From NCBI GenBank assembly GCA_964384425.1, contig CAYLKE010000002.1, positions 10,365-74,364 of the forward strand: a DNA stretch of 64,000 nt, given 5' to 3'. The stretch comes from an uncultured Methanosarcinales archaeon (GTDB taxonomy: Archaea > Nanobdellota > Nanobdellia > Woesearchaeales > JAGLXL01). Numbering within the stretch: the stretch's first letter is position 1; each line of letters begins with the position of its first letter. The position numbers and the translations under genes were made by a program. Positions 1 to 64,000 of this stretch are shown one piece after another. Under the pieces are notes generated by a model, which was not told the origin of the DNA, ran no database searches, and saw only the letters and a list, made by a program, of their open reading frames with translations.

Positions 1-1
1 A

Positions 2-919
2 AGAAATAATTATAATATTATAAGATTCCCTTCATTTAGATATTTTTTTTACAAAAATAGAAAAAAAACAACTCAAAAACTTAGACAAAAAAATAAATCT
101 CTTTTTTCTTCAATTCTAATTATTTTTAATATAATTAGTGCTATAGAAATGAAATATTGGATTTGGAAAATAAATAAAAAGTATGGGGCGTTTGATATTT
201 TGCATGGAAATAATATTGAATCTGACTTAGGAATTGCATTTTCTAACATAAAAGCAAAAAAAATTGCACATTTAAGAGATGCTATATTATTAACTCAATT
301 TAGTAAATCCAATATCTTTCTTAAGTATATAAGAAGCAAATTAAGAAGAAAAATTGACAAATTTATTGCTATAAGTAAATTCATTAAAACTAAATATCAC
401 ACTTTTCTTAATATTCCTGAAAATAAATTTGATATAATCTATAATGATGTGTCTAAAGAACAAATATGTGAATTAAATAAAAAACAAGCTAGAGAAAAAT
501 TAAATTTAGACTTAAATAAAAAATATGTTGTTTCTATTGGATCAATTACTAAAGAAAAAGGAATTGATTTTGTTGTTGAAAAATTAGCCCCTTATCTTCC
601 AGATGTAATTTTTTTAATAATAGGTGGAGGATATTTAAAAGAGGAATTAGAAAAGAAAAAAACAAATAATGTTAAATTCTTAGGAAATATAAGTAATAAA
701 GAAGTTAAATATTATTTTAAAGCAGCTGATATTTTCATTGTCCCCTCAAAATGGGAAGAACCATTAGGAAGAGTTTCATTAGAGGCACAAGCAAATAACA
801 CTTATACAATTACTTCTAAAAAAGGTGGATTACCTGAAACTATAAAGAACAATAAAACTGGAAAAGCTATTGAATTAAAAAGTTTTGAAAGAGCAATTAA
901 AGATTATTTTAAAAAATAA
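2..919 (+). CDS. Glycosyltransferase family 4 (GT-B fold), 5'-partial at window edge
   Basis: It has the EX7E motif (EEPLGRVSLE) and a GGLPE segment typical of retaining GT4 enzymes. The frame of the listed ORF (ATG at 149) stays open with no stop back to nt 2. At 256 aa the listed ORF is short for a GT4, so the gene probably begins left of the window. Confidence 0.7.
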   Translation, partial: RNNYNIIRFPSFRYFFYKNRKKTTQKLRQKNKSLFSSILIIFNIISAIEMKYWIWKINKKYGAFDILHGNNIESDLGIAFSNIKAKKIAHLRDAILLTQFSKSNIFLKYIRSKLRRKIDKFIAISKFIKTKYHTFLNIPENKFDIIYNDVSKEQICELNKKQAREKLNLDLNKKYVVSIGSITKEKGIDFVVEKLAPYLPDVIFLIIGGGYLKEELEKKKTNNVKFLGNISNKEVKYYFKAADIFIVPSKWEEPLGRVSLEAQANNTYTITSKKGGLPETIKNNKTGKAIELKSFERAIKDYFKK

Positions 920-2734
920 TTATTTCATCCATTTCTTATACCATAAATTAAACATTAATAATGATAAAAATAGATTAGCATAATTCTTTTTTCCTTTTTG
1001 ATGCTTTTTCCAGCATTTTCTTATTATTTTCTTATTATAATAATCATAATCATTAAAATTAAATATTAATTCGTATGCAAATTCCTTTAATTCATTTCTA
1101 AAATATTCTGCAAAAGGAACAGAAAAACTTTGTTTCTTTCTGTATATTATGCTTTTTGGTAAGTATTTTTCAGCTAATTTTTTTAATAAGACTTTTGTTT
1201 GACCATGTTTTAATTTATATTTTTTTGGTATGTTGTTTGCAAATTCCACTAATTCATGATCTAAAAAAGGGAATCTTCCTTCTAAACTATTTGCCATACA
1301 ACATATATCTTCCTTAAAAAGAAGATCATTAGGAATATATTCTTTTTGATCAAATACAAAAGCACCATATACTGATTTTTTCCTAAAATATTTCTTAAAT
1401 TTATTGAAAATACTTCCTGAATCTATATTTAATTCTTTTTTATCAAAAAATGAAAATAATTTAGGATATAAACTCCAACAATATTCTTTTTCCCAAAATA
1501 ATAAACTAGCTTTTTGCAATTTCTTATTAAACATTCCAAAAAATTTTAGTGTTATATAAATAGGAATTCTTACCAAAGAAGGCAAATATGTAATCAATCT
1601 CAACTTATTAAAATGATAATAGCGTGTATATCCACCAAATAATTCATCTCCTCCTGTTCCAGATAAACCAATAGTAACATTTTTTTTGGCAACCTTGGCA
1701 AGTAGATAAGTTGGAATAGTTGAAGCATCGGAAAATGGTTCGTCAAAATAATTATTAATCTTATTAATCCATTTTTTAATATCTTTTGCAGAAAATTTAA
1801 TTTCGTGATGTTTTGTATTTAACATTTTAGAAACTTTTCTTGCATACTTTGATTCATCATATTTTGCTCTATCAAAACTAACAGAAAATGTTTCTAATTT
1901 TTTTATTTTCTTTCTCATAAAAGAAACAATTAAAGAACTATCAACGCCTCCAGAAAGAAAAGCTCCCACTGGTCTATCAGATATCATTCTTCTTTCAATA
2001 CTTTTATTTAACTTTTTTGTTACAATATCAATTATTTCTTTTTCTTTTATTTTATTATTTAACTTGATATTAACATCCCAATATTTTTGATAATCCTTAA
2101 TTTCTTTTTTCTTTAAATCATAAATTATGTAGTGCCCCGGTTTTAATTTCTTTACGTTTTTCAATATTGTTAAATTCAATGGAGTATATCCAAATAATAA
2201 ATAATGATTCAGCGCTTCTTTACTTATTTCTTTTTTAACAATATTTAATTTAATTATGCATTTTAGTTCAGAAGCAAAAATAAATCTTTTATTTTCATGA
2301 TAATAACATAATGGTTTCATACCTAATCTATCTCTTGCTAAAAATAATTCATTTTTCTTTTTATCATAAATACAAAAAGCAAATTGTCCATTAAATTTTT
2401 TTACACAATCAACGCCCCATTCTTTATATGCGTTAATAATAACTTCAGTATCAGTTTTAGTTTTGAATTTGTATCTCTTGTTTTTTAATTCATTCTTTAT
2501 TTTTTGATAATTATATATCTCCCCATTAAATACAATAATTATATTGTTATTTATACTTTTCATTGGTTGTTTTCCAAAACTAGATAAATCAATAATAGAT
2601 AATCTTTTATGTCCTAAAGTAACATTTTTATCAGAGAAATATCCTTCTTGATCTGGTCCTCTATGAGAAATAAATTTAATTATTTGTTTTATTAATTTTT
2701 TATCATTCCAGGTTATTCCACATATCCCACACAT
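920..2734 (-). CDS. asnB: Asparagine synthetase (glutamine-hydrolysing), AsnB family
   Basis: The N-terminal MCGICGI provides the Ntn catalytic Cys2, and SGGVDSS is the PP-loop. The listed TTG start at 2749 would bury the nucleophilic Cys, so the ATG at 2734 is preferred. Confidence 0.85.
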   Translation of the reverse strand: MCGICGITWNDKKLIKQIIKFISHRGPDQEGYFSDKNVTLGHKRLSIIDLSSFGKQPMKSINNNIIIVFNGEIYNYQKIKNELKNKRYKFKTKTDTEVIINAYKEWGVDCVKKFNGQFAFCIYDKKKNELFLARDRLGMKPLCYYHENKRFIFASELKCIIKLNIVKKEISKEALNHYLLFGYTPLNLTILKNVKKLKPGHYIIYDLKKKEIKDYQKYWDVNIKLNNKIKEKEIIDIVTKKLNKSIERRMISDRPVGAFLSGGVDSSLIVSFMRKKIKKLETFSVSFDRAKYDESKYARKVSKMLNTKHHEIKFSAKDIKKWINKINNYFDEPFSDASTIPTYLLAKVAKKNVTIGLSGTGGDELFGGYTRYYHFNKLRLITYLPSLVRIPIYITLKFFGMFNKKLQKASLLFWEKEYCWSLYPKLFSFFDKKELNIDSGSIFNKFKKYFRKKSVYGAFVFDQKEYIPNDLLFKEDICCMANSLEGRFPFLDHELVEFANNIPKKYKLKHGQTKVLLKKLAEKYLPKSIIYRKKQSFSVPFAEYFRNELKEFAYELIFNFNDYDYYNKKIIRKCWKKHQKGKKNYANLFLSLLMFNLWYKKWMK

Positions 2735-2830
2735 TTTAAATATTATCAAGGAAACATTAATAAATGTTACCGAATCATATAAAAATAAATTAATCTATAT
2801 GATTTAATAAAAGAAAAAATATAATAAAAA

Positions 2831-3583
2831 ATGATTCCATATAAAGATATCAAAGCAGTAGCATTTAGAGATTTTGAAATAAAAAATAATAGGTTATATA
2901 AGAAAATATATAGAATTCTTGCAAGTTATTTGGTTTTTATTTTTCAATTCTTTCCAATTACACCAAATATGGTTTCATTGAGTGCTATTATTGTAACTTT
3001 TTTAGGAGGATTTTTCTTTTTAAAATATAATATTTACTTATTTTTTGCAGGTGTTTTAATGCTTTATTTAGGTGAATTATTAGATCATGCAGATGGTAAT
3101 TTAGCAAGAGTTACAAAAAAAACATCAAAAATAATTTCAGTATTATTGGATGATTATTTCCATGAAATACCTAGACAATTCATATTCTTTTTTATAGGTT
3201 TAGGAGGATATTTAATTTTTAATAAAATCATTTATCTTTATTTGGGATTTATAGTATTAGTTTTTCAATTATTAACTATGCATTTATCACAATTAAGAAG
3301 AGCTGTATTGGCAATGCAAGTAAACACTGGATTTTTTAATGAAGCAAACGATAATAATCCTTTTTCTCAATCTAAAATTAAAAAATTAGGCATGAAAATT
3401 GCTGTTTTTCCAATGAAAGAAAATAAATTAATATTACTTATTTCAGTTATTATTACATTTTTTGTTCCTAATTTCATATTTAATATTTTGTACTTTTACG
3501 CACCCTTTATATTTTTAAGGTTCTTTGCTTTTTTCTATGTTTCATATAAAGGAGTTCAATCTTTTGAGAAAAAAATTCAATAA
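2831..3583 (+). CDS. CDP-alcohol phosphatidyltransferase family membrane protein
   Basis: The protein is polytopic and hydrophobic, with DHADGNLAR matching the DGxxAR core of the family motif. The distal G..D...D part is divergent (S...D...H). It is the first gene of a tightly packed plus-strand operon. Confidence 0.55.
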   Translation: MIPYKDIKAVAFRDFEIKNNRLYKKIYRILASYLVFIFQFFPITPNMVSLSAIIVTFLGGFFFLKYNIYLFFAGVLMLYLGELLDHADGNLARVTKKTSKIISVLLDDYFHEIPRQFIFFFIGLGGYLIFNKIIYLYLGFIVLVFQLLTMHLSQLRRAVLAMQVNTGFFNEANDNNPFSQSKIKKLGMKIAVFPMKENKLILLISVIITFFVPNFIFNILYFYAPFIFLRFFAFFYVSYKGVQSFEKKIQ

Positions 3584-3584
3584 A

Positions 3585-4577
3585 ATGAAAATAATTGCTA
3601 TACCTTTTGGTACTCATAAAGCACATCCTGTAAATCAAGAATGGTTTAAGTCAGTAGGAGTTACTAAATCAAAATCCTTTACTGGTTTTAATTCAAGAAA
3701 AATTGTAACAAAATACCCTTTTATTTCTCAGATTTTAGGATTCATTCATTCAATATTAATGCCCAAGGCAGATGTTTATTTATTAACTAGTGTAGCTTCA
3801 GTAATATCTGTTGTTTTAAATAAAAAATTATTTGGTAGTAAAATAATCACAGTTAATTCAGATACTTTTTACAAGGACCTAAAAAATGCAAGAGGAATTA
3901 GAAAATTATATATGAAATGGTTAGTGAAACACGTTGATGCGATTATTTCAACATCTAATATGATGAAAAACATATCATCAAAGTTTACAAATGTTCCCAA
4001 TGAAGTAGTTTATCCTTTTTGTAATGTAGAAAAATTTGAAAAAAATAAATATAATGCAAATAGTATTAATATTTGTTCTATTGGATTGGGAATAAGTACA
4101 AAAGGAACAGATATATTATACAAAGTATTTGATAATGTCAAGAGAAAAATTTCTAATTCTAAACTTTATGCTCTCGGAGATCTTATTTTTATTAAAAATA
4201 TTAAAAAACCAAAAGATTGTATAAATCCAGGAGTTGTTGATCCATTAAAATATATATGTGATTCGGGTGTGTATGTAAATACATCTCGTCATGAATCTTT
4301 TGGTGTAAATATAATTGAAGCTATGTGTGCAGGATTACCAGTTATTGCTACTAAAAATTGTGGTGCTTCTGAATTAATTTCACCTCATTATCCTGAATTA
4401 ATTACTTCATTAGATCCTATTGAAATATCTGAAAAAATAATTTCTCTTTTAAACAAAAAAGAAAAAAAGAAAAAAATAGGAAAACATCTTAAGAAAATAG
4501 GAAAAGAATTTACTAAAGAAAAAAGTATATCTGATTTTAAAAATACTTTTTATACATTACTGAAGAAAATAAAATGA
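3585..4577 (+). CDS. Glycosyltransferase family 4
   Basis: It has the EX7E motif (ESFGVNIIE) followed by AMCAGLPVIAT. The ATG at 3585 directly follows the upstream stop (3581-3583). The listed TTG start at 3525 would overlap the previous gene by 59 nt. Confidence 0.8.
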   Translation: MKIIAIPFGTHKAHPVNQEWFKSVGVTKSKSFTGFNSRKIVTKYPFISQILGFIHSILMPKADVYLLTSVASVISVVLNKKLFGSKIITVNSDTFYKDLKNARGIRKLYMKWLVKHVDAIISTSNMMKNISSKFTNVPNEVVYPFCNVEKFEKNKYNANSINICSIGLGISTKGTDILYKVFDNVKRKISNSKLYALGDLIFIKNIKKPKDCINPGVVDPLKYICDSGVYVNTSRHESFGVNIIEAMCAGLPVIATKNCGASELISPHYPELITSLDPIEISEKIISLLNKKEKKKKIGKHLKKIGKEFTKEKSISDFKNTFYTLLKKIK

Positions 4578-6322
4578 AAAAAAGCAAACTTATTATTGTA
4601 GCCCCTCATCCAGATGATGAATGGATAGGATGTGGTTGTAGTATACAAAAAGCTGTAGATGAAGGAAGAAAAGTTAAAGTAATTCTTGTAACTGGAAGAG
4701 TAAAATCAAGGGTTGAATTGTCAAAAGAACTTGCTAAGAAATATGGATATGAATTATTATTTTTAGATGAAACAGAAAGAAATCTAAATGAAGAAAACAT
4801 AATCAATATTATCAAAAAAGAGATTTCTATTAACGATACAGTACTTATTCCTTCTTATGATTCTCATCCAGATCATCAATTAATTAATATTATTGCTAAA
4901 GAAAACATAAAGAATAAAGAACTGTTTGAATATGGTATTTATAATAATTCTAAAAATATTTTTAAAAGAGCATTTAATAAAATAAAAAGTTTAATAACTA
5001 AAAAGGGATATACTAGTTTTTTCAAAGGAAGAGGAGTTAGTTTTTCTTATAAGGAAAAAGTAAAACAAAAACACATAAAAGAATTTGATGAATTTCCCAG
5101 AGCAGCTGATCTTTTAAGACCTGCAAAAACTAAATTAAATATTGTTTTTTTAACTAAAGATTATCATGTAAATACTGTTGATGCAGGATTTACAAGCATT
5201 TTAAATCTAGCTAAAAAACTAAAAGAAAAAGGACATTTTGTTACAATGATAAGTAATAAGAGTCATAAAGTTAATTATGGTTCTCCTGCAAATAAAATTT
5301 ATGAGGTTTTTAAAGGAATTCCAATATATCGACCTTATGGCTTTAAATATTTGAATTTTAAAATTGGTCCTTTGAGTTTAAATTTTATAATTAATAGATT
5401 TATTGCTCCAGTATTGGGTTTAAGATATGTGCAAAAAAAACTTAAATTTAAATTTAATATCATACATGGATCCAGCTCTGCATCTTATTTGATAATACCT
5501 TCATTACTAGCTAAATTATTTTCTCAGAGAGCAAAAATATTTCATTCTATACGTTCTGAATCCCATTTTAGTTTGTGGGGATTGAAAACCTCATTTTTAC
5601 TAAATTTTACACAAAAAACATTTGTTACCTTACAGAGTTTAATTAAAAAGATAATCAAAGATGGATGTAATCCTAAAAATCTTGAATTAATAAGATCATC
5701 AATTGATTTAAGCAAATTTAAAAGAATAAAAGAAAAACCTGAATCTCTTAGAAAAAAACATAATGTTGCTAAGGAAGACAAAGTTGTTTTATATTATGGA
5801 AAAGGAGGACATCTAAAAGGTGTTGATGTTTTATTAAAAGCAATTAATTTTATTCCTGAAAATGAAAAAGTTAAGTTTATTTTTTATCATCCAGTTATTT
5901 GGCTACCACATATTGTAAAATTATATGAAAAGCACAAGTACAAATATAAGATCTCTTTTAATATTGGTAAAATTAATGTTCCAGATTACTTAAACATGGC
6001 AGATATACAAGTTCTTCCATTTAAATCAATCCAAGGAACAGAAGGAAACCCTCTCTGTCTATTAGAGGGAATGAGTACAAAAACTCCAATCGTGACAACT
6101 GAATTAAATGATTTAAAAGAAATTGTTGAAAAGGATAAAGATGTTTTAATGGCCCAACCTGATAATCCAGAATCTTTAGCAAATGAAATAATGAGATTAT
6201 TGAATGACAAAGAATTGCAAAAAATATTAATCTGTAATTCATATGAAAAATCAAAATCCTTTGATATAAATATCATCACAAAACAAATACATAGAAATTA
6301 TTTAATATCTTTAAACAAATAA
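4574..6322 (+). CDS. Fusion protein: N-terminal PIG-L/LmbE-family de-N-acetylase plus C-terminal GT4 glycosyltransferase
   Basis: The N-terminal part has AHPDDE-type (APHPDDEWIGCG) and HPDH motifs of the PIG-L/LmbE zinc deacetylases. The C-terminal part has EX7E (EGNPLCLLE) and a GT-B layout. Its start overlaps the upstream stop by 4 nt. Confidence 0.75.
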   Translation: MKKSKLIIVAPHPDDEWIGCGCSIQKAVDEGRKVKVILVTGRVKSRVELSKELAKKYGYELLFLDETERNLNEENIINIIKKEISINDTVLIPSYDSHPDHQLINIIAKENIKNKELFEYGIYNNSKNIFKRAFNKIKSLITKKGYTSFFKGRGVSFSYKEKVKQKHIKEFDEFPRAADLLRPAKTKLNIVFLTKDYHVNTVDAGFTSILNLAKKLKEKGHFVTMISNKSHKVNYGSPANKIYEVFKGIPIYRPYGFKYLNFKIGPLSLNFIINRFIAPVLGLRYVQKKLKFKFNIIHGSSSASYLIIPSLLAKLFSQRAKIFHSIRSESHFSLWGLKTSFLLNFTQKTFVTLQSLIKKIIKDGCNPKNLELIRSSIDLSKFKRIKEKPESLRKKHNVAKEDKVVLYYGKGGHLKGVDVLLKAINFIPENEKVKFIFYHPVIWLPHIVKLYEKHKYKYKISFNIGKINVPDYLNMADIQVLPFKSIQGTEGNPLCLLEGMSTKTPIVTTELNDLKEIVEKDKDVLMAQPDNPESLANEIMRLLNDKELQKILICNSYEKSKSFDINIITKQIHRNYLISLNK

Positions 6323-7854
6323 TGTTTTTTAACTTTTCTTAATCTAAACATATCTTGTATTTGTAAAAAACTTAATACTGTAAATACAATTGCTTTTTCT
6401 ATAAAATTCTTACCAACATATGCTCTCCAATTAGATAACGAATGTTTTATTATACTATGTTTTTTTAGTTTAAGTTTTTTCAATTTCACGTCTGTTATTA
6501 GATTATTTATGTTATGTTTTTTACAAAAACTCATTATTTTATTAAATCCATAATTTAATGGATTACTTACAAAAATAAATATCAAATCGTACTTTTTATA
6601 ATCTTTTTTAATTTGTCTGTAATCTTTAATAACAATTTCATTATTTTCTTTAAGTTTATTAATTAAAAATTTAAGCATATGTGAATCAGAATAATTATAT
6701 ATCATAATTTTCTTATTTTTTAATGTATCAATTTCTTTTTTGATTTCACTTGTTTGATAATTTTCTTCGAGAACCTTTAATGTTGTTTCTTTTGCTTCTT
6801 TTTCCGTTTTTTTATAAAATTGCCAAAATTCAAAAAGAATATTTTTTTGTTTTTGATTTAATTTTCTAATTTTTATTAGTCTTTTCTTCCAATCTTTATG
6901 ATTAATTCTTTTATAGAATGTTATTTTATCATGGTCAATCAATAATTCATAATTATTATTCCTAATAACTGTTTTTTTATATGGTTGACTGATGTATCTA
7001 TTATCTATTCTGACTAATCTGTTATTTATGATTTCTTTATTTTCATCATTTTCAATTAAATTTTTCAATGATATTGCTATTTTATTTTTAATAGGACTTT
7101 CTAATTTAATATAATCAAAGATAGTTTCAAATACATCAAATAATCCCACTTGAGTATTAATAATCTTATTTTTTACTTTTGATAATTCTGAAGGTAATTT
7201 AATAAATAAATTAGAACCATAACAATCCTCACTTACATATATAGAATGATTTCTAGGATTCATTAACCATCCTAATCCATGTATTTTTCCATAATCAGTA
7301 TATCCATGATCTGAAGAATTAATTATTATTGAATCTTCATACAAATTATTTTCTTTTAAATAAGTATATAATTTTTTAGTATATTCTTCTTGATCAGAAT
7401 GTGGTGCTAAATGCACATAAACAAAATTGTTTCCTTTGTAATCAAATTTATTTTTCATCACAAAAAGAAAATAATTCCAAATATCTATATTTTTAGATTT
7501 GAATTCTTTTTTATCTTCTTCAATACTTAAAATGTCTTTATAAAAATTCATACCTTCTTTACAAAAAAATATTCCATTTAAAGTATAATTATTTTCTTTA
7601 AGTAGAGTTAAGTAATTTTGATGATTTCCAAATTGTTTAAGTGCTGCATGGGCATAATACAATTCATATGAAAATCTTCCTGAGAAAAATGAACTTGTTG
7701 ACATAATAGTTGAGGTTGCTGATGCAATTGCATTTGTAAATAATATCCCTTCTGGAGCCATTTTCTTATACGTGGAAAGTTGTCCATAATTATCATTACC
7801 TGGAAATGCTCTATTTCCTTCATTTGCAATCCAAAATATGTTTTGTTTTTTCAT
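6298..7854 (-). CDS. Alkaline-phosphatase/sulfatase-superfamily protein (candidate phospho- or phosphonyl-group transferase) with an extra C-terminal domain
   Basis: It has an SSDHGY metal-ligand segment, and a Ser/Thr-rich segment (ASATSTIMSTSSFFSGRF) sits where sulfatases carry CxPxR. It is the last gene of the phosphonate operon. Confidence 0.55.
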   Translation of the reverse strand: MKKQNIFWIANEGNRAFPGNDNYGQLSTYKKMAPEGILFTNAIASATSTIMSTSSFFSGRFSYELYYAHAALKQFGNHQNYLTLLKENNYTLNGIFFCKEGMNFYKDILSIEEDKKEFKSKNIDIWNYFLFVMKNKFDYKGNNFVYVHLAPHSDQEEYTKKLYTYLKENNLYEDSIIINSSDHGYTDYGKIHGLGWLMNPRNHSIYVSEDCYGSNLFIKLPSELSKVKNKIINTQVGLFDVFETIFDYIKLESPIKNKIAISLKNLIENDENKEIINNRLVRIDNRYISQPYKKTVIRNNNYELLIDHDKITFYKRINHKDWKKRLIKIRKLNQKQKNILFEFWQFYKKTEKEAKETTLKVLEENYQTSEIKKEIDTLKNKKIMIYNYSDSHMLKFLINKLKENNEIVIKDYRQIKKDYKKYDLIFIFVSNPLNYGFNKIMSFCKKHNINNLITDVKLKKLKLKKHSIIKHSLSNWRAYVGKNFIEKAIVFTVLSFLQIQDMFRLRKVKKHYLFKDIK

Positions 7855-7865
7855 TTTAACCCTAT

Positions 7866-8495
7866 TTATTTCTTTTCAAAAACCATAACTAAATTTTGTC
7901 CAAATAACAAATTTTTAATTGGTAAGTTTATATGAATTAATGGTGTAACGCTTCTATTGAATGTTATTTTCTTAATTTTAAACAATTTTCTGACAAGCAT
8001 TTTAATTTGCCAAGTAAAAGTAGGAGTAATATGTGGTTCAAACCAATCTCTATCTTTTCCATACAATTTACCTTGAAAACTAGGAAATTTTCCAGTAAAT
8101 AAAAAGAATAACCTACTAAACCAATTTTGACTATTTGGTGTTGTAACAATTAATTTACCTTTTTCATTAAGCATATTATATGCATCAACAAATAATTTCT
8201 TGGAATTGTATATGTGTTCAATAACTTCTGTACAAATAACCATATCATATTTTTGTTTTATTTTAATTTCTTTATTCAAGTCAACCTTTAAACATTTAAT
8301 ATCAGAAGCACGATTAATAGAAGGATTAATATCTGTTGCAGTAATATCAAATCCTAGTTTATTTAATTTTAAAGGTACTCCACCATACCCACTACCCAAA
8401 TCAATAATTTTTTTTGGTTTATAATATTTAACTAATTTAACAACTGTTTCATGAAGATACTTTGATGCTCTTCTGTATTTTCTAGATTCTTTCAT
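7866..8495 (-). CDS. Class I SAM-dependent methyltransferase
   Basis: Motif I is IIDLGSGYGG, followed by an acidic post-I segment and the DMVICTEVIEHI motif. Its start overlaps the upstream gene's stop by 4 nt. Confidence 0.8.
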   Translation of the reverse strand: MKESRKYRRASKYLHETVVKLVKYYKPKKIIDLGSGYGGVPLKLNKLGFDITATDINPSINRASDIKCLKVDLNKEIKIKQKYDMVICTEVIEHIYNSKKLFVDAYNMLNEKGKLIVTTPNSQNWFSRLFFLFTGKFPSFQGKLYGKDRDWFEPHITPTFTWQIKMLVRKLFKIKKITFNRSVTPLIHINLPIKNLLFGQNLVMVFEKK

Positions 8496-9625
8496 TTTTC
8501 CACTTTATTTTTTAAAATATATATCAATCCTTTGTTATCAACACTTCTAGGATTGTTCTTTGCCCTTTCTAGATTAAAATTTAATGATAGTTCATTTAAG
8601 TCTTTTTCATCTATACCTAATTTTTCCAATTTAGTTTCAAGACGTATATTTTCCATAATCTGATTAACTTTTAAATTTATCTCTTTTACATTATTAACAT
8701 TAAATATATCACATATTTCTTGTATAGTTTGCTTTACATATTCTACTCCTCTTTTATCTAAACAATCATCTTTTTGGACATTGTTATTATAGATTGCAAA
8801 TTGTCCTAATATAAGTCCAACAGCATGTCCATGAGGAATTCCATGATTAGAAGTAAATGTATATGAAACTGCATGAGGTGCAGTAGTTTTTGTAATGTTG
8901 ATTGCTTTTCCTGCTAAATTAGCAGCATTTAACATATTTTGCTTTGCTATAATGGAATCGCCATTTACTGCTTTATCAATACTTCCTAAGGTTAATATCA
9001 TTGCTTTTTTTGCATAATTTTTAGATTCTTCTGTTGAATTTATAGACCAATATGATTCAACAGCTTGACATAATGCATCCATCCCACTAGATGCTGCAAC
9101 AGATTTAGGAAGATTTTTTGTTAAATTTGAATCTAAAATACAATAATCTGGTAATAAATAATTATGTGCAAGAGAATATTTTTTTTTATCTTTGTAAACA
9201 ACAGCAAAATGAGTTGCCTCACTTCCTGACCCAAATGTTGTTGGAATTGCAATCAAAGGTTTTCCTTTTTCTAAGATTGGCATTTCTTTTTTCAAATAAC
9301 TTTCTATTGAAGCAGAATTATGAGAAAATGTATTTATTGATTTTGCCATGTCTATAACACTTCCTCCACCAATTGCTACAATTATATCATATATTTTTTC
9401 ATTAAAATGTTTTAATCCTTTTTTAATATCTTCAACTTTTACATTTGGAGAAAAATCATTAAAGAAAAAAGAATTATAATCTTGAAAATTATTTTCAATG
9501 TAATTTTTTGCTCCACACAGTTCAAATGATTTTTTACCTGTAACAAAAAAAATATTTTTGGCATAAAGATTCCCAATTATACAATTTAAATAATTAATAC
9601 CAAAATACTCTCTTTGATTAGTCAT
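8492..9625 (-). CDS. Iron-containing (group III) alcohol dehydrogenase, candidate phosphonoacetaldehyde reductase
   Basis: It has the GGGSVIDMAK NAD(P)-binding motif and a His-rich metal site (PHAVSY, HGIPHGHAV). The specific role is inferred from its position directly downstream of ppd and pepM. Confidence 0.65.
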   Translation of the reverse strand: MTNQREYFGINYLNCIIGNLYAKNIFFVTGKKSFELCGAKNYIENNFQDYNSFFFNDFSPNVKVEDIKKGLKHFNEKIYDIIVAIGGGSVIDMAKSINTFSHNSASIESYLKKEMPILEKGKPLIAIPTTFGSGSEATHFAVVYKDKKKYSLAHNYLLPDYCILDSNLTKNLPKSVAASSGMDALCQAVESYWSINSTEESKNYAKKAMILTLGSIDKAVNGDSIIAKQNMLNAANLAGKAINITKTTAPHAVSYTFTSNHGIPHGHAVGLILGQFAIYNNNVQKDDCLDKRGVEYVKQTIQEICDIFNVNNVKEINLKVNQIMENIRLETKLEKLGIDEKDLNELSLNFNLERAKNNPRSVDNKGLIYILKNKVEK

Positions 9626-10754
9626 CTTTACTTAAAAATTCCATAAATGCTTTTTTATTTTCAATAGGGGTAGTGGTTGGTCTTCCTAAATCTTTTCTTG
9701 CTCCTTTATTTACTTTAATTTCAAGTAATGCAGGACCTTCACATTCTTTAAGGATTTTTATTTTCTCTTTCAACTGAGATTCTGTTTCACAACTCATTAT
9801 TTCTTTGTAATTACATCCTTGTGCAATTTTTTCAAAATCCATTGTTTCTGCAACTGTTGGTTGCCCTCCAACTGAATCATGAGCACAATTATTGAAAATA
9901 ATGTGTTTAAAGTTTTTAGGTTCTAATGCTCCAGTAATTCCCATTGATCCCATATGCATTAATGCTGCTCCATCCCCATCAAAACAATATACTTGTTTAT
10001 TTGGTTTTTGCAATGCAATTCCTAATGCAATGGATGAACTATGTCCCATTGACCCAACTGTTAAAAAATCATTTGCATGTCCTTGACTTTTTTCTTCTCT
10101 GTATTCAAATAATTCTCGAGAAGTTTTCCCAGTAGTTGAAACAATAACTGCATCTAATCCTATTTCATTTGCAACAATTTTTACTGCATCTTCTCTACTC
10201 ATATCATATTGACAAATTGAATTAGCTTTTTCTGCTGAATATGATTCAAATAATCCTTTTCTTACAATTAAAGCATAAGGCTCATTTGTTTCTTTGATTT
10301 TACTTACTGCTGTATCAATTGTTTCTTTTGCTTTATCAATTTCATCAGATAATATTTCATATTTCATTCCAATTGCATCTAATAATCCAGTAGTAACCAT
10401 TCCTTGTTTTTTATGTTGAGGTTCATCTTTTTTACCTGGTTCTCCCCTCCATCCAATTAAAAGTAACATTGGGATATTATATACTTCTTTATCTGTTAAA
10501 GAAATTAATGGATTCATACAATTTCCTTGTCCAGAATTTTGCATATAAACTATTCCTATTTTATTAGTTGCAAGATGATAACCTGCTGCTAATGCAATTG
10601 CATTTCCTTCATTTGCTGCAATTATGTTATTTTTCTCTTCAACATTATCTAATAAATAAGCACAAAAATCTTTTAGTAATGAGTCTGGAACACCCGTGTA
10701 AAAGTTTACTTCTTTTTCTTTTAGTTTTTTATAAAAATCTTTACAATTTATCAT
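9618..10754 (-). CDS. ppd: Phosphonopyruvate decarboxylase (ThDP-dependent)
   Basis: It has the ThDP motif GDGAALMHMGS...NN and the size (378 aa) and layout of the Ppd/sulfopyruvate decarboxylase family. It is assigned to Ppd because it lies adjacent to PEP mutase. Confidence 0.8.
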   Translation of the reverse strand: MINCKDFYKKLKEKEVNFYTGVPDSLLKDFCAYLLDNVEEKNNIIAANEGNAIALAAGYHLATNKIGIVYMQNSGQGNCMNPLISLTDKEVYNIPMLLLIGWRGEPGKKDEPQHKKQGMVTTGLLDAIGMKYEILSDEIDKAKETIDTAVSKIKETNEPYALIVRKGLFESYSAEKANSICQYDMSREDAVKIVANEIGLDAVIVSTTGKTSRELFEYREEKSQGHANDFLTVGSMGHSSSIALGIALQKPNKQVYCFDGDGAALMHMGSMGITGALEPKNFKHIIFNNCAHDSVGGQPTVAETMDFEKIAQGCNYKEIMSCETESQLKEKIKILKECEGPALLEIKVNKGARKDLGRPTTTPIENKKAFMEFLSKDD

Positions 10755-10769
10755 TTTTCTTTCCTCTAT

Positions 10770-12068
10770 TTATTTCTCTGGTATTAACCTTAATATCTCC
10801 TTAATAGATAAGCAGTGTTCTCCTGCTTCATGACATCTTTCATTTGTTAAAATAGATTCAGCAGTTCTTACCATAGATGGATAAGCACTTCTAAGAAGAT
10901 GGTTAGCGTAAATAACAACACTTATTCCTGCTTTATTTAATTCCTTTTCTGAAATATGTCCATATGCAGTTGGAACTGCAATCAATGGAATTTTATTTTC
11001 AAATTGATTATATCTTTTACAAAATTCCATTAGTTCTGCTGTATCTGAATCTTTACTATGAATCATTATTGCATCAGCTCCCGCATTGATGTATGAATTT
11101 GCTCTAATCAAAGCATCTTCAACACCTTTTTTTAAAATAAGACTTTCAATTCTAGCGATAACCATAAAATCATCAGTAATTTGTGCTTTTTTACCAAGGG
11201 TTATCTTTTGTGAAAAAGCTTGAACAGTATCTTGTGTTTGTTGAACATCTGTTCCAAAAAGGGAATTTTTCTTTGCCCCAATTTTATCCTCTATAATGAC
11301 AGCAGAAACCCCCAATCTTTCTAATGTTTTAACCATAAAAGTAAAATGTTCTGGCAATCCTCCATTATCCCCATCAACAATTAATGGTTTAGTTGTTACT
11401 TCGAAAACTTCATTAATGGTATTAGTTCTAGATGAAAAATCAACACAACCAGTATCAGGTTTTCCTTTTGCAGTTGAATCTGTCAAACTACTTAGCCACA
11501 TTGCGTCAAATTCTTTAATTTTAACACCATCATTTATTTTTGTAGTTTCAACAATTCTTCCTGTTAGCCCATTATGGACTTCTAAAACTCTAACAATATC
11601 TTTTAATTCAAGCAATCTTCTAAGTTTCTTTCTTCTTACTTCTGGAGTTGTTCCTTTGTCAACAACATGTTTAATTATTTTTGTAGATGAAATATCTGGT
11701 GTGTATTCTGGTTCAACTAATTCTCCATCCCATTCTTTTAATGTTTCGATAACTCTTTCTCTTGTCTTTTTCTGAACACCTTCTCTCCAATCTGTTCCAT
11801 GAACAACATAATCTGGTTTTAATAATTTTAAGTTAGGAACATAATCTAATGTGTCTTGAGGAATTACACTTGTAACTCCTTTGATATTTTCAATAACTGC
11901 TTTTCTTTTTTCATAATCTAAAAAAGGAATTCTTTTGTAACTTGCAATTGCTTTATCTGTAAGAAGACCTATAGTTACATTACCTAACTTTCTAGCTTCT
12001 TTAATGATATTCAAATGGCCATGATGTATTATATCTCCACACATCCCAATATATACTTTTTTTGTCAT
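10770..12068 (-). CDS. pepM: Fusion protein: HxGH-type cytidylyltransferase (TagD/ECT-like) plus phosphoenolpyruvate mutase
   Basis: The N-terminal part has GDIIHHGH and ISSTKII, which are cytidylyltransferase signatures. The C-terminal part has [21 protein letters not shown] and the PepM-discriminating EDKX5NS motif ([10 protein letters not shown], nt 11262-11291). Confidence 0.9.
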
Positions 12069-12649
12069 TTTTTTTCACCACCTTTATGTATTTTAAATAT
12101 TTTTTTGATTATGTTTTCTGTTGATAATTTTTCATAGAATTCTGGTTGTACAATCTTTGCATTAATTTCTTTTATATATTTTTTTCCAGGAATATTTTGC
12201 CAATTAGAACCATAAATAACTATAACTTCAGCATTAGGAAATTGATTTTTAATTTTTCTTAAATTTTCAGTAGGATCAAATTCATTTTGATTCATAACCA
12301 TATCAACACACTGTAATGCAGATACAATGTTTTTTCTTTCTTTAAAATCAGCAATAGGTTCTTCTTTATATGTCTTTATTGCTTCATTTGTTAAAACCCC
12401 ACATATATGAAAATCTCCTAATTCATTTGCTTTTTGCAATAATCTTAAATGTCCATAATGAAATAAATCTGCAGTAACAGATGAGTAAACTATTGTTTTA
12501 GTTTTAATTTTTTCAATATCAACTACTTCCCCTTCTTTTATACCAGAATTCTTTGGAATTGTAACACACAATTGCCCATTTGATTTATTTATCCATATTT
12601 GTTTTTTCATATATAACATCCCATTTACTATTAACACTAGTATTAACAT
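12065..12649 (-). CDS. Cytidylyltransferase-family protein with N-terminal AbrB/SpoVT-like segment
   Basis: It has ADLFHYGH (HxGH) and LSTENII motifs. The N-terminal [18 protein letters not shown] resembles a swapped-hairpin AbrB domain. An alternative ATG at 12610 (MKKQIW) may be the true start. Confidence 0.7.
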
Positions 12650-12695
12650 TTTATTTATAAATATTATGTAAATATATAATATATCACAAAATAAA

Positions 12696-13994
12696 TTAAA
12701 GTAATTTATTTACGTAATTAAGAACATCATCCAAAGTATTATCTTCACCTTCAGACTTAATCTTAACAGGCTTAACAATCTTATTTATTTTATCAAATAT
12801 TTTCTCTTGCCTATATAAATCTTCAATAGGATGATCTTTTTTTCTAACAAATAGGATCTGAGGATCATTGTATAGGTAAAATGTTATTGTTGGTTTTGGA
12901 AAAAACCAAAATAAAAATCTCTTTAAAAACATAGGAACTTTATTTGTTAATAGTACGTCTGTTGTATATCTATCTGTTATAACAAAATCATGTGTTTTTC
13001 TTGCAGGAAATATTTTGAAAAAATATCTTAATAACAAATCAAATGCAAAAACAGGAGCAGCCAAAGTATGGATTATACTAAATTTTTTCCTTCCCTTGCC
13101 TTCTGCACCCAAACTTGTTTTTCCACCTATTTTTTTATACCTCTTACCAAAAAAATGAATAGGAAGAATATTATTTCTTCCCCTACCAGTATAAATTCTT
13201 TTTACTTTAAAATTATTTTTTTTAAGTACTTGTATGAAATTATTTGAAGTTGTTGTTTTACCACTTCCATCCATTCCTATGAATGCAATCAAAGGCTTAC
13301 TTTTTCTAAACCAATTTAATTTCCATAATCCTCCAAAAAAATATAATCTGAATATCCAATACAATTTAAAGGGATAATTTTTAATAAAATAATTGTAAAT
13401 ATTTCTAGCCTCTTTCTCAATTAATTCATATCTATGTTTTTTAATATTGTTAATAACAAATATAGAATATTTTCTTCCAATTTTTTTATTTAATATCTTT
13501 TCAATATAATCCCAATTAATATTTTCTTTTTTTAATCTTTCAATATCATCTATGTAATCTTTTCTAAATCTTTTTTTATCTAAAATACTATGTAACAAAA
13601 TAATTAATAATTCATCATTAAAAGAACTAACATAAAAAAAACCTATTTTTCTTTTATGTTTTAATATATTTTTTGAATCTAAATATCTTAAATTACTACC
13701 TGTTATCCCATCAACATGTATATGAAAAAACAATCTTTTCTTTTCTTTAACAAAAAATTTATGGTACCCTAAATGATTAGAAAATGGATTTATGGGAATT
13801 CTCTTAAAATTAAAATTCTCAAATATTTTCTTAATTTTAGCTACATCTTTTCTCTCCACACAGAGATCAATGTCTTTTCCATCATATATCTTGTTTTCTA
13901 ATAAAAAGCCATAATTTCTAGAAATAACATATCTCACATTGTTTTTCTCAAAATTATCCAAAACTTTTTTAATCTCTTTTATGAATTCAATCAT
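12696..13994 (-). CDS. Fusion protein: N-terminal Pol-beta-type nucleotidyltransferase-like domain plus C-terminal thymidylate-kinase-like P-loop kinase
   Basis: The N-terminal part has a GKDIDLCV NTase-like acidic motif. The C-terminal part has Walker A GMDGSGKTT and a DRY segment (ITDRYTTD) like dTMP kinases. Confidence 0.5.
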   Translation of the reverse strand: MIEFIKEIKKVLDNFEKNNVRYVISRNYGFLLENKIYDGKDIDLCVERKDVAKIKKIFENFNFKRIPINPFSNHLGYHKFFVKEKKRLFFHIHVDGITGSNLRYLDSKNILKHKRKIGFFYVSSFNDELLIILLHSILDKKRFRKDYIDDIERLKKENINWDYIEKILNKKIGRKYSIFVINNIKKHRYELIEKEARNIYNYFIKNYPFKLYWIFRLYFFGGLWKLNWFRKSKPLIAFIGMDGSGKTTTSNNFIQVLKKNNFKVKRIYTGRGRNNILPIHFFGKRYKKIGGKTSLGAEGKGRKKFSIIHTLAAPVFAFDLLLRYFFKIFPARKTHDFVITDRYTTDVLLTNKVPMFLKRFLFWFFPKPTITFYLYNDPQILFVRKKDHPIEDLYRQEKIFDKINKIVKPVKIKSEGEDNTLDDVLNYVNKLL

Positions 13995-14046
13995 AACTAT
14001 GTTAAAATAAGATTATTTAAAAGTTTAACTATTATAGGAAATAATA

Positions 14047-15516
14047 ATGGACAAATATAAGAAAATATCTTGGGAATTTTTTACATCTTATTTACTGCAA
14101 GGACTCAGTGTTTTATTAGGTTTTTTGGCATTTCCTATTATTACAAGATATTTGACTGTTAAAGAATATGGTTTTTATTCTGTTCTTATTGTAACATTTA
14201 CTTTAATAATTAGTAGTATTGATTTTGGACTTAAGAACTTTATTCAAAGAGATTTAACTTCCAAATCTGAAAAATATAAATTAAATAAAATGTCTATATT
14301 CAATACTTTTTTTTTAATCACTTCAGGTATTTACATCTTATTATTTGTAATATTTCAAATAATTAATTATATCTTTTTGTCTATTGATATGTATTTAGTT
14401 ACATATTTTTTCTTTTCAATGATTTTTGCAAATTATTTTGGAATATTTAGTTTTTATCTAACATCTAGAATAGAATTAATAAAAAGTAAGATTCTAAATT
14501 TTTTAAATGCTGATTTATGGTTAATCATACTTATAGTATTTATTATATTTTCATCTAAATTAACAATAAAAAGTATTTTCATAATTAAACTGCTTGCATC
14601 AGTCCTAAGTTTGATTTTCATCATATTAATTATAAAAAATAAGAATAAAATATTCACATTTAAATTCAATAAAAAATATTTGGTTAAAGCATTAGAATAC
14701 TCATTTCCTTTTGTTCCTATGTTAATATCACAATGGGTTATAACCGCTAGTGACAGATATTTAATAAAAATTTTTTCTAATAATACTCAACTAGGATATT
14801 ACTCATACATATATACTCTTGTTGCTTTTATTTCAATTACTGGAAAACAGATATCTTCAATATTATTAACTTACATAATAGAAGCTAAAAATAAAAAAGA
14901 TCATGCTAAAAGTAACTTTTTATTTAATGCGAACTTAAAGTATTCTTTGATGATAGTTATTCCTGGTATTTTGGGATTATTAATTTTAAGAAAAGAAATT
15001 GTTATATTATTATCAGGAACAAAATATTTACCAGCATTATACGTTTTACCAATACTTTTATTTTATCCCTTATTCAGAATAATCAACATAAATTTTCAAA
15101 GTATATTGATGATTCAAAACAAAACAAAATTGATTAGTAAAATCTATATTGTTGGCATGGTACTAAATATCATATTAAATTTTGTTCTTGTTCCTTTTTA
15201 TGGAATTCTGGGGGCTTCTATTGCCACAATTACAACATATTTTTTGATGACGATAATGTTTTATTCTATATCAAAAAAATACTTTAAACCATTTTATCGC
15301 TTTAATTTTAAATTTTTACGTATTGAAAGAATAATATTTTCATCATTACTAATGGCAGCAGTGTTATTTTTTATAGAACCAACAACCCCTATAGCTAAAA
15401 TATCAACAATATTTTTTGGAGCAGGAATTTATTTTTTTTTGTTATTAATAACAGGATTCTTTATCAAAGACGAATTGTCACTAATTAAAAATCTCATTAA
15501 ATCACCTTTTTATTAA
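14047..15516 (+). CDS. Polysaccharide/oligosaccharide flippase (MOP superfamily, Wzx-like)
   Basis: The 489-aa protein has roughly 12-14 hydrophobic helices, and its length and topology are typical of Wzx/MurJ-like flippases. It lies inside the glycan island. Confidence 0.65.
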   Translation: MDKYKKISWEFFTSYLLQGLSVLLGFLAFPIITRYLTVKEYGFYSVLIVTFTLIISSIDFGLKNFIQRDLTSKSEKYKLNKMSIFNTFFLITSGIYILLFVIFQIINYIFLSIDMYLVTYFFFSMIFANYFGIFSFYLTSRIELIKSKILNFLNADLWLIILIVFIIFSSKLTIKSIFIIKLLASVLSLIFIILIIKNKNKIFTFKFNKKYLVKALEYSFPFVPMLISQWVITASDRYLIKIFSNNTQLGYYSYIYTLVAFISITGKQISSILLTYIIEAKNKKDHAKSNFLFNANLKYSLMIVIPGILGLLILRKEIVILLSGTKYLPALYVLPILLFYPLFRIININFQSILMIQNKTKLISKIYIVGMVLNIILNFVLVPFYGILGASIATITTYFLMTIMFYSISKKYFKPFYRFNFKFLRIERIIFSSLLMAAVLFFIEPTTPIAKISTIFFGAGIYFFLLLITGFFIKDELSLIKNLIKSPFY

Positions 15517-15567
15517 ATGACATAAGAAAAGATAGAAGAATATTCAATAAATATAATAAAATAAGAA

Positions 15568-16455
15568 TTAATAAAAAAAATTCTGGAAGTAAACAACCCC
15601 CACCATATAAACTCCCCATAACATAACATTCAACACCATCATCTTATCTTTTAAGAATATCATTGTAGGGGATTCTGCTTTGTCAGACATAAGAGTTAAA
15701 TATACATACCTCATAAGTCCATAAAAGACAAATAAGAAAGATGCAGCAAGAAGATGAGCATTAACACTTAATCTGTTCTCTAAACACCATAGTAAATAAA
15801 TTGTTAATGTAAGTCCTGCAGAAAACACCAACATCATCTTAAGAAAATCTAGATTATATTTCTTCAAGACTTCTCTTTTATGTTCATCATTTCTTACAAG
15901 TTCAGAATATCTTTTAGCTATTGTAATCATAATAGCTAATGTGAATGTGACTGCTAATATCCAAGGACTAATTCCAACATTTATTGCAAATATCCCTGCT
16001 AACACCCTTAACACATAACCTGTTGAAACAACAACCAAATCCAATATAACTTCATTTTTTAACCATAAACTATAAAATATATTTATAAAAATATACAATA
16101 AGATAATACTCCATACTAATTTATTAATAAAATAAGAAAAAACTATTGAAAAAACAAATAAAAACAAAATTAAAATATAACCTTGCCACATCTTAACCTT
16201 TCCAGAAGCCAATGGCCGCGTTCTTTTTTTAGGATGTTTTTTATCATATTCTACATCGATAAAATCATTAAAAACATAAACACCAGAACTAGTCAAACAA
16301 AAAACAGCAAATACAATCAAAGATAAGATAATTTTATCTTGAACAAATAAATTACCAGAAAAAACCAATCCGCCAAATACAAAGAAATTTTTAATCCATT
16401 GATGTGGACGCATTAGTTTTACAAAATCTTTAATTACCATTAACCTATTAATCAT
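15568..16455 (-). CDS. UbiA-family polyprenyl-phosphate phosphoribosyltransferase (Rv3806c/DPPR-synthase-like)
   Basis: It has the motif series RPHQWIKN, NDFIDVEYDKKHPKKRTRPLASG, YVLRVLAG and AKRYSEL in the same order as I recall for mycobacterial decaprenyl-phosphate phosphoribosyltransferase. Confidence 0.7.
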   Translation of the reverse strand: MINRLMVIKDFVKLMRPHQWIKNFFVFGGLVFSGNLFVQDKIILSLIVFAVFCLTSSGVYVFNDFIDVEYDKKHPKKRTRPLASGKVKMWQGYILILFLFVFSIVFSYFINKLVWSIILLYIFINIFYSLWLKNEVILDLVVVSTGYVLRVLAGIFAINVGISPWILAVTFTLAIMITIAKRYSELVRNDEHKREVLKKYNLDFLKMMLVFSAGLTLTIYLLWCLENRLSVNAHLLAASFLFVFYGLMRYVYLTLMSDKAESPTMIFLKDKMMVLNVMLWGVYMVGVVYFQNFFY

Positions 16456-16517
16456 AATAATTTTTATAAATATTATTAAAAATAAACATAACTACTAGAA
16501 AATGGGTGATGGATGAA

Positions 16518-16523
16518 GGAGGT
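16518..16523 (+). promoter_or_regulatory. Shine-Dalgarno site (GGAGGT) for the SDR gene at 16529
   Basis: GGAGGT lies 5 nt upstream of the ATG and is complementary to the archaeal 16S 3' end (..AUCACCUCC). Confidence 0.5.
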
Positions 16524-16528
16524 CAGAT

Positions 16529-17572
16529 ATGAAAAAAACATTAGCAATCACAGGAGGAGCTGGTTTCTTAGGATACCATCTTTGTAATCATTTAAAAAAT
16601 AAATATAAAGAAATAAGAGTTATTGATAGACAAAAACTAAATCCAAATGAATATCCAAAAAATGTTAAATTTTACAACTTTGACATTAGAGATCACAAAG
16701 ATCTTGTAAAGGCATTCGAAGGAGTGGATGAAATAATTCATGCCGCAGCTGCTCTTCCGTTATGGAAGAAAAAAGAGATTTATTCTGTAAATGTTAAAGG
16801 AACAAAAAGTGTTCTTGACGCTGCTATGAAAAATAAAATCAAAAGAATGGTTCTTATATCTTCAACAGCAGTTTATGGTGTTCCAGATAAACATCCACTT
16901 TATGAAAATGATAAATTAATTGGAGTAGGTCCTTATGGAATTACAAAAATTAAAAAAGAAAAACTTGCAGACAGATACAGAAAAAAAGGAATGTTTATCA
17001 CAACAATTCGTCCAAAAACATTTATTGGAACAGGAAGACTAGGTGTTTTCCAAATTTTATATGATTGGGTAGAAAGTGGAACCAAAATACCTATAATTGG
17101 AAAAGGAAAAAATAGATATCAGTTATTGGAAGTAACTGATTTATGCGAAGCAATTTATTTATCATTAAAATCAAGAAACAAAAAAGCTAATGGGGTGTTT
17201 AACATTGGAGCAGATAACTTTGGAACTGTAAAACATGATGTAGGGGCATTATGTGAATATGCAAGCAATGGATCTCGAACATTATCATTTCCAGTTTGGA
17301 TGGTTTTGCCAGTGTTAGAAGTTGCATGGTGGTTCAGAATGTCTCCTTTATACAAATGGGTTTATGGAACAGCATATAAAGATTCATTTGTATCAGTAGA
17401 TAAAGCAAAGGAAATTCTTAAATGGAAACCTAAATATAGTAATGCAGAAGCTTTAATCAGATCATATGAATGGTATTTAGAACATAAAGACGAACTTAAG
17501 GGAGAAGAAGGAGTTACTCACAGAGTTGCTTGGAAACAAGGAATATTAGGAATAGCTAAGAAATTTTTGTAA
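16529..17572 (+). CDS. NAD-dependent epimerase/dehydratase (extended SDR, 3-beta-HSD-like)
   Basis: It has the TGGAGFLG Rossmann motif and a YGITK catalytic YxxxK. Confidence 0.8.
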   Translation: MKKTLAITGGAGFLGYHLCNHLKNKYKEIRVIDRQKLNPNEYPKNVKFYNFDIRDHKDLVKAFEGVDEIIHAAAALPLWKKKEIYSVNVKGTKSVLDAAMKNKIKRMVLISSTAVYGVPDKHPLYENDKLIGVGPYGITKIKKEKLADRYRKKGMFITTIRPKTFIGTGRLGVFQILYDWVESGTKIPIIGKGKNRYQLLEVTDLCEAIYLSLKSRNKKANGVFNIGADNFGTVKHDVGALCEYASNGSRTLSFPVWMVLPVLEVAWWFRMSPLYKWVYGTAYKDSFVSVDKAKEILKWKPKYSNAEALIRSYEWYLEHKDELKGEEGVTHRVAWKQGILGIAKKFL

Positions 17573-17573
17573 A

Positions 17574-18062
17574 ATGAATATTAAAAAAATAATAAAATTC
17601 AGTGAAAGAATATTTGATGTGTTTATGAAAGACTTTTCATCAATAGGAAGTATGGTTTTCTATGGGTTGGTTATGATTATGTTTTTTATATTAGAATTTT
17701 ACAAAATAAGTTTATTTCTTTTGTTGAGTTTTATTTTATTGTCATCGATTACAATTATTATTAGATCAATTTATTTTAAAACTCGTCCTAATGTAATGAA
17801 ACACAATTCATTCTTTGAAAGACTAGATGCTTCATCTTTTCCAAGTGTACATTCTGCAAGAATTATTGTATTGTTTTTAACATATTTATTTTTCTTTGAA
17901 ATTAATTTATCTATTACAATAGTTTTAGGAGCAATAACATTATGTGTTCTGTATAGCAGAATCTATCTCAAAAAACATTATTTGATTGATGTGGTGTTTG
18001 GGGTTTTGAATGGATTTGTTGTGGGAGTTATTGTTAATTATTTGGTAGGGAAATTATTATGA
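17574..18062 (+). CDS. PAP2-family (type 2 phosphatidic acid phosphatase) membrane phosphatase
   Basis: All three PAP2 motifs are present: KTRP, PSVHS and SRIYLKKHYLID. Confidence 0.85.
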   Translation: MNIKKIIKFSERIFDVFMKDFSSIGSMVFYGLVMIMFFILEFYKISLFLLLSFILLSSITIIIRSIYFKTRPNVMKHNSFFERLDASSFPSVHSARIIVLFLTYLFFFEINLSITIVLGAITLCVLYSRIYLKKHYLIDVVFGVLNGFVVGVIVNYLVGKLL

Positions 18063-19336
18063 AAAAGATAATGATTTTAGGTGGAGGTTTAAGTGGTTTA
18101 GCTGCTGCATTAAAATTAAAAAAAGCAAATAACAACTTAGATATAACTCTTCTTGAGAAAAAACCATTTTTTGGAGGATTAGCAGCATCATTCAAACATA
18201 AAGAATATGAAATACCTTACTTCTACCACCACATAATTGAAAGCAATCATCTTACAAAAGAATATTTAAAAAAATATGAGTTATTGAAAGGATGTAAATG
18301 GTCTCCTATAAAAATGGCTATTGGAAATAAAGGCAAGCTTTTCAATATTAACTCTATAAAAGGACTATTAACATATAATGGGCTTTCATTATGGGGGAAA
18401 TTTAGATTTGGATTATTTGGATTATATGTGATATTTTTAATGAATCCTTCCAAATTAGATGGAAAATTAAATGCAGAAAAATGGCTATCAAAGTATGCTG
18501 GAAAAGAAGTAACTAAAAAAATCTTTTATAACTTACAAGCAAGAAATAAATTTAACATACCTCTAAGTGATATATCGGCGAAACAACTAGCAAATAGATT
18601 AAATGAAAAAGAAATTTATGATAAATTTACATATCCAAAAAAAGGATTAAATAAATTAATTGATGGAATGGTAAATGATGCTAAGAAATTAGGCATAAAA
18701 GTTCTTGATAATGTTAATATAAAAAAAATTAATCTAAAAACTAAGAAAATAGAATACAAAAAAATGAGAAAAAGAGAAAAAGAAAATTATGATATATTGA
18801 TAAATACTATTCCTGTTCAGGAATTTTCAAAAATATCAAATCTTCCAACAGAATATAATAAAAAAATGAATTCTGTTAAATATTGTCCAGCAGTTGTTAT
18901 AATATTTGGTACAGAAAAATTTCTGGATAAAAAACATTATTGGATAAATCTATTTAATGAACAACCCCACATAATAATGCAACATTCAATATTATGTGAT
19001 AAATATCCTTGGAAAGTTAGTTGGATACTTAGATATGGGGGAAGTGAAGAAGATCTTGATAAGAGTGATAAACAGATAAAAGAAGAATATTTTAAATCTC
19101 TTAAAAAATATTTTCCTTCTGTAAAAATTAAATGGGCTAAAGTTTTTAGAGAGAAATATGGTGAACCAATTTATGATAAGAATTATTCTAAATATATGCC
19201 ACACCATAGAACACCAGTCAAAGATTTGTATATGTCTGGAATACAAGTAACATATCCAAAAATTAGGAATATGAACATTGCATTGAAAAGTGGAGAAAAT
19301 GTTGCAAAGATTGTGTTGAAAGATCTGAATAAATAA
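18059..19336 (+). CDS. FAD/NAD(P)-binding oxidoreductase (amine-oxidase / UDP-galactopyranose-mutase-like Rossmann class)
   Basis: The N-terminal ILGGGLSGLAAA dinucleotide-binding motif is followed by LEKKPFFGGLA. Its start overlaps the PAP2 stop by 4 nt. Confidence 0.7.
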   Translation: MKKIMILGGGLSGLAAALKLKKANNNLDITLLEKKPFFGGLAASFKHKEYEIPYFYHHIIESNHLTKEYLKKYELLKGCKWSPIKMAIGNKGKLFNINSIKGLLTYNGLSLWGKFRFGLFGLYVIFLMNPSKLDGKLNAEKWLSKYAGKEVTKKIFYNLQARNKFNIPLSDISAKQLANRLNEKEIYDKFTYPKKGLNKLIDGMVNDAKKLGIKVLDNVNIKKINLKTKKIEYKKMRKREKENYDILINTIPVQEFSKISNLPTEYNKKMNSVKYCPAVVIIFGTEKFLDKKHYWINLFNEQPHIIMQHSILCDKYPWKVSWILRYGGSEEDLDKSDKQIKEEYFKSLKKYFPSVKIKWAKVFREKYGEPIYDKNYSKYMPHHRTPVKDLYMSGIQVTYPKIRNMNIALKSGENVAKIVLKDLNK

Positions 19337-19355
19337 AATAATTTCAATAATTAAA

Positions 19356-20294
19356 ATGAAAAATAGAAAAATAATTATCACTGGAGGAGCAGGAGAAGTT
19401 GGATTAAATCTCATAAACCTTATTAATAAGAAAAAATATCAGGTAATTGTTATTGATAAGAATAAACACAATATTAATATTGCAAAAAAGATATCTTCAA
19501 ATATTGATTGTTATTGTTATGATCTTTCAAAAAAGGGAGAATGGGAAGATTTGTTCAAGAATGCGTATTGTGTTGTTCAATTGCAAGCCCAAATATCTTC
19601 ATCTTACAAAAAACCTTACATAAAGAATAATATTCATTCAGTTAGAAATGTTGTGGAAGTATGTGAAAAAAATAAAATAAAGAATTTAATTCATTTGAGT
19701 TCTTCTGTTGTGATATCTGTTGCAAAAGATCATTACACCAATACAAAAAGAATAGGGGAAGAAATTGTTAAAAAAAGTAACGTCCCCCACATAATATTAA
19801 GGCCTTCGTTAATGTATGGTTGTTTTGATATAAAACATTTGGGATTTTTAAAAAAATTCTTTTTTTCACCAATATATCCTATTCCTGGAAGTGGCAAATA
19901 TATCAGACAACCTTTATTTGTAGAAGACATGTGTAATGTTATTATTAATTCTATCGAAAAGAAAAAAGACAATAGTATTCATAATATTATTGGAAAAGAA
20001 AGAATCTATTTCATAAATCTTCTTAGATTATTAGCAAAGAAATTAAATAAAAAAATAATTTTTTTCCCTTTACCTTTACCAGCATTTAATATAATGTTAA
20101 AATTTTATAGTTCATTATTTTCAAAAAACCCATTGATACCAGAACAATTAACAGCATTAATGGCAGGAGACAGATTTCCAGTAAGTGATTGGGACAAAGT
20201 TTTTAATGTTGAGTATACTCCTTATAAAAAAGGTTTAAAAAAGATGATTGAATCTCCTTATTTTGAATATGGTAAAATGATGAAAAAAGATTAA
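19356..20294 (+). CDS. NAD-dependent epimerase/reductase (SDR family)
   Basis: It has a TGGAGEVG Rossmann motif and a YTNTK YxxxK segment. Confidence 0.7.
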   Translation: MKNRKIIITGGAGEVGLNLINLINKKKYQVIVIDKNKHNINIAKKISSNIDCYCYDLSKKGEWEDLFKNAYCVVQLQAQISSSYKKPYIKNNIHSVRNVVEVCEKNKIKNLIHLSSSVVISVAKDHYTNTKRIGEEIVKKSNVPHIILRPSLMYGCFDIKHLGFLKKFFFSPIYPIPGSGKYIRQPLFVEDMCNVIINSIEKKKDNSIHNIIGKERIYFINLLRLLAKKLNKKIIFFPLPLPAFNIMLKFYSSLFSKNPLIPEQLTALMAGDRFPVSDWDKVFNVEYTPYKKGLKKMIESPYFEYGKMMKKD

Positions 20295-20296
20295 AA

Positions 20297-22042
20297 ATGT
20301 TTAATAAAAAAATAAAAAAAATATTGTTGGGAGTAATTATTTTAGCACTACTTTACTTAATATTTAATTTTGCACAATTAACACTTAGTTATAAGCATCT
20401 TCCTGGTCCTGTATATGGAGGAGATGTTTATAGAGATAGAGGTTTTATACAAAGTATTGTTGTTGGATTTGATGCACAGGATGATGGTTATTTTCTGAAT
20501 CATGCACAGTATTATAATTGGGGTATGTCATTTGTTTTAGGTAATGTGATAAAATTATTTAACTTAAATATTGAACAATCTATGCTATGGTTTGCTTTTT
20601 TTATTTATTTGGGATGTATAACAATGTATTATTTTATTGGAAAAGAAGTTTTTGGAACAAGATTAAAAGCTAGCTTGGTTTCATTACTTGGAGCAATATG
20701 GTTTATTTATCCTTCAGTAAAATTTACTCAATCAGCCAATTTACTATTGTTAATTTCAATTTATTTTTTATTCAAATATATAAATACTAAAAAAGGAAAA
20801 TATAATTACTATTCTGGTTCAATTATTGCTTTTTGTGGTTTGATATATGGGGCAACATATTTTCCTTATCTCTTTTTTTATGCCATTTGGAATTTAATTG
20901 AAGTAATTAAATTATTTAGAAAAGATTTGAAAGAAAAGATTAAATTATCTTATTCAAAGATTAAGAAGTATTTTGTTTATATCATACCTACAGCTATTGC
21001 AGGAATTATTCCATTTGTTATACATTATCTTCCTTTAATGTTAAGGTATGGATCACATAATCCAAATCCTGTCTATGAGTATGGAGATATTGCAATTGAA
21101 AATTATAATATTTTTTATGTTGCATTAAATGAATTAAAAAAATTTTTTAATGTATCTCATTGGGTTCTGTTCTGTTTAGGAATATTGGCATTATTAGGAT
21201 TACTTTTATTTATGATAACAAAAGGGAATAAATCATCTTTTTTCAAAAAATATTATTTCTTAAATTTTATCCCTCAATTACACCATTATATCACAAAACC
21301 CTTAATGGGAAAATGGTTTTTTCCACATAAAATGGGAATAAAGCATTTTATTTTTCCAATATTTATTGTTAAATCTATAGATATATCAAAATTATTTAAA
21401 AAATACAAAAAAATGCCACAAATTTTATTCCTAATTATATTGGTACTTTCATTAATTTATATACCAATTAAAATAAATCAACATGAAAGTAGTAAATGGG
21501 TTAAATATGGTCAACAAATGGATCCATCCACACAGATGATTTATGATGTTGGAAATTACTTAAAAATTATAATAAATAATAATGAAACCATTTTAGCTAA
21601 TGATGAAACATCTTTTGCATTGATGGCTTTATCAGGTAAAAAAGTTGTTATAAGTAGAAGAACTCATGCCAGTTATTATGTTGATATTGATAAAAGAATA
21701 GCTGACACAGCAATAATATTATATGGTAACAATAGTAAATTGAGAAAAGACTTGTTAAACAAATATAAGACCAATTATTTTTATGAAGATCAATTTTTAC
21801 ATTCTACACAAATGAATACTCGAGTTGAATTTTCTAATTATTTAAGTGAAAATGGCGTTAATTTTACAATAAAGAAAATACCTATTGATCCTGCAACAAC
21901 AATTTATTATGGAACAGTTTACGAAAGAATAATAATTATGCCAAGGGAATTGAATGAAAATTTTATTAAAATGTTAAAACCAGTAAGACAATTTAAAATA
22001 AATTCACAAATTGCCTCAGTTCTTTACAGAATAAATAACTAA
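20297..22042 (+). CDS. Large polytopic membrane protein, candidate GT-C-fold glycosyltransferase
   Basis: It has about 10-12 hydrophobic helices in the first 400 aa or so, an acidic first loop (FDAQDDGY) and a C-terminal soluble domain of about 170 aa. It is the last gene of the operon, 2 nt after the SDR. No family-specific motif was recognised. Confidence 0.4.
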   Translation: MFNKKIKKILLGVIILALLYLIFNFAQLTLSYKHLPGPVYGGDVYRDRGFIQSIVVGFDAQDDGYFLNHAQYYNWGMSFVLGNVIKLFNLNIEQSMLWFAFFIYLGCITMYYFIGKEVFGTRLKASLVSLLGAIWFIYPSVKFTQSANLLLLISIYFLFKYINTKKGKYNYYSGSIIAFCGLIYGATYFPYLFFYAIWNLIEVIKLFRKDLKEKIKLSYSKIKKYFVYIIPTAIAGIIPFVIHYLPLMLRYGSHNPNPVYEYGDIAIENYNIFYVALNELKKFFNVSHWVLFCLGILALLGLLLFMITKGNKSSFFKKYYFLNFIPQLHHYITKPLMGKWFFPHKMGIKHFIFPIFIVKSIDISKLFKKYKKMPQILFLIILVLSLIYIPIKINQHESSKWVKYGQQMDPSTQMIYDVGNYLKIIINNNETILANDETSFALMALSGKKVVISRRTHASYYVDIDKRIADTAIILYGNNSKLRKDLLNKYKTNYFYEDQFLHSTQMNTRVEFSNYLSENGVNFTIKKIPIDPATTIYYGTVYERIIIMPRELNENFIKMLKPVRQFKINSQIASVLYRINN

Positions 22043-22470
22043 TCTCTCTTCTCTCTCCAATCATCAATCGCTTTCCTCAATGCTTGGTCCCCTAAGACTG
22101 AACAATGTACTTTATTTGGAGGTAATCCTTCTAATCTTTCAAGAATATCTTTAGGAGTTATCTTATATGCTTCATCTACATTCATTCCTTTCACCATCTC
22201 AGACAAAACAGAAGTTGATGCAATCGCACTTGCACATCCAAATGTTCTCCATTTACACTCAATTATTTTATTATCTTTTACTCGAATCCACATCTCCATT
22301 ACGTCTCCACAAACTGGACTTCCAGCTGTTCCTTTTCCATCATACTTGTAATGTTTAATATCTTCTTCAGACATGAAATTACGCGGATTAAAGAAATGAT
22401 CTTTTACTTGTTCTGAATAAGTCCAAGGAATGTTATCTTTCTTTTTCTTATTAATATTTTTATCTTTCAT
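22039..22470 (-). CDS. iscU: Iron-sulfur cluster scaffold protein, IscU/NifU-like
   Basis: The cluster ligands are present in VCGDVM, GCASAIASTS and VHCSVLG. Confidence 0.85.
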   Translation of the reverse strand: MKDKNINKKKKDNIPWTYSEQVKDHFFNPRNFMSEEDIKHYKYDGKGTAGSPVCGDVMEMWIRVKDNKIIECKWRTFGCASAIASTSVLSEMVKGMNVDEAYKITPKDILERLEGLPPNKVHCSVLGDQALRKAIDDWREKRD

Positions 22471-22471
22471 C

Positions 22472-23041
22472 TTATATAAGTCCTAATCTTTCAACATCTT
22501 TCCATTTAAGTTTTATAATTTTTCCTGTTTCAATCTTCTGTAAAGTAACTTCTTTACTTAACTTCTTAACAACAACTTCATCTCCTTTATATTCTATCTT
22601 ATCTCCTTTCTTGAATTTAGGAAGTTTAAACAACAATGATAAACGATATAAGTCCTTATCTTTCTTTTTAGTGTGAAGGGTATATGATTTCTTAATCATG
22701 CCCCCAATTTTCTTTTGCATTAATTTCCCCAGCTGAACAACAAACTTCTGATCATCAATATAAATATCATATCCTCCTCTTACTTTAATTGCCTTTGCAA
22801 CATTTGCCCCACTTTCTAATATTAATTCCTTAATATTTTGAAATATAACTTTTGGGACGTTTCTAAGCTGAAGAATTCCTTCAAAATAATCCTTATGTCT
22901 TGAGATTACCTTTTTGTGTTTTATTTCACTAGTTTTATTATTTTCTTTCTTTAAACTATCTCTTTTAGAAGTCTTTCTGCATTTCTCACACAAATTCTTT
23001 TCAAATTTACCTTTCTTTCCACATTTCACACAAAAATCCAT
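22472..23041 (-). CDS. NMD3-like protein (short archaeal form)
   Basis: It has N-terminal zinc-ribbon Cys pairs (CVKCG...CEKC) and an EGILQLRN segment resembling the NMD3 signature. Confidence 0.45.
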   Translation of the reverse strand: MDFCVKCGKKGKFEKNLCEKCRKTSKRDSLKKENNKTSEIKHKKVISRHKDYFEGILQLRNVPKVIFQNIKELILESGANVAKAIKVRGGYDIYIDDQKFVVQLGKLMQKKIGGMIKKSYTLHTKKKDKDLYRLSLLFKLPKFKKGDKIEYKGDEVVVKKLSKEVTLQKIETGKIIKLKWKDVERLGLI

Positions 23042-23095
23042 GATAATTGTTAATATAAGAACTTTAAAAATGTTTTTTTATTTTTGTTTAAAAAG

Positions 23096-23116
23096 GTTGC
23101 GTTTTAGAAACGCAAC
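23096..23116 (-). terminator. Perfect 9-bp stem / 3-nt loop hairpin followed on the minus strand by a T-run
   Basis: GTTGCGTTT-TAG-AAACGCAAC forms the hairpin. On the minus strand it is followed by CCTTTTTAAAC. It lies about 200 nt downstream of the EamA gene and about 55 nt upstream of the NMD3-like start. Confidence 0.3.
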
Positions 23117-23251
23117 GTTTATAAATAAATTTTAATAAAACAAAATACAAACTATATCTGAAAAAATTTTAATATTACAAAATTCTTATATCTAAAAATC
23201 ATTCATAAATACTTCAACTTGTTATTTTGATTTATTCCAATAATCTTTCGA

Positions 23252-23298
23252 TATATCGAACAATTTCTCAAATAATCATCCATTATATCGAACAATTT
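23252..23298. repeat. Two perfect 15-nt direct repeats (TATATCGAACAATTT) spaced 32 nt apart
   Basis: The copies are at 23252-23266 and 23284-23298. The first copy overlaps a 12-nt perfect palindrome, TCGATATATCGA (23248-23259). Confidence 0.6.
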
Positions 23299-23317
23299 AA
23301 TTAATTTAAGTTAAAAA

Positions 23318-24181
23318 TTACAACAATGTTATCAACAAAACTCCAATCAACATAATAGATGCTCCTAATAATCTCTTTTTCCAATCAACTTCTTTAAACA
23401 AGAAATGTCCCCATAAAACAGCTAAGATAATACTTACTCTTTTTATTGCACTTACATATATTGCAAGAGTGAAATGTAATGCAAACATATATGATATCCA
23501 CATTGCTGCTCCAATAACACCCAATGGAAGAAGATGTCTTAATTCATGTCTGAACATCTCAACATGCTCATGTTTTCTTAAGAATATTAAAGGGATCATT
23601 ATAATAACAATATATGCATTTATTGCAAATGCCCAAAATAAAGGAGAAGAATTTTCTATACCTACTTTATCAAATATTGTTGTAAATGCCCATAAAAAAG
23701 ATACTAATAACATTGTTCTACTTGCTTTATTTCTAAACAAAGATTTTATAGGTTCTAATATTCCTTTTTTGTGTTTTGTTGCATTCAACATATATGAACC
23801 TATAACAATAAACTTAACACCCAACAAACCCCAAAAATTTGGAAATTCTCCTAATATTAAAGGAGATAAAAATAATAAAAATAAAGGAGTAAAAGCAACC
23901 ATAGGTATAACTAATGAAAGTTCTCCTTCTTTCATAGATTTAAAAAAATAAATTGTTGCGAGAGTATTAAGAAATCCTCCACAAAATAATGCCAACCAAA
24001 ACATCCCATTAAATGTTGGAAAATCAATAAAAAATAAAGGTATTAAAAGAAAAGGTAATGCAAATAAACGAGATGACCAACTTACAACATATTCATCAAG
24101 ATAATGTAGAGATTCTTTGCTAAATACACCTCTTAATGAAGAGAGAAACGCTGTAAAAAATGCAAGTACATAGCCTATCAT
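23318..24181 (-). CDS. EamA/DMT-superfamily transporter
   Basis: The protein has ten predicted hydrophobic helices in a two-repeat EamA-like layout. Confidence 0.7.
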   Translation of the reverse strand: MIGYVLAFFTAFLSSLRGVFSKESLHYLDEYVVSWSSRLFALPFLLIPLFFIDFPTFNGMFWLALFCGGFLNTLATIYFFKSMKEGELSLVIPMVAFTPLFLLFLSPLILGEFPNFWGLLGVKFIVIGSYMLNATKHKKGILEPIKSLFRNKASRTMLLVSFLWAFTTIFDKVGIENSSPLFWAFAINAYIVIIMIPLIFLRKHEHVEMFRHELRHLLPLGVIGAAMWISYMFALHFTLAIYVSAIKRVSIILAVLWGHFLFKEVDWKKRLLGASIMLIGVLLITLL

Positions 24182-24220
24182 AAATTGAATAATAAATATT
24201 TTATTTAATAAATTATCGGT

Positions 24221-26362
24221 TTAAACTCCTAACAACCCCAATATATCGTCCCCATATTTCATTATCTTTGTGGGACCCAGTCCATGAATTTCTTTAAGTT
24301 CATCTTTTGAAGAAGGCATTTTTTGCGCTATATCAAGAATTGTTTTGTCATTAAATATAATATATGCTGGTGTGTTCATTTGCTGGCTTAAATCTCTTCT
24401 CCAATCTTTTAAACGTTGCATAACATCAAGCATTGTTATATTTGTAGATCTATTAAGTGCTTTATTTTTTCTTAATTTTATTTCAGGAGCTTTTATTTTC
24501 TGTTTTTTCTTTTTCAGTATATTTTGCATTTCATCTGTTATAAAGTAAGTTGGAGATTTTGTTGAATATGTTATATATAAATTATCTTTTGCTCTTGACA
24601 TAGCAACATAAAATAATCTTTTTTCTTCCTCTTCTTTATCATATTCATCAACCTTAATAAGATCAACAACAGGATGCTCACTTGCTTTACATGGAAAATT
24701 CATTGCACTAGCACCTATTACAAAAACAACTTTTGCTTCTAATCCTTTTATTGCATGAACTGTTGCAAGAGTTACATCGTCTTTTGATGCCATCACACTT
24801 CTTCTAGTTTCATCAGAACGCACAATATGTTTTATATTATGTGCTTTTAAATAAACAGAAAGTTCATTTAATTGCTTATTTGTTCGAGCTAAAACAAATA
24901 TTTCAGAACGAGGTATGTTTGTTGAGAGTATCTTTCCAACAATAAATTCAAATTCTTCATTTTCTGAATTAAATTTTAAGAGATGTGTATCTTTTTCTCC
25001 ATCTCTTATTGATTCCAAATCATTTAATCCCAAAGATGATATGCTTTTGTTAATCAAATTAACAATATGTTTATTGGAACGATAATTTTTTGTTAGAGTC
25101 ACAATTTCACAATCAGGATATTTATCTTCAAAATTCATTATATATCCTATATCTGATCCTCTCCAACCATAAATTGATTGTCTTGGATCTCCAACACAAA
25201 AAAGATTTTTTGAATTAAGTGTATCTAATAGTTTTATCTGTGTTGAATTTACATCTTGATATTCATCTACAAGAATATGTTCAAATTGAGGAATAGTTTC
25301 AGGATGTGTTTCAAATAATCTAAGAACATCTATTAATTGATCTGCAAAATCTCTTAATCCTTTTTCTTTCATATAATCTTCTATAAAATTACACACCCCA
25401 TAAACGAGATTAACTGCACCAGCATGTTTTGAATCTTGCACAATAAAACTTTCTCTAGAAACAGGTTTATGTTTAAATTTAAGATAGTCTCTTATAAAAA
25501 AACAATCATTCATAAATATATTTGCAAGTTGATCTTGTGTTTTTGATTTTCTTTGGGCATAAGTAAAATAGATATTTATTGCTCTTCCCATATCAAGATT
25601 TATTGAATTAAGAGCTTTTTTTGTCATTATTATCTTATCCCTATAATTAATAACTTTCATTGTTCTATCATAAAGAAGATCATTATGTTTTCTCAACAAT
25701 TTTTCACAGAATGAATTAAATGTTTCAACACGAACTTTTTCCATCCCATTCATTTCAGATATTCTTTTAAGCATCTCACTTCTTGCTTTTCTTGTAAATG
25801 TTATTGCTAATATTTTATTAGAGTCTACTGATCTGTATTTTGAAAGAAATTGTATTCTTTTTGTAAGGACTGTTGTTTTTCCACTTCCTGCTCCTGCAAT
25901 ACATAAAACCTTATCATTGCAAGATATTATTGCTTTCTTTTGTTCATCATTGTATTTCCCTAAGAAATGATCAAGTGCTTTGAAAAGTTCTCTATCTTTT
26001 TCAGTTATTTCTGTTTTTATTTCCTTACAACTAAATGCAAGTTTCTTTTTGTAATGTTGAGGATTAGATATTTCTTTTATTCCTTTGTTTGTGAGTTGTA
26101 ATACTTTCAAGTATTTGTTATATGGTACTGAAATAAATCTTATTAATCCATTCATTAAAAGATTATCTACAAGATGCATAAGTTCATCTTGCTCATATGC
26201 CATACATCCAAATGAAGGCTTTTTATCTAAACTATTTCTTGTAATAGAAGAATTACTTTTATCTCCCCTAAGAAAATCAACTAAAAGCTTCTTTCCAACA
26301 TTAAATGGAAGCTCATTTAATGCTTTTAATATATTAAGATAGTCTAACTCTTTTTTTTGCAT
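24221..26362 (-). CDS. UvrD/PcrA-family SF1 helicase with N-terminal winged-helix and C-terminal HRDC domain
   Basis: It has Walker A AGAGSGKTT, DEYQD, NYRS, VHAIKGLEA and MSRAK helicase motifs. The C-terminal WRRDLSQQMNTPAYIIFNDKTILDIA...GLG segment is HRDC-like. Confidence 0.85.
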   Translation of the reverse strand: MQKKELDYLNILKALNELPFNVGKKLLVDFLRGDKSNSSITRNSLDKKPSFGCMAYEQDELMHLVDNLLMNGLIRFISVPYNKYLKVLQLTNKGIKEISNPQHYKKKLAFSCKEIKTEITEKDRELFKALDHFLGKYNDEQKKAIISCNDKVLCIAGAGSGKTTVLTKRIQFLSKYRSVDSNKILAITFTRKARSEMLKRISEMNGMEKVRVETFNSFCEKLLRKHNDLLYDRTMKVINYRDKIIMTKKALNSINLDMGRAINIYFTYAQRKSKTQDQLANIFMNDCFFIRDYLKFKHKPVSRESFIVQDSKHAGAVNLVYGVCNFIEDYMKEKGLRDFADQLIDVLRLFETHPETIPQFEHILVDEYQDVNSTQIKLLDTLNSKNLFCVGDPRQSIYGWRGSDIGYIMNFEDKYPDCEIVTLTKNYRSNKHIVNLINKSISSLGLNDLESIRDGEKDTHLLKFNSENEEFEFIVGKILSTNIPRSEIFVLARTNKQLNELSVYLKAHNIKHIVRSDETRRSVMASKDDVTLATVHAIKGLEAKVVFVIGASAMNFPCKASEHPVVDLIKVDEYDKEEEEKRLFYVAMSRAKDNLYITYSTKSPTYFITDEMQNILKKKKQKIKAPEIKLRKNKALNRSTNITMLDVMQRLKDWRRDLSQQMNTPAYIIFNDKTILDIAQKMPSSKDELKEIHGLGPTKIMKYGDDILGLLGV

Positions 26363-26402
26363 AAATCTTGCAAATTGTCTCCCTTTAATAATATTTTTAT
26401 AG

Positions 26403-27776
26403 TTAAGTTAATAAAACAAGCATATGTTCTCTAAAAAAGTTAAATTTATCTGAACAATTGTTAATTCCCATTAAAACACCATAATATTTCTTTCTCAATT
26501 CAAATGCTTTTTTTGATGTAAGTCCTTTCCCACATTTGTATGTTATTTTTTCATCTAATAATGTTCTTGGAGTCATTTTTACATCAGTTATATAGTATTT
26601 TTCTGGATTCTTAAAAACATAAGATCCTTTCTGTAATCCAAATATTGATGTAAGAACAAGATCGACATTATCTTTATTTTTTCTTAAAAATTTAATTGTG
26701 TCTTCAAATTCATCAAGTGTTTCTGTTGGAAATCCAAACATTATGAAAAGAGAATTTATTATGCCTGCGTCATGAGAATCTTTCAACACTTTTTCTATAT
26801 CCCTTACAATTGTTCCTTTTCTCATCATATTTAAAACTCTTTGATTTCCTGATTCTACACCCCACATAACTATTCGCAATCCAGAATCTTTTAATTTTTG
26901 TAATGTTTCTTTATCCAATAAATGTATTGGTTTAAGTTGACAAGTCCATTTGACATGCAATGGGGCAATCATCTCAGCAATCTCTAGTAGTCGGGACTTA
27001 CTTATCATATCATCTATAAAGAAAAAATGTTCTGCACCAGAAGAAACAATTGTTTTTCTTATATCTTCCAAATCATATTCAAAATATTTTTCATTGCTAT
27101 GATGAGTACAGAAAGCACACTTCCTATAATAACAAGTGCTTGATGATTTTATTGGAATAACTGTTTTTGGAGTAAAATAATCTTCTAAAGGATATTGTTT
27201 AAAATCAAGAACTCTGTCCACATTTAATTTACTGCAAGGAATCTTTTTGTTATTTATATGATTAAGAAGTTCAACTTCATTTTTAAGATAATAATCTGCT
27301 TTTCTTGAAAGTGCTTCTGAAACTGCCTCTCCACCAACAATTGTTTCAATTCCTAATTTTTTTAATTCTTTTATTAAAGAATATGTATAAAACACTTGAC
27401 TAGAATAAACTAAACTAAATGCCACAATATCTGGAGAATATTTTTTTATCTCATCCAATAAATTGTCAAACATTTCTGGTTTTTTGTTATTTAATATTAA
27501 TTTATTATTTTTTGAATAACATTTTCTTGATAAAAATAAATACTTGTCCAGTTTATTCTCATATGCTTTGCTTATCTTTTTTACAGAAGAAAAATATTTT
27601 CCAAATTCTGAAAATTTAAGTTTATGGAATTTCAGATTAAGATCGAGTAAATTAATTTCATTTTTTATAGTTAAGTTATTTTCAAGAAAATTCTTTAGAT
27701 TTGTTATTGAATAGGGCGGTGTTGCAGGAGTACAGAAAGGTGAATATATTAATAGTATTTTTTTCATAATTATCAA
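26403..27776 (-). CDS. B12-binding-domain radical SAM protein (class B-like)
   Basis: The N-terminal flavodoxin-like module (ILLIYSP..., VAFSLVYSS, IVGG) is followed by a Cys cluster CYYRKCAFC and a GVESGNQRVL...GFPTET core. Confidence 0.75.
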   Translation of the reverse strand: MIIMKKILLIYSPFCTPATPPYSITNLKNFLENNLTIKNEINLLDLNLKFHKLKFSEFGKYFSSVKKISKAYENKLDKYLFLSRKCYSKNNKLILNNKKPEMFDNLLDEIKKYSPDIVAFSLVYSSQVFYTYSLIKELKKLGIETIVGGEAVSEALSRKADYYLKNEVELLNHINNKKIPCSKLNVDRVLDFKQYPLEDYFTPKTVIPIKSSSTCYYRKCAFCTHHSNEKYFEYDLEDIRKTIVSSGAEHFFFIDDMISKSRLLEIAEMIAPLHVKWTCQLKPIHLLDKETLQKLKDSGLRIVMWGVESGNQRVLNMMRKGTIVRDIEKVLKDSHDAGIINSLFIMFGFPTETLDEFEDTIKFLRKNKDNVDLVLTSIFGLQKGSYVFKNPEKYYITDVKMTPRTLLDEKITYKCGKGLTSKKAFELRKKYYGVLMGINNCSDKFNFFREHMLVLLT

Positions 27777-29786
27777 CTACATATGTGATCCATCAATTGC
27801 ACTTAAAAACAAAACCTTATCTCCTTTATCAGATGAATATGTTATTTCATAAGCTGGATAATACACTATTTCTGAAGATATAAATTTCACATTAAACCAT
27901 GTCTTAATGAATATTTTTATATCACTTAATTTTATTTTATGTTTTATAATATCTCCTTCAACATCATCATTCTTAAGTTTATAATTTGTTGAGATTACTC
28001 TATTAATATTGCTGTCAAAAGATATATCTAATTCTGTGTCCCATTGATATGCATTGCTTTTCTTTCCACTATAAGATACAAGATTATTTTTCATAAGTTT
28101 GTTCAAGGTCTTGTTTACAAAATTAGATGTAAGTTTAAGTTTTTCAGATATTAATTTAGATGTTATTTTTTTATTGAATATGACTTGTTTAAGTATTATT
28201 ATTTCATTTTCATTAAGTCCTAGTATTTGTTTAAGACCTTGATAAATCTTGTATTTGTTATCTGCAAATAATGTAAATTCTCCATCTACTCCATCAACAA
28301 AAATATCATAATCTTCATAATATTTTTTTCCAAAAAATGTTTTCTTTTCTTTTCTTACTTTTATTTTGTAAAATGGTTTAAGTAATAAATCAACAGATAT
28401 TACTTTATCTGTATCTTTTCCAAAAAATAAAAATTGTTTTTTATGATTTTTATCAATAAGTTTATCTAAAAGATCATCTTTGATAACAATAGGAAAATGT
28501 TTTAATGTGTGTTTGTTTTTTGTTTTTGATAATGAATGTTTTTTTCTTATGTTTTTTGATTTTCTTTTTAATTCATATTTTTTAGTGTAATCTTTCATGA
28601 TATCTTTTATCTGATCCCCTGTAAGTGTTTCATGTTTTGTATACAACCACCTGCATTTTATTTCACTAATATCATCATAAATGTCTGGTGAGAAGAATAA
28701 GAATTCTCCTGGTTTAAGTTTTGGCATCTTTGTTATTAAATCATCAATCTTATCTCCAGCTAATGATTTCATTGCTTGTTTTATTTTTTGTCTATCCTGA
28801 TTTGTTGTTAATCTTCCAATAGCCCAAGTACTAAATTGTGAAAATGCTTTATAATCTATATCTCCTGGATTCTGAGTAGATACCATACACCCAACACCAT
28901 ATTTTCTTGCCTGTTTGTAGATGAGCTTTAGAATATCTTTTGTGATTGGTTTTACAGCACCCGCTGGAATATAATCTGCAATTTCATCAATATAAAAAAG
29001 CATCTGTAATGCTTTTGAAGGGTTTTTAAGCATCCATTGATATAACTGAAGAGCAAGCATTGAAAGAAAGAATTCTTTATCTCTTTTTGTTGAAAGACTA
29101 TTAAGATATATGATAGAAATTTGAGGTGATTTTTTTCCTATTAATTCATCTATGTCTAAATGTTGTCCAAAATTAAACATAAGTTCTCTTTCTCCAAAAG
29201 TTAGATATTTTAACTTTTTTATCAGAGCTTTCAATTCATTCTTATTATCAAAAAATCCTTTTGAGTTTTCAACAAGATCTTCTGGAGGAGATGAAAGAGT
29301 ATCAATTAAGTCATTAAAATTATCTATGCTGATATTGTTGTCATAAAGATATATTAAAGTATAATATAGTACTGCCTGTGCATGTTTTCCCTGATCTTGG
29401 TCTAATTTATATCCAATTAAAGCTGTTATTGAATTTGAGATTTGATTTATTATACTAACTAAATCTTCATAATCAATTCCTTTTTTTGGAAGTTTTAATG
29501 GGTTAATACACAGAGGAATTCCTTTTGAACTAGTTGGAGTGTAGATTCTTACTTTTATCTTCTTGAATTTTTCTTTTTCAGGAAGAGCAAGTGATGCAAG
29601 ATCTCCTTGAGGATCAATTAGAATAGAAGGAATTTTGTTTAATATAGCTTCTTCAATAATTACCTTACTTAGAACTGTTTTTCCACTTCCACTACCTCCC
29701 AATGCAATAAAGTGTTTCTTTAATTGTTTTAATGGAAAGTTAAATTCTTTTTTATTATCTATATATTCACCTATTTTTGCTTTCAT
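27777..29786 (-). CDS. HerA/FtsK-superfamily P-loop NTPase (DUF87/DUF853-like) with C-terminal winged-HTH region
   Basis: It has Walker A GGSGSGKTV, IDPQGDL, Walker B YIDEIADY and RKYGVGCMVSTQNPGDID. The C-terminal part carries a MarR-like segment (ISEKLKLTSNFVNKTLNKLMKNNLV). Confidence 0.7.
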   Translation of the reverse strand: MKAKIGEYIDNKKEFNFPLKQLKKHFIALGGSGSGKTVLSKVIIEEAILNKIPSILIDPQGDLASLALPEKEKFKKIKVRIYTPTSSKGIPLCINPLKLPKKGIDYEDLVSIINQISNSITALIGYKLDQDQGKHAQAVLYYTLIYLYDNNISIDNFNDLIDTLSSPPEDLVENSKGFFDNKNELKALIKKLKYLTFGERELMFNFGQHLDIDELIGKKSPQISIIYLNSLSTKRDKEFFLSMLALQLYQWMLKNPSKALQMLFYIDEIADYIPAGAVKPITKDILKLIYKQARKYGVGCMVSTQNPGDIDYKAFSQFSTWAIGRLTTNQDRQKIKQAMKSLAGDKIDDLITKMPKLKPGEFLFFSPDIYDDISEIKCRWLYTKHETLTGDQIKDIMKDYTKKYELKRKSKNIRKKHSLSKTKNKHTLKHFPIVIKDDLLDKLIDKNHKKQFLFFGKDTDKVISVDLLLKPFYKIKVRKEKKTFFGKKYYEDYDIFVDGVDGEFTLFADNKYKIYQGLKQILGLNENEIIILKQVIFNKKITSKLISEKLKLTSNFVNKTLNKLMKNNLVSYSGKKSNAYQWDTELDISFDSNINRVISTNYKLKNDDVEGDIIKHKIKLSDIKIFIKTWFNVKFISSEIVYYPAYEITYSSDKGDKVLFLSAIDGSHM

Positions 29787-29914
29787 AAGTGTTTAGAATA
29801 ATATTATTGTTTATATAATTTTACTTCATTTATAAATAAAAACCCATGAATAGTATAAATACTACTTAATAGTGATTAAATAGAGAAAAGTTTATATATT
29901 TACCAAATATAGAG

Positions 29915-30913
29915 ATGCATATGAACAAAAAAACAACATTATCATTAATTGTAGCAGGTTTATTTAGTGTATTGCCTGCAAAAAATCAAAACATGTTATA
30001 TTCTAAAGAAAAACCAAAAATTGTTGCTAAAAAAGAAGAAAGTAAAAAAGGAAATCTAGAAAAAAAGATTGAAGTTCCTAAAAGTTTTAACAAAGAATCT
30101 ACAAAAGAAAATGTTATTGAAGCATATTCTGATTATCTAAAAAAATGGGAAGAATTACAACCTTATTTAATGTATGATTTAAACAAAGTAAAAAATTGGG
30201 GTGTTAAAGATAAGAAAAAAAGAAATTTATTAATAAAAAAAGATATGAATAAACTTAATTATATTTTCAATAAATTCCATAATATGTATGAAAAATGTGA
30301 TGAAAACATATCTCTTATAGATGTAATAAATCATTATAAAAACAAAAAAGATACCCCTTATATGATAAAAACAATAAGAGATGAATTTTTACGTACAATA
30401 AAATTCAAAGAAACAATGAATTCACAATATGGTAAAATATATAGAGAGAAATATTCAGAAAGGGACCTTTTGCAAAAAATAAAGATCTTAATTGCAAAAA
30501 AAAGAGACAAGCAAATAACTGTTAAAGACAAGTCAGGTAATGAATATAAGACAGATATTGAATTTAAGGAATATAAAGATATAATATTGGATAATGGTGC
30601 ATTTTTTTATCTTAAATCAAACACTACTAAAAAAGTAAAATCATTACTTCATCAAGAACTTTTTGGAAAAGATGATTGGGACTTTTATTATCCAAATCAC
30701 ACAGATTTCTTAAGAATGCATATGCCTTTAGTAGCTTACAATAAACAGAAAAAAGAATATGGATTGATTGCAGAAAAGTGTGCTACAGGCGATTTATATA
30801 AAAATAAATATTGTACTCCTAGAACACTTATCGCATTGGGTGCTAAAAAGAATATGAAAAATATAAAAGGAACAATTGTTCCTCATGATTATGATCTTGG
30901 AATAAAGAAATAA
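29915..30913 (+). CDS. Hypothetical secreted/membrane-anchored protein
   Basis: It has an N-terminal signal-like hydrophobic segment (KKTTLSLIVAGLFSVLPA). No recognisable domain was found. Confidence 0.5.
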   Translation: MHMNKKTTLSLIVAGLFSVLPAKNQNMLYSKEKPKIVAKKEESKKGNLEKKIEVPKSFNKESTKENVIEAYSDYLKKWEELQPYLMYDLNKVKNWGVKDKKKRNLLIKKDMNKLNYIFNKFHNMYEKCDENISLIDVINHYKNKKDTPYMIKTIRDEFLRTIKFKETMNSQYGKIYREKYSERDLLQKIKILIAKKRDKQITVKDKSGNEYKTDIEFKEYKDIILDNGAFFYLKSNTTKKVKSLLHQELFGKDDWDFYYPNHTDFLRMHMPLVAYNKQKKEYGLIAEKCATGDLYKNKYCTPRTLIALGAKKNMKNIKGTIVPHDYDLGIKK

Positions 30914-30923
30914 CTCAATTAGA

Positions 30924-31625
30924 TTATCTTGAAAAGTATCTCTTAAGCTTATGTCTTAATGTGTTTGGTGGATTTGATTTAATTAATCTACCATATTTAT
31001 CTAATAACTTAAATTTATTTTTCTTAGAGGAAAAAATAGAGGAAAAAAATAACATATGTTCATAAGTTTGTTCATTAGTTGTTTGGAATGTTGAGTTTTT
31101 TGAATCTTCTGCAAATTCGGGGAAAGCCAACGAAAATCCGCAATTAGGAGGAAGTTCTTTAAATGTCATATACTGGGGATTATATTTTCCAGGATTATCT
31201 CCCGTACAAAAGGGAAGTATTATTTTGCCTTCTAAATTTAAGATTAAGTAGTTTGAATAAGCTGCACAACACTCCCCTACGTCACCCACCATATTTAATC
31301 TCAAAGGATTCTCTTTTGAACCATTTAAATAACTTCCAAATGCATTAATTAAGACAGAAGTTCCTTTCGTATTTATTTTGAAATCATTATATCCTGCATT
31401 ATAAGACTTTTGGATAAGTTTTGAAAGATGTATGCCTTGATCAAAATCCAATAATGAAATTTGTTTTTCAGTTCCATGGCAAGGATACTTTTTTCCTTTA
31501 AGCAAAACATCTGAAATTAAATAACTCACCAAATCGTTTATTTGATCTGGATTTAATATATTTTTTTCTGATTTTTCATTCTCAGGTTTTCTACCCCAAT
31601 ATTTCCAATAAGTTTCATTTTCCAT
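30924..31625 (-). CDS. Hypothetical protein
   Basis: This is a long ORF with ordinary amino-acid composition. No confident family assignment was possible. Confidence 0.45.
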   Translation of the reverse strand: MENETYWKYWGRKPENEKSEKNILNPDQINDLVSYLISDVLLKGKKYPCHGTEKQISLLDFDQGIHLSKLIQKSYNAGYNDFKINTKGTSVLINAFGSYLNGSKENPLRLNMVGDVGECCAAYSNYLILNLEGKIILPFCTGDNPGKYNPQYMTFKELPPNCGFSLAFPEFAEDSKNSTFQTTNEQTYEHMLFFSSIFSSKKNKFKLLDKYGRLIKSNPPNTLRHKLKRYFSR

Positions 31626-31687
31626 TTTGCCTTCAATATAGCACTATAACAAATAAGAATATAAAATTTATTGTGTTCCAGAATAAA

Positions 31688-32398
31688 CTATTCCAGAATC
31701 TTTATAATACCTGGCATGATTTCAAAAATTTCTCCTTCTGCAATCATATTTTTTATCAACTTCTCAGCGTCTGGGACGGTTGATTGAGAAATAATATCGT
31801 CCATTGGAGCTCCATCTCCATTATCCAGTTTTCTTATAGTGTTTATTATATTTTCTATAGGAGCTTCAACATCATCTTTTTTTTCCTTATCTTCTTTAGA
31901 AATATCATTCTTTTTCTCTTCAATTGAATTAGGGGTTTCTTTATTTTTTGATTCTACTTCCTTCACACTTTCTGTATCAGAAACATCATACTTATATTTC
32001 TTATTCTCCTTTTTCTCTTTTTTCTTAACACCATAAATTTCAAGTTCTTTTTGCCTATATTTAACCCATTCAGAAGAATTTAGTTTTTTTATACCTCTTG
32101 GAATAATATATTTTTGATTATTAAAATATCCAAATGTTCCAAAAACACCTATACATGATCCAACAGATACACCATCAAGATTAGAATTATTGTAAATAAC
32201 TTCTATATTGCCTGTTCCATCTTCTATTGTTATTTTCTGAATACCTATATTTACAACAATACCAATTACATTAACCCTATAAACTTCTTCTTCATTTATG
32301 ATAAGTGCATCTGGTTCAGAGGATTCAGATTTTTTATATTCTGCATCATTCATCTGACTTATGCTTACTTTCACGTGTGAGTTTGCTTTGAAATCCAT
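31688..32398 (-). CDS. OB-fold plus C-terminal winged-helix protein, RPA32/Stn1-like
   Basis: It has an OB-like segment (VNVIGIVVNIGIQKITIEDGTGNIEV), an acidic/Lys-rich linker and a C-terminal wH-like segment (MDDIISQS...LIKNMIAEGEIFE). Its start codon overlaps the leuS stop as TAATG. Confidence 0.4.
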   Translation of the reverse strand: MDFKANSHVKVSISQMNDAEYKKSESSEPDALIINEEEVYRVNVIGIVVNIGIQKITIEDGTGNIEVIYNNSNLDGVSVGSCIGVFGTFGYFNNQKYIIPRGIKKLNSSEWVKYRQKELEIYGVKKKEKKENKKYKYDVSDTESVKEVESKNKETPNSIEEKKNDISKEDKEKKDDVEAPIENIINTIRKLDNGDGAPMDDIISQSTVPDAEKLIKNMIAEGEIFEIMPGIIKILE

Positions 32399-35097
32399 TA
32401 TAATAATTTTATTGCGACCTTTCCAGGTAGCGAATGTCGTGCCTTACTATCCATTGAAGTATCAGCATCATATACATGTACCTTACATCCAAATTCATCT
32501 TCAATAAGTTTTGAAAAAAAGTTAAGATTTTCCATTTCTTGTTTTTTTGTGAATATTTCTTTTGGAAGTAATGAAGTATCTTTCATCACTCTAGATATTA
32601 TTTTAATAACATCTTTTGAATTTTTCTTTATTTCATCATCTTTCATTGCATCTGCAATTATAATTTTATTGTCTCTTTTATCTATATGTTCCTTAATAAT
32701 ATTATAGAGTTTATATTTCCAATTTTCTGCAACATATAATTCAATACCATTGACTTTTTCTGTCTTAATCATCTTCATAATAGCTTTTACATCAGAACGA
32801 ATAGTAGATATTTTGTCATGAAGTTCATGTAGACCTAATTTAATACTATCTTTACTTGCACTTGGCCATTGCATTTCATAAATACATTTTTCATTTGAAT
32901 TATCTTCCATAGAATTCAATATCTCATTCATCTCCTCTGTAAGATGAGGAGCTACTGGATTAAGCAACACAATCAATTTTTTCAAAACATAATTAAATGT
33001 TTTTTTTGTTATTCCTAATTTTGATATTTCAATAAAATCATTTGTAAGTTTCATTATCTCACTTATTGCAAAATTAAATTTATAATTTTCATAATGTTTT
33101 GTTGCATTTATTATTGTTGAATTCAAACAAGATTTTAACAACATATCTCCATATCCTTCTTTATCAATTGATTTGTAATTCTTATCAATAAGATTTGCAA
33201 ATTTATGTAAAAACCTAAAAATTCCTTCTACTCCTTTATCATTCCAATCCATTTCTTTTTCAGGCTGAGACGCAAACAATATGAATGTTCTTGCTGTATC
33301 CGCCCCATATTTGTCAAGTATTTCTTGAGGATCAACTGTGTTTCCTAAGGATTTAGACATTTTTGCTCCATCTTTTAATACCATTCCTAATGTCAACAAT
33401 TTCTTAAAAGGTTCATCCAAATCCACTAATCCCATATCTCTCATTGCTTTTGTATAGAATCTTGAATACAATAAATGAAGAATTGCATGTTCAACTCCAC
33501 CCACATAATAATCAACTGGCATAAATTTATCTGCTTTTTCTTTTGAAAATATCCTTTCATCATTGTCTTTATCTAAATATCTTAAGAAATACCAACTACT
33601 ATCTACAAAAGTATCCATTGTGTCTGTTTCTCTACGAGCATCTGCCCCACACATTGGACATTTTACATTTACAAATGAAGAAGATGTTTCAAGTGGATTA
33701 CCTTTTCCATCAAATGTTGCATCATCAGGAAGTTCCACAGGTAATTGTTCTTCTGGAACAGTCTGAGGCCCACATTTATCACAATATATTATAGGGATAG
33801 GTGTTCCCCAAAATCTTTGACGAGATATCAACCAATCTCTTAATCTGAAAGTAGTCTCTTTCTTTCCCCAATTATTTTTTTCAAGATAATCTTGTATTTT
33901 AGGAATAGCATCTCTATTATTCATTCCATCAAATTGTCCACTATTTACAAGTTCTCCATCATCTGAATAAGCTTCCTTAAGCTCATTGTTAAGAACTTCT
34001 TTTTTCTCGTCTGCAATTACAACTTTTATAGGAAGATTGTATTTTTTTGCAAATTCAAAATCTCTTTGATCATGTGAAGGGACAGCCATTACTGCTCCTG
34101 TTCCATAATCTGCTATTACATAATCGCCAACCCATAAAGGAAACTTTTCATTATTAACAGGATTAATAGCATAACGACCCAAGAAAACTCCTTTTTTCTC
34201 TCTGCTTTCCATTTGTCTTTCCAAAGGTGTCACTTTTGCTGCTTCTTTTACAAATTCTTTAACTTCCTCTTCTTGAGGTGTTCCTTTTGCTAATTCTAAA
34301 ACATCATTTGATTCAGGAGCAAAAACAAGATAAGTTATACCATAAATAGTATCAACTCGGGTTGTGAATGTCTCAATTTCCTTATTCATTCCATCAATCT
34401 TAAACTTAATTATTGTCCCTTCAGATTTCCCTATCCAGTTTTTCTGCATAGTTCTAACCTTTTCAGGCCATTCTTCTAATTTATCAATATCTGCAAGTAA
34501 TTCTTCTTGATAATTTTTTATTTTATAATACCATTGATCCAAGGGCTTCTGAATTACATCTCCACTACATCTCCAACATTTTCCATCGATAACTTGTTCA
34601 TTTGCAAGAACAGTATTACATTTATCACACCAATTAATTAATCCTGCTTTTCTATATGCTAAACCTTTCTTAAACATCTGTATAAAAAACCATTGATTCC
34701 ATTTGTAATATTGAGAATAACAAGTTGGCATAAATGTGTCCCAATCATAACTAAAACCCATCATCTTTAATTGTTCTACCATTGACTTCATACATTTCTC
34801 AGTCCATTGTTTTGGATGAGTCCCATGCTTGATAGCTGCATTTTCTGCAGGCATACCTAATGCATCAAAACCAATTGGATAAAACACATTGAATCCATTC
34901 AAACGCTTAAATCTAGCAACAACATCTCCCAATGAATAATTTCTTACATGCCCCATATGTAATTTTCCACTAGGATAAGAAAACATTTCAAGAGTATAGA
35001 ATTTAGGTTTATCAGATTTCCAATCTGTCTTAAATGCCTTTTTCATAGCCCAATTATTTTGCCATTTTCTTCCTATTTCAGTTAAGTTTATATCCAT
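32398..35097 (-). CDS. leuS: Leucyl-tRNA synthetase
   Basis: It has HMGH ([14 protein letters not shown]) and KMSKSLGN class I signatures, a CWRCSG zinc module and a CP1 editing-domain segment (TTRVDTIYG). Confidence 0.95.
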
Positions 35098-35261
35098 TAT
35101 AACACCTCAAGTATTGATTATTATTAAATTATTATAGAGTAGAGAACAAGTGTTTTTTATTATTTTCTATAATATAAGGATAAAATCACCAATAAAAGGC
35201 AAATAAAGTATAAAAAATTATTTTTTCACAGCATAATAAAGTAAATTATTTAAAAATAATT

Positions 35262-35756
35262 TTATTTATTTTTATCATAAGGTTCTTGATTGAAACTATT
35301 ATAGAATTTATCTTTGTCCATTAAATCCTTATTTTTTAAATCTTCTTTTACTTTTTTCTTTATTAAATCATTTATTTCATTACATAAATTTTCTGGAATA
35401 TCTCCACCATATAACATTTCATAAGATTTCATACCTGTTTTTTTAGGATTAAATTCAAATTTTTTTAATCCTGAAGATATTATTTTATCTCCTTCTTTAT
35501 CGTAAGTAAATAAACTAGAAAATATATCTTTGTCCCAATTTATTTTTACAAGAGGTTTATCATAATTCTTTCTCCTATAAAGAGTAACATTCATCCCATC
35601 ATTAGATTCATTTCCTATATTACCATAAATTCCAAAAACAGCATATTCTTCATCTGTTTCTAAATCAAATGCAGAGGGACCACTACTGATAAAACCATAA
35701 TCTATAGATTCATCAAAATCAATCTTCATCATTTCATAAAAATTAGTATATATCAT
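35262..35756 (-). CDS. Hypothetical protein
   Basis: The ORF has non-repetitive composition and no recognisable motif. Confidence 0.45.
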   Translation of the reverse strand: MIYTNFYEMMKIDFDESIDYGFISSGPSAFDLETDEEYAVFGIYGNIGNESNDGMNVTLYRRKNYDKPLVKINWDKDIFSSLFTYDKEGDKIISSGLKKFEFNPKKTGMKSYEMLYGGDIPENLCNEINDLIKKKVKEDLKNKDLMDKDKFYNSFNQEPYDKNK

Positions 35757-35794
35757 GTCATTTTTGAAATTTATTCTTTTTTCATTAACACATT

Positions 35795-36010
35795 CTACAC
35801 CTGAAAAATAGGTTCTATTGTAAATTCTTCACTAAATAAATTTTGCCAAACATAAAAATCAACTTGTATTAAATCATTCTCTAAAAGATCATAAGGATTA
35901 TGTTCAAGATGATTTTTAGTATTTATCAAAATCTCAAGATTTTCTTTAAATTCTTTAGAATCAATTATATTGCATAAATGTTTTTCAGTAACATTATATA
36001 TCTTTTTCAT
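35795..36010 (-). CDS. Hypothetical small protein
   Basis: This 71-aa ORF fills the gap between neighbouring same-strand genes. No motif was recognised. Confidence 0.3.
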   Translation of the reverse strand: MKKIYNVTEKHLCNIIDSKEFKENLEILINTKNHLEHNPYDLLENDLIQVDFYVWQNLFSEEFTIEPIFQV

Positions 36011-36040
36011 TTTAAATATAAAAGAAATATTAAAATAAAA

Positions 36041-36742
36041 TTATTTAGCTTTCTTTTCTGCAGGTGCTAATTTATTAATAATAGCGGTTGGTATTCCTGA
36101 ATCAACCATTTTAGAACGGATTTTGGAATTATCTTTTCCTTGCATTTCTTTAAGAATTGCTTGTCCTTGTTTTTCAAACATAGCTCTTTTCTTTTCCATC
36201 TCTGCTTTTAATTTACTTCTTTCTTCACCTAATTTTATTTTCTCTTCTTCTGTTAATTCAGTTTTTTCTTCAGCTATTTCTTTATCAAATTTACCTTCAT
36301 TAACTAATTTTATAGCTTCTCTTCCAGGAACACCTTCAACTAAGATTCCCATACTATCACATGTTCCCATAATTTCCTTACACTTATTTTTAAGATCTTT
36401 TCCAATAAGATCATCTTTTTTAGTTAATGCGATTTTAATAATTTGTTCAATAAGTAAATCTGCGACCTTCTCTGTAAGTGGATTTCCTGCTCCTGATTTT
36501 ACTTCTGCTTCTTTTTTTATTAAAGCACTTGCAGGTGGAGTCCCTACCTTAATATCATATGTTTTATCATCATTAATTATAACTTTAACAGGAACTTGCA
36601 TTCCTTTCATAGCAGCTGTTTTTTTATTAATATCAGAAACAACTTGTCCTATATTTACACCTGTAGGGCCTAATGCAGGTCCAAGTGGTGGAGCTGCTGT
36701 TGCTTTTCCACCTTCAATCAATACATCTACTGTTTGTGCCAT
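36041..36742 (-). CDS. rpl11: Ribosomal protein uL11 with about 70-aa Lys/Glu-rich C-terminal extension
   Basis: The N-terminal GGKATAAPPLGPALGPTGVNI is the uL11 signature. The conserved body ends near residue 160 and the ORF continues to 233 aa. Confidence 0.9.
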   Translation of the reverse strand: MAQTVDVLIEGGKATAAPPLGPALGPTGVNIGQVVSDINKKTAAMKGMQVPVKVIINDDKTYDIKVGTPPASALIKKEAEVKSGAGNPLTEKVADLLIEQIIKIALTKKDDLIGKDLKNKCKEIMGTCDSMGILVEGVPGREAIKLVNEGKFDKEIAEEKTELTEEEKIKLGEERSKLKAEMEKKRAMFEKQGQAILKEMQGKDNSKIRSKMVDSGIPTAIINKLAPAEKKAK

Positions 36743-36799
36743 TGTAAAGTAATGAGATTGTGTTTAATTTATAAAGGTTTTGGTAATCCATATAATATA

Positions 36800-37645
36800 T
36801 CAAATAAGTAAATCAAAAACAGATATTTGATATGTTGGATGAATTAAATGTAAATCATGTTTATTTGAATCATCCTTTTTTGCATAAGTTATAAGTTTTT
36901 TATAGGTATCTTTTAATGATGCATCACATTCTTTAGTATTATTACATAATAAATATTTATCTGCAAGTCTTTTGAAAACATTATCTGTTATCTTAAGCCA
37001 TTTTTCATCAAAGTTTTCTTTTTCTGCAATTTTTATTGCTTTTTTGTAATCATCACATCCTTCCAAAATATAAGAAACATCTTTTTGATCATTATATATT
37101 TCAAAATTGCATTCTCCTTTCATCCCTAATATCTCTTTTGAATGATTTCCTAAATCATAAGAAGTATCAAAAATATCAATTGCTTTTTTAAGTAAATATT
37201 TTTTTATTTTATCTCCACAATTACATAAATCATCAAGATTAAATTCACATAATTGTTTGATCTTATAACCTGTCATTGCTGTCCATTCTTTAGGTTTATA
37301 TTTTTCAGATTCATTTCCTAAAACAAAATCATATGAACGCATAAGAAGATATAATGAAGAAAGAACATGGTTTCTGCTTGTTTCATGATTTATTTTTCCA
37401 TAAACTTTCATAGCATTATTAGTCTTAAACAAGTCTTGTGTTATATGATTCCCAAAAGAATTGTAATTATCTAAGGTAGTAAGTTCGTCTGAATTTTCTT
37501 CAAGTAATGGGACATATCCTCTATTATGCAATATATCTATTACTTTTTTAGGAACATTTAATTTTAAACTATTCTTAATATAATTTGTTATCTTTTTTTC
37601 TATTCTTTCTTTTCTTAAATTATCTAATGTATTTTTTCTTTTCAT
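36800..37645 (-). CDS. Hypothetical protein
   Basis: This 281-aa ORF overlaps the upstream gene's stop by 4 nt. No motif was recognised. Confidence 0.5.
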   Translation of the reverse strand: MKRKNTLDNLRKERIEKKITNYIKNSLKLNVPKKVIDILHNRGYVPLLEENSDELTTLDNYNSFGNHITQDLFKTNNAMKVYGKINHETSRNHVLSSLYLLMRSYDFVLGNESEKYKPKEWTAMTGYKIKQLCEFNLDDLCNCGDKIKKYLLKKAIDIFDTSYDLGNHSKEILGMKGECNFEIYNDQKDVSYILEGCDDYKKAIKIAEKENFDEKWLKITDNVFKRLADKYLLCNNTKECDASLKDTYKKLITYAKKDDSNKHDLHLIHPTYQISVFDLLI

Positions 37646-38577
37646 TTTTGCCTCTTAAATTTTTGATTTTGCTTTTTTCTATTTCTATAATGACCTTTTT
37701 CTTTTTTATCAATTATATCTGAGATAATATTTGTACAATAAGTTTCATCTTTAAAGGAATCGATTTCTCTTAAAAGAGAATATTCAACACCACCACATTT
37801 ATGATTTTCACAAAACTCAACAAATTCATCATTATAAAAATTCAAAAACATATCTAACTCCTCAACACTAGCTTTTCTTATTCTATAAGGATTTTCAATA
37901 ACTCTTTTCATACCCACATCTAAATTCTGTATGCTTTTTTTCTTGAATTTTACTGCATTCCTTAAAGCCATTTTGTAATTATATATTGCTTTTTTAAAAT
38001 TTCCAAGATTAAGGTATGATTCAGCAATTATTCTTGAAGAAAAATATTTGTCTATTCCTTCTACTCTTGCAATACTCATATGATCTATTGCTTTAATAAA
38101 AAAATTATCTATTGTTTTATAAGGTTCATCAGAAAATTCTTTTTTCTGTCTTCCACCATATCTTGCACAACAAAATTCAATATAAGATAAATCAGATGCC
38201 CAAATTTTTATTCTATAATTAAAATTATTCTTTACTTTTTTCTCTTCTTCAGCAATACTCTTTTCATTTCTTACACCATATTGTATAACTTGCTTAAAAG
38301 GATGAGAAAGCAAAAATAATTTGACTAATTTATCTCTATTTGAACGAGGACTTTCCAAAAAATCATAATCAGGACTTTTTAAAATGTCATAAAAACAATC
38401 ACACATTCTTTTTACAGGATATTTCTTATGTTTATTATCCGGTATTTTAGCACCTATTATCCATAAATCATCATAAAGTTTAGAAATAAGATTTTTGTTG
38501 TTTATAAGATATTTTTCAGCAAAATTATCTACTGCTTTTTCAAGCTTTTCCCCATCATGTTCTGCTAATCCTTCCAT
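37642..38577 (-). CDS. Hypothetical protein (possible TPR-like helical repeat)
   Basis: I chose the ATG at 38577 (MEGLAEHDGEK). The listed start at 38769 would overlap the divergently transcribed rfcL coding sequence by 105 nt. Confidence 0.5.
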   Translation of the reverse strand: MEGLAEHDGEKLEKAVDNFAEKYLINNKNLISKLYDDLWIIGAKIPDNKHKKYPVKRMCDCFYDILKSPDYDFLESPRSNRDKLVKLFLLSHPFKQVIQYGVRNEKSIAEEEKKVKNNFNYRIKIWASDLSYIEFCCARYGGRQKKEFSDEPYKTIDNFFIKAIDHMSIARVEGIDKYFSSRIIAESYLNLGNFKKAIYNYKMALRNAVKFKKKSIQNLDVGMKRVIENPYRIRKASVEELDMFLNFYNDEFVEFCENHKCGGVEYSLLREIDSFKDETYCTNIISDIIDKKEKGHYRNRKKQNQKFKRQK

Positions 38578-38664
38578 ATTGCCCCTTTTAAGTAGAAATA
38601 CTCTTACCAATATAAATATTATTGGTAACAAATATTTATATATCAAGACAAGAAACAATATTAT

Positions 38665-39867
38665 ATGCTTTGGACAAAGAAATATATCCCAAAAAATAGT
38701 AAAGAAATTGTAGGTAATGATGCTAATATAAAAAAGATAATCAATTTTATCAGTAATTATAAAAAACAAAAAAAGAAAGCAGTTTTACTTTATGGGCCTT
38801 CTGGTGTTGGAAAAACTTGTTCAGCTTATGCTATTGCAGATGAATATGATACAGAATTATTAGAACTTAATTCATCAGATTTTAGAGATACAAATAAAAT
38901 TAAACAGATAATTGGTGGAGCAGCTAATCAAATGTCTTTATTTTCAAAATCAAAAATAATATTTATAGATGAAATTGATGGATTTAGTGGAGTTAAAGAT
39001 AGAGGAGGGATAACAGCACTTACACAGATAATGAAAAAAAGTTCTTTTCCAATAATACTTACTGCAGATGATCCATGGAATAAGAAGTTTTCATCATTAA
39101 GAAAACAATGTCTTATGATAGAAATGGGAAAATTAAATTATTCTGATATTTTTGGAGTAATAAAGAATATAGCAGATAAAGAAAATATAAAATATGATAT
39201 TAATGCACTTAAAAAACTTGCAAGATATAGTGGAGGAGATTTAAGAGCAGCTATTGTTGATTTGCAATCATCTGTTCAAAATAATAAGTTTGAAAAAAAG
39301 AATCTTGATAAAATCAATTTTAGATATCCCAATGAAAAGATATTTGATGTTCTTGTGAGGTTATTTAAGACAACAGATGCAAAAGTTGCTTATGATTCAT
39401 TAAGTAATCTAGATGATTTGAAAGATGTTGCATTATGGATAGAAGAAAACATTCCAAAAGAATATAAAAAACCAAAAGATATTTACAGAGCATTTGAAGC
39501 ACTTGCATCATCTGATAGATTTTATGGAAGAATAAGAAAACAGCAATATTGGAGATATTTTGTTTATTATTTGATTATGATGAGTTCAGGTGTTGCACTT
39601 GCAAAAGATGAAAAATATCATGGGCTTACACAATATAAAAGAACAGAAAGACCTCTTAAAATATGGATGGCAAATATGAGAAATGCTGCCAAAAGATCAA
39701 TAATTCAAAAATTAGCAGATACATTGTCTATATCAAAAAGAAAAACATATACTATATTAAATGAAATAAAATTCATATATCAACATGATAAAATATTTAA
39801 AGAAAAAATAAATGAATTACTTGAATTAGATAATAAAGAAATTGCTTGGTTAGAAAAAAAAAGTTAG
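38665..39867 (+). CDS. rfcL: Replication factor C large subunit
   Basis: It has WTKKYIPKNSKEIVGN, Walker A GPSGVGKT and Walker B FIDEIDG, and its length and layout match archaeal RfcL. Confidence 0.85.
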   Translation: MLWTKKYIPKNSKEIVGNDANIKKIINFISNYKKQKKKAVLLYGPSGVGKTCSAYAIADEYDTELLELNSSDFRDTNKIKQIIGGAANQMSLFSKSKIIFIDEIDGFSGVKDRGGITALTQIMKKSSFPIILTADDPWNKKFSSLRKQCLMIEMGKLNYSDIFGVIKNIADKENIKYDINALKKLARYSGGDLRAAIVDLQSSVQNNKFEKKNLDKINFRYPNEKIFDVLVRLFKTTDAKVAYDSLSNLDDLKDVALWIEENIPKEYKKPKDIYRAFEALASSDRFYGRIRKQQYWRYFVYYLIMMSSGVALAKDEKYHGLTQYKRTERPLKIWMANMRNAAKRSIIQKLADTLSISKRKTYTILNEIKFIYQHDKIFKEKINELLELDNKEIAWLEKKS

Positions 39868-39873
39868 ATAATT

Positions 39874-40089
39874 TTATAATTTTTCAGTTATATATTTTCC
39901 AGATTCTTCATTTAAATAACATCTTACAAGATTATTATCTTTATAAAAAGATTCTTTTATTTGATTAACAATATTTTGAATATTTTTTGAAAAATTATTC
40001 TTTTTATGATTAATATTATAAACATTAGACTTATATATTACCATACCTTCAATATTGGAATCATATTTATTTTTTACCATACCCTTCAC
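39874..40089 (-). CDS. Hypothetical small protein
   Basis: This is a 71-aa ORF with no motif. Confidence 0.25.
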   Translation of the reverse strand: MKGMVKNKYDSNIEGMVIYKSNVYNINHKKNNFSKNIQNIVNQIKESFYKDNNLVRCYLNEESGKYITEKL

Positions 40090-40245
40090 AACTTACAAGT
40101 AGTATATAAATTTTATGTTTATTTTCACTAAATAACATATAACTTTATATAGTATATATTAATATTATATTATAATATATATGATTAATGTGTTTAATAG
40201 TTTAAAACTATTTAGTTAAATTAATCATAATAAATAATAGGGGAC

Positions 40246-40250
40246 GGTGA
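40246..40250 (+). promoter_or_regulatory. Shine-Dalgarno site (GGTGA) for the ORF at 40256
   Basis: GGTGA lies 5 nt upstream of the ATG and is complementary to the 16S 3' end. Confidence 0.45.
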
Positions 40251-40255
40251 TATAA

Positions 40256-40492
40256 ATGCCATTTAATCCAGAATTAGACAAAAGATTATTTTCAGAATCT
40301 AAGGAATTTGAAAATACAAAAATAACAGTTTCTGTTCAACAATATAATGAAGGAGAAAAGAAACTGCAAATTTCAAGGCAAAACAAAAGACCTGCAAGTG
40401 ATGATTGGACATTCGCAAAATTAGGAAGAATGACAAAAGAAGAAGCAGAAGCAGTCTTGCCAGCAATTAAAAAAGCAATAGAAAATATGTAA
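40256..40492 (+). CDS. Small PC4/YdbC-like putative ssDNA-binding protein
   Basis: The pattern VSVQQYNEGEKKLQISRQ...DDWTFAKLGRMTKEEAEAVL resembles, from memory, the bacterial YdbC (PC4-like) family. The gene has a strong RBS. Confidence 0.4.
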   Translation: MPFNPELDKRLFSESKEFENTKITVSVQQYNEGEKKLQISRQNKRPASDDWTFAKLGRMTKEEAEAVLPAIKKAIENM

Positions 40493-40522
40493 TTGCTTTA
40501 GAAAAATTATTTTAATTTTTTA

Positions 40523-41272
40523 TTATTTTTTTCCATTTATCTTTAATGCTTGTTGACAACTTTTAGAACTACAATAATAATCTTTTTCTATTCTTCCGTC
40601 TTTAATTTTGACAATTCTTCTACCTTTCTGTACAAATCTTTCATCATGAGTAATCATAATTATTGTTTTTCCTTCAGAATGTAGTTTTTCTAGTAATTCA
40701 ATTATAACTTTCCCACTTTTTGTATCTAAATTACCTGTTGGTTCGTCTGCAAGTATTATTTCTGGATCATTTGCAAGTGAACGTGCTATTGCAACTCTCT
40801 GTTGCTCACCTCCACTCATTTCAGTTGGTTTGTGATCTATTCTATGCCCTAATCCAACAAATGTTAAAAGTTGTTTTGCTCTCTTTTTTCTTGTATCTTC
40901 ATCTATATTCTTAAATATCATAGGCAAGGTAACATTATCTCTTGCTGAAAGAATACTTATAAGATTAAATTGTTGAAAAATAAATCCTACCTTATTTCTT
41001 CTTATAGCTGCAAGTTCATTTTCAGAATATGTTGAAACATCTACATCGTCAATTAATAAACTCCCATTTGTAGGGACATCTAAAACCCCAACTATGTTCA
41101 TCATTGTTGATTTACCACTTCCAGAAGGCCCAATAATAACCACAAAATCATCTTTTTTAACTTCAAGATTTATATCAAAAAGAACTTTAACTTCCACTTC
41201 ATCTGATGGAAAATAACTTTTGTAAACTTTCTTTAGTTCAATAACAGACTTCTCTTTTTTTTGTTTTTTCAT
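40523..41272 (-). CDS. ABC transporter ATP-binding protein (MacB/LolD/FtsE-like)
   Basis: It has Walker A GPSGSGKST, the signature LSGGEQQR and Walker B ILADEPTGNLD. Confidence 0.9.
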   Translation of the reverse strand: MKKQKKEKSVIELKKVYKSYFPSDEVEVKVLFDINLEVKKDDFVVIIGPSGSGKSTMMNIVGVLDVPTNGSLLIDDVDVSTYSENELAAIRRNKVGFIFQQFNLISILSARDNVTLPMIFKNIDEDTRKKRAKQLLTFVGLGHRIDHKPTEMSGGEQQRVAIARSLANDPEIILADEPTGNLDTKSGKVIIELLEKLHSEGKTIIMITHDERFVQKGRRIVKIKDGRIEKDYYCSSKSCQQALKINGKK

Positions 41273-41311
41273 AATCTAGAAAAGAGATAGAGAGTATTTA
41301 AAGATTATGGA

Positions 41312-42325
41312 TTAATCATTCTTAAGATTTCTTTTATAATGAATATTTGTATTACACTCCACATCCAATCTTATTTTGGGAGGCAATTTATGCATAATAA
41401 AATAATAATGTTGGGATACTTCTTCATCTATACAATCTAGGACAGGATAAAACTTACCATTTTTTTCAGGGAAAAAATCATAATTAACTTTTATGTATTT
41501 GTCCTCATCTTCAACTTTCATAGAAAATATCTTATCTACATTGCCAGCAATATTAAGATTTTTTAATTTCTTAATGAGTTCTTTCTCATTTAAAAAGCCA
41601 TTTATTTTTGGAAGATAAATATCTAAATAAGCATTTTCATCTTTATTTATGCCCCCATTAATCAAAAAATAAACTTTGAAATCTCCATTAAATGATTTAA
41701 AATCATTGTCAGAAATTAAATCATTATAACTTTTTATCAGAGATTTTTGTTTTTCTAGTTTTTCAAAAAACAAATTTGAAGCATCAGATATATGTTTTTG
41801 ATTTTCATAAGCAGAAATTATTTTTTTAGAATCTTTATTTATATTGTCTAATTGATTTTTGTAAATATTTTTTATATTGTTATCTGTTGTAGAATTATTA
41901 AGTTCCTTGATAAGTGATTCATGGATTTTATTTTTTTCAATAGCTTGTTGATATTCATCTTCTGATATTCCAACATTTTGTTTTAGAGAGTATATATTTT
42001 TTCCATCCACTAAGTTAATATCAAAAACATCACCAAGATTTTGTACTCTTGAAAGCATAAGATCATATTTAGATTTTAATTCTTCTCTTAAAGATAGAGC
42101 AAATATTGAATTATTAGGTGATTCCTTAAATATTTTTAAAACACATTGTTTGTTTATTTCATTTTCAAGATCATGCTTACTTATTGCAATATTTTTATTA
42201 TTTTTTAAGTATTCTTTACATACATTATTTTTTAATTTTGAAATAGTAAGAAACTCACTAAATAAATTATCTTTTACTTCAACATAATCTGAAACAGAAT
42301 AAAAATCAAATTTCTCCTTAAACAT
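41312..42325 (-). CDS. Hypothetical protein
   Basis: This 337-aa ORF is Asn/Lys-rich, has no transmembrane segments and no recognisable motif. Confidence 0.45.
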   Translation of the reverse strand: MFKEKFDFYSVSDYVEVKDNLFSEFLTISKLKNNVCKEYLKNNKNIAISKHDLENEINKQCVLKIFKESPNNSIFALSLREELKSKYDLMLSRVQNLGDVFDINLVDGKNIYSLKQNVGISEDEYQQAIEKNKIHESLIKELNNSTTDNNIKNIYKNQLDNINKDSKKIISAYENQKHISDASNLFFEKLEKQKSLIKSYNDLISDNDFKSFNGDFKVYFLINGGINKDENAYLDIYLPKINGFLNEKELIKKLKNLNIAGNVDKIFSMKVEDEDKYIKVNYDFFPEKNGKFYPVLDCIDEEVSQHYYFIMHKLPPKIRLDVECNTNIHYKRNLKND

Positions 42326-42399
42326 TGAAAAAAGAGCATTTATATCTCCAGTATATTTTTTAAAATCTTCAACATATTGACAATTTTCTTTTTGATTAT

Positions 42400-42981
42400 C
42401 TAATTTTTTTCTAGTGTTTTTATTTTTTCATTTAATTCAAGTATCTTACTATTATATGATTCTTGATATAAGTTAAATTGTTCGATACTTATTGTTTTAT
42501 TTTCATCTTCTTTGTCAAAGTTCTCTTCACAACTATTTTCTTTGTTCATGATTTCTTCAAGATCAACATTGTTCTCTTTAATCTCCATCTTAACATCTTT
42601 TAATGGGTTATTTGAATGAAATTGTGATCCTCCTGCTGATTTTAAAGAAGATTCCAGATGTTTTAATGTGTGTTGTATTGCATTTTGATTTCCAATTAAA
42701 ACAAGATGGTCTTGTCCGTTTTCATAAGATATATCTACAAAAGGAATATTTTCAGAAGTATTTCCATCTTTTAATTTTTGATAGTTTTTATTAAGATGTT
42801 TTTTTAAAACAGCAAGTAATCCAGATACATTTGAACCCCTATTATTTAACGAAAGAATTACTTCCATACCAACATTACTATCAAAATCATCATATTCTAT
42901 CTTTCCATTATAATGGCAGATTTCAGTATTTAATCTTTTTCCATCAATAAAACTACTAAAATGCCTCGTTTGGTTATCCAT
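42400..42981 (-). CDS. Hypothetical protein
   Basis: This 193-aa ORF has an acidic, coiled-coil-like C-terminus and no recognisable motif. Confidence 0.45.
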   Translation of the reverse strand: MDNQTRHFSSFIDGKRLNTEICHYNGKIEYDDFDSNVGMEVILSLNNRGSNVSGLLAVLKKHLNKNYQKLKDGNTSENIPFVDISYENGQDHLVLIGNQNAIQHTLKHLESSLKSAGGSQFHSNNPLKDVKMEIKENNVDLEEIMNKENSCEENFDKEDENKTISIEQFNLYQESYNSKILELNEKIKTLEKN

Positions 42982-43073
42982 ATTTATTAACCACTAAACA
43001 GTGATTTATAAATATTTCGTAAAGAACCAGCATACATAAAACATCATAAAATATAATAAAACAAAAAAATAAA

Positions 43074-43177
43074 TGGGCCCACCCGGACATTCGGTAACAA
43101 CCTCGTCCGTTGCTCACATTCGAACCGGGGATCAACGCCGTGTAAAGGCGTTGTCATAACCACTAGACCATGGGCCC
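43074..43177 (-). tRNA. tRNA-Val(UAC): tRNA-Val (anticodon UAC) containing a 31-nt intron in the T-loop
   Basis: The reverse complement folds as a perfect cloverleaf. The acceptor stem is GGGCCCA/UGGGCCC, the anticodon stem is ACGCC/GGCGU with loop UUUACAC, and the T-stem is CCCGG/CCGGG with loop UUCGAAU. The discriminator is A and CCA is not encoded. Removing 31 nt leaves 73 nt. Confidence 0.9.
43087..43117 (-). other. Non-canonical tRNA intron (position 59/60 or 60/61) with bulge-helix-bulge motif
   Basis: The T-stem is followed by a 4-bp helix (U54-G57 with C85-A88), flanked by 3-nt bulges A58A59U60 and U89G90U91. An inner helix pairs G61-A64 with U81-C84. The exact boundary is ambiguous by 1 nt. 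Confidence 0.75.
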
Positions 43178-43243
43178 TTTATGTTAATTTAATACTAAAA
43201 ACACAATACCTTTTTAAATTTTTATAATGCTTATATAAATATT

Positions 43244-44530
43244 ATGGCAAAAATATACTTTGAAACATATGGATGTACATTAAATCATGCAGATACAGAA
43301 CATATGGCTCAATTATTAAAAGAAGCAGATTTTGAAATAACAGAAAACATAAAATCTTCAGATATTATCATAATAAATTCATGTGCAGTTAAGTCACCCA
43401 CTGAAAATAAAATATTAAATAGAATTGAAGAACTTAAATATAGATATGAAGATAAAAGAATAATTGTTACTGGATGTATTGCACAAGCATATCCTGAAAA
43501 AATAGATGACCTTACATTATTAGGAACACATAATATTGATGATATTGTTGATATTGTGGAAGAACTTCTTGAAGAAAATATAATAAGACATTTAACACAA
43601 ATAAATAATCCTCAACTTTTGACAAAAACATATAAAAAAAATAAAGCAATAGGCATAATACCTATTTGCAGAGGATGTTTAGGTAATTGTAAATATTGTA
43701 TTGTAAAAAAAACAAGAGGTAAACTCCATTCTTACTCAATAGAAAATATAATAAAAAAAGCAAAAGATCAGATAAGATCTGGAGTGAGAGAAATATGGCT
43801 GACAGCACAAGATACAGGATGTTATGGAAAAGATATTGGAACAAATATAATTGAATTATTAAAAAATATTTTATCATTAGAAGGTAAATTTATGATAAGA
43901 TTAGGAATGATGAATCCTAATTTTGCACTAGAATTTAAGGAAAAACTACTTGATATTTTTAAACACAAAAAAATGTTCAAATTTATTCATCTTCCAGTGC
44001 AAAGTGGAAGTGATAGTGTTCTTAAGAATATGAATAGAAAATATACTGCAAATGAGTTTATTCAACTTGTAACATTTTTAAGACTAAATATTCCTGATAT
44101 CACTATAGCAACAGATATAATTGTAGGACTTCCAGAAGAAAAGGATGAAGATTTTGAAAAGACAAGAGAACTTTTAAGACAAACACGACCAGAAGTTGTA
44201 AATCGTTCTCGTTATTGGAAAAGAGATAAGACAGAAGCTGCTAAGATGAAACAAATTCCAGGAAATATTACAAAAGATAGATCACGTTTAATAGAGGATC
44301 TTCATAGAAAAATAGCTTTAATGATGAATGAAAAATGGATGAAATGGGAAGGAAAAGTTATTGTTGATGAAATAGGAAAAGAAAAATCAATGTTAGGAAG
44401 AAACTTTGCATACAAACAAGTTGCAATACCTGATTCACAAGACAAGTTAAAGATAGGAGATATTGTTAATGTGAGAGTGAGAAAAGTTACCCCTCATTAT
44501 TTATTAGGAGAGATTATAGAGAATAAATAA
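43244..44530 (+). CDS. Archaeal-type MiaB-like radical SAM methylthiotransferase (e-MtaB/CDKAL1-like)
   Basis: It has the N-terminal UPF0004 Cys pattern (ETYGCTLN, NSCAV, TGC), a radical SAM CLGNCKYC cluster and a C-terminal TRAM-like domain. Confidence 0.8.
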   Translation: MAKIYFETYGCTLNHADTEHMAQLLKEADFEITENIKSSDIIIINSCAVKSPTENKILNRIEELKYRYEDKRIIVTGCIAQAYPEKIDDLTLLGTHNIDDIVDIVEELLEENIIRHLTQINNPQLLTKTYKKNKAIGIIPICRGCLGNCKYCIVKKTRGKLHSYSIENIIKKAKDQIRSGVREIWLTAQDTGCYGKDIGTNIIELLKNILSLEGKFMIRLGMMNPNFALEFKEKLLDIFKHKKMFKFIHLPVQSGSDSVLKNMNRKYTANEFIQLVTFLRLNIPDITIATDIIVGLPEEKDEDFEKTRELLRQTRPEVVNRSRYWKRDKTEAAKMKQIPGNITKDRSRLIEDLHRKIALMMNEKWMKWEGKVIVDEIGKEKSMLGRNFAYKQVAIPDSQDKLKIGDIVNVRVRKVTPHYLLGEIIENK

Positions 44531-44692
44531 TAAATTCTTAAGAAACATTTATAAATAAAATAATATTATAATATTAAGTAAAAATCCCAAGACAATATAT
44601 TACAAGGTATTTTTACTCCTGAAAATGGCATTTAATATTTAATGTAGAGTATCAATAGAGTACTCATTTTCAATGAATAAAAAGGTGATAGG

Positions 44693-45259
44693 ATGGAAGG
44701 CGAAGAATATGAAATTATCCCACATGAGGTTCTTAGTGATTTAAAGGACGAAGTTCATGTACTCAAAGAAAGACTTTCTAGACCTCTTAACGAGGAAGAA
44801 AAAGAACTTATTTTAAAAATTCACTCACTTGGAGAGGAAATTGATGAATTAAAAGCAATGATTAATTCTGCTGTAAAAAGTGTTGAAGGAGATGATGATT
44901 CAAGTGTAAATGATATAGTAAATAGATTAGGAGATAGAATAAGTACATTAGAATCACAAAATGAACAAATTGCAAATGCCTTAATAACACTTTCTCAGAC
45001 AAATCAAAAAATAATGGCTAAGATAGATTCACTTACAATTATGTTTAAACAGAATAATTCTCAAAATCAACAGCCTCAACAAAGAAATATAAATCCTCCT
45101 CAACCTCAACAATTTCAAATGAAAAAACCTGAACCACAAAATATTCCTGAACCAAAAGAAAGAGAGACTCCTCCTTCATTGGATGAAGAAATTCCTCCTC
45201 CTCCAAAAATTGAGGATGTAAAAGAAAAGAAAAAATCAATATTTGACATATTTAAATAA
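44693..45259 (+). CDS. Coiled-coil protein with Gln/Pro-rich linker and short amphipathic C-terminus
   Basis: It shows heptad-like segments, a QQPQQRNINPPQPQQ low-complexity linker and the terminal KKKSIFDIFK. A GGTGAT RBS lies 3 nt upstream (44684-44689). Confidence 0.5.
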   Translation: MEGEEYEIIPHEVLSDLKDEVHVLKERLSRPLNEEEKELILKIHSLGEEIDELKAMINSAVKSVEGDDDSSVNDIVNRLGDRISTLESQNEQIANALITLSQTNQKIMAKIDSLTIMFKQNNSQNQQPQQRNINPPQPQQFQMKKPEPQNIPEPKERETPPSLDEEIPPPPKIEDVKEKKKSIFDIFK

Positions 45260-45260
45260 A

Positions 45261-46187
45261 ATGGCTATCTCAAAACTTAGATCAAAAAGTTTCTTAAAGG
45301 GACTAAAAGGCAAAAATCCAGAAGATGATCAGAAAATTGTAAAAGAACATATAAGCAATATAAAAAGAGTTGCGAAATCAGGAGATAATGAAGAATTAGA
45401 TATGCATATAAAAGAACTTGAACATTATGTAAAAAGATTGTTAAATGTTCAAAAAAATATGATGTCAAAAGAATCTAATGATTTCATTAAATTAAAAGAA
45501 CAAATGAAAGATTTAAGAGCAAGATTAAAATTAACTTCTTTAACAACACCAAAACAACTTGATAAGATAGAGTTTTTATTGGGTGAAATGAGTTCTCAAT
45601 TATCTACATATAACAAAGTACAAAATAGAAGAGAGCAAAAGATGCTTGAACTTGAAAGAAAAGTCAATGAATCAATTGCAAAAAATTATAGTGAAATTCT
45701 TATTGTTGAAAAACAAATAAAAGGACTTGAAAATAAATATGATAAATTAAAAGAATCATCAGATATAGATTCAAAAACATTAAAAAGATTAGAAAACAAA
45801 ATAAATGATTTAAAAGCACGTTTAATAGATAAGAAAGCAGAAATTGTCGAGAGAAAACAACAAGAAATGATGCAACAACATTTAAATCATGATAAACAAA
45901 CACATCTTGATGAGATATCTACACCATATTCAAGTTCATTTCAAAAACCAAAAGAAGAAAAACTTTTAGAAGCAGAACACCATGCTTTATTAGAAGATAT
46001 GCATGAAGAAAATCCTTTTAAGCAACCCCCACATAGTTTAGATGATATTCCTGAACCTCACCCATTAGATAATGAAACAAAAGAAGACATAGACATGGAT
46101 GATTTTGATACTGATTTCTTAGAAGAAGAAAAAGAAGGTTTCTTCAAAAGAATAATAAACAAAATAAAAAGTTGGTTTAGTCGTTAG
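45261..46187 (+). CDS. Coiled-coil protein with acidic tail and amphipathic C-terminal helix
   Basis: The ATG at 45261 sits 1 nt after the upstream stop, whereas the listed TTG at 45243 would overlap it. The protein has a long heptad region, an acidic DMDDFDTDFLEEE segment and then GFFKRIINKIKSWFSR. Confidence 0.5.
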   Translation: MAISKLRSKSFLKGLKGKNPEDDQKIVKEHISNIKRVAKSGDNEELDMHIKELEHYVKRLLNVQKNMMSKESNDFIKLKEQMKDLRARLKLTSLTTPKQLDKIEFLLGEMSSQLSTYNKVQNRREQKMLELERKVNESIAKNYSEILIVEKQIKGLENKYDKLKESSDIDSKTLKRLENKINDLKARLIDKKAEIVERKQQEMMQQHLNHDKQTHLDEISTPYSSSFQKPKEEKLLEAEHHALLEDMHEENPFKQPPHSLDDIPEPHPLDNETKEDIDMDDFDTDFLEEEKEGFFKRIINKIKSWFSR

Positions 46188-47796
46188 AATGCAATCTTAG
46201 ATTTATTGATTTTTCTATGATATTTAATTTTTTAAGTTTGACTCCTGCCATGATCAACATTCTTTTAGATGCTTTTACTCCATCAGTATGTGCATATTTA
46301 TCATGAAGGTAAACTATTTCTTTTATACCTGATTGAATAATTAATTTAGCACATTCATTACAAGGAAAAAGATCCACATAGATTCTTGCACCTTGTAAAT
46401 TCTTTGTTGAATTTAATATTGCATTTGCTTCTGCATGTACAACATAAGGATATTTATTGTGTAAACTATTTTTATTTTCTCTTGCCCAAGGCAATTCATC
46501 ATCTGAACAACCAATTGGAAAACCATTATATCCAATACCTATTATTTTATTACGTCCATTTACAATACATGCACCAACTTGTGTGTTAGGATCTTTACTT
46601 CTATGTGCAGAAAGTTTTGCTATACCCATAAAATATTCATCCCAAGAAATATAATCAGATCTTTTTGAAACAATAGATGAAGGTTGGTTCTCATTAAAAG
46701 ATTCTTTTTTTGTATTCATTTCTTTTTCATTCTTATTATCTATTTTTTCATTATATTCTTCAGTTTCTTCTTGAGATTCTCCATTAAGTTCTTCGTTAAA
46801 TTCTTCAGGAATATCATCCAATGAGTTGTTTTTAACTTTTTTAAATTCTTCATAAGAACTCTTTTTTTCTATCTCACCTATTTCTTTATTTCCTTCTTCT
46901 ATTATTCTAGAAACAGGTTCACTCATCTCTTGCTTATTGTTTTCATCTATGTCCTTATTTGTTATGTTTTCTATGTCTTCCACTTCTGTTCTATCTTCTG
47001 TTCTGTCTTCTACTCTGTTTTCTGCTCTATCTTCCACTTTGTCTTCTTTTCTATCTTCTGCTCTGTCTTCCACTTTGTCTTCTGTTCTATCTTCTCTAAC
47101 CATATCTTGATTATTTTCTCTTATATTATCTTCTTTAATCATATTATTTTGATTTATGTCTTCTTCATTAACATTAATTATATCTCCTGCAACATCTTCT
47201 TGTTTTTCAGTTGCTCCTGAGAATTTTGGTTGATTTTGGATAATTTCCAATGCACAATCAACTTGCTTATGTAATTCACTTCTTTCTCCATCATTTGTAA
47301 AATTATAATCTGCCAAAGAGATACATTTAGACAAGTTCTGTTTATGTGGATTATCTGAAGTCATTTCTCTTTCTTCATTTGCAACAAATTCTGAGAAAGA
47401 AACATTGTCTGTTTCACTTAATCTGCTTGATATTCTTTCATACCTTATTTTAGGATCTGCATCAACTGAAAACAAGAAAAAATTACCTTTTTCTCTTAAA
47501 GAATTTACTTCACCTTCTGTTCTTAAGCTTTCAATAATAGCATTTTTTCCATCTTCTTTTGCTTTTTTATAAAGTTCTTCAGCAATATAGCTTGGAGAAT
47601 TTTTTGCACGTAGATCATTTCCAACAACAACCATACTATCTCTATTGACAGATAAACCTCTTTTTTTTATCTCTTCTTTAATAAATTCTCTTGCAGAATA
47701 ATGTTTAAAACCTTTTTCAAACATCAAATAATCAACAATAGTGCCTTTACCGGCCCCTAATGTTCCTGTAATTCCAATAATAATTTTTTCTGACAT
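46177..47796 (-). CDS. Fusion protein: P-loop nucleotide/nucleoside-kinase-like domain, long acidic repeat linker, dCMP deaminase
   Basis: The N-terminal part has Walker A GITGTLGAGKGT. The C-terminal part has the HAEANAI and PCNECAKLI zinc motifs of the dCMP/CMP deaminase family. A linker of about 190 aa carries EDR/EDK repeats. Confidence 0.8.
   Translation of the reverse strand: MSEKIIIGITGTLGAGKGTIVDYLMFEKGFKHYSAREFIKEEIKKRGLSVNRDSMVVVGNDLRAKNSPSYIAEELYKKAKEDGKNAIIESLRTEGEVNSLREKGNFFLFSVDADPKIRYERISSRLSETDNVSFSEFVANEEREMTSDNPHKQNLSKCISLADYNFTNDGERSELHKQVDCALEIIQNQPKFSGATEKQEDVAGDIINVNEEDINQNNMIKEDNIRENNQDMVREDRTEDKVEDRAEDRKEDKVEDRAENRVEDRTEDRTEVEDIENITNKDIDENNKQEMSEPVSRIIEEGNKEIGEIEKKSSYEEFKKVKNNSLDDIPEEFNEELNGESQEETEEYNEKIDNKNEKEMNTKKESFNENQPSSIVSKRSDYISWDEYFMGIAKLSAHRSKDPNTQVGACIVNGRNKIIGIGYNGFPIGCSDDELPWARENKNSLHNKYPYVVHAEANAILNSTKNLQGARIYVDLFPCNECAKLIIQSGIKEIVYLHDKYAHTDGVKASKRMLIMAGVKLKKLNIIEKSINLRLHSND
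46975..47097 (-). repeat. Imperfect 12-nt tandem repeats (about 10 units) encoding (V/K)EDR(A/T)ED-type acidic repeats
   Basis: The plus strand reads tctgttctatct/tctgttctgtct/tctgctctatct/tccactttgtct and so on. The translated repeat is REDRTEDKVEDRAEDRKEDKVEDRAENRVEDRTEDRTE. Confidence 0.85.
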
Positions 47797-47890
47797 TAAA
47801 AACTCCTCCTTTTTATATTAAAAGAGATAAGAATTATTTTTTATATACATTGTTATAATAGAAAATAAATAAAAGAAAATAAAGAATATA

Positions 47891-48259
47891 TTATGCTCTT
47901 GAAATAAGTAAGGCAAATAAAAACACTATTGCACCTACAACCATATGCATAATTCCTGCAGACCAATCAACCATTGTAGCAAGATAATTACTTAATCCTA
48001 ATACAAAAACAATTGCTCCTGTAACAACAAATGCATATGTTAAGAAGAATTTTCTCATATGATATCTAATGTTTGATATTTTTGTTACCCATTCAACTAC
48101 ATTATGCATATGATTCTCTAAAACACTAAAAAATGATGGAGATACCTTTTCCCAAACATTTTCTATACCTTTTTTCAATGCACTTTTTTTTGATGATGAT
48201 TTTTTAGAACTTGTTTTTGTTCTTTTTTTAGAACTCTTTTTTGTTTTTCTTTTAGCCAT
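47891..48259 (-). CDS. Small membrane protein with Lys/Ser-rich N-terminus
   Basis: It has a basic tail (KRKTKKSSKKRTKTSSKK) followed by two hydrophobic helices. Confidence 0.45.
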   Translation of the reverse strand: MAKRKTKKSSKKRTKTSSKKSSSKKSALKKGIENVWEKVSPSFFSVLENHMHNVVEWVTKISNIRYHMRKFFLTYAFVVTGAIVFVLGLSNYLATMVDWSAGIMHMVVGAIVFLFALLISRA

Positions 48260-48318
48260 TTAATATCACCTCGATTTTAATATCAATAATAAATATATAT
48301 GCCTTTAAATATTTTTTG

Positions 48319-49737
48319 TTAGAAACTAGATGCTTTGTAGATTTTTCCAGTCTTGTGCTTTTGTTTCATCTTTATAGGATTACTATAAATATCTAAAAAA
48401 TAATTTAATACTTCAAGTTCTGCTTTTTTTGAATTATTTTTTTCTAATTTCTGATATTCTTTATGAAAAGATTTTATGAATGGTTTTATCTTTTTTGAAA
48501 AATATTGTCTTGCTGTTTTTTTCTGTTCCCAAAAATTATTTCCTATAATGAAATTAGAATCCATCTTATAATAATTATTCATCAAATAATCTTTTGTATC
48601 TCTCAAAATTTCAGAAAGAATAAACTCATCCCTATCAAATATTATATCTTTCACACCAGATTTTTTTAAATCATAAACAATATCATTATCTTGATAAAGA
48701 TTATAATTTTTTGTAATACTTTTATCAATCTTATTTTTCAATATATCTGTATCTTTATAATCTAAAGACGAAATATCCAGAGGAGAACTAAAATTTATTG
48801 AAGCTTCTGAGAAACACATGGCACCATATAAAAATCTCCAAGCATCATCACCATCTTTTAGTTTTTCAATACCCTTGTCTTTAAAATACTGGGTTATTGC
48901 TTTGTAAACATTTGTTTTAGTATATTTTTTTCTTTTCAAAAAACTTTCTTTATTTTTATCATAAGATATACTGCAAGTTACTATATTAAATTCATCAAAA
49001 GCATTATCTGTTTTTTTATTTCTGTTTAGATAAAGACTTAAGAGTTTTAGAATATTTTCATCTGTTTCATAAGTTCCTTTTTTGCACGTACCACCATTAT
49101 TTGCAATAAGCATATTATTTCCATCCAATAAATGTTTAGTAAAGCAATTAAAAAATCCTTTTGTCTTGTATTTGGAATCTTTACATTGTCTATGTATTGT
49201 GAATGCCTTATTTTGTCTTAATATAGCTTCCATAAAAGGAAATTTATGAAGATTACTTCCTGCTACCCCATAAAAGAGATCTTTTCTTTTTTGATAGATT
49301 GCGTAATTAATAAGTAAAGGATCTATTATCTCTTCATGATTAAATAAAATAAGATAAGGTTTATCTTTATTTGCAATATTTTCTAATCCATTAATACTAA
49401 GTTTTCCAAAATCTGCAAACTTTTTAGCTAACCAAGTAGCATATTTAAAAATTCCACTTCCTAATGAAGAAGTTTTATTAAAACCATATGAAAATAATTT
49501 TTCTAAGAATGTTGTAAACTCATTTTGAGTATTTATATTTCCTAATTCTGATTCAAGAAATTTTTTAGTTAATTTAGTGCTTATTTTTTTTGTAAACATT
49601 GGAAAACGCTTAGATATTCCTGAATAAAGTGCAGAATCATTAATAATCATTTCAACAGATTTTTTAACACTCTCTTCTGTTTCTGGAAAAGGCAATATAT
49701 CTTCAAGTTTCTTTTTTTGTTTTTTAATCATAATCAA
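48319..49737 (-). CDS. GPAT/PlsB-like glycerolipid acyltransferase family protein (tentative)
   Basis: It has the HX4D block (LFNHEEIID), a block II-like KAFTIHR (compare GxxFIRR) and a degenerate block III (NNGGTCKKG). Confidence 0.4.
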   Translation of the reverse strand: MIMIKKQKKKLEDILPFPETEESVKKSVEMIINDSALYSGISKRFPMFTKKISTKLTKKFLESELGNINTQNEFTTFLEKLFSYGFNKTSSLGSGIFKYATWLAKKFADFGKLSINGLENIANKDKPYLILFNHEEIIDPLLINYAIYQKRKDLFYGVAGSNLHKFPFMEAILRQNKAFTIHRQCKDSKYKTKGFFNCFTKHLLDGNNMLIANNGGTCKKGTYETDENILKLLSLYLNRNKKTDNAFDEFNIVTCSISYDKNKESFLKRKKYTKTNVYKAITQYFKDKGIEKLKDGDDAWRFLYGAMCFSEASINFSSPLDISSLDYKDTDILKNKIDKSITKNYNLYQDNDIVYDLKKSGVKDIIFDRDEFILSEILRDTKDYLMNNYYKMDSNFIIGNNFWEQKKTARQYFSKKIKPFIKSFHKEYQKLEKNNSKKAELEVLNYFLDIYSNPIKMKQKHKTGKIYKASSF

Positions 49738-49779
49738 AACACGTATAACACAAGATTATATAAAAATATTGTGTTATAT

Positions 49780-51141
49780 TTAATCCTTATTATTCTTTTC
49801 AGGTTTTTCATCCAACTTCAAATAATCCCAATTATTAAGTTTATGGATTTTTCCAGAATCATATCCTATCTCTCTAGCAAGATTAACAAGTTCATCTTCC
49901 ATAATATCCTCACCATGTAAAGGAATAATGTTTTCTGCATTTATCAACTCAAGAAAATCCCTTAAATCTTCTCTAGATGCATGTCCACTAACATGTATAT
50001 CTTTAAATATTCTTACACCTAAACTTTTAAGTCTTTTTTCCATTTCTTTTCTATGAAGAATATTAATTTCTGTTGGAATAACTTTACAAGAATAAACAAC
50101 TGCATCTCCGAAACCAAGTGGAAATTTATATTTCCCATCTATAATCTTCATAAGAACTGATTTTGGTTCTCCTTGATGGCCTGTTGTTACAATAAGATAA
50201 TTTTCTGTACCTTTTTTCTGCATTCTTTCGAGTTCTTTTTTTATCTGTTTTGGATAACCTGCCATCTTAACACCTTCAAAACTATATATTCCTGCTTTTT
50301 TTGCAGCAATTGCGTATTTGGCAAGAGACCTTCCAATAAAAACAACTTTTCTATTTATCAGTTTTCCACATTCAACAATTGTTTTTAGACGAGCTATATG
50401 AGAAGAATAAGTAGTAACAATAAGAGTTCTTCCTTCTGTATTTATACTAAGTAAAACATCTTTCAGCATTTCCCTTGCTACACTTTCACTAGGAGTTTTC
50501 TTTTCTTCAGGAGCATTTAATGAATCAACAAATGCAACTCGAATTCCTTTTTTACTTAGTTGTTCTAATTTTTTATAATTAGGTTTTTTTCCAACAATGG
50601 GTTTATCATCTATTTTAAAATCTGTCCCATATAAAACAACCCCTTCCTTTGTTTCTAAGGCGATAAGAGAACATTGTGCTGTTGAATGTGTTATGTTAAT
50701 AAAAGATATTTTTAAATCATCACTTACTTGATATGAACTATTAGGACATATTGTCTTTATCTTATTAGGAATTTTTTGTTTATTGTCTTTCATAATTGCT
50801 TTAAGAACTTCTGCTGTAAAAGGAGTACATAATATTGGAGCATTATATTTTTTAGCAAGATAAGGTATTGCACCAATATGATCTAAATGAGCATGAGAAG
50901 GCACAATAGCTTTAACCATATGTTTCCATTCATTCAATGGAAGGTCATCAGGAATAGCTTCTGCTTTTTTTAATGCCTTTGTAGACATTTTTACAAGGTG
51001 ATCTCGTTCTTGATCTGTAAAAGTAATATAATTTGGTAGGTGAATACCCATATCAAATATTACAACTTCATTTCCTATTTTAACAGCAGTACAATTTTTT
51101 CCTATTTCGCCATATCCACCAATAGTTCTTATTTCTATCAA
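49780..51141 (-). CDS. rnj: Archaeal RNase J (beta-CASP metallo-beta-lactamase ribonuclease)
   Basis: It has the HAHLDHIG motif, beta-CASP motifs and an N-terminal IEIRTIGGYGEIGKN. The start is reassigned to the TTG at 51141, which lies 6 nt downstream of GAGGAGG. The listed start at 51156 is also a TTG. Confidence 0.8.
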   Translation of the reverse strand: MIEIRTIGGYGEIGKNCTAVKIGNEVVIFDMGIHLPNYITFTDQERDHLVKMSTKALKKAEAIPDDLPLNEWKHMVKAIVPSHAHLDHIGAIPYLAKKYNAPILCTPFTAEVLKAIMKDNKQKIPNKIKTICPNSSYQVSDDLKISFINITHSTAQCSLIALETKEGVVLYGTDFKIDDKPIVGKKPNYKKLEQLSKKGIRVAFVDSLNAPEEKKTPSESVAREMLKDVLLSINTEGRTLIVTTYSSHIARLKTIVECGKLINRKVVFIGRSLAKYAIAAKKAGIYSFEGVKMAGYPKQIKKELERMQKKGTENYLIVTTGHQGEPKSVLMKIIDGKYKFPLGFGDAVVYSCKVIPTEINILHRKEMEKRLKSLGVRIFKDIHVSGHASREDLRDFLELINAENIIPLHGEDIMEDELVNLAREIGYDSGKIHKLNNWDYLKLDEKPEKNNKD

Positions 51142-51147
51142 AATTTT

Positions 51148-51154
51148 CCTCCTC
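51148..51154 (-). promoter_or_regulatory. Shine-Dalgarno site (GAGGAGG) for RNase J
   Basis: The minus strand reads TTGAGGAGGAAAATTTTGATAGAA. The purine tract lies inside the longer listed ORF, 6 nt upstream of the second TTG. Confidence 0.45.
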
Positions 51155-51327
51155 AAAATTTTGGAGATTCCAAAAATTTGTGATTTTTTATTATTTTAGT
51201 ATATTAAAATTTTACTCAAAATTTAAAAAATATAATTTTTTATATTTTTATTTATATTATTAATATATATCTTTCAAAATATATTTAGTAAAAGATATAA
51301 TAATTATTTATATATAAAACCGAAGCC

Positions 51328-51335
51328 TTTTTATA
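51328..51335 (+). promoter_or_regulatory. TATA-box-like element (TTTTTATA) about 27 nt upstream of the eL21 ATG; candidate leaderless promoter
   Basis: The distance from the TATA centre to the ATG matches the archaeal TATA-to-TSS spacing, and no SD is visible upstream of the ATG. Confidence 0.3.
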
Positions 51336-51358
51336 CTTGTCGTTTTTTTCAACATCTT

Positions 51359-51652
51359 ATGGCAACAAGAATCGGTGGAAATAGAAGAAAAGCAAGACAC
51401 AAAATCACTAAAAAAATCAGAGAAAAAGGAAAAATAAGTATAAGAAAATACTTTCAAACCTTAAATAATGGTGACAGAGTAGTCTTAAAATCTGAACCAG
51501 CAGTACAAAAAGGATGCTATCATATGAGATTTCATGCTTCAAATGGAAAAGTAATAGGTAAAAAAGGAGCATGTTATGAAGTAGAAATTAAAGATGGTAA
51601 TAAGAAAAAAACTTTAATAGTTCACCCAGTACATTTAAAAAAATTAAATTAG
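51359..51652 (+). CDS. rpl21e: Ribosomal protein eL21
   Basis: The 97-aa protein has a basic N-terminus (RRKARHKITKK) and the RFHASNGKVIGKKG...EVEI...KTLIVHPVHL pattern of L21e. Confidence 0.85.
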   Translation: MATRIGGNRRKARHKITKKIREKGKISIRKYFQTLNNGDRVVLKSEPAVQKGCYHMRFHASNGKVIGKKGACYEVEIKDGNKKKTLIVHPVHLKKLN

Positions 51653-51662
51653 GTAATAAAAA

Positions 51663-52010
51663 ATGATGCAAGGAAAAATAATTTCTAAAGAACCAATGTT
51701 AATGAATGAAGTAAAGGATTTCCTTGATAGTGAAGAGGAATTAAACTATAGAGCAGGAAAAACAAAAGATTATTTACAAGATTTTTCATTTATTTCAACA
51801 AAAAAAGCAAAAGAACTTATGGAAAAATTAGATGGATTAAAAATAACAAGATTAAAAAATGAAATTGTCTGTAAGATTGCTGATGTTCTTCCACAAGATG
51901 TTGATGAACTTAAATCTATAATGCAAGCATACACAGTTACATTACCTGAAAAAGATTATGAAAGAATAGTAAAATTAGTAAAAGAAGTTCATGAATTTAA
52001 ATTTAAATAA
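51663..52010 (+). CDS. rpoF: DNA-directed RNA polymerase subunit Rpo4/RpoF
   Basis: It occupies the conserved archaeal position immediately downstream of L21e. Its size and helical HRDC-like pattern fit Rpb4/RpoF. Confidence 0.7.
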   Translation: MMQGKIISKEPMLMNEVKDFLDSEEELNYRAGKTKDYLQDFSFISTKKAKELMEKLDGLKITRLKNEIVCKIADVLPQDVDELKSIMQAYTVTLPEKDYERIVKLVKEVHEFKFK

Positions 52011-52048
52011 TTCTTTTTTTATATTATTCAAAAAATACCTATGAAAGA

Positions 52049-52492
52049 TTAATAAAAAATAGTCATTACAATTGCACCTGCGATTATAAAAAACACACCA
52101 ATAATTCTTACAAAAGGAATTTTTTCTTTAAAGTAAAAATAACCAATTAACAAAGACCATACATAAGTTACAGATGTTATTGGATAAAGAACAATAAGAT
52201 CAACAAACTTAAGCATGAGTACAAAAAATATAGCTGAGAATCCATAAACACTTGCACCAATCACAAAGTTCCAATCAACAAGATCAATTAATTTCTTAAT
52301 ATTAAATATTTCTTGCTTGATAAAAAGCATCTTCAAAAATAATATTCCTGCTTTAAAAGGTCCAAGAAATATTTTCCTCAAATCAAAAATTATTATTCTT
52401 TTGAATATTGCTGCACCAATTGCACCAACAAAACAATTCACCACTGTAATTAAAATTGCTACAAGAGGATTAATATTTATTTCTATCATCAT
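52049..52492 (-). CDS. Small EamA/SMR-like membrane protein (half-transporter, partner of 52489-52812)
   Basis: It has four hydrophobic helices and shares a 4-nt overlap with the upstream paralogue-like gene. Confidence 0.5.
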   Translation of the reverse strand: MMIEININPLVAILITVVNCFVGAIGAAIFKRIIIFDLRKIFLGPFKAGILFLKMLFIKQEIFNIKKLIDLVDWNFVIGASVYGFSAIFFVLMLKFVDLIVLYPITSVTYVWSLLIGYFYFKEKIPFVRIIGVFFIIAGAIVMTIFY

Positions 52493-52812
52493 GAAGCTCC
52501 TATATATATCACACCAATAATAATTGAAATAAGACCTGCTAATCTCGCAGGATTAAGGACTTCTCCTAAAACAAACATTGCAAGTAAGGTATTCCATACA
52601 AATCCCAAAGCTAGTAAAGGATGTATCTTAGAAAGATCCCCTAATGTAAGTGCTTTTACCATAAGTAATGAACCTATTCCATAAAACACAAAACCAATAA
52701 CTACAAACATATTTATGTAATTGTCACTTGCTCCGATTTTCCAAAAAAGTTGTCCAAGTGCAGTTGTTATAGTACAGAATATCATCAATATTATAGGTAA
52801 TAATTGTTTCAT
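52489..52812 (-). CDS. Small EamA/SMR-like membrane protein (ArnE/ArnF-like layout)
   Basis: The 107-aa protein has four hydrophobic helices and is paired with the downstream gene. Confidence 0.5.
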   Translation of the reverse strand: MKQLLPIILMIFCTITTALGQLFWKIGASDNYINMFVVIGFVFYGIGSLLMVKALTLGDLSKIHPLLALGFVWNTLLAMFVLGEVLNPARLAGLISIIIGVIYIGAS

Positions 52813-52990
52813 TTGAAAAGAAAATACTATTTATTATATAAATATTAAGGAAAAAGAATCTTTATTTTATAAGGTTTAATATTGTTTTATATGATAATAC
52901 TCTTGTATTAAAATACTTTATTAGGGATATTGCATTTTTTTATTAGTATTGATGTATTTGTTTATTAGTATACTAGTAAAAGAAATAGTT

Positions 52991-53050
52991 GTGTTGTTTT
53001 GTGTTGTTTTATTTTGTTTTATTTTATTTTATTTTATTTTATTTTATTTT
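52991..53050. repeat. Compound microsatellite: 2 x GTGTTGTTTT followed by (ATTTT)n
   Basis: Read directly from the sequence as gtgttgtttt gtgttgtttt atttt gtttt then six more atttt units. It abuts and slightly overlaps the stop codon of the ORF ending at 53039. Confidence 0.9.
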
Positions 53051-53521
53051 AGTAAGATAATCATTAATTTCTTTGTCAGAATACTTATCTTTGAATTGAA
53101 ATGTAAAATCAAATTTATATGAATCTAAACCTTTCTGTAAAAGACTTCTTGAAAAATCTATATATTTATTATGTTCAATATAGTATATGTCGCTATCTGG
53201 AAATTTTTCTATGAGAAATTCTAAAGGTTCAAAAGATATTGAATAATATTCTATTTGTAAAGGAAACATATTCTCTTTTTGAGATTTTTTTAGTTCATCT
53301 TCATGATTAAATATAATTTCACCACCTTTTGCATAAATATTCTTTGTATTTTTAGATAATATCTTTTTTTCTAGTTTATCTTTTTCTTTTTCAAAAAAAT
53401 CATCAGAAACAACCATAAATGCTTTTGAATAATGAGTAACTGAATCTCTTGTTCCAAGACATTTTGAAGCTACTAAAAAATCCCCGCATAAAAAATCATT
53501 TCTTTTTACATATCGTCCCAT
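53039..53521 (-). CDS. Hypothetical protein
   Basis: This is a 160-aa ORF with no recognisable motif. Confidence 0.45.
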   Translation of the reverse strand: MGRYVKRNDFLCGDFLVASKCLGTRDSVTHYSKAFMVVSDDFFEKEKDKLEKKILSKNTKNIYAKGGEIIFNHEDELKKSQKENMFPLQIEYYSISFEPLEFLIEKFPDSDIYYIEHNKYIDFSRSLLQKGLDSYKFDFTFQFKDKYSDKEINDYLTKIK

Positions 53522-53545
53522 AATACTATAAAATAATAGTTTTAT

Positions 53546-54130
53546 TTAAATATTTCTATTTTTACTATTAATTAGTAGTTTAATTATAAAAAAGAATTCC
53601 TTTTTAAACATCTTAACCAAAACATTAAGATTTTCAAAATTTTCTTTTATACGAGTTTTATTTTTATCAAAAACAAGATCCATGATTTTTATGTATTCTT
53701 TTGTTTTTCTTTTTAATTCAAAAGAAAAATCATCTGAATGAAATAAGATATCTCCTTTTCTTTTGTTGTTTACAAGAACTTCGTATCTTTTCATCAAAGC
53801 CCTTAACATAACTTTTATTCTTTTAGGAGGAGAAGGATATTTTAATTCAAAATCTTTAAAATTATTTGGATCAAATTCTAAATCAGGATATGCAAAGTTA
53901 AATGATCTTTCTATTGTTTTATATTTAATATAATCAACCATCTCATTTATTATATTTAAAGAATATGTGTAAAAATCATTTAAAATTTTTATGTCGTCTT
54001 TATTTAATTTAGAACTATTTATATTAATTTGTTTGTTAAAAAATTTTTCAAAATCATTAACAACATTTTGAGAATAAGTAATTAACTTATCTGAAATACT
54101 CTTTAATCTTCCATTTGTTTCAATTACCAT
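53546..54130 (-). CDS. Hypothetical protein
   Basis: This is a 194-aa ORF with no recognisable motif. Confidence 0.45.
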   Translation of the reverse strand: MVIETNGRLKSISDKLITYSQNVVNDFEKFFNKQININSSKLNKDDIKILNDFYTYSLNIINEMVDYIKYKTIERSFNFAYPDLEFDPNNFKDFELKYPSPPKRIKVMLRALMKRYEVLVNNKRKGDILFHSDDFSFELKRKTKEYIKIMDLVFDKNKTRIKENFENLNVLVKMFKKEFFFIIKLLINSKNRNI

Positions 54131-54149
54131 GATAATTAATAAAAAAAAA

Positions 54150-54959
54150 TTAGAACTTGACGTTCTTCATGTCTTTCCATGCCATGTTAAATAAATTTTC
54201 CATAGCTCCTGCAAAGAAAGGTGTTTTGACCCAGATTCCTGTATCATAAGTAGGATGTACTTTATCATCATCCATAACCATAAATACTAAATCTTTTCCA
54301 TCAACAACTGCAAATCTTGCTTTTATGTCCTTAACATCTCTAACTTCTGCAAGACCTTTTATTTCTTTAAGAATAGATCTTGCTTCTTTATTCATAGGAG
54401 CAGCTATTTTTATCTTAACACCTTTTTTATTTAATGCTTCGAATGTAGTTTTTAAACCTTCAACTTTTCTCATAAGACCATTTGTTGTAGTCATTATATG
54501 AACAGATTCTTTAGCATTTTTTATTGTTAAATCTAAATGATTGTGAATATTTGATCTACCTTTCACAGAACCAGAAAGTTCAGCAGGATCTATTAATTCA
54601 ATTCCATTAGTGTGTAATCCTTCAAGTTCTTTTAAAACATCTGAGCTTTTAAGATTTTGTAGTCTTTTTATTTTATTGTCTGCTTCCTGACGCATATTTC
54701 TTTTGACTCTTTCTACAACTTCAGTAGGAGGGACAGCAATATATTTTATAGGTTTTCCAAGTTTCATGACGACAAAACCTCTTTTTTCAAGACTCTCTAG
54801 AACATCATAACTTCTACTCCTAGGTACTGAGGCAATATCTGATAATTCACCTGCAGTTGATACACCTCTTGACAACAATGCTGTCCAAATTCTTACTTCA
54901 TATAGATTAAGATCAAAAAATCTCCTTAATGTGCTTAAAAATTCATCTTTAACAATCAT
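54150..54959 (-). CDS. TrmB-family transcriptional regulator
   Basis: It has the N-terminal wHTH LNLYEVRIWTALLSRGVSTAGELSDIASVPRSRSYDVLESLEKRGFV and a C-terminal TrmB_C-like domain. Confidence 0.85.
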   Translation of the reverse strand: MIVKDEFLSTLRRFFDLNLYEVRIWTALLSRGVSTAGELSDIASVPRSRSYDVLESLEKRGFVVMKLGKPIKYIAVPPTEVVERVKRNMRQEADNKIKRLQNLKSSDVLKELEGLHTNGIELIDPAELSGSVKGRSNIHNHLDLTIKNAKESVHIMTTTNGLMRKVEGLKTTFEALNKKGVKIKIAAPMNKEARSILKEIKGLAEVRDVKDIKARFAVVDGKDLVFMVMDDDKVHPTYDTGIWVKTPFFAGAMENLFNMAWKDMKNVKF

Positions 54960-55037
54960 GTTATTCCCTCCTTTTTAATATAACATTTATTTATTTCTTA
55001 TTGTTTTATATATTTTACGATTAATTTGTAATTAAAC

Positions 55038-56000
55038 TTAGTTCTTACCGCACAGGGTCACAAACGCGATTAAAGATTCTAGCTGAATAAATTCATCACT
55101 TCCTTCGACGAGATGAAACTCTGTCTCACCGCATTTCTCAATAATTTTTATCTTATCTGTATCTTTTATACTTGTATTCCACATCTCACCCTGTAATTGC
55201 TTTATAATATCTAATCCAGCTAATCCATTGTTTAACATAGTCTTTAATAATAATTCTTTTGATTTAACAAATTCTCCTTGATAAGCAAGTTCTAAAATTT
55301 TCCTTATGTCTTCTGGTTGTGCCATTGAAGCAGTCATAATAACCTTATCAGAAGTTATATCTTTTCCAAGTGATGCAGCAGATTGTAATGTATTTTCAAG
55401 TTTTCTGCAATCTCCTTTACTTACTTTGTATAGTAATTCTCTTGATTCATCATCAATATTTAAGCCTTCTCTCTCGCATATTTGGTCGATTATATTATTT
55501 ACAGCTTCTTTTGAAAGAGGTTTGAATCTAAAAATTGCACATCTTGATTGAATAGGATCAATTATTTTTGAAGAATAATTACAGCTTAATATGAAACGAC
55601 ATGTACTAGTATAGTTTTCCATAGTTCTTCTTAATGCTTGTTGAGCTTCTTTTGTTAAAGCATCACTTTCATCAAGATAGATTATCTTAAATGGAACATC
55701 TCCTAATGCACGAGTTCTTGCAAAATCCTTTACTTTAACTCTTACAACATCTATTCCTCTTTCATCTGATGCATTAAGTTCTAAAAAATTATCTTTCCAA
55801 CTGTCTCCAAATATTTTTTTTACAATAACTAGAGAAAGAGATGTTTTTCCAACACCTGCAGGACCAGAAAATAAAAGATGAGGTAGATTTCCATTTTCAA
55901 CTAGACTGCTTATTCTAGCTACAATCTGTTCTTGACCTTTTATGTCTTCAAAAGACTGTGGTCTATACTTCTCAGTCCATATAATATGTGAATCTACCAT
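55038..56000 (-). CDS. rfcS: Replication factor C small subunit
   Basis: It has WTEKYRPQSFEDIKGQ, Walker A GPAGVGKT, Walker B YLDESDALT and an SRC motif (IQSRCAIFRF). It carries no intein. Confidence 0.92.
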   Translation of the reverse strand: MVDSHIIWTEKYRPQSFEDIKGQEQIVARISSLVENGNLPHLLFSGPAGVGKTSLSLVIVKKIFGDSWKDNFLELNASDERGIDVVRVKVKDFARTRALGDVPFKIIYLDESDALTKEAQQALRRTMENYTSTCRFILSCNYSSKIIDPIQSRCAIFRFKPLSKEAVNNIIDQICEREGLNIDDESRELLYKVSKGDCRKLENTLQSAASLGKDITSDKVIMTASMAQPEDIRKILELAYQGEFVKSKELLLKTMLNNGLAGLDIIKQLQGEMWNTSIKDTDKIKIIEKCGETEFHLVEGSDEFIQLESLIAFVTLCGKN

Positions 56001-56023
56001 TTTCTATTAATTATAGAAGATAA

Positions 56024-56284
56024 TTAAACAATGTCTTCTTCTGAAACTACTAAAAAATCACCCATTGCAATTACAGCAGATGAAGGAACTAATATATTTC
56101 CATTTTCATCTTTCTCAAGTTCTAATTTTTGAACATAATCTGTAGGGTTTTTTATCTGTAGATGAATTAATTCTCCAGAATTAACTTCAAATGTGATATC
56201 TCCAATTTCACCAAATCTTTTACCTGTTTTACTTACAACTGTTTTTCCAATCATATCTCTTGAATATTTTTTATCTTCTGCCAT
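56024..56284 (-). CDS. PRC-barrel domain protein
   Basis: The pattern GKTVVSKTGKRFGEIGDITFEVNSGELIHL...VPSSAVIAMGDFLVV is typical of small archaeal PRC-barrel proteins. Confidence 0.6.
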   Translation of the reverse strand: MAEDKKYSRDMIGKTVVSKTGKRFGEIGDITFEVNSGELIHLQIKNPTDYVQKLELEKDENGNILVPSSAVIAMGDFLVVSEEDIV

Positions 56285-56398
56285 TTTTTCAAACTCACCT
56301 CATCTTTAAATATAATATATTTTTATTATTTTTGTAATATTTAAATTATTTGATGTATTTATATATTTTGTTATTGTTGAATAATTCATAATAAGTTA

Positions 56399-57181
56399 TT
56401 AGGTATTATAAATGTAATTTTTAATAAAATTTGCCAACACAGACATTATCCCTTTAAGATTATTCTTTTTTTCTTCAAATAAATAACTATATGCTTCTTT
56501 TAATTTGGACACATCTATTAATTTTAATCCCATACCTATTTCTTTATTTGAAATATGATTCATTGTATCATCGCACAATTTTAAAAAATTTAATTCTAAT
56601 TTATAAATATTAAAAAGATCTTTTTTAGAAGAATGATTCTTTTTTAAATTATTTATTGATTCAATAAAATCATTTAATTGATTTATTGTTTTTTCAATAA
56701 ATGCTTCCTCTTTTTCAAAGAAAGCTAAAAATCCAGGATAATCTTGTTCTATAAAGTTCTGAAAATTAATATTATTTATTTTTTGAGCAGAGATCATATA
56801 ATCCACCCCAATATTAAAATTTTCAGCCATTTCTATTGCAGATTTTATCTTATTGAAAAATAATTTGTTTAGATCAAGATATACTTTATATGTATTTAAA
56901 TGAGTTGAGATATTACTTTTTATATTTTCATTTTTCTGTTCTACAAGCAATTGTAAATTTTTAGAAAATTTAGAAAAATCTTTATCTTTAAATGGTTTAA
57001 TTATAGTTCTTGCCCATTTCTTGAATATTTCATTTGCTAAAGCTTCAAAAATATTTTGATTGTGATTTTTTAAAATATCAATTTTATTTAAATCATCTTT
57101 TTTATTTTTTGTAGAAAGCAAAGTATAGAGATTTGCATAAACTTTTTCTACTTGATTTTTTGTTTTTGTTAATACTGCCAT
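56399..57181 (-). CDS. Hypothetical helical protein
   Basis: This is a 260-aa ORF with no recognisable motif. Confidence 0.45.
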   Translation of the reverse strand: MAVLTKTKNQVEKVYANLYTLLSTKNKKDDLNKIDILKNHNQNIFEALANEIFKKWARTIIKPFKDKDFSKFSKNLQLLVEQKNENIKSNISTHLNTYKVYLDLNKLFFNKIKSAIEMAENFNIGVDYMISAQKINNINFQNFIEQDYPGFLAFFEKEEAFIEKTINQLNDFIESINNLKKNHSSKKDLFNIYKLELNFLKLCDDTMNHISNKEIGMGLKLIDVSKLKEAYSYLFEEKKNNLKGIMSVLANFIKNYIYNT

Positions 57182-57247
57182 ATATAATTACCTTTTTTTA
57201 TAAAATAAAAAAAATAAAAATTTTAACTTAAAAAAAAGAAAATTTAA

Positions 57248-60200
57248 TTATCCAAAATAATTTGGTGCAGGTTCTGGATTCATTTCTTCAGAATTAGAAC
57301 GTTTTATTTTAGATTTTATTTTTTTGTAGTTATCTTCTGCTTTTTTTGTTACAGAACCTTTTACAATCTTAAGTGCTTCTTTAAAATCAGACATAGCCAC
57401 TTTTTTCTTTTTTCCTTTTCTAATAACATTCATAGCAGCTTCCCTACACACAGACTCAATATCTGCCCCCACATAACCTTCTGTCTCATCTGCTAATTTT
57501 CCAAGATTAACATTACTTTCTAAAGGAATTCCTCTTGTGTGAACTTCAAATATCTTTTCTCTAGTTTTCTTGTCTGGAACCCCACATAATATAACTCTAT
57601 CAAATCTTCCTGGACGTAGTAAAGCAGGATCAACAATATCTGGACGATTTGTTGCTGCTATAACAACCAATCCTTTTGTTTCTTCTAATCCATCCATTTC
57701 AGTAAGAAGCTGATTAACAACCCTTTCAGTAACATTATTTTCTTGTCCTCTTCCTCTTCTAGGAGCTATTGCATCTATTTCATCAAAAAATATAACTGTT
57801 GGGGACGATTGACGAGCTTTTCTAAAAACTTCTCTTATTGCTTTTTCACTCTCACCTACCCATTTACTTAGTAAGCTAGGACCATTGATTAATATGAAAT
57901 TTGCTTCAGTTTGATTAGCAACAGCTTTTGCAAGCAATGTTTTTCCAGTACCTGGAGGACCAAAAAGCAAAACACCTTTTGGAGGTTGAATTCCAAATTC
58001 TTTGAATTTTTTTGGTCTGTTCAATGGCCATTCAACTGATTCTTCTAATTGTTCTTTTACATCATCTAATCCACCAATATTTTTCCAAGTAACATTTGGA
58101 ATCTCAACAAGAACTTCTCTCATTGCACTAGGACGTACAACTTTTAATGCTTCCATAAAATCTTCATGATTTACTTTTAATTTATCCAAAATTTCAGGAG
58201 GAATTGGATTATCTTCATTTAAATTAAGATCAGGCATTACTCTCCTTAATACAACCATTGCTGATTCTTTTGCAAGTGCTGATAAATCTGCTCCCACAAA
58301 TCCATGTGTTATTCTTGCAAGTTTTTTTAATTTAACACTTTTATCTAAAGGCATATTCCTAGTATGTACTTTCAAGACCTCTAATCTTCCTTCTTGATTT
58401 GGAGGACCTATCTCAATCTCTCTGTCAAATCTTCCAGGTCTTCTAAGAGCTGGATCAAGTGAATTAGGAATATTTGAAGCTGCTATAACAATTGTTTTAC
58501 CTCTACTTTTTAATCCATCCATCAAACTTAACAATTGTGCAACAACTCTCTTTTCAACTTCTCCTTTTGTTTCTTCTCTTTTTGTTGCAATAGCATCTAT
58601 TTCATCAATAAAAATTATACTTGGAGAATTCTTCTCAGCTTCTTCAAATTTCTTTCTTAGATTATTTTCACTTTCTCCATAAAACTTACTATTATGTAAA
58701 ACGAAATAAGGAGCTACTATGAAACTATCATCATTAACAGTAAAATCATATAACTCAATTTTACCTTTTTTGTTTATCTTCTCTACTTTTTCCCAAGAGA
58801 TATCATCTCTCATTAACAGATTAAATTCATCATTTATTGATTTATCAAGAATTCTATTCTTCTTTGCTATATCATATAATACTTTTAATGAATGTTTTGT
58901 TGCATTGCCTGTTTTATAAACATAATAATCTTTGTTTCTATATTTTTTGTAAGGCAAAGTTCTTATTTTTTTAATTATATTTAAGGGATGAGGAATGTTT
59001 TCATGTTCTTTGATTCTTTTTACTTTATTTATTTCGTTTAATCTTTTTAATTTCTCTCCACTTTTAGGTTTTATGTTAAGAAATTTTTTTCTACCATCAA
59101 AACCCCTGATTATTAATTTATGCATTAATCCTTTTTTAGTCTTATGTTTTTTGAGATGGGTTTTTATTTTTAATTTTAGACTTAAAAGAGATTGTAATTG
59201 ATAAAGAAATTTTTCATCTTTTGCATAAATGATAGGAGTAGGATATTCTAGATTATTAATTTTTAATTTAGCTACACTTCCATCACCATCAAAATAACCT
59301 CTGACAAATGATTTAATTTCTTCTTTAGGTAAATTAATAAAATAAGGAGGAATAATAACTTTTGAATTAGCTGTAAATCCTAATTCTTTAATTATTTCAA
59401 CTATTAATTTAGAATAAACAATAACACCTAAGTTTTTGCCATTATTTTTTTCTTTAAAGTCAGTTATTCCAAAAACTTTTTTTATTAAATCTTTAAATCT
59501 TTTTATAAGAACTGCATCTTGATTGTAAAATCCTATTGAATCGCCTTTTTTTGATATATTTCCATCAGAAACAATTAAACCTAGAATTTCTAATAAATCA
59601 GGATTTGTTTTTTTAGGTATTTTAATAAAATTACTTCTTGAAAGATTTTTGCTTTTCAATGCATACATCTCATTCTTTTTTACTAAATTCTTAATTAATG
59701 GGATTTTGTAACTTTTTTCAGGAAGACTAATAGAATTTATTTTAAGTACATATTCTCCTGGAAGAATATTTTTTAGTGGTTCCCAAGTTAATCCGTTATT
59801 TCTATAAACTAAAAAAGGTTGATTTTCAGATGTTGTTAATTTACTTCCATCTTTAAACTCAATCTCATACCCTTCTGCTTTTAATTTTGTTACATGAGTT
59901 ATTTTTGATGAAACACATTTTTCTTTAAATGCATAATTACTAATTGGTTTTTTAAGTGTTTTAACAGAGTATCCATTAATATTTTCTATACTGCCCCCTC
60001 TTTCATACAATTTTTTAGCATTAATAAATCCTTTTTTTGTTAAAATAGGTGTATCTCCAGTAACACACATAATTTCTGGACCATTAATTAATATAAAATG
60101 TGAATTTGTCTCAGAAGCAACTGCCTTTGCAAGTAATGTCTTTCCAGTACCTGGAGGACCATGTAAAAGAACTCCTTTTGGAGGTTCTATTCCTAATCTT

Positions 60201-60907
60201 TCAAATAATTCAGGATGTTTTAGTGGGAGTTCGACCATTTCCCTAATCTTTGAAATCTCATCCTTTAATCCACCAATATCTTCATAACTTATCATAAATT
60301 CTGTTTCTGAATCTTTAACTTCAACTGCTTCTGGATTAAGTTCAATCTCTGTTTCAGATGTTATTATTAAAGGTGTTTTTGAAGGACTTGAACTTACAAT
60401 ATTGAATAATATATCACTAAATCCAAAACTACCCATACTCCCATTAAGACGTGTGAGAAATTCTTCCATTGGAGAACCTGGTTGAGCATGAAGTGTTCTT
60501 CTTCTTCCACTCAGAGATATAAAATCTCCTTTCATGATTGGTCTTCCTAAAAATCCTCTTTTGAATACATTTGGTGAAGCACGAATATGAATTCCTTTTT
60601 TAGCAGGAGCTATTGTAATTTTTTTAGCAGGTTTTACTTCTGTTTTTGTTAGTTGAACAAATTCTCCTAAAGTTACTTTTGCATTTCTTCTAGTAATACC
60701 ATCCATTCGGATAATATTTAATCCTAAATCTCCAGGATATGCTTTTTGAACTATTGCTAATGTTGTTCTATTTCCTATTATTTCAACAACATCTCCTTCT
60801 AAAACACCTATTTGAGCCATGAAACTTGAATCTATTCTTATTATGCCTTTGTTAACGTCTTCATTAACTGCACCAGCAACTTTTAGTTTGATATTTTTAT
60901 TTTCCAT
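57248..60907 (-). CDS. cdc48: CDC48/VAT-type AAA+ ATPase (two AAA modules) interrupted by an intein
   Basis: It has a CDC48 N-domain and D1 Walker [10 protein letters not shown]1 Walker B (FIDEIDA) lies after the insertion. D2 has GPPGTGKT and FFDEIDA. The extein length is 760 aa after removing 459 aa. Confidence 0.95.
58691..60067 (-). mobile_element. Intein (459 aa) with LAGLIDADG homing-endonuclease domain, inserted in the [13 protein letters not shown] motif of CDC48 D1
   Basis: It starts at Cys (CVTGDTPIL; codon 60065-60067) and ends at VLHN (Asn codon 58691-58693) with +1 Ser. The LAGLIDADG blocks are [13 protein letters not shown] and [11 protein letters not shown]. The flanks reconstitute the conserved [13 protein letters not shown]. 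Confidence 0.9.
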
Positions 60908-60978
60908 AAAGAAATTTCAGAATTAGCTGTATTTAAAGTTTGTTGTTTTTGTTAAATTAGTATATAAATATAATAAAA

Positions 60979-61404
60979 TTATAAAACAAATTCTTCTCTC
61001 TTAATTTCATCAACAACAAAGTTTTCTTGATTTATTTTTGCATTTTTTTTATTAAGATCTTCTTTAAAATCAGACATTTCAGCCATATCTTTAAAAATAC
61101 ATTCAACATAAAAATCTGAATCATTCATAAGAGATTGTAATGTATTTACATGTTTATTAGACATAAGATATTTCTTAAGTTCTTTTTTATTATCTGAACT
61201 TAATACAAAATGAGTTTTTATTGAATAACCTATTTTTGAAAAATCCAATAAACTTGTATGTTTAGCTATAATCTCTTCTTCAAGTTTTCTTAATACAGTA
61301 AATAATGTTGAAACAGGAATTTCAGTTTCTTTGCTTATATCTGTTAAAGATTTTCTTCCATCTTCTCTTAAATGTTTAATCAAACATAATTCTTTTTCTT
61401 TCAT
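60979..61404 (-). CDS. Lrp/AsnC-family transcriptional regulator
   Basis: It has the N-terminal HTH LIKHLREDGRKSLTDISKETEIPVSTLFTVLRKLEEE and a C-terminal RAM-like domain. Confidence 0.7.
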   Translation of the reverse strand: MKEKELCLIKHLREDGRKSLTDISKETEIPVSTLFTVLRKLEEEIIAKHTSLLDFSKIGYSIKTHFVLSSDNKKELKKYLMSNKHVNTLQSLMNDSDFYVECIFKDMAEMSDFKEDLNKKNAKINQENFVVDEIKREEFVL

Positions 61405-61665
61405 CTTTTTTCCTCCAATTTTTATGTTTTTTAAGTATCCTGTTATTTATTTTGATTTTATTCTTTATATGTGTTTACAACAAATATTTGAAATTATTTT
61501 GGATTCAGTAAAAATTGTTCCAAAAAGAATATTTGTTTTGATTATTAATTTTTAGACACAATTGTATTTGTTATATTGTTTATTTATAAGTACTATGCAA
61601 TATGTTTCGGAATGTTTCCGGATAAGCGTATAAAGATTTATATATTAATAAAATAGAATAAATTT

Positions 61666-62472
61666 ATGATATTTAAAATACTTGGATCAGGAGGAGCAAT
61701 GTCCTTACCTCGCCCATTATGTGAATGTGAACTATGTAAAAGAGCAAGAAAGGATAACTCATTAAAAAGAAACAGTAGTTGTGCGTATATCCCAGAAATA
61801 AAAACATTAATTGATTGTCCAGAAGATATTGCTGATTCATTAAATAGGCATAATGTTACAAAAGTAAATAATCTTCTTATAACTCATTGGCATCCAGATC
61901 ACACATTTGGACTTCGGCTATTGTTAGAAGCAAATTATGATTTTGTAAATAATAAAGCAGAAAAACAAATTAATATTTATATTGGTAAAAAAGTTTATGA
62001 AACTTTAAAGCAAAGATATCCTGCATTAGATTATCAAGTGAATGTTTTAAAACTAGCAAAGATAAATATTATTGAGGATGGAGATATTCTTGAATTTGGA
62101 GATGCTAAAATTAAAGTTGCGGGTTATACAGGAAAAGAATCTGAATGGTATGGATATTTATTTGAAAATAATGGAAAGAAATTACTTTACACACCTTGTG
62201 ATACAATAAATTTTAAGGAATATTCAAAATACACAGAATTGGATTATTGGGTTACAGAAACAGGAATAATTTCTGACACAGTTGAAAACGAGATATATTT
62301 TCCTGATATGATAAAAAGAATAAAAGAAATACAACCTAAAAAAACAATTCTTACTCATATTGAAGAACTTGAATTAAAGCTTCATGGAGAAGATGCACTT
62401 GAAAAGAGAAAAAAAGAATATCAAGATATTAATATCAATATTGCATATGATGGCATGGAAATAGAATTATAA
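61666..62472 (+). CDS. MBL-fold metallo-hydrolase, PhnP/PqqB-like
   Basis: It has HWHPDH (HxHxDH) plus an N-terminal CECELCKRAR Cys cluster that resembles, from memory, the CECAACARAR of E. coli PhnP. Confidence 0.55.
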   Translation: MIFKILGSGGAMSLPRPLCECELCKRARKDNSLKRNSSCAYIPEIKTLIDCPEDIADSLNRHNVTKVNNLLITHWHPDHTFGLRLLLEANYDFVNNKAEKQINIYIGKKVYETLKQRYPALDYQVNVLKLAKINIIEDGDILEFGDAKIKVAGYTGKESEWYGYLFENNGKKLLYTPCDTINFKEYSKYTELDYWVTETGIISDTVENEIYFPDMIKRIKEIQPKKTILTHIEELELKLHGEDALEKRKKEYQDININIAYDGMEIEL

Positions 62473-62535
62473 TTTTTCTTCTTGTGTTTTATATTTTCAA
62501 AAATATTATAAATAGCATATAATTATATAATAAAC

Positions 62536-63996
62536 ATGGAAAAAGAAGACATAATTACATTTTGTACTAGAAAAGGATTCATATACAGATCATGTGACCT
62601 TTATGGTGGATTGAGTGGGTTTTATACATATGGGCATATGGGAACACTTTTAAAAAGAAATTTTGAGAATTTGTGGAGAGAATACTTTCTAAAATTAGAT
62701 GATAATTATTATGAAATAACTTCTCCAGTTATTATGCATGAAAATGTTTTTAATGCATCTGGACATCTTGAGAATTTTAATGATCTTATAATAAAATGTA
62801 AAGACTGCAATTGGTATGAAAGAGCAGACCATTTTATAGAACAACAAACAGAGAAGATTGTTGAAGACCTTCCAAAAAAAGATATTGAAAAAGTTTTAAA
62901 AGAAAATAAATTAAAATGTCCAAAATGTAAGAAAGATAATTTTGAAATATTTCCGTGGATGTTAATGTTTAAATCTGAAACTGGAGTAATAAATAAACAA
63001 GATGTTTACTTGCGTCCAGAAACTGCACAAAGTGCATTTATCAATTTCAAACGGCAATATGAATTACAGAGAAAAAAACTACCTTTAGGATTAAGTATAA
63101 TAGGAAAAGCATTTAGAAATGAGATATCTCCAAGAAATTTTGTACTACGTCAGAGAGAATTTACACAAGCAGAATTACAAATATTCTTTAATCCAAATAA
63201 TTTTGAGTTTGATTTAGATAATTGCAAAGGAACTATACCTGTTATGTTTGCAGACGAGAGAAACAAAGGAAATTTTAAAGAAGTTGATAAAATAATATTA
63301 CAAGAAAAAGGTTATACTAGTTTCTACATCCACCATATGTTTAAGATAACCGAATTCTATAAGAACATATTGAATATACCAAAAGAAAAAATAAGATTCT
63401 ATGAAAAAGCAGGAAAAGAAAAAGCATTTTATAATAAATTTCATATGGATATTGAAATAAATTTTAAAGAATATGGGTGGATTGAGGTTGCTGGACTTCA
63501 TTATAGAACAGATCATGATCTTGCAGGACATCAAAAGGTATCTAGTAAAAACATGGAAGTTGATGATGGTAATGGAAATAAATTTATACCTCATGTATTA
63601 GAATTAAGTTTTGGAGTAGATAGAAATGTTTTTATGTTATTGGATGTATTTAGGGAATGGGATGAAGAAAGAAAGAATTTTGTTCTTAAATTACCTAAAA
63701 AATTATCACCCAGATATGTTTCTGTTCTTCCATTAGTTAAGAATAAAGAAAATATAACTAATTTTGCAAGAGATGTTTATGATAAAGTAAAATGTTTTAA
63801 TTCATTTTATGATGAAAGTGGAAGTGTTGGAAGAAGATATTCAAGAAATGATGAGATTGGGACACCTTTCTGTGTGACGATTGATTTTGATGGATTGGAA
63901 GATGATACTGTAACAGTTCGTTCAAGAGATACAAAAGAACAAGAAAGAATAAAAGTAAATGATTTGGTTGGTTGGTTGTATTCTAAATGGAATTAA
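62536..63996 (+). CDS. glyS: Glycyl-tRNA synthetase (archaeal/eukaryal alpha2 type)
   Basis: It has the N-terminal RKGFIYRSCDLYGGLSGFYTYGHMG, class II motifs (FRNEISPR, GVDR) and a C-terminal anticodon-binding domain. Confidence 0.92.
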   Translation: MEKEDIITFCTRKGFIYRSCDLYGGLSGFYTYGHMGTLLKRNFENLWREYFLKLDDNYYEITSPVIMHENVFNASGHLENFNDLIIKCKDCNWYERADHFIEQQTEKIVEDLPKKDIEKVLKENKLKCPKCKKDNFEIFPWMLMFKSETGVINKQDVYLRPETAQSAFINFKRQYELQRKKLPLGLSIIGKAFRNEISPRNFVLRQREFTQAELQIFFNPNNFEFDLDNCKGTIPVMFADERNKGNFKEVDKIILQEKGYTSFYIHHMFKITEFYKNILNIPKEKIRFYEKAGKEKAFYNKFHMDIEINFKEYGWIEVAGLHYRTDHDLAGHQKVSSKNMEVDDGNGNKFIPHVLELSFGVDRNVFMLLDVFREWDEERKNFVLKLPKKLSPRYVSVLPLVKNKENITNFARDVYDKVKCFNSFYDESGSVGRRYSRNDEIGTPFCVTIDFDGLEDDTVTVRSRDTKEQERIKVNDLVGWLYSKWN

Positions 63997-64000
63997 TTTT

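Follow-up and report, generated by a model that had tools for sequence, protein, structure and literature searches.

The three translationally coupled genes at positions 2831-6322 on the plus strand of the window (the whole 64-kb stretch of DNA analysed here) are best read as one arm of a variable island, about 22 kb long, for cell-surface glycoconjugates in a DPANN archaeon of Woesearchaeota type, and for the first of them, ORF1, the most likely role is to attach a phosphonate group and not to begin an inositol lipid of the GPI-anchor kind. Taken as a whole, we favour with a probability of about 0.55 a reading in which two GT4 glycosyltransferases and a PIG-L deacetylase build a lipid-linked glycan and ORF1 is a Kennedy-type transferase using CMP-2-hydroxyethylphosphonate.

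Organization of the locus

Read from the sequence, the genes follow in the order ORF1, GT4a and ORF3. ORF1 (2831-3583, 250 aa) ends with a TAA stop at 3581-3583; after a gap of 1 nt GT4a starts at an ATG at 3585, which was chosen by its match to homologues (the mechanical ORF list opens the gene at a TTG at 3525 instead), and ends at 4577; ORF3 (4574-6322) overlaps it by 4 nt (ATGA). The original prediction had described this three-gene structure and its tight coupling, which the coordinates bear out, and its domain assignments, namely a CDP-alcohol transferase for ORF1, a GT4 for GT4a and a PIG-L::GT4 fusion for ORF3, agree with Pfam and with the fold model of ORF1. The features of the island in the window are as follows.

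149..919, plus strand: GT4 glycosyltransferase, further island member (Glycos_transf_1, E 5.5e-29; 55% identity to the L005/L012 homologue)
920..2749, minus strand: AsnB-type glutamine amidotransferase, divergent from ORF1 (Asn_synthase, E 1e-92)
2831..3583, plus strand: ORF1, 250-aa polytopic membrane protein of CDP-alcohol phosphotransferase fold; candidate CMP-phosphonate / CDP-alcohol head-group transferase
3585..4577, plus strand: GT4a, 330-aa soluble GT-B/GT4 retaining-type glycosyltransferase with EX7E motif
4574..5131, plus strand: PIG-L/LmbE de-N-acetylase domain of ORF3 (residues 1-186; PF02585)
5132..6322, plus strand: GT4b domain of ORF3 (residues 187-582; EX7E at E490/E498)
6298..7854, minus strand: sulfatase / alkaline-phosphatase-superfamily protein, 518 aa (PF00884, 36 bits)
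7866..8495, minus strand: TehB-like SAM methyltransferase (Pfam; 76% identity to L002/3)
8492..9625, minus strand: Fe-dependent alcohol dehydrogenase (Fe-ADH), PhpC/FomC type, phosphonoacetaldehyde to 2-hydroxyethylphosphonate (Fe-ADH, E 3e-36)
9618..10754, minus strand: phosphonopyruvate decarboxylase, Ppd (TIGR03297, 504.6 against 312.5 bits)
10770..12068, minus strand: Fom1-type cytidylyltransferase::PEP mutase (Ppm) fusion, CT::Ppm (TIGR02320, 387.8 against 319.6 bits)
12065..12649, minus strand: CT2, stand-alone PF01467 cytidylyltransferase (PDB sequence matches)
12696..13994, minus strand: NTP_transf_5 / thymidylate-kinase-like protein (Pfam; homologues in L001, L004, L011)
14047..15516, plus strand: Wzx-type flippase for lipid-linked oligosaccharides (Polysacc_synt, E 4e-14)

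Related loci are numbered from L001 onwards. Judged from gene content, the context is one of glycan assembly, as suggested by the Wzx flippase, the extra GT4s and AsnB in the window and by GT9, HldE-like or AglB genes in the relatives. The flippase occurs in every related island, and AsnB is a conserved member with 51-60% identity in L001-L005 and L012; the GT4 at 149..919 lacks about the first 110 residues of its 366-aa homologue in L005. The islands of the relatives also hold GT2 genes, a polysaccharide deacetylase and STT3 (AglB/STT3), and many other glycosyltransferases and a lipid-carrier pathway are found in this island as well as in its relatives.

The convergent phosphonate operon

The convergent neighbour is indeed the phosphonate operon that had been claimed, with the sulfatase-like protein, the methyltransferase, Fe-ADH, Ppd and the cytidylyltransferase::Ppm fusion, and a functional tie of the three genes to it is supported by co-occurrence in L001, L002/L003 and L012. 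Of all the proteins in the island, the methyltransferase is conserved best. Fe-ADH has Phn_Fe-ADH as its top NCBIfam match, at 168 bits against a cut-off of 424. In CT::Ppm, the N-terminal CT domain matches 5x3d, the structure of the Fom1 CyTase, with E 1.6e-53; the Fom1 product is CMP-HEP, and PF01467::Ppm fusions are common (PMC6697681). CT2, which is translationally coupled to CT::Ppm by a 4-nt overlap, has the same 5x3d domain as its best PDB match (E 3e-15), followed by ethanolamine-phosphate cytidylyltransferase. Both cytidylyltransferases of the window are 8-9 kb from ORF1, not adjacent to it. The sulfatase-like protein, which the original prediction called EtN-P-transferase-like, is about 50% identical in L001, L002/3 and L012 and always accompanies phosphonate genes, and segment prediction found no transmembrane or hydrophobic segment in its 518 aa.

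Fold and motif of ORF1

The match of ORF1 to the Pfam family CDP-OH_P_transf is marginal (21.9 bits, gathering score 22.0), and the assignment is settled by its AlphaFold2 model (pLDDT 85), because the top 18 PDB matches returned by Foldseek are all CDP-alcohol phosphotransferases (probability 0.99-1.00). Hydrophobic segments are likewise predicted in the protein. The closest solved folds are PIP synthase, AF2299 and DIPP synthase, enzymes which use inositol phosphate. With IPCT-DIPPS / AF2299 and the PIP/AIP synthases ORF1 shares the membrane fold (Foldseek probability 1.0, TM 0.5-0.67) and the proximal D1xxD2GxxAR, which reads DHADGNLAR within D85xxD88G89xxA92R93...S103xxxD107xxxH111; a nucleotidylyltransferase accompanies DIPPS and AF2299 too, in their case as a fusion. 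ORF1 keeps D3 (D107) but, unlike these enzymes, has Ser for G2 and His111 for D4, so that the divergent distal motif mentioned in the original prediction is confirmed; AF2299 is its sole PDB sequence match, and His111 is aligned with the D4 of AF2299. ORF1 also lies far under the cut-offs of these families. AIPS, PIPS and DIPPS are the top NCBIfam matches of ORF1 and of all 40 clade members tested, however the AIP-synthase model, whose cut-off is 180 bits, scores ORF1 at 38 and matches the CDP-binding N-terminal half only, while the sequence of the C-terminal half, on the acceptor side, cannot be aligned.

The ORF1 clade and its gene neighbours

The clade to which ORF1 belongs is uncharacterised, and its proteins have about 250 aa and the CDP-alcohol phosphotransferase fold. 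In this clade D1, D2, G, A and R of DxxDGxxAR hardly vary, and 120 of the 152 representatives have His at the D4 position. Beside its relatives, a nucleotidyl- or cytidylyl-transferase gene is found in seven of eight independent contexts: L006 has a homologue 77% identical to CT2, divergent and about 0.9 kb from the ORF1 homologue, a HAD::CTP_transf_like gene overlaps the clade member on the P0017 contig, as does an NTP_transferase gene in L013/L014, and in L008-L010 the clade member stands with an NTP_transferase and DHBP-synthase pair adjoining Wzx. L015, likewise from Woesearchaeota, has its clade member as the final gene of a Ppm operon containing Ppm::NTP_transf_3, aminotransferase::NTP_transferase and NTP_transferase::methyltransferase, with two further CDP-OH genes close by. 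These nucleotidylyltransferase neighbours and the Ppm operon of L015 speak for a head-group donor that is soluble and activated with CDP or CMP, and against CDP-archaeol and inositol phosphate. ORF1 as an archaetidylinositol-phosphate synthase is thus ruled against by the score of its match, by the clade-wide change of D4 to His and by these neighbours. The link of the clade to Ppm is seen in two independent lineages only, that of the window and L012 and that of L015, and because other clade members pair with different pathways, e.g. DHBP synthase, we infer the donor from the local context only.

The same neighbourhoods bear on a possible though rather unlikely alternative, in which ORF1 would move a conventional phospho-alcohol to the glycan (e.g. 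glycerol phosphate, with CDP-glycerol from CT2) and the phosphonate would be attached separately via the sulfatase-like enzyme. It agrees with the resemblance of CT2 to TagD glycerol-3-phosphate cytidylyltransferase and to the heptose-1-P adenylyltransferase domain, with the joint occurrence of ORF1 and CT2 in the window, L012 and L006, with the non-phosphonate donors of clade members elsewhere, and with L001 and L002/L003, where the phosphonate operon and the sulfatase-like gene are present without ORF1. However, the best match of CT2 is the HEP-specific domain of Fom1, its gene is coupled to that of CT::Ppm, L001 holds CT2 without ORF1, and one clade member is inside a Ppm operon.

Glycosyltransferases and the deacetylase fusion

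Both glycosyltransferases match Glycos_transf_1 in Pfam, GT4a with E 1.6e-18 and GT4b with E 6e-21 over ORF3 residues 391-558. The top NCBIfam match of GT4a is BshA, at 54.7 bits against a cut-off of 273.7 and hence not an equivalog, and in L001, L004 and L012 its orthologues immediately precede the GT4b gene. For GT4b, of which unfused orthologues exist (P0008-P0012), the top Foldseek matches are MshA and BshA (TM 0.80-0.86), in a ranking nearly flat across GT4 structures (E 1e-19 to 1e-16). No equivalog cut-off of NCBIfam is reached by either GT4 (BshA, 52-55 against 274 bits; MshA, 24-29 against 462 bits), and neither matches the PIGA domain of Pfam. MshA and BshA are natural partners of PIG-L-family deacetylases, and the acceptor of MshA is inositol phosphate.

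The PIG-L domain (PF02585) scores 40.3 bits against 28.2 over ORF3 residues 8-108, and its model has a Rossmann-like fold with pLDDT 83-97. The translation reads APHPDDE at residues 10-16, HPDH at 98-101 and EX7E at E490...E498, which are intact as had been stated, and H12, D14, D15, H98 and H101, which are predicted to bind Zn or to act in catalysis, are all present. A search for full-length PIG-L::GT4 fusions found six others, all 45-62% identical to ORF3 (seven clusters with the window), so the fusion is as uncommon as had been supposed; the PIG-L motifs are conserved in all seven. L011 has a stand-alone PIG-L orthologue, 46% identical and 3.7 kb from the GT4b orthologue, which like the fusions ties PIG-L to GT4b.

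By analogy, the genes would follow GPI (PIG-A/PIG-L), mycothiol (MshA/MshB), bacillithiol (BshA/BshB) and GpgS/GpgD in GT4 transfer of an N-acetylhexosamine and then removal of the acetyl group, and the PIG-L domain resembles the GPI, mycothiol and bacillithiol deacetylases in its family and its metal and catalytic motifs. GpgSDF of Pseudomonas applies the same GT4-deacetylase logic to a lipid, GlcN-phosphatidylglycerol, plus a flippase (PMC12713373), with GpgD from a different deacetylase family (COG3233). Unlike all these systems, the deacetylase here is physically fused to a GT4, the proteins stay below equivalog thresholds, the context is a multi-glycosyltransferase/Wzx glycan island and the PIG-L module is dispensable in relatives.

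It was from this likeness that a GPI or GlcN-archaetidylinositol logic had been proposed, in which ORF1 would be AIPS-like, one GT4 would add GlcNAc to the inositol lipid, PIG-L would de-N-acetylate it and the other GT4 would extend it into a GPI-like glycolipid, possibly phosphonate-decorated. The gene order does match the pathway order in a tightly coupled unit, the PIG-L motifs are intact, and the closest matches of ORF1 and GT4b include inositol-phosphate enzymes. We nevertheless consider the proposal improbable and not borne out in view of the low AIPS score, the His for D4, the neighbours of the clade, among which stand Ppm and nucleotidylyltransferases for small molecules instead of genes for CDP-archaeol or inositol, the missing PIGA match and the flat ranking of GT4b. 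In addition, neither an inositol-phosphate synthase (MIPS) nor a CDP-archaeol synthase (CarS) was found within the 64-kb window, and no evidence of inositol metabolism was seen. Finally, ORF1 is missing from most of the related loci that have GT4a and the fusion (it is absent from L001-L004 and from L011, where GT4a and/or GT4b are retained), and L012, the closest locus with ORF1, keeps both GT4s without the PIG-L domain, therefore the parts of the proposed lipid pathway are not inherited together. A soluble small molecule built on GlcN (such as a thiol resembling bacillithiol or mycothiol, or a compound of aminoglycoside type) instead of a surface glycan is very improbable: both GT4s have BshA and MshA among their best matches in sequence and fold, and the bacillithiol, mycothiol and 2-deoxystreptamine aminoglycoside pathways have in common a GT4 step and then a deacetylase of the PIG-L family, but their cut-offs are far away, no BshC/MshC-type cysteine ligase is seen among the annotated genes of the island, and Wzx, the many glycosyltransferases and the lipid-carrier pathway are kept in all relatives.

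Comparison with phosphonate pathways

Bacterial phosphonolipid clusters have already been drawn with CDP-alcohol phosphatidyltransferase and NTP-transferase genes (PMC5987646). These phosphonolipid/Pnt clusters of Burkholderia and Nostoc combine PepM, Ppd, AEP transaminase, NTP transferase and CDP-alcohol phosphatidyltransferase in a Kennedy/Lic logic, and the window locus resembles them in its Ppm-Ppd core, in a cytidylyltransferase activating the phosphonate as a CMP conjugate (PMC5987646; PMC6697681) and in a membrane protein of the CDP-alcohol phosphotransferase family, L015 being the example in a Woesearchaeote. It differs in that the branch enzyme is Fe-ADH (to HEP) and not an aminotransferase (to AEP), the cytidylyltransferase is of Fom1 type (PF01467), the transferase has His for D4 and is co-transcribed with two GT4s and PIG-L on the strand opposite to the phosphonate genes, and the host is a DPANN archaeon. 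With the fosfomycin pathway of Streptomyces (Fom1-Fom2-FomC) the operon shares the CyTase::Ppm fusion, Ppd, Fe-ADH and the predicted product CMP-HEP (PMC6697681); unlike that pathway, it has no Fom3, Fom4 or FomD set, and it stands among cell-surface glycan genes instead of an antibiotic cluster.

Proposed mechanism

What is observed here is the structure of the genes, the identity of their domains and folds, the state of the motifs and the patterns of synteny; from these we infer the substrates, the order of steps and the choice of lipid or glycan as acceptor. GT4a and GT4b, as soluble retaining GT-B enzymes, would lengthen a lipid-linked acceptor, bound to the membrane, on its cytoplasmic side, where the PIG-L domain as a Zn-dependent de-N-acetylase would turn the N-acetylhexosamine (probably GlcNAc) added by one GT4 into a free-amine hexosamine, and the Wzx flippase would then export the glycan with its de-N-acetylated amino sugar. 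ORF1 is not the phosphonate transferase of every island, as L001 and L002/L003 have the operon but lack ORF1; the sulfatase-like protein could be, and it is an alternative candidate for this role. The ORF1 clade may act together with the small-molecule cytidylyltransferase encoded nearby, much as in the Kennedy pathway or with DIPP synthase, and the donor available in this island would be CMP-2-hydroxyethylphosphonate, a product of Fe-ADH, Ppd and the Fom1-like CyTase::Ppm and perhaps also of CT2. From this donor ORF1 would pass the phosphonyl head group to a hydroxyl, either on the lipid or on the lipid-linked glycan, and release CMP.

Results

The three-gene unit and its domains

As originally predicted, three tightly coupled genes are located on the plus strand:

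2831-3583 (+), ORF1, a 250-aa membrane protein of the CDP-alcohol phosphotransferase fold, with the stop codon TAA at 3581-3583
3585-4577 (+), GT4a, a 330-aa GT4 glycosyltransferase, whose start as supported by its homologues, the ATG at 3585, leaves a 1-nt gap to ORF1
4574-6322 (+), ORF3, a PIG-L/LmbE de-N-acetylase fused to a second GT4 (GT4b), whose ATG at 4574 gives a 4-nt overlap (ATGA) with the end of GT4a at 4577

The window has a G+C content of about 25% and contains archaeal housekeeping genes (NMD3, RFC, an intein-containing CDC48, LeuRS and ribosomal protein L11), and the nearest homologues of the genes in question are found in Candidatus Woesearchaeota MAGs. We therefore take the DNA to come from a DPANN archaeon of the Woesearchaeota type. 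The CDC48/VCP AAA ATPase gene (57248-60907, minus strand) is split by an intein with a LAGLIDADG homing-endonuclease domain. The tRNA and Rfam scans of the window gave no matches.

By its fold, ORF1 indeed belongs to the CDP-alcohol phosphotransferase family. Its match to PF01066 (CDP-OH_P_transf) is marginal, with 21.9 bits against a gathering threshold of 22.0, and a match to this family is precomputed for the close homologue P0016 and for distant clade members. The AlphaFold2 model (pLDDT 85, pTM 0.80) is a polytopic all-helical fold, and its top 18 PDB matches in Foldseek are all PIPS, AF2299, IPCT-DIPPS or PgsA1 with probability of 0.99-1.00. Since only CDP-alcohol phosphotransferases match the model among solved structures, the fold of ORF1 is settled.

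Both GT4s carry the EX7E motif and a Glycos_transf_1 domain (PF00534, 67.3 and 75.1 bits vs 26.4), which in ORF3 occupies the C-terminal two thirds. The prediction that ORF3 joins a PIG-L domain to a GT4 also holds, with both Pfam domains above threshold: PIG-L (PF02585) is matched at residues 8-108 with 40.3 bits vs 28.2, APHPDDE spans residues 10-16 and HPDH residues 98-101, and Hx[DE]H is kept in all seven PIG-L::GT4 fusions; the motifs quoted earlier recur in the homologues. Judged from these motifs, the PIG-L domain retains every residue expected for catalysis, including the predicted Zn ligands and general base. The predicted structure of ORF3 is confident (pLDDT 89, pTM 0.86), in which a Rossmann-like N-terminal domain is followed by a GT-B enzyme.

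A His-variant clade of CDP-alcohol phosphotransferases

An exhaustive HMMER search retrieved 780 representatives at E <= 0.001, mostly of about 250 aa, and the statistics of the clade cover the best 152 of them. The proximal signature of the superfamily on TM2-TM3, D1xxD2G1xxAR, is present in ORF1 as D85, D88, G89, A92 and R93, each of which is conserved in 149-151 of the 152 representatives. In the distal signature, G2xxxD3xxxD4, D4 is the proposed catalytic base. ORF1 departs from this signature, having S103 at G2 and H111 at D4 and keeping D3 as D107, so that the divergent distal motif noticed earlier is real; of the catalytic Asp residues, D4 is replaced, and D85, D88 and D107 are all kept. 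Among the 152 representatives, 120 have His and 9 have Asp at D4, G2 is occupied by Gly or Ser, and 123 carry Asp or Glu at D3. Because D4 is replaced by His clade-wide, and His111 falls on D4 of AF2299 in the sequence alignment, we assign ORF1 on sequence grounds to a distinct, uncharacterised His-variant clade. On the same conservation, we reject the idea that ORF1 is a degenerate pseudo-enzyme.

A word-indexed protein search found only two close homologues of ORF1, and a scan of metagenome contigs found a single 1.3-kb contig (L007). A pattern scan of genome contigs with the ORF1 alignment A1 gave 502 matches with no true relative among them, and a scan of viral contigs with the clade protein P0017 gave no match.

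Nucleotidylyltransferases beside the clade

A small-molecule nucleotidylyltransferase occurs in the same island in all eight readable independent contexts of the clade, and adjoins the clade gene immediately in seven of them.

Table. Nucleotidylyltransferases in the neighbourhood of clade members (locus: arrangement).
L006 (P0016, 44% identity to ORF1): homologue of CT2, the stand-alone PF01467 cytidylyltransferase of the window, 77% identical, about 0.9 kb away, divergent
P0017 contig (43% identity to ORF1): HAD::CTP_transf_like gene overlapping the clade gene
L013/L014 (P0019): NTP_transferase gene overlapping the clade gene
L008, L009 and L010 (three bacterial loci): NTP_transferase and DHBP-synthase pair, divergent, beside Wzx
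L015 (Woesearchaeota MAG, P0028): clade gene is the last gene of a Ppm-containing operon
Lineage of the window, L005 and L012: cytidylyltransferases of the convergent phosphonate operon, 8-9 kb off

In L015, the operon encodes Ppm::NTP_transf_3, aminotransferase::NTP_transferase, a second aminotransferase and NTP_transferase::methyltransferase ahead of the clade member, and next to it are two further CDP-OH genes and a CTP_transf_like fusion. In its neighbourhoods, the clade follows the pattern of enzymes of the Kennedy or DIPP-synthase type, whose donor is a soluble head group activated with CDP or CMP rather than a CDP-lipid.

Several of these loci deserve description in their own right. L015 (1377-14815) is densely packed with phosphonate genes and has three CDP-alcohol-phosphotransferase paralogues; its aminotransferase::NTP_transferase is a Tde1415-like AEPT-PntC, and a 958-aa cytidylyltransferase::PPDK-like fusion is also encoded. 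The ORFs scanned there include no phosphonopyruvate decarboxylase. In the unrelated bacterial polysaccharide loci L008 (5602-7783), L009 (5588-7804) and L010 (5581-7789), the clade member is divergent from a conserved pair of NTP_transferase and RibB-like DHBP synthase next to Wzx, which suggests a CDP-activated four-carbon ketol-phosphate decoration of polysaccharides. The P0017 contig (JGI sample 3300075153, 15.5 kb) has an overlapping operon of Asp/Glu racemase, CDP-OH gene and HAD::cytidylyltransferase, in that order, together with many small same-strand ORFs of unknown function, and could represent a DPANN virus or mobile element.

The phosphonate operon and its probable activated donor

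The convergent minus-strand operon has a Fom1-type core, namely a PF01467 CyTase fused to Ppm, plus Ppd and Fe-ADH. The CyTase::Ppm protein scores 387.8 bits vs 319.6 with TIGR02320, and its N-terminal domain matches the Fom1 CyTase (5x3d) at E 1.6e-53; Ppd exceeds the equivalog cut-off of TIGR03297 (504.6 bits vs 312.5); the Fe-ADH is of the PhpC/FomC type and stays below the PsrA cut-off (168 bits vs 424). CT2, a second cytidylyltransferase, belongs to this operon too, and its best PDB match is again the Fom1 CyTase. Fom1 makes CMP-2-hydroxyethylphosphonate (CMP-HEP), and PF01467::Ppm fusions account for 23.6% of Ppm proteins (PMC6697681). Clusters for bacterial phosphonolipids have been drawn with CDP-alcohol phosphatidyltransferase and NTP-transferase genes (PMC5987646). 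The most economical reading is that ORF1 moves HEP from CMP-HEP onto a hydroxyl of a lipid or lipid-linked glycan.

A different division of labour would give ORF1 a conventional phospho-alcohol donor and make the soluble sulfatase-like protein the phosphonate transferase. The sulfatase-like protein is always present with the phosphonate genes, also where ORF1 is absent, and therefore ORF1 cannot be the sole route of phosphonate attachment. We hold this alternative to be doubtful. A role of the protein as an EptA/LtaS-type membrane transferase with a lipid donor was rejected, as it has no transmembrane segment. The proteins with no Pfam match beside CT2 in L001 and L006 were considered as hidden ORF1 homologues and rejected, both being soluble; the one in L006 gives a weak HD-domain match and the one in L001 gives none.

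Further genes may be related to the phosphonate:

6298-7854 (-), soluble sulfatase-superfamily protein
7866-8495 (-), TehB-like methyltransferase, better conserved than any other island protein (76% identity to L002/L003)
26403-27776 (-), B12-binding radical SAM enzyme, 12 kb from the phosphonate operon

The first two travel together in the phosphonate-bearing loci L001 and L002/L003, but the pair is not universal, for L012 has the sulfatase-like and phosphonate genes and lacks a homologue of the methyltransferase; the two may serve to O-methylate and transfer the phosphonate. The radical SAM enzyme, whose best NCBIfam match is a weak one to the PhpK-family P-methyltransferase (82 bits vs 600), might act on the phosphonate like Fom3 or PhpK. 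Literature searches on Woesearchaeota phosphonate glycans and on CDP-alcohol transferases in capsule synthesis yielded nothing relevant.

The PIG-L::GT4 fusion and the mosaic glycan island

The fusion is uncommon, as had been claimed: six other full-length ones were found, 45-62% identical to ORF3, along with unfused GT4b orthologues of 36-53% identity. It is kept in L001, L002/L003 and L004 amid AsnB, methyltransferase, Wzx and further GT4 genes, and ORF1 is absent from all of these loci. GT9, GT2 and HldE-like genes are also carried by L002/L003, polysaccharide deacetylase and AglB/STT3 by L004, and GT9 and polysaccharide-deacetylase genes by a longer JGI contig with the L001 protein. GT4a immediately precedes the fusion in L001 and L004, and its sole counterpart in L002/L003 is a GT4 of 28% identity on the opposite strand. 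In L012, the nearest ORF1-bearing relative, the order is AsnB, ORF1, GT4a, GT4b and phosphonate operon, and there is no PIG-L domain. Because related loci keep ORF1 and PIG-L separately, each is an accessory module in its own right within a mosaic glycan island, and the two are not successive steps of a conserved lipid pathway.

In L011, GT4b is unfused and the orthologous PIG-L (199 aa, 46% identity) is encoded by a gene of its own at a distance of 3.7 kb. The fusion in ORF3-type proteins and this split pair argue that PIG-L and GT4b act consecutively on an N-acetylhexosamine residue. In the same locus (1206-7995), PIG-L and GT4b flank ACP, ACPS (phosphopantetheinyl transferase), AMP-dependent ligase fusion and GNAT-like genes, which suggests that in this lineage the freed amine is N-re-acylated, perhaps with an unusual acyl group.

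Two other parts of the window concern glycan synthesis:

149-919 (+), the island's first GT4, a 256-aa protein whose N-terminal domain is shortened
15568-22042, beside the island, candidate polyprenyl-phosphate pentofuranose (DPA/DPR-type) donor pathway

The former has a 366-aa homologue in L005/L012 and, lying near the edge of the window, could be a truncated or frameshifted copy. In the latter, the UbiA enzyme nearly reaches the decaprenyl-phosphate phosphoribosyltransferase equivalog cut-offs (208 bits vs 234; 200.7 vs 207), accompanied by an SDR/epimerase, a PAP2 phosphatase, an FAD oxidoreductase (PRK07233, 254.6 bits vs 252), a second SDR and a 581-aa protein without family match.

The inositol-lipid reading of ORF1 and the GT4s

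The original hypothesis was a GlcN-inositol-type lipid, with ORF1 likened to archaetidylinositol-phosphate synthase. ORF1 is no equivalog of that synthase: it scores 38.2 bits vs 180 with NF040950, the match covering residues 22-137 only, that is, just the N-terminal, CDP-binding half, and none of 40 clade members tested against NF040950 does better than E 2e-16. Neither MIPS nor CarS was found among the scanned ORFs of the 64-kb window. The two GT4s were placed against PIG-A, MshA and BshA by equivalog HMM scores and fold ranking: neither matches the PIGA domain (PF08288) at E <= 0.01, and both stay below the equivalog cut-offs of MshA (TIGR03449, 462.5) and BshA (TIGR03999, 273.7), with BshA 54.7 and MshA 24.0 bits for GT4a and BshA 51.5 and MshA 29.4 bits for GT4b. 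MshA and BshA are the top structural neighbours of the GT4b model (TM 0.80-0.86), in a ranking almost flat over GT4 structures. The GlcN-inositol lipid is hence judged unlikely, and the analysis corrects an attractive but unsupported annotation as an archaeal GPI-like lipid.

Discussion

The reading that we prefer, with a probability of about 0.55, is the extension of a glycan by GT4a and GT4b combined with de-N-acetylation by PIG-L, HEP addition by ORF1 and flipping by Wzx. On the cytoplasmic face, GT4a and GT4b would extend a lipid-linked acceptor, the PIG-L domain would de-N-acetylate the HexNAc added by one of them, ORF1 would add HEP from CMP-HEP, and Wzx would flip the finished product. 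Sequence features, folds and synteny are directly shown, and the substrates and the step order are what we infer.

A phosphonate-bridged GPI-like glycolipid (lipid-HEP-GlcN-hexose) would use the same enzymes in another order: ORF1 would put HEP on the lipid, GT4a would add GlcNAc to the hydroxyl left free on the HEP head group, much as GpgS acts on the glycerol of phosphatidylglycerol, PIG-L would de-N-acetylate it and GT4b would extend it. We regard it as quite improbable; if true, it would give a lipid-scavenging DPANN archaeon an anchor that resists phosphatases and phospholipases, made by a His-variant clade of CDP-alcohol phosphotransferases that had gone unrecognised. That the product is a soluble GlcN-based metabolite is very unlikely.

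Returning to the proposed HEP-decorated glycan, its parts have known counterparts. The phosphonate core is a Fom1/Fom2/FomC-type module, here in a cell-surface context; the association of ORF1 follows the logic of bacterial phosphonolipid and Pnt clusters; and GT4 followed by de-N-acetylase is common to the GPI, mycothiol, bacillithiol and GlcN-phosphatidylglycerol pathways, the last of which, gpgSDF, was recently solved (PMC12713373). What is new is the His-variant clade with its consistent nucleotidylyltransferase pairing, the lineage-restricted PIG-L::GT4 fusion, and the way in which both are combined with HEP synthesis in a DPANN archaeon. The fusion and its split orthologues provide a clean Rosetta-stone link of two consecutive steps.

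The steps moving CMP-activated phosphonates onto cell surfaces were called 'enigmatic' in the survey of Rice et al. (2019). The enzymes placing them there are poorly known, and the widespread His-variant clade is a concrete candidate. For the DPANN archaea, the surface glycans would bear HEP decoration and a de-N-acetylated amino sugar, and it is such surfaces that mediate attachment to host cells.

Follow-up and report, generated by a model that had tools for sequence, protein, structure and literature searches.

The six tightly packed minus-strand open reading frames at 12649-6298 of the window, the whole stretch of 64 kb that was analysed, probably serve the biosynthesis of a phosphonate of the cell surface, in which a glycan is decorated with 2-hydroxyethylphosphonate (2-HEP or HEP). 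The core chemistry is already known, and PF01467::Ppm fusions as well as HEP-type clusters have already been inventoried; new are the host, a Woesearchaeota-type DPANN archaeon with a tiny genome (DPANN-like in the preliminary description), and two accessory enzymes. Domain content was determined by Pfam and NCBIfam profile searches (Table 1), which matched the identities previously given to all six genes, and the ORF coordinates and junctions (from the first gene on, an overlap of 4 nt, a gap of 15 nt, overlaps of 8 and 4 nt and a gap of 11 nt) agree with the close packing claimed there. An ORF does begin at 12649, as had been stated for the first gene, the stand-alone cytidylyltransferase CT2, but its true start is probably 12610 (MKKQ...), since a 66%-identical homologue in locus L033 begins there.

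Table 1. Features of the phosphonate operon and of the surrounding glycan island.
Feature	Position	Strand	Basis
Island edge, GT4	149-919	+	Pfam
Island edge, asparagine-synthase-type amidotransferase (AsnS)	920-2749	-	Pfam
Three-gene unit, convergent with operon	2831-6322	+	
Multi-TM CDP-alcohol-phosphotransferase-like protein	2831-3583	+	CDP-OH_P_transf borderline
GT4	3525-4577	+	Pfam
PIG-L deacetylase::GT4 fusion	4574-6322	+	Pfam
Alkaline-phosphatase-superfamily (AP-family) protein	6298-7854	-	Pfam Sulfatase, weak, C-terminal part only
Small class-I SAM methyltransferase	7866-8495	-	Pfam Methyltransf_23
PhpC-type group III (Fe/Zn) alcohol dehydrogenase (ADH)	8492-9625	-	Pfam Fe-ADH+ADH_Fe_C
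Phosphonopyruvate decarboxylase (Ppd)	9618-10754	-	Pfam TPP_enzyme_N/C; TIGR03297
Cytidylyltransferase::PEP-mutase fusion	10770-12068	-	Pfam CTP_transf_like+PEP_mutase
PEP mutase (PepM) domain, fusion residues 145-432	10770-11636	-	TIGR02320; Mytilus PepM 1m1b
Fom1-type cytidylyltransferase (CyTase) domain, fusion residues 1-135	11664-12068	-	PDB 5x3d
CT2, stand-alone PF01467 cytidylyltransferase	12065-12649	-	Pfam CTP_transf_like
Island gene, nucleotidyltransferase-like N-half, P-loop (thymidylate-kinase-like) C-half	12696-13994	-	Pfam NTP_transf_5, Thymidylate_kin, both weak
Wzx/MOP-type polysaccharide flippase	14047-15516	+	Pfam Polysacc_synt, Polysacc_synt_3

The mutase domain of the fusion scored 387.8 bits against the TIGR02320 equivalog model (cut-off 319.55) and matched Mytilus PepM (1m1b) with E=5e-39. 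All catalytic residues of the Mytilus enzyme are kept: W191, S193, D205, D232, D234, E260, K266, N268, S269, R306 and H337 correspond to W44, S46, D58, D85, D87, E114, K120, N122, S123, R159 and H190. The EDKX5NS-type motif reported earlier is present as [10 protein letters not shown] at fusion residues 260-269, and the description of the domain as a genuine PepM, which by homology converts PEP to phosphonopyruvate, is borne out. Phosphonopyruvate hydrolase (124 bits), methylisocitrate lyase (95 bits) and CPEP mutase (40 bits) were rejected as identities of this domain. Ppd reached 504.6 bits against TIGR03297 (cut-off 312.5) versus 119.8 and 87.4 bits for the beta and alpha models of sulfopyruvate decarboxylase (NCBIfam), so that the coenzyme M-type identity, named in advance as a competing assignment, was discarded; judged by these scores the enzyme is a phosphonopyruvate decarboxylase releasing phosphonoacetaldehyde. 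Together with the recurrence in independent contigs, the PepM and Ppd scores indicate that the operon is real, far beyond chance.

For the ADH, the best NCBIfam model was Phn_Fe-ADH (TIGR03405) with 168 bits, below its cut-off of 423.7. Its residues K149, D183, Q187, T247, H251, Y255 and H265 correspond to K157, D191, H195, T256, H260, Y264 and H274 of PhpC, and thus comprise that enzyme's clamp Lys, its Thr and its metal ligands with Gln in one position; this Gln counts against the assignment, since a metal-binding His stands there in P. fungorum PhpC, as in sulfoacetaldehyde reductase. The tyrosine Y255, by contrast, is specific for PhpC and is replaced by Phe in sulfoacetaldehyde reductase 6jkp; it is invariant in 22 PepM-linked ADHs, which all have clamp Lys, Thr and metal ligands as well. 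These residues favour the phosphonoacetaldehyde reductase proposed beforehand, and the predicted product is 2-HEP. Because the ADH replaces an AEP transaminase, the phosphonate should be HEP and not AEP.

The N-terminal domain of the fusion aligns over residues 5-134 with the CyTase domain of Fom1 (PDB 5x3d; E=1.6e-53, 63% identity) and features HHGH at 15 and YTPDISST at ~126. Fom1 CyTase makes CMP-2-HEP (PMC6697681), and the same conversion of 2-HEP and CTP is predicted here; the earlier suggestion of this product is backed by the Fom1 architecture and the identity to the solved domain. Of the RefSeq Ppm, ~24% are PF01467::Ppm fusions, and HEP-type clusters make up ~8.5%; as such fusions are also found in AEP-type clusters, HEP is no more than the likely substrate of the fused domain. 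CT2 (CTP_transf_like, 9.4e-14) also has 5x3d as its best PDB match (3.2e-15), with ethanolamine-P and glycerol-3-P cytidylyltransferases next. It carries HYGH at 64, an ISTT-like LSTE at 175 and a conserved N-terminal extension of ~45 residues that gave no Pfam match and is kept in the L033 homologue, which starts at MKK. The co-oriented gene 46 nt upstream of the operon (85 nt from a CT2 start at 12610) gave weak PDB matches. In L032, L042 and L039/40 its homologues (51-57%) adjoin the flippase, and at locus P0003 the equivalent position is held by a thymidylate-kinase-like gene of 434 aa. Being co-oriented and conserved in related islands, it may be a seventh member of the unit.

The trio of PepM, Ppd and ADH recurs in many bacteria and archaea. 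At 29 reference-genome loci with a CyTase::PepM fusion, Ppd was present in 26 and a homologue of the Fe-ADH in 18, and the gene set was found again in independent contigs. Profile searches of the 64-kb window detected no MpnS, HEPD, HppE, AEPT or FomD, in line with the reported lack of a cupin-type MpnS/HEPD, and none of them was among the genes of related islands (five close variants, flanks of >60 kb in total). A B12-binding radical SAM ORF lies at 26403-27776 between helicase genes, outside the island; it reaches 82 bits with its best model, the PhpK family, whose cut-off is 600.

Both the AP-family protein and the methyltransferase are members of narrow families. The former had been called sulfatase-like, of which the superfamily assignment stands and the sulfatase does not: Pfam Sulfatase matches with 5.6e-9 in the C-terminal part only, no formylglycine motif C/S-x-P-x-R is present in the family alignment, and a threonine (T49) aligns to the formylglycine Ser/Cys of sulfatases 9s03 and 6hr5. 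S181-D182-H183-G184 and H203 do not vary across this alignment, S48-T49 is a conserved pair, and the metal ligands are intact. An AF2 model (pLDDT 84.7) retrieved S1 sulfatases and YejM/PbgA in Foldseek, and the family profile also matches phosphonate monoester hydrolases and LtaS. A C-terminal Rossmann-like domain, for which no significant fold match was obtained, and a terminal amphipathic helix complete the protein. No transmembrane segment was found, and as a soluble protein it could meet a cytoplasmic nucleotide donor. Its gene adjoins the PepM-Ppd-ADH trio in 7/10 lineages, including that of a distant member of 30% identity (L038); since the other three lack a PepM nearby, the family appears glycan-associated rather than strictly phosphonate-specific. 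We infer that the protein may be a phosphonyl transferase; a phosphonate-ester hydrolase is the alternative candidate. To our knowledge, CMP-linked donors are not used by any enzyme of the AP superfamily. The methyltransferase (Methyltransf_23, 6e-14) represents a DPANN-restricted family whose members (66-76% identity) adjoin the AP-family gene in related islands. It matched TehB and phosphoethanolamine-N-MT weakly (~1e-5) in the PDB, with no match to DhpI, and a phosphonate ester, the HEP hydroxyl or a sugar are candidate substrates.

The flanks previously noted do form a glycan island, which contains the flippase, GT4s and, as a borderline match, a CDP-alcohol phosphotransferase. The flippase, with ~12 or more hydrophobic segments, is divergent from the operon and conserved in related islands, and the end of the PIG-L::GT4 gene overlaps that of the operon by 25 nt. 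Homologues of the GT4 and PIG-L::GT4 genes (45-57%) are present in all close islands and those of AsnS (60%) in L032 and L033; the island of flippase, GT4, PIG-L::GT4 and AsnS as such is found again, with identities of 45-60%, in five or more independent DPANN contigs and is adjoined by STT3/AglB in L032 and L042.

We therefore propose the following route on the basis of homology and gene order. The PEP mutase domain would rearrange PEP to phosphonopyruvate, and decarboxylation by Ppd to phosphonoacetaldehyde would pull the unfavourable mutase equilibrium. The aldehyde would be reduced to 2-HEP by the PhpC-type ADH and activated with CTP to CMP-2-HEP by the PepM-fused Fom1-type CyTase. The phosphonyl group could then pass to a hydroxyl group on a glycolipid or lipid-linked glycan that the GT4s build on the cytoplasmic face, a transfer most likely catalysed by the soluble AP-family protein through a covalent phosphonyl-Thr49 intermediate; the adjacent methyltransferase might cap the product, and the decorated glycan would be exported by the Wzx-type flippase. 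Strong homology, diagnostic residues and conserved synteny argue for the steps up to CMP-2-HEP, and transfer and export are suggested by gene neighbourhood only. About half of the Ppm clusters decorate glycans or lipids, and the steps of transfer past cytidylylation are unknown in the literature.

The route to CMP-2-HEP could be unchanged and the transferase be the membrane protein of the convergent unit, so that the phosphonate would become the head group of a phosphonolipid or glycolipid, such as an archaeal glycolipid of the inositol/GlcN type made by the PIG-L::GT4 and GT4 genes; the AP-family protein would then be a hydrolase or editing enzyme (for CMP-HEP or a phosphonate ester) or a secondary lipid-to-glycan head-group transferase. 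We regard this as rather unlikely. The membrane protein reaches 21.9 bits against CDP-OH_P_transf (cut-off 22) and weakly matches archaetidylinositol-phosphate synthase (1.3e-9), but its DGxxAR motif (DGNLAR) is a partial match with S and H in the places of G and the last D. In the Woesearchaeota locus L002 the gene next upstream of CyTase::PepM is a homologue, L033 has another (54%), and in L035 an AP-family member of 28% identity is located between a CDP-OH_P_transf and a LicC-type nucleotidyltransferase gene; the sequenced flanks of L032 and L042, however, keep the AP-family gene without any CDP-OH-like gene. Ppm clusters with CDP-OH transferases are classed in the literature as phosphonolipid clusters. 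The profile matches of the AP-family protein to phosphonate monoester hydrolases and LtaS count for this reading, yet it has neither the formylglycine motif of the former nor the membrane domain found at the N-terminus of lipid-to-glycan transferases of the LtaS/EptA type.

Little speaks for 2-HEP as a mere intermediate that an unlinked MpnS, HEPD, Fom3-like radical SAM enzyme or aldehyde transaminase converts elsewhere in the genome to methylphosphonate, hydroxymethylphosphonate, 2-hydroxypropylphosphonate or AEP. HEP is such an intermediate on the routes to methylphosphonate, fosfomycin and phosphinothricin, the window covers 64 kb of a ~1-Mb genome, and it does contain the B12-binding radical SAM ORF; however, that ORF scores far below its cut-off and lies outside the island, such enzymes went undetected in the window and in the five island variants, and the operon has an activating CyTase of its own, an enzyme that in surface pathways takes the final phosphonate as its substrate. 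A diffusible, antibiotic-like phosphonate such as a fosfomycin relative is very improbable despite the presence of Fom1, Fom2 and FomC homologues, as equivalents of Fom3, Fom4 and FomD, peptide ligases and a typical exporter are missing and the operon sits in a flippase/GT island conserved along with it. Least credible is a catabolic role in which the dehydrogenase oxidises HEP for phosphorus scavenging: PhpC homologues also work in HEP catabolism, but catabolic clusters pair them with phosphonoacetaldehyde hydrolases and not with PepM and Ppd (PMC13576164), and no PhnX, PhnA or C-P lyase genes were found in the window.

The HEP-decorated glycan that we favour can be compared with several known systems. 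As in the fosfomycin pathway of Streptomyces wedmorensis (Fom1-Fom2-FomC), a CyTase (PF01467)::PepM fusion is combined with Ppd, Fe-ADH and cytidylylation of 2-HEP to CMP-HEP. Unlike there, the B12-radical-SAM Fom3, an HppE-type epoxidase and a CMP-phosphonate hydrolase are missing from the operon, which lies in an archaeal glycan island; CMP-HEP is therefore presumably a transfer donor and not a transient intermediate. HEP-type ppm neighbourhoods, among them the HEP-exopolysaccharide cluster of Stackebrandtia nassauensis, share the Ppm-Ppd-PhpC core that predicts HEP and the surface polysaccharide as destination; this inventory covers 12 archaeal neighbourhoods only, apparently none from DPANN, and describes no AP-family enzyme of the Thr type, no methyltransferase of the narrow family and no second CyTase (Li & Horsman 2022). 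In PntC-type AEP tailoring, too, a Ppm-fused cytidylyltransferase activates the phosphonate prior to an unknown transfer, and clusters with a second, unfused nucleotidyltransferase were also noted (Rice et al. 2019). PntC is however LicC-like (PF12804), in contrast to the PF01467 domain found here, and an ADH takes the place of the AEP transaminase.

The Nitrosopumilus maritimus methylphosphonate cluster is likewise archaeal, follows the PepM-Ppd-Pdh (Fe-ADH) route to 2-HEP and has its product esterified to a surface polymer, similar to the fate proposed here. According to the preliminary description that cluster may include sulfatase and nucleotidyltransferase genes as well. Since, unlike in N. 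maritimus, neither the window nor the related islands showed a detectable MpnS, methylphosphonate is not predicted. LtaS, EptA/MCR-1 and the GPI ethanolamine-phosphate transferases move a phospho-alcohol head group onto a surface glycan and share with the AP-family protein the AP fold, the metal D/H set and a Thr nucleophile in place of formylglycine; those enzymes, however, have N-terminal multi-TM domains and use lipid donors outside the membrane, whereas our protein is soluble with a C-terminal Rossmann-like domain. The MeOPN modification of Campylobacter capsules is an analogy only: a cytidylyl-activated phosphorus group is moved to a sugar, the cluster has class-I methyltransferases, and the pathway includes a kinase, as a kinase-like gene adjoins the operon here, but the transferases are unrelated and P-N chemistry contrasts with the C-P bond of the present system.

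Six open reading frames (ORFs) on the minus strand make up the operon, and their positions and tight packing (overlaps of 4, 8 and 4 nt, gaps of 15 and 11 nt) agree with the preliminary description, as does the gene order, which is matched by Pfam and NCBIfam models. For the stand-alone cytidylyltransferase CT2 a start at 12610 rather than 12649 is most likely, because a homologue with 66% identity in the related locus L033 begins at the corresponding MKK. The N-terminal extension of CT2 (residues 14-47 of the first ORF) is kept in this homologue; its resemblance to an AbrB/SpoVT-type swapped hairpin was discarded in the absence of a Pfam match. A seventh gene of the same orientation, kept in related islands, lies upstream of the operon at a distance of 46 nt, which becomes 85 nt with the CT2 start at 12610. 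The G+C content of the window is about 25% throughout, and scans for tRNAs and Rfam families yielded nothing in it. Identical genes were present on one Logan contig and on one NCBI contig, the latter 115,757 bp long.

Features of the operon, the surrounding glycan island and other parts of the window (window positions)
Feature	Position	Strand	Remarks
CT2	12065-12649	minus	stand-alone cytidylyltransferase; CTP_transf_like
CT2 N-terminal extension	12512-12610	minus
CyTase::PepM	10770-12068	minus	cytidylyltransferase-PEP mutase fusion; CTP_transf_like + PEP_mutase
Ppd	9618-10754	minus	phosphonopyruvate decarboxylase; TPP_enzyme_N/C
ADH	8492-9625	minus	Fe-alcohol dehydrogenase; Fe-ADH + ADH_Fe_C
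MT	7866-8495	minus	SAM methyltransferase; Methyltransf_23
AP-family protein	6298-7854	minus	alkaline-phosphatase superfamily; weak Sulfatase match
Seventh gene	12696-13994	minus	co-oriented with the operon
CDP-alcohol-phosphotransferase-like protein	2831-3583		multi-TM
Unit convergent on the operon	2831-4577, 4574-6322		PIG-L de-N-acetylase::GT4 fusion, GT4, archaetidylinositol-phosphate-synthase-like membrane protein; co-oriented
Five-gene block	15568-20294		UbiA-family, SDR epimerase, PAP2 phosphatase, FAD amine-oxidase-like, second SDR
UvrD-type helicase	24221-26362		with RQC and HRDC domains; neighbour of the radical SAM ORF
B12-binding radical SAM ORF	26403-27776
HerA/DUF87 ATPase::TrmB-like HTH	27777-29786		neighbour of the radical SAM ORF
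Leucyl-tRNA synthetase	32398-35097		LeuRS editing-domain model PF13603, 229 bits
CDC48/VAT AAA+ ATPase	57248-60907		split by an intein with a LAGLIDADG homing-endonuclease domain
Metallo-beta-lactamase-fold protein	61666-62472		weak similarity to PhnP (3g1p, E=1.4e-5) and 6b9v; generic fold, 50 kb from the operon

The mutase domain is a genuine PEP mutase (PepM), as had been proposed. It scores 387.8 bits on the equivalog model TIGR02320 (cut-off 319.55) and 124, 95 and 40 bits on the NCBIfam sister models for phosphonopyruvate hydrolase, methylisocitrate lyase and CPEP mutase, respectively. The EDKX5NS motif reported for it is found at residues 260-269 of the fusion protein. Alignment to PepM of Mytilus (1m1b, E=5e-39) pairs W191, S193, D205, D232, D234 and E260 of the fusion with W44, S46, D58, D85, D87 and E114, and K266, N268, S269, R306 and H337 with K120, N122, S123, R159 and H190. 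The decarboxylase is likewise confirmed as Ppd (TIGR03297 equivalog, 504.6 bits, cut-off 312.5); its scores on sulfopyruvate decarboxylase subunit models are 119.8 (ComE-like) and 87.4 bits (ComD-like). Because both enzymes score above their equivalog cut-offs, the catalytic residues of PepM are kept and the sulfopyruvate decarboxylase scores are low, the phosphonate reading stands against the objections that the preliminary description had raised itself, namely a mutase-like domain lacking catalytic residues and a decarboxylase of the sulfopyruvate type.

Residues 5-134 of the fused CYTIDYLYLTRANSFERASE align with the Fom1 cytidylyltransferase domain, whose structure is solved (5x3d), at E=1.6e-53 and 63% identity. 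This domain lies N-terminal to the mutase (Ppm), is assigned to PF01467 by Pfam (2e-15) and carries an HxGH motif (HHGH at 15) and an ISTT-type motif (DISST at about 130). The corresponding domain of Fom1 transfers CMP from CTP to 2-hydroxyethylphosphonate (HEP) (Rice et al. 2019, PMC6697681), so that the earlier guess of CMP-2-HEP as a product has a direct precedent. The fused domain is predicted to be a Fom1-type cytidylyltransferase with a preference for HEP and CTP as substrates. The architecture as such is common, since 23.6% of the Ppm enzymes in RefSeq are PF01467::Ppm fusions (Rice et al. 2019, PMC6697681), and such fusions are also carried by clusters that contain an aminoethylphosphonate (AEP) transaminase, AEPT (PMC8942020).

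Among NCBIfam models, the dehydrogenase scores highest on TIGR03405 (phosphonate-associated Fe-ADH), with 168.3 bits and thus below the cut-off of 423.7. In PhpC the metal is bound by D191, H195, H260 and H274, the phosphonate is clamped by K157/R349, plus T256, and Tyr264 is strictly conserved, the latter being Phe in sulfoacetaldehyde reductases such as 6jkp (2026 study, PMC13576164). The best PDB match of ADH is 6jkp itself, and through this alignment K149, D183, Q187, T247, H251, Y255 and H265 could be mapped. Since Y255 corresponds to PhpC Tyr264, the discriminating tyrosine is present. Q187 replaces the metal ligand H195, and R354 is a candidate for the R349 equivalent, with an insecure mapping. 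All 22 PepM-linked ADHs that we collected share the K, D, T, H, Y and H residues and have either His or Gln at the fourth ligand position. From the discriminating tyrosine, these shared residues and synteny, we read ADH as a putative PhpC-type phosphonoacetaldehyde reductase, an assignment by residues and gene context and not by a curated equivalog.

Enzymes that would carry the pathway into another branch were sought across the window. Neither Pfam scans of 30 further window ORFs nor a PDB search with 20 unassigned window ORFs, concatenated as one query, revealed a cupin, MpnS, HEPD, HppE, FomD or a PhnW/AEPT-type aminotransferase, in line with the earlier statement that no cupin-type MpnS/HEPD is visible here. 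The only B12-binding radical SAM ORF found in the window was considered as Fom3-like and rejected: its matches are generic (the best NCBIfam match, the PhpK P-methyltransferase family, is far under its cut-off with 82 bits vs 600; HpnJ reaches 76), it has no informative PDB match, and it lies outside the island, 14 kb off, among helicase genes. It is probably unrelated to the operon. From the absence of branch enzymes in these 64 kb, HEP is predicted as the end phosphonate.

The last gene of the operon bears on the fate of this compound. The alkaline-phosphatase-superfamily fold proposed for its product is borne out by an AF2 model (pLDDT 84.7, pTM 0.86), by Foldseek matches of this model to S1 sulfatases and to the YejM/PbgA domain (E of about 1e-14, TMt up to 0.69) and by residues S181-D182-H183-G184 and H203, which are invariant in the family alignment. 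Foldseek with the full-length model did not separate sulfatase-type from transferase-type members, and the profile built for the family extends to LtaS and phosphonate monoester hydrolases as well. The separately modelled C-terminal domain (pLDDT 83.5) gave no significant Foldseek match, the best being an eIF2B-alpha-like Rossmann fold (E 3e-3, TM<=0.38). At the nucleophile site, Thr49 aligns to the formylglycine Ser/Cys of three sulfatases, including 9s03 and 6hr5, and is located in the model at the N-terminus of the helix following strand 2. The family consensus at this site is (P/T)-S-T with a conserved S-T pair, the window protein reads A-T-S-T49-I-M-S, and the formylglycine motif C/S-x-P-x-R is absent from the family alignment. 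Without this motif, an S1 formylglycine-dependent sulfatase or phosphonate monoester hydrolase is rejected. A Thr nucleophile in the absence of the formylglycine motif is the signature of phosphoryl-transfer members such as NPP, LtaS and EptA, not of sulfatases.

Because of this signature we tentatively propose that the AP-family protein may act as a phosphonyl transferase on CMP-HEP at the cytoplasmic face, a step in which our confidence is low. LtaS and EptA are membrane transferases with an N-terminal multi-TM region and an extracytoplasmic AP domain; the window protein, in which no TM segment and no signal peptide were found, resembles them in the Thr active-site type only. The main rival assigns the phosphonyl transfer to the CDP-alcohol-phosphotransferase-like membrane protein of the island. 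A homologue of that protein (26% identity) is encoded directly upstream of CyTase::PepM in the locus L002 (about 9021-9800) of the Woesearchaeota MAG RIFOXYB1_FULL_31_12, and DGNLAR is seen in the CDP-alcohol-phosphotransferase-like protein of the window; the latter reaches 21.9 bits on PF01066 (cut-off 22), and the distal G and the final D of the motif D-G-x2-A-R-x8-G-x3-D-x3-D are replaced in it.

The distribution of the AP-family gene is narrow, with 18 relatives detectable among 5.8 billion clusters, and a metagenome scan with an alignment of five sequences found L031 again and nothing else. Five relatives of about 50% identity are all encoded directly beside the trio CyTase::PepM-Ppd-ADH, in islands that contain the flippase, a 430-aa kinase-like gene, PIG-L::GT4, GT4 and Asn synthase as in the window. 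A member with 37% identity from a Woesearchaeota-named lineage also adjoins the trio, and one with 30% identity (L038) lies 4 kb from another trio. The three remaining lineages have the gene in glycan clusters with PepM not nearby, in one case flanked by a CDP-alcohol phosphotransferase gene on one side and a LicC-type nucleotidyltransferase gene on the other. Linkage to phosphonate genes is thus seen in seven of ten lineages. A methyltransferase gene likewise stands directly beside the AP-family gene in seven of ten (window 6298-8495, L031, L032, L042, L039/40, L038 and L045); these methyltransferases belong to at least four different families and vary in orientation, and the two genes look like a recurrent functional pair. 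The window MT is of a very narrow family, with identities (66-76%) above those of the AP-family protein (about 50%) and ADH (38-49%). A DhpI-like phosphonate O-methyltransferase was rejected as its identity, as no DhpI appeared among PDB matches at E<=0.01, which showed only generic class-I TehB/PMT similarity.

Taken jointly, the AP-family protein would represent a previously unrecognised cytoplasmic class that moves the HEP-phosphonyl group from CMP-HEP to a lipid-linked glycan, would provide together with the adjoining MT the missing tailoring step after cytidylylation, and the pair would be a general archaeal/bacterial two-gene module for (methyl-)phospho(no)ester groups on glycans; we regard this combined proposal as unlikely, and as somewhat less probable than the transfer step by itself.

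The genes that bracket the operon corroborate the surface-glycan setting noted before: they encode a Wzx-type flippase, a GT4 fused to a PIG-L deacetylase, two further GT4 enzymes and an amidotransferase. Two related islands encode an STT3/AglB oligosaccharyltransferase next to the flippase (L032, 364-3177, 937 aa; L042, 10458-12094), in both accompanied by a DUF2304 gene; no STT3 was found in the window. This arrangement suggests that the phosphonate is destined for a surface glycan, either N-linked or lipid-linked, and a glycolipid head group is possible. The five-gene block resembles the mycobacterial pathway for the decaprenyl-phospho-arabinose donor and suggests, from its gene content, a putative lipid-linked pentose donor pathway in a DPANN archaeon. 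Its UbiA-family protein scores 208 and 201 bits on decaprenyl-phosphate phosphoribosyltransferase models with cut-offs of 234 and 207, and its FAD amine-oxidase-like protein 254.6 on PRK07233 (252). In its combination of genes, the convergent unit calls to mind the synthesis of GlcN-inositol glycoconjugates of the GPI-core or mycothiol-like kind. Between L039/L040 and L041 (locus about 12000-20594) the left flanks are shared up to the MT and DAO genes; beyond these, L039/L040 continue with kinase-like, flippase, MT and AP-family genes and CyTase::PepM-Ppd-ADH, and L041 with unrelated unannotated genes. From this strain-level replacement the phosphonate block appears as part of a hypervariable surface island.

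When the fusion protein was searched against representative genomes of GTDB, 29 loci were obtained. Identity is highest (67%) in one Woesearchaeota MAG and one unclassified archaeon, followed by Bacteroidales, Clostridia, Caldithrix and Dehalococcoidia (62-65%) and Methanobrevibacter (57-58%). Of these loci, 26 also contain Ppd and 18 an Fe-ADH homologue, which makes the trio a widespread mobile core; homologues of MT, the AP-family protein and CT2 occur in none of the 29. An apparent PepM pseudogene in L033 is actually an assembly gap, the ORF holding X runs from N. We make no call on horizontal transfer because the NJ tree of the fusion is unresolved near the window (bootstrap 1-28%).

The housekeeping genes of the window include RFC large and small subunits, an intein-bearing CDC48, NMD3, TrmB, an archaeal RNase J and RNA polymerase subunit F. 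Among the matches listed for the RFC small subunit (63-69% identity), named organisms are nearly all 'Candidatus Woesearchaeota' or 'Nanoarchaeota archaeon' (one 'archaeon'), in keeping with the DPANN-like host suspected earlier. Judged by these genes, the window comes from a DPANN archaeon of the Woesearchaeota type that has no very close relative among sequenced organisms. An ORF with intein and LAGLIDADG domain also occurs in the Woesearchaeota loci L039-L041.

Phosphonates constitute a large reservoir of marine and soil organic phosphorus. Surface decoration is considered the role of about half of all Ppm clusters, and no enzyme is yet known to transfer the CMP-activated phosphonate to glycans or lipids (PMC6697681, PMC8942020); the locus nominates a candidate for this transfer, namely its soluble AP-superfamily enzyme, which has a Thr nucleophile and is usually paired with a methyltransferase. 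Woesearchaeota-type archaea, which are ultra-small and host-dependent and have genomes of about 1 Mb, reserve six genes or more for the predicted phosphonate decoration, and the whole island is conserved in several of their lineages. If abundant DPANN archaea of sediment and groundwater indeed make HEP-glycans, they would be an unrecognised environmental source of HEP, for which dedicated catabolic routes exist in bacteria (PMC13576164).

HEP-type neighbourhoods make up 8.5% of ppm neighbourhoods, and Ppm occurs in 12 of 1,077 archaeal genomes (Li & Horsman 2022, PMC8942020). The literature that we searched contains no description of such a cluster from DPANN archaea, the nearest archaeal mention being a cytidylyltransferase::PepM fusion of a Borg with an AEP route. 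The operon is not a fosfomycin cluster, as Fom3, Fom4/HppE and FomD are absent from operon and island, nor an MpnS cluster of the Nitrosopumilus maritimus type, as the window has no cupin or MpnS/HEPD match. A PntC system (LicC-like, PF12804/PF00483) is likewise rejected, both cytidylyltransferases of the operon being PF01467 members. In function, the operon core is like Fom1-Fom2-FomC. The operon falls among the HEP-type surface-phosphonate clusters of existing inventories and its core chemistry itself is not new; the worthwhile lead of the locus is the pair of Thr-type AP enzyme and methyltransferase.

Follow-up and report, generated by a model that had tools for sequence, protein, structure and literature searches.

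Gene content of the locus

The 64-kb stretch of DNA analyzed here, hereafter the window, derives from a DPANN archaeon; that the host is archaeal is shown by large and small RFC subunits scoring above the NCBIfam cut-offs and by the further archaeal markers NMD3, HerA/TrmB and an intein-bearing CDC48. Six genes between positions 15,568 and 22,042 form the module of interest. A 295-aa UbiA-fold protein, predicted to be a polyprenyl/dolichyl-phosphate 5-phosphoribosyltransferase (PPPRS/DPPRS type), is encoded on the minus strand (15,568–16,455), and a 73-nt intergenic region (16,456–16,528), which from its position presumably holds both promoters, separates it from a divergent five-gene operon on the plus strand. 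The operon encodes a GalE-like extended short-chain dehydrogenase/epimerase (SDR1, 347 aa; 16,529–17,572), a PAP2 membrane phosphatase (162 aa; 17,574–18,062), an FAD flavoenzyme of the phytoene-desaturase (PDS), protoporphyrinogen-oxidase (PPO) and amine-oxidase superfamily (425 aa; 18,059–19,336), an extended/atypical, NDUFA9-like SDR (SDR2, 312 aa; 19,356–20,294) and a 581-aa predicted GT-C-fold glycosyltransferase (20,297–22,042). The ORF coordinates give junctions of +1, -4, +19 and +2 nt, in that order, and all six ORFs are arranged as the original prediction described. Pfam searches recovered the UbiA, Epimerase (twice), PAP2 and Amino_oxidase families.

The six genes stood as the extent of that prediction, which missed an adjacent gene: the unit of function probably reaches further left, to positions 14,047–15,516 (plus strand), where a 489-aa MOP superfamily protein of the Wzx/Polysacc_synt type (PF01943, PF13440) is encoded convergently with the UbiA gene across a 51-nt spacer. 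This protein matches HfsF weakly among NCBIfam models. A bacterial three-component system uses a MATE/MOP flippase (PMC11127046), on the analogy of which this protein is a candidate flippase for the lipid-linked sugar.

A phosphoribosyltransferase-type UbiA protein

The motifs RPHQWIKN, NDFIDVEYDKKHPKKRTRPLASG, YVLRVLAG and AKRY, on which a likeness to Rv3806c had been proposed, are all found in the translation of the UbiA gene. The protein scores 208.3, 200.7 and 152 bits against the NCBIfam DPPRS models, narrowly below the equivalog cut-offs (208 vs 234; 200.7 vs 207), and only 21–54 bits against the DGGGPS, UbiA, MenA-type, CyoE and ChlG models. It thus groups with phosphoribosyltransferases and not with DGGGP synthases, as predicted, with a DGGGPS score about five-fold lower than that for DPPRS (~39 bits vs 208 for NF008977). 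Its best PDB match is Rv3806c (8j8j; E-value 4e-36, full length); the runner-up has an E-value of 7e-4.

The residues of Rv3806c that we mapped bind the pyrophosphate, Mg, ribose and 5'-phosphate of PRPP (PMC10994848). The window protein is identical at 10 of these 12 PRPP-site positions (R22, K28, Y70, N73, D77, K87, R90, Y138, K143 and Y157, in Rv3806c numbering) and carries substitutions at the other two (Q135 to N, K208 to E). Across 35 DPANN homologues, nine of the 12 are invariant (R22, K28, Y70, N73, D77, K87, Y138) or vary only between K and R (R90, K143); at position 157 the window protein has Y, whereas the remaining 34 have F. The DPPRS models are also the best match for six UbiA proteins of other modules. 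Against this, the window protein shares only ~29% identity with the UbiA proteins of otherwise orthologous modules. By its sequence, then, this is predicted to be a phosphoribosyltransferase-type member of the UbiA family.

The phosphatase and the redox enzymes

The PAP2 protein (Pfam PAP2, 50.9 bits; best PDB match LpxE, E-value 2e-7) contains the three motifs ascribed to it, RSIYFKTRP, PSVH and SRIYLKKHYLID, and is a candidate 5'-phosphatase acting on lipid-P-ribose-5-P. Both SDRs carry the expected TGGAGxxG and YxxxK motifs. SDR1 (Pfam Epimerase, 137.7 bits; TGGAGFLG, YGITK) has its best PDB sequence matches in GalE, MoeE5 and sterol-4-alpha-carboxylate 3-dehydrogenase, and SDR2 (Epimerase, 71.9 bits; TGGAGEVG, YTNTK) in the NDUFA9 subunits of complex I. 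Neither qualifies as DprE2, both being of the extended, GalE-like type.

The flavoenzyme matches the Pfam families Amino_oxidase and NAD_binding_8, contains the Rossmann motif GGGLSG noted earlier, and scores 254.6 bits (cut-off 252) against NCBIfam NF005560, a model named 'hypothetical protein'. Its AF2 model (pLDDT 92.1) is closest in Foldseek to rice PDS (5mog, TM 0.83) and PPO (2ivd, 0.80), followed by the UDP-galactopyranose mutases (UGMs) 4dsg and 3ukh (0.75–0.79, with 4dsg at 0.79). At least 120 DPANN homologues share at least 49% identity with it, and the relatives recovered are from DPANN only. The enzyme is not DprE1, which has a VAO fold, and the anticipated difference in fold class is borne out. 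For the most part, known members of the PDS/PPO superfamily carry out the dehydrogenation of C-C or C-N bonds or the isomerization of lipophilic substrates, and oxidation of sugar alcohols is not typical of them; a DprE1-like role would therefore be one of analogy, not homology. The known Araf route needs DprE1/E2 and the Xylf route a single SDR, so that two redox partners are more than either requires. On all three counts, the fold of the flavoenzyme, the GalE/NDUFA9-like extended SDRs and the presence of two redox partners instead of one, the specific DprE1/DprE2 reading is without support.

A GT-C fold in the 581-aa protein

The 581-aa protein has no sequence match in Pfam, NCBIfam or the PDB. 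Its AF2 model (pLDDT 92.2, pTM 0.90), with ~11 TM helices and an extracytoplasmic C-terminal domain, is of the GT-C fold, in line with the original prediction: Foldseek against the PDB gives the best E-values for STT3/PglB/AglB (about 3e-9), the best TM-score for AftA (8if8_B, 0.60/0.57), and further matches to DPY19, ArnT and AftD. The residues D43, N257, H329, W401, E437, K449, R454, R455, H457, D463 and R467 are invariant, and the family numbers 324 cluster representatives at E ≤ 1e-30. The acidic DAQDDG of the first loop, highlighted previously, is present at residues 59–64 but conserved in part only; the invariant acidic residue is D43, which lies in the first outer loop after TM1.

The likeness to STT3/AglB/PglB extends to the C-terminal domain, which resembles the C-terminal globular domain of AglB (3vu0), and to W401-x-x-Y-G, which follows the last TM helix at the place of the STT3 WWDYG motif; in several relatives, moreover, the GT-C gene lies directly downstream of STT3. 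However, the protein lacks a PF02516 match and does not conserve the Asp of WWDYG, and its own set of conserved residues (GGD43, H329, E437 ... R467) is distinct. By these defining motifs the protein is not an N-oligosaccharyltransferase.

Conservation and exchange of parts

The module recurs in 52 other DPANN species-level loci, and such recurrence of the same partners takes the arrangement far beyond chance. Twenty-seven of these loci are well flanked, with at least 6 kb on either side of the FAD gene, whose product is the module's constant redox component. Among them, 24 have a UbiA gene (24/27 at no more than 10 kb from the flavoenzyme gene), 24 have a redox partner, 22 encode a GT-C-type protein and six have STT3. 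Although the flavoenzyme has the phytoene-desaturase/PPO-type fold named at the outset as grounds for doubt, its context is thus tightly linked to the UbiA gene and not unrelated, and the idea survives.

Several components are interchangeable, which points to step functions within the module. SDR1 orthologues occur in 17 of the 52 loci, never alongside DUF362(b/c) (Fisher p = 1.3e-5), and SDR2 orthologues in 25 of 52, usually adjoining the FAD gene and never alongside DUF362(a/d) (p = 1.1e-4). DUF362 shares a Pfam clan with the LarA hydride-transfer racemases/epimerases (PMC11770544), and the exchange of SDRs for these proteins is consistent with reactions at a secondary alcohol in both redox/epimerase slots, the first filled here by SDR1 and the second by SDR2. 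PAP2 lies beside UbiA in eight related loci and a PHP-domain phosphoesterase takes that place in 10 others, never both, with one or the other found in only 17 of 34 UbiA-containing loci; a haloarchaeal genome report lists the same PHP-DPPRS-SDR neighborhood (PMC4866403). The 581-aa GT-C protein and a 448-aa GT-C-like protein homologous to it in the TM core (hhalign 95%, E-value 2.6e-8) are mutually exclusive between loci. A flippase gene adjoins the module here and in 10 of the 52 loci, and Wzx-like genes adjoin the GT-C gene in L002, L016, L022, L026, L033 and L054. AglB/STT3 is adjacent in eight of 52 loci, plus L003 and L005; the 64-kb window holds no AglB gene.

A proposed lipid-linked pentose pathway

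We suggest the following pathway. At the cytoplasmic face, the UbiA-fold enzyme would move 5-phosphoribose from PRPP to polyprenyl or dolichyl phosphate, a step strongly supported by sequence, and the PAP2 phosphatase would remove the 5'-phosphate to give lipid-P-ribofuranose, as the gene context supports. The flavoenzyme and the two extended SDRs may then retailor the ribose via keto intermediates, most likely by epimerization at C2' and/or C3' to yield Araf, Xylf or a doubly inverted pentose. The adjacent MOP/Wzx protein could flip the sugar on its lipid carrier to the outside, where the 581-aa protein, judging from its modeled fold, would pass the pentose to a surface glycan, probably an N-glycan or other envelope glycoconjugate of the surrounding glycan island. 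The lipid-P-ribose core is well supported, and synthesis of lipid-P-(phospho)ribose that feeds a GT-C enzyme is quite probable. On balance we favor action of the FAD/SDR set on the sugar over action on the lipid. Arabinofuranose as the specific product is doubtful, and the arabinose outcome originally envisaged is unsupported.

The sugar might instead be tailored without DprE1/E2-type epimerization, by a UGM-like furanose/pyranose mutase or by an ene-reductase in a deoxygenation route (SDR oxidation, elimination, flavin reduction, SDR reduction) that would yield a pyranose or deoxy-pentose donor. The two UGM structures are almost as close to the flavoenzyme model as PDS and PPO, many PDS/PPO superfamily members catalyze isomerizations with no net redox change, and two SDRs plus a flavoenzyme suit an oxidize/modify/reduce sequence better than one epimerization. 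Taken together, these two versions are nonetheless unlikely: the Pfam search of the flavoenzyme gave no UGM (GLF) match, the module has no dehydratase or aminotransferase, and the presence of LarA-clan DUF362 in place of SDRs argues for simple hydride-transfer epimerase/oxidoreductase steps.

Tailoring of the lipid carrier by the flavoenzyme and SDRs, for example by (de)saturating the isoprene units of a scavenged polyprenol to a dolichol-type carrier with a logic like that of the eukaryotic DHRSX/SRD5A3 route and with PAP2 recycling lipid phosphate, appears improbable to us. It would fit a PDS/PPO fold typical for long lipophilic substrates, the conserved hydrophobic segment at residues ~115–127 of the flavoenzyme, the similarity of SDR2 to the membrane-peripheral NDUFA9, the matches of SDR1 to sterol/lipid SDRs such as 3beta-HSD, OleD and HpnA, and the frequent adjacency of AglB, a user of dolichyl carriers. 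Yet the flavoenzyme keeps company with the phosphoribosyltransferase-type UbiA in four times as many well-flanked loci as with STT3, its recovered relatives are confined to DPANN whereas all archaea would need carrier maturation, and the LarA-clan proteins that replace the SDRs suggest reactions at carbons that bear a hydroxyl group; moreover, both readings lead one to expect a lipid substrate, because the sugar itself is lipid-linked. A conventional archaeal prenyltransferase (a DGGGP synthase or an enzyme of quinone/haem prenylation) beside an unrelated nucleotide-sugar glycan operon would accord with the generic Pfam UbiA match, the JGI annotation of several homologues as 4-hydroxybenzoate polyprenyltransferase and the nucleotide sugars that extended SDRs usually use, but is scarcely tenable given the model scores, the retention of those ligands for 5'-phosphate and ribose that are specific to Rv3806c, and the linkage of UbiA to FAD, SDR/DUF362, phosphatase and GT-C genes across the 52 species.

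Relation to known systems

The bacterial framework was generalized in 2024 as three-component pentofuranose systems, exemplified by ORF12-15 of Citrobacter youngae O1/O2 (Kelly et al., 2024; PMC11127046), which combine a PPPRS, a phosphatase, optional SDR or DprE1/E2 epimerases, a MATE flippase and a GT-C. The DPANN module is likely an archaeal variant of these polyprenyl-phosphate systems. Both would share a UbiA-fold phosphoribose synthase using PRPP and a dedicated 5'-phosphatase (here predicted from the genes), a MOP/MATE-superfamily flippase, a GT-C with an extra extracytoplasmic C-terminal domain, and GalE-like SDR epimerases, optional in such systems, that alter the pentose. In the archaeal host, by contrast, the carrier is presumably dolichyl-type; PAP2 (PHP in relatives) stands in for a fused HAD phosphatase, two SDRs and a PDS/PPO-fold flavoenzyme for none or one SDR, the GT-C is without sequence matches in Pfam, NCBIfam or the PDB, and the module sometimes adjoins AglB.

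The mycobacterial decaprenyl-phospho-arabinose pathway offers the same Rv3806c-type PRPP-site residues, a PAP2 enzyme (Rv3807c), a flavoenzyme and NAD(P)-dependent SDR available for epimerization by oxidation and reduction, and Emb/Aft GT-C transferases, of which AftA is the best TM-score match here. It differs in the VAO fold of DprE1 (vs a PDS/PPO fold with two dinucleotide-binding domains), in its classical-type DprE2 (vs two extended SDRs), in its GtrA/SMR-like flippase Rv3789 (vs a MOP type) and in its arabinose product, where the final sugar here may be Araf, Xylf or another.

An archaeal precedent is found in Haloferax volcanii, where the final N-glycan sugar is added outside from a dolichyl-phosphate monosaccharide by AglD (the Dol-P-mannose synthase), AglR (the Wzx-like flippase) and AglS (the polytopic external Dol-P-Man mannosyltransferase). 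There, a GT2 enzyme makes a hexose donor from a nucleotide sugar, without redox tailoring enzymes, whereas the donor proposed here is a PRPP-derived pentose made via a UbiA-fold enzyme.

The original interpretation is thus partly supported. Its analogy of parts, which groups a synthase of lipid-P-phosphoribose with a phosphatase, enzymes for redox tailoring and a GT-C, holds, and the idea stands, since all three comparisons that might have overturned it (the UbiA grouping, the flavoenzyme fold and context, and the GT-C fold) were run and none went against it. If it is true, a DPANN archaeon most likely builds a PRPP-derived pentose on a lipid carrier for its extracellular surface glycans, by a lipid-linked pentose pathway that, to our knowledge, has until now been reported from bacteria alone, the tuberculosis bacillus among them.

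Gene content of the module and its surroundings

In the ORF listing of the window, six ORFs lie where the original prediction placed them: a UbiA-family gene (15568–16455, minus strand, 295 aa) and, divergent from it across a 73-nt spacer, five plus-strand genes encoding SDR1 (16529–17572, 347 aa), a PAP2 protein (17574–18062, 162 aa), an FAD protein, hereafter the flavoenzyme (18059–19336, 425 aa), SDR2 (19356–20294, 312 aa), and a polytopic protein (20297–22042, 581 aa). Computed from these coordinates, the operon junctions are +1, −4, +19, and +2 nt. All motifs quoted earlier were found in the translations. The Pfam families matched are UbiA, Epimerase (twice), PAP2, and Amino_oxidase/NAD_binding_8, with no assignment for the 581-aa protein. 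A 140-aa minus-strand ORF (18992–19414) overlaps, in antisense, the FAD gene at its 3′ end and the beginning of SDR2. Its low-complexity, Ile/Phe-rich translation is as expected of an AT-rich antisense frame, and the ORF is most likely not a gene.

The window is archaeal. Its G+C content is about 25%, it encodes the large and small subunits of replication factor C (both above NCBIfam cut-offs), NMD3, HerA/TrmB, and an intein-containing CDC48, and the close homologues of the module proteins all come from DPANN MAGs. Scans of the window for tRNAs and Rfam families found nothing. Several module-bearing GTDB representative MAGs bear the title ‘uncultured Methanosarcinales archaeon’, and a further one is labeled ‘Candidatus Saccharibacteria bacterium’ (these are among the MAGs of related loci L007, L008, L010, L015, L017, L019, L022, L037, L038, and L041); gene content and similarity suggest that these titles are wrong.

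The left third of the window (1–22042) forms one surface-glycan island. In addition to the pentose module and the adjacent flippase gene (14047–15516), it holds GT4 glycosyltransferase genes (149–919, 3525–4577, and 4574–6322, the last fused to a PIG-L deacetylase), an AsnB-type amidotransferase gene (920–2749), and a nucleotidyltransferase/kinase-like gene (12696–13994). Directly upstream of the module is a minus-strand phosphonate biosynthesis cluster (6298–12649) that encodes a PEP mutase fused to an N-terminal cytidylyltransferase (10770–12068; TIGR02320, 387.8 bits, cut-off 319.55), a phosphonopyruvate decarboxylase (9618–10754; TIGR03297, 504.6 against 312.5), an Fe-alcohol dehydrogenase (8492–9625), a methyltransferase, a second cytidylyltransferase (12065–12649), and a sulfatase/LtaS-like membrane protein (6298–7854). 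These genes suggest that a CMP-activated phosphonate (hydroxyethyl- or aminoethylphosphonate) is placed on a DPANN surface glycan.

Three further minus-strand genes were noted elsewhere in the window. The CDC48/VCP-type AAA ATPase gene (57248–60907) carries an intein with a LAGLIDADG homing-endonuclease domain. A UvrD/Rep-type helicase (24221–26362) has an N-terminal RQC and a C-terminal HRDC domain, which usually go with RecQ helicases. The leucyl-tRNA synthetase (32398–35097) contains an editing-domain insertion of the bacterial type (Pfam tRNA-synt_1_2, 229 bits), in a genome that is archaeal in other respects, and this insertion may have been acquired horizontally.

The UbiA protein groups with phosphoribosyltransferases

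The UbiA protein had been likened to Rv3806c, and its scores and active-site residues place it closer to such phosphoribosyltransferases than to DGGGP synthase (DGGGPS). It has the UbiA fold (PF01040, 91 bits) and matches the NCBIfam models of decaprenyl-phosphate 5-phosphoribosyltransferase (DPPRS) NF008977, NF008978, and NF008976 at 208.3, 200.7, and 152 bits and the model NF006088, of the HAD-fused polyprenyl-phosphate 5-phosphoribosyltransferase (PPPRS) type, at 172 bits, as against just 21–54 bits for prenyltransferase models (DGGGPS, UbiA, MqnP, CyoE, and ChlG). The two highest scores fall slightly under the curated equivalog cut-offs (234 and 207, respectively) of models that have mainly bacterial sequences behind them. 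The UbiAs of six other DPANN modules likewise have DPPRS models as their best matches (173–204 bits). In the PDB, the best match is Mycobacterium tuberculosis Rv3806c, aligned end to end (E-value 4e-36), followed by chlorophyll synthase (7e-4).

Cryo-EM of Rv3806c has identified the Mg ligands (N73, D77) and the residues that bind the ribose (N73, Q135), the 5′-phosphate (K28, Y70, Y157), and the pyrophosphate (R22, K87, R90, Y138, K143, K208) of PRPP, and the phosphoribose ligands are not common to ordinary UbiA enzymes (PMC10994848). We aligned Rv3806c with the window UbiA and 34 UbiAs from related loci using MAFFT. Ten of the 12 PRPP-site residues are identical between the window protein and Rv3806c, the exceptions being Q135 (N125) and K208 (E195). 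Across the 35 DPANN sequences R22, K28, Y70, N73, D77, K87, and Y138 are invariant, the positions of R90 and K143 are always K or R, and that of Q135 is N, T, or S; the Y157 position is Y in the window and F in the other 34, as in some mycobacteria; K208 alone varies freely. Clustering with archaeal lipid prenyltransferases such as DGGGP synthase had been named as an argument against the module, and the protein does not show it: on HMM scores and active-site residues, a DGGGP synthase or other prenyltransferase is rejected. On this sequence evidence the protein is a member of the phosphoribosyltransferase type, with that enzyme activity predicted.

A non-homologous flavoenzyme with extended SDR partners

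The original prediction cast the FAD enzyme and the SDRs in DprE1/DprE2-style roles, with a different fold class already noted for the FAD enzyme. The proteins are not DprE1/DprE2 themselves, because both the fold and the SDR type differ. The flavoenzyme combines an N-terminal GxGxxG FAD-binding Rossmann fold with the Amino_oxidase fold (PF01593, 64.8 bits; PF13450, NAD_binding_8, 43 bits) and lacks the VAO/FAD_binding_4-type fold of DprE1. It belongs with NCBIfam NF005560, a family named just ‘hypothetical protein’ (254.6 bits, cut-off 252). Its structural model (pLDDT 92.1) is nearest in Foldseek to plant phytoene desaturase (5mog, TM-score 0.83) and protoporphyrinogen oxidase (0.80), followed by two archaeal structural-genomics oxidoreductases, monoamine oxidases, and eukaryotic UDP-galactopyranose mutases (0.75–0.79). 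A carotenoid-desaturase type of FAD protein in an unrelated genomic context had been named as an argument against the module; the fold is indeed of that type, and the context is not unrelated, the linkage to UbiA being conserved.

Both SDRs are of the extended Epimerase/3beta-HSD type and keep the glycine-rich loop and YxxxK, with adh_short below its Pfam cut-off (16 and 21 bits). Neither resembles DprE2 (Rv3791), a classical SDR, and no DprE2 model is among the best 25 NCBIfam matches of either protein. SDR1 is GalE-like, with GalE and MoeE5 as its nearest PDB sequences, and for SDR2 the closest PDB sequence is that of NDUFA9, a complex I subunit. The PAP2 protein (PF01569, 50.9 bits) was searched for the patterns KxxxxxxRP, PSGH, and SRxxxxxHxxxD, and all three catalytic motifs are present, as RSIYFKTRP, PSVH, and SRIYLKKHYLID. 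By sequence it is a member, at the family level, of the PAP2 lipid-phosphate phosphatases, to which Rv3807c also belongs.

The 581-aa protein has a GT-C fold

A word-index search returned just 26 homologues of the polytopic protein, whereas 324 cluster representatives (E ≤ 1e-30) came from an exhaustive profile search, none with a Pfam domain. The protein itself had no sequence match in Pfam, NCBIfam, or the PDB, which places it outside the described families represented there, among them STT3 (PF02516), PMT/PMT_2, and AftA. An AlphaFold2 model built on a 24-sequence alignment (pLDDT 92.2, pTM 0.90) contains about 11 transmembrane (TM) helices and ends in a C-terminal domain of mixed alpha/beta structure; its first outer loop holds two short helices. 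All 27 of its Foldseek matches in the PDB at E ≤ 1e-3 are GT-C enzymes, as the original prediction anticipated: eukaryotic STT3, PglB, and AglB match with E-values of about 3e-9 to 5e-6, AftA gives the best TM-scores (0.60/0.57), and DPY19, ArnT, and AftD are also matched. The C-terminal domain additionally matches the C-terminal globular domain of AglB. The modeled fold thus makes the protein a GT-C enzyme with predicted transferase activity.

The DAQDDG sequence, previously read as the acidic first loop, is a poor candidate for the catalytic site: only its D63 is moderately conserved (20/24), as against D43, in a conserved P-x-x-GGD motif right after TM1, which is present in 23 of 23 aligned homologues. 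N257, H329, W401, E437, K449, R454, R455, H457, D463, and R467 are also invariant. The segment W401-V-K-Y-G occupies the place of the STT3 WWDYG motif. The Asp position of that motif varies across the family and PF02516 has no match, so a true oligosaccharyltransferase is rejected; the protein is a relative of oligosaccharyltransferases by fold and not one of them by motifs.

Conservation and exchange of module parts

The flavoenzyme is conserved at 49–71% identity in at least 120 DPANN proteins, and an alignment scan of one genome per GTDB species recovered 52 loci, all in DPANN MAGs. We translated all ORFs of these loci, searched them with the window proteins and with DUF362, STT3, GT2, and DUF2304 proteins (from related loci L003, L005, and L006), and clustered the remaining ORFs. 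In 27 of the loci the sequence extends at least 6 kb beyond the FAD gene in both directions, and there its neighbors include UbiA in 24, at least one redox partner in 24, a GT-C-type protein in 22, a phosphatase in 13, a Wzx-like protein in 10, and STT3 in 6, co-occurrence counts that are limited by short contigs and the score thresholds used.

Four positions of the module have alternative occupants that are never found together in any of the 52 loci. The first redox slot holds SDR1 (17 loci) or a DUF362 protein of type b/c (21; Fisher p 1.3e-5), the second SDR2 (25) or DUF362 type a/d (12; p 1.1e-4), the transferase position the 581-aa GT-C (20) or a 448-aa membrane protein (15; p 1.4e-4), and the phosphatase position PAP2 (8) or a PHP-domain phosphoesterase of about 215 aa (10; p 0.33, the numbers being too small). 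Three loci combine a b/c-type DUF362 protein with SDR2, and the two redox slots are therefore independent.

DUF362 proteins (about 350 aa, in two slot-specific types) replace one or both SDRs in roughly half of the related DPANN modules (L005, L006, L008, L017, L020, L025, L028, L030, L032, L043–L045, L049, L050, L052, L053, L055, L056, and L058). To our knowledge, DUF362 has no known function. LarA-type enzymes, like GalE-type SDRs, invert hydroxyl-bearing carbons by transient hydride abstraction, and the exchange of SDRs for DUF362 proteins therefore points to oxidoreduction or epimerization at secondary alcohols in both slots. The swap pattern is thus a functional lead for DUF362, a family that shares a Pfam clan with the LarA nickel-pincer racemases/epimerases (PMC11770544). 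Relaxed Pfam scans of the DUF362 proteins revealed no second family, and sequence searches of the PDB with a DUF362 protein and the 448-aa protein, as with the 581-aa protein, gave no match.

The 448-aa protein (L012, L023, L024, L034, L036, L040, L042–L045, L048, L050, and L051) belongs to no Pfam family, has an invariant D..EY motif after TM1, and aligns to the TM core of the GT-C family (hhalign probability 95%, E-value 2.6e-8). The PHP gene (L008, L009, L025, L043, L045, L049, and L050) is flanked by UbiA on one side and by the FAD or DUF362 gene on the other. The same neighborhood, with a PHP protein, a decaprenyl-phosphate phosphoribosyltransferase, an NAD-dependent epimerase, and a 433-aa hypothetical protein, is listed in the genome paper of the haloarchaeon Halanaeroarchaeum sulfurireducens, as a PHP-DPPRS-SDR arrangement in a prophage-flanking region (HLASA_2009–2013; PMC4866403). 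In several related loci an STT3/AglB gene lies directly upstream of the GT-C gene; the 64-kb window itself contains no STT3, AglB, DUF362, PHP, 448-aa protein, or PpgS-like GT2 gene.

Other genes recur around the module. A B12-binding radical SAM protein is encoded nearby in 19 of the 52 loci and in the window about 4 kb downstream (26403–27776, minus strand), a SAM methyltransferase recurs in 17 of the 52, and SecD/SecF in 11–13. The radical SAM protein and the recurrent neighbors could reflect methylation of a glycan or lipid.

Origin of the window's UbiA

The window UbiA shares just about 29% identity with the UbiAs of DPANN modules that are orthologous in their other parts (L002–L058); those UbiAs are about 46% identical among themselves. 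Its identity is 37–41% to bacterial proteins with a DPPRS annotation (from Clostridium, Haloimpatiens, Aminicenantes, and Chitinophagaceae) and 52–55% to a few metagenome proteins, at least one of which (protein P0152, locus L061) lies on an archaeal contig without the module. These sequence relationships look like replacement of the synthase by a xenologue, a horizontally acquired counterpart, inside a conserved module, a replacement that would support functional equivalence. The Haloimpatiens relative occurs in a minimal context of UbiA and a PMT_2 GT-C, and the neighborhoods of two other bacterial relatives contain no module; these relatives do not help with the role of the flavoenzyme. A search of phage records with UbiA found a single unannotated 6.6-kb gut contig, and a search of viral contigs with the flavoenzyme found no match.

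A candidate pentofuranose pathway

In the bacterial framework, PPPRS makes undecaprenyl-P-ribose-5-P from PRPP, a phosphatase removes the 5′-phosphate, optional epimerases convert the sugar (a single GalE-like SDR to Xylf, DprE1/E2 to Araf), the donor is exported by a flippase of the MATE family, and outside the cell a GT-C attaches the pentofuranose to a completed glycan (Kelly et al., 2024, PMC11127046). All of these elements have counterparts in one block of the window (14047–22042): a MOP/Wzx protein, the PPPRS-type UbiA, PAP2, three redox enzymes, and the GT-C. The three components, PPPRS, flippase, and GT-C, are contiguous together with the putative 5′-phosphatase, and related genomes keep the linkage, although compared with the three-component prototype the phosphatase and flippase of the window come from different or wider families. 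The logic matches that of the mycobacterial and Gram-negative systems. The module differs from these in its domain of life, in its non-homologous flavoenzyme with SDR or LarA-clan partners, in its PAP2 or PHP phosphatases, and in an undescribed GT-C family related by fold to STT3 and AftA.

For the flavoenzyme, the most economical role, which we rank first, would be that of a DprE1-like sugar oxidase feeding an SDR reductase; the presence of two hydride-transfer partners might be explained by inversion at C2′ as well as C3′. Mutase or deoxygenation chemistry ranks second. Modification of the lipid chain ranks third, and the secondary-alcohol chemistry suggested for both redox slots fits sugar tailoring better than isoprenoid-chain chemistry.

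For the mechanism proposed on the bacterial framework, the analysis shows the families and folds of the proteins, the kept active-site residues, the conserved linkage, and the pattern of swaps; which substrates are used, in what order the steps run, which way the donor is flipped, and what accepts the sugar are inferred. A bolder version, which we judge rather unlikely as a whole, is a lipid-linked pentofuranose pathway, so far unrecognized, in archaea of the DPANN group and, it seems, in some haloarchaea. Dolichyl-P-ribofuranose would be made by a UbiA-fold synthase that depends on PRPP, together with a phosphatase; the phytoene-desaturase-fold flavoenzyme and two hydride-transfer enzymes, either extended SDRs or LarA-clan DUF362 proteins, would remodel it to a pentose novel in lipid-linked form, for instance a doubly epimerized lyxofuranose; and the STT3-related GT-C would add this sugar to N-glycans on the outer face.

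Significance

Lipid-linked pentofuranose donors are known from the Mycobacteriales, in which ethambutol and the benzothiazinones target them, and since 2024 they have also been recognized as a route that bacteria use generally to decorate O antigens and pilins. Full-text literature searches found no description in Archaea of a lipid-linked pentofuranose donor, of this module, or of such DPANN glycosylation, the only trace being the automatic DPPRS annotation of haloarchaeal genes. If the bolder version is correct, Archaea would have their first known pathway to a pentofuranose donor, the flavoenzyme family NF005560 its first function, and DUF362 a first role connected with sugars. With the DPANN module, the pentofuranose pathway would reach a second domain of life and be linked with the AglB N-glycosylation machinery, and DprE1 would be shown to have been replaced non-homologously by another flavoenzyme fold. 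The part swaps (SDR/DUF362, PAP2/PHP, and the two GT-C types) give testable functions to NF005560, to DUF362, and to a GT-C family of more than 300 clusters that has no Pfam model. Since hosts carry DPANN cells attached to them, the surface glycans of these archaea are likely to matter for the interaction.
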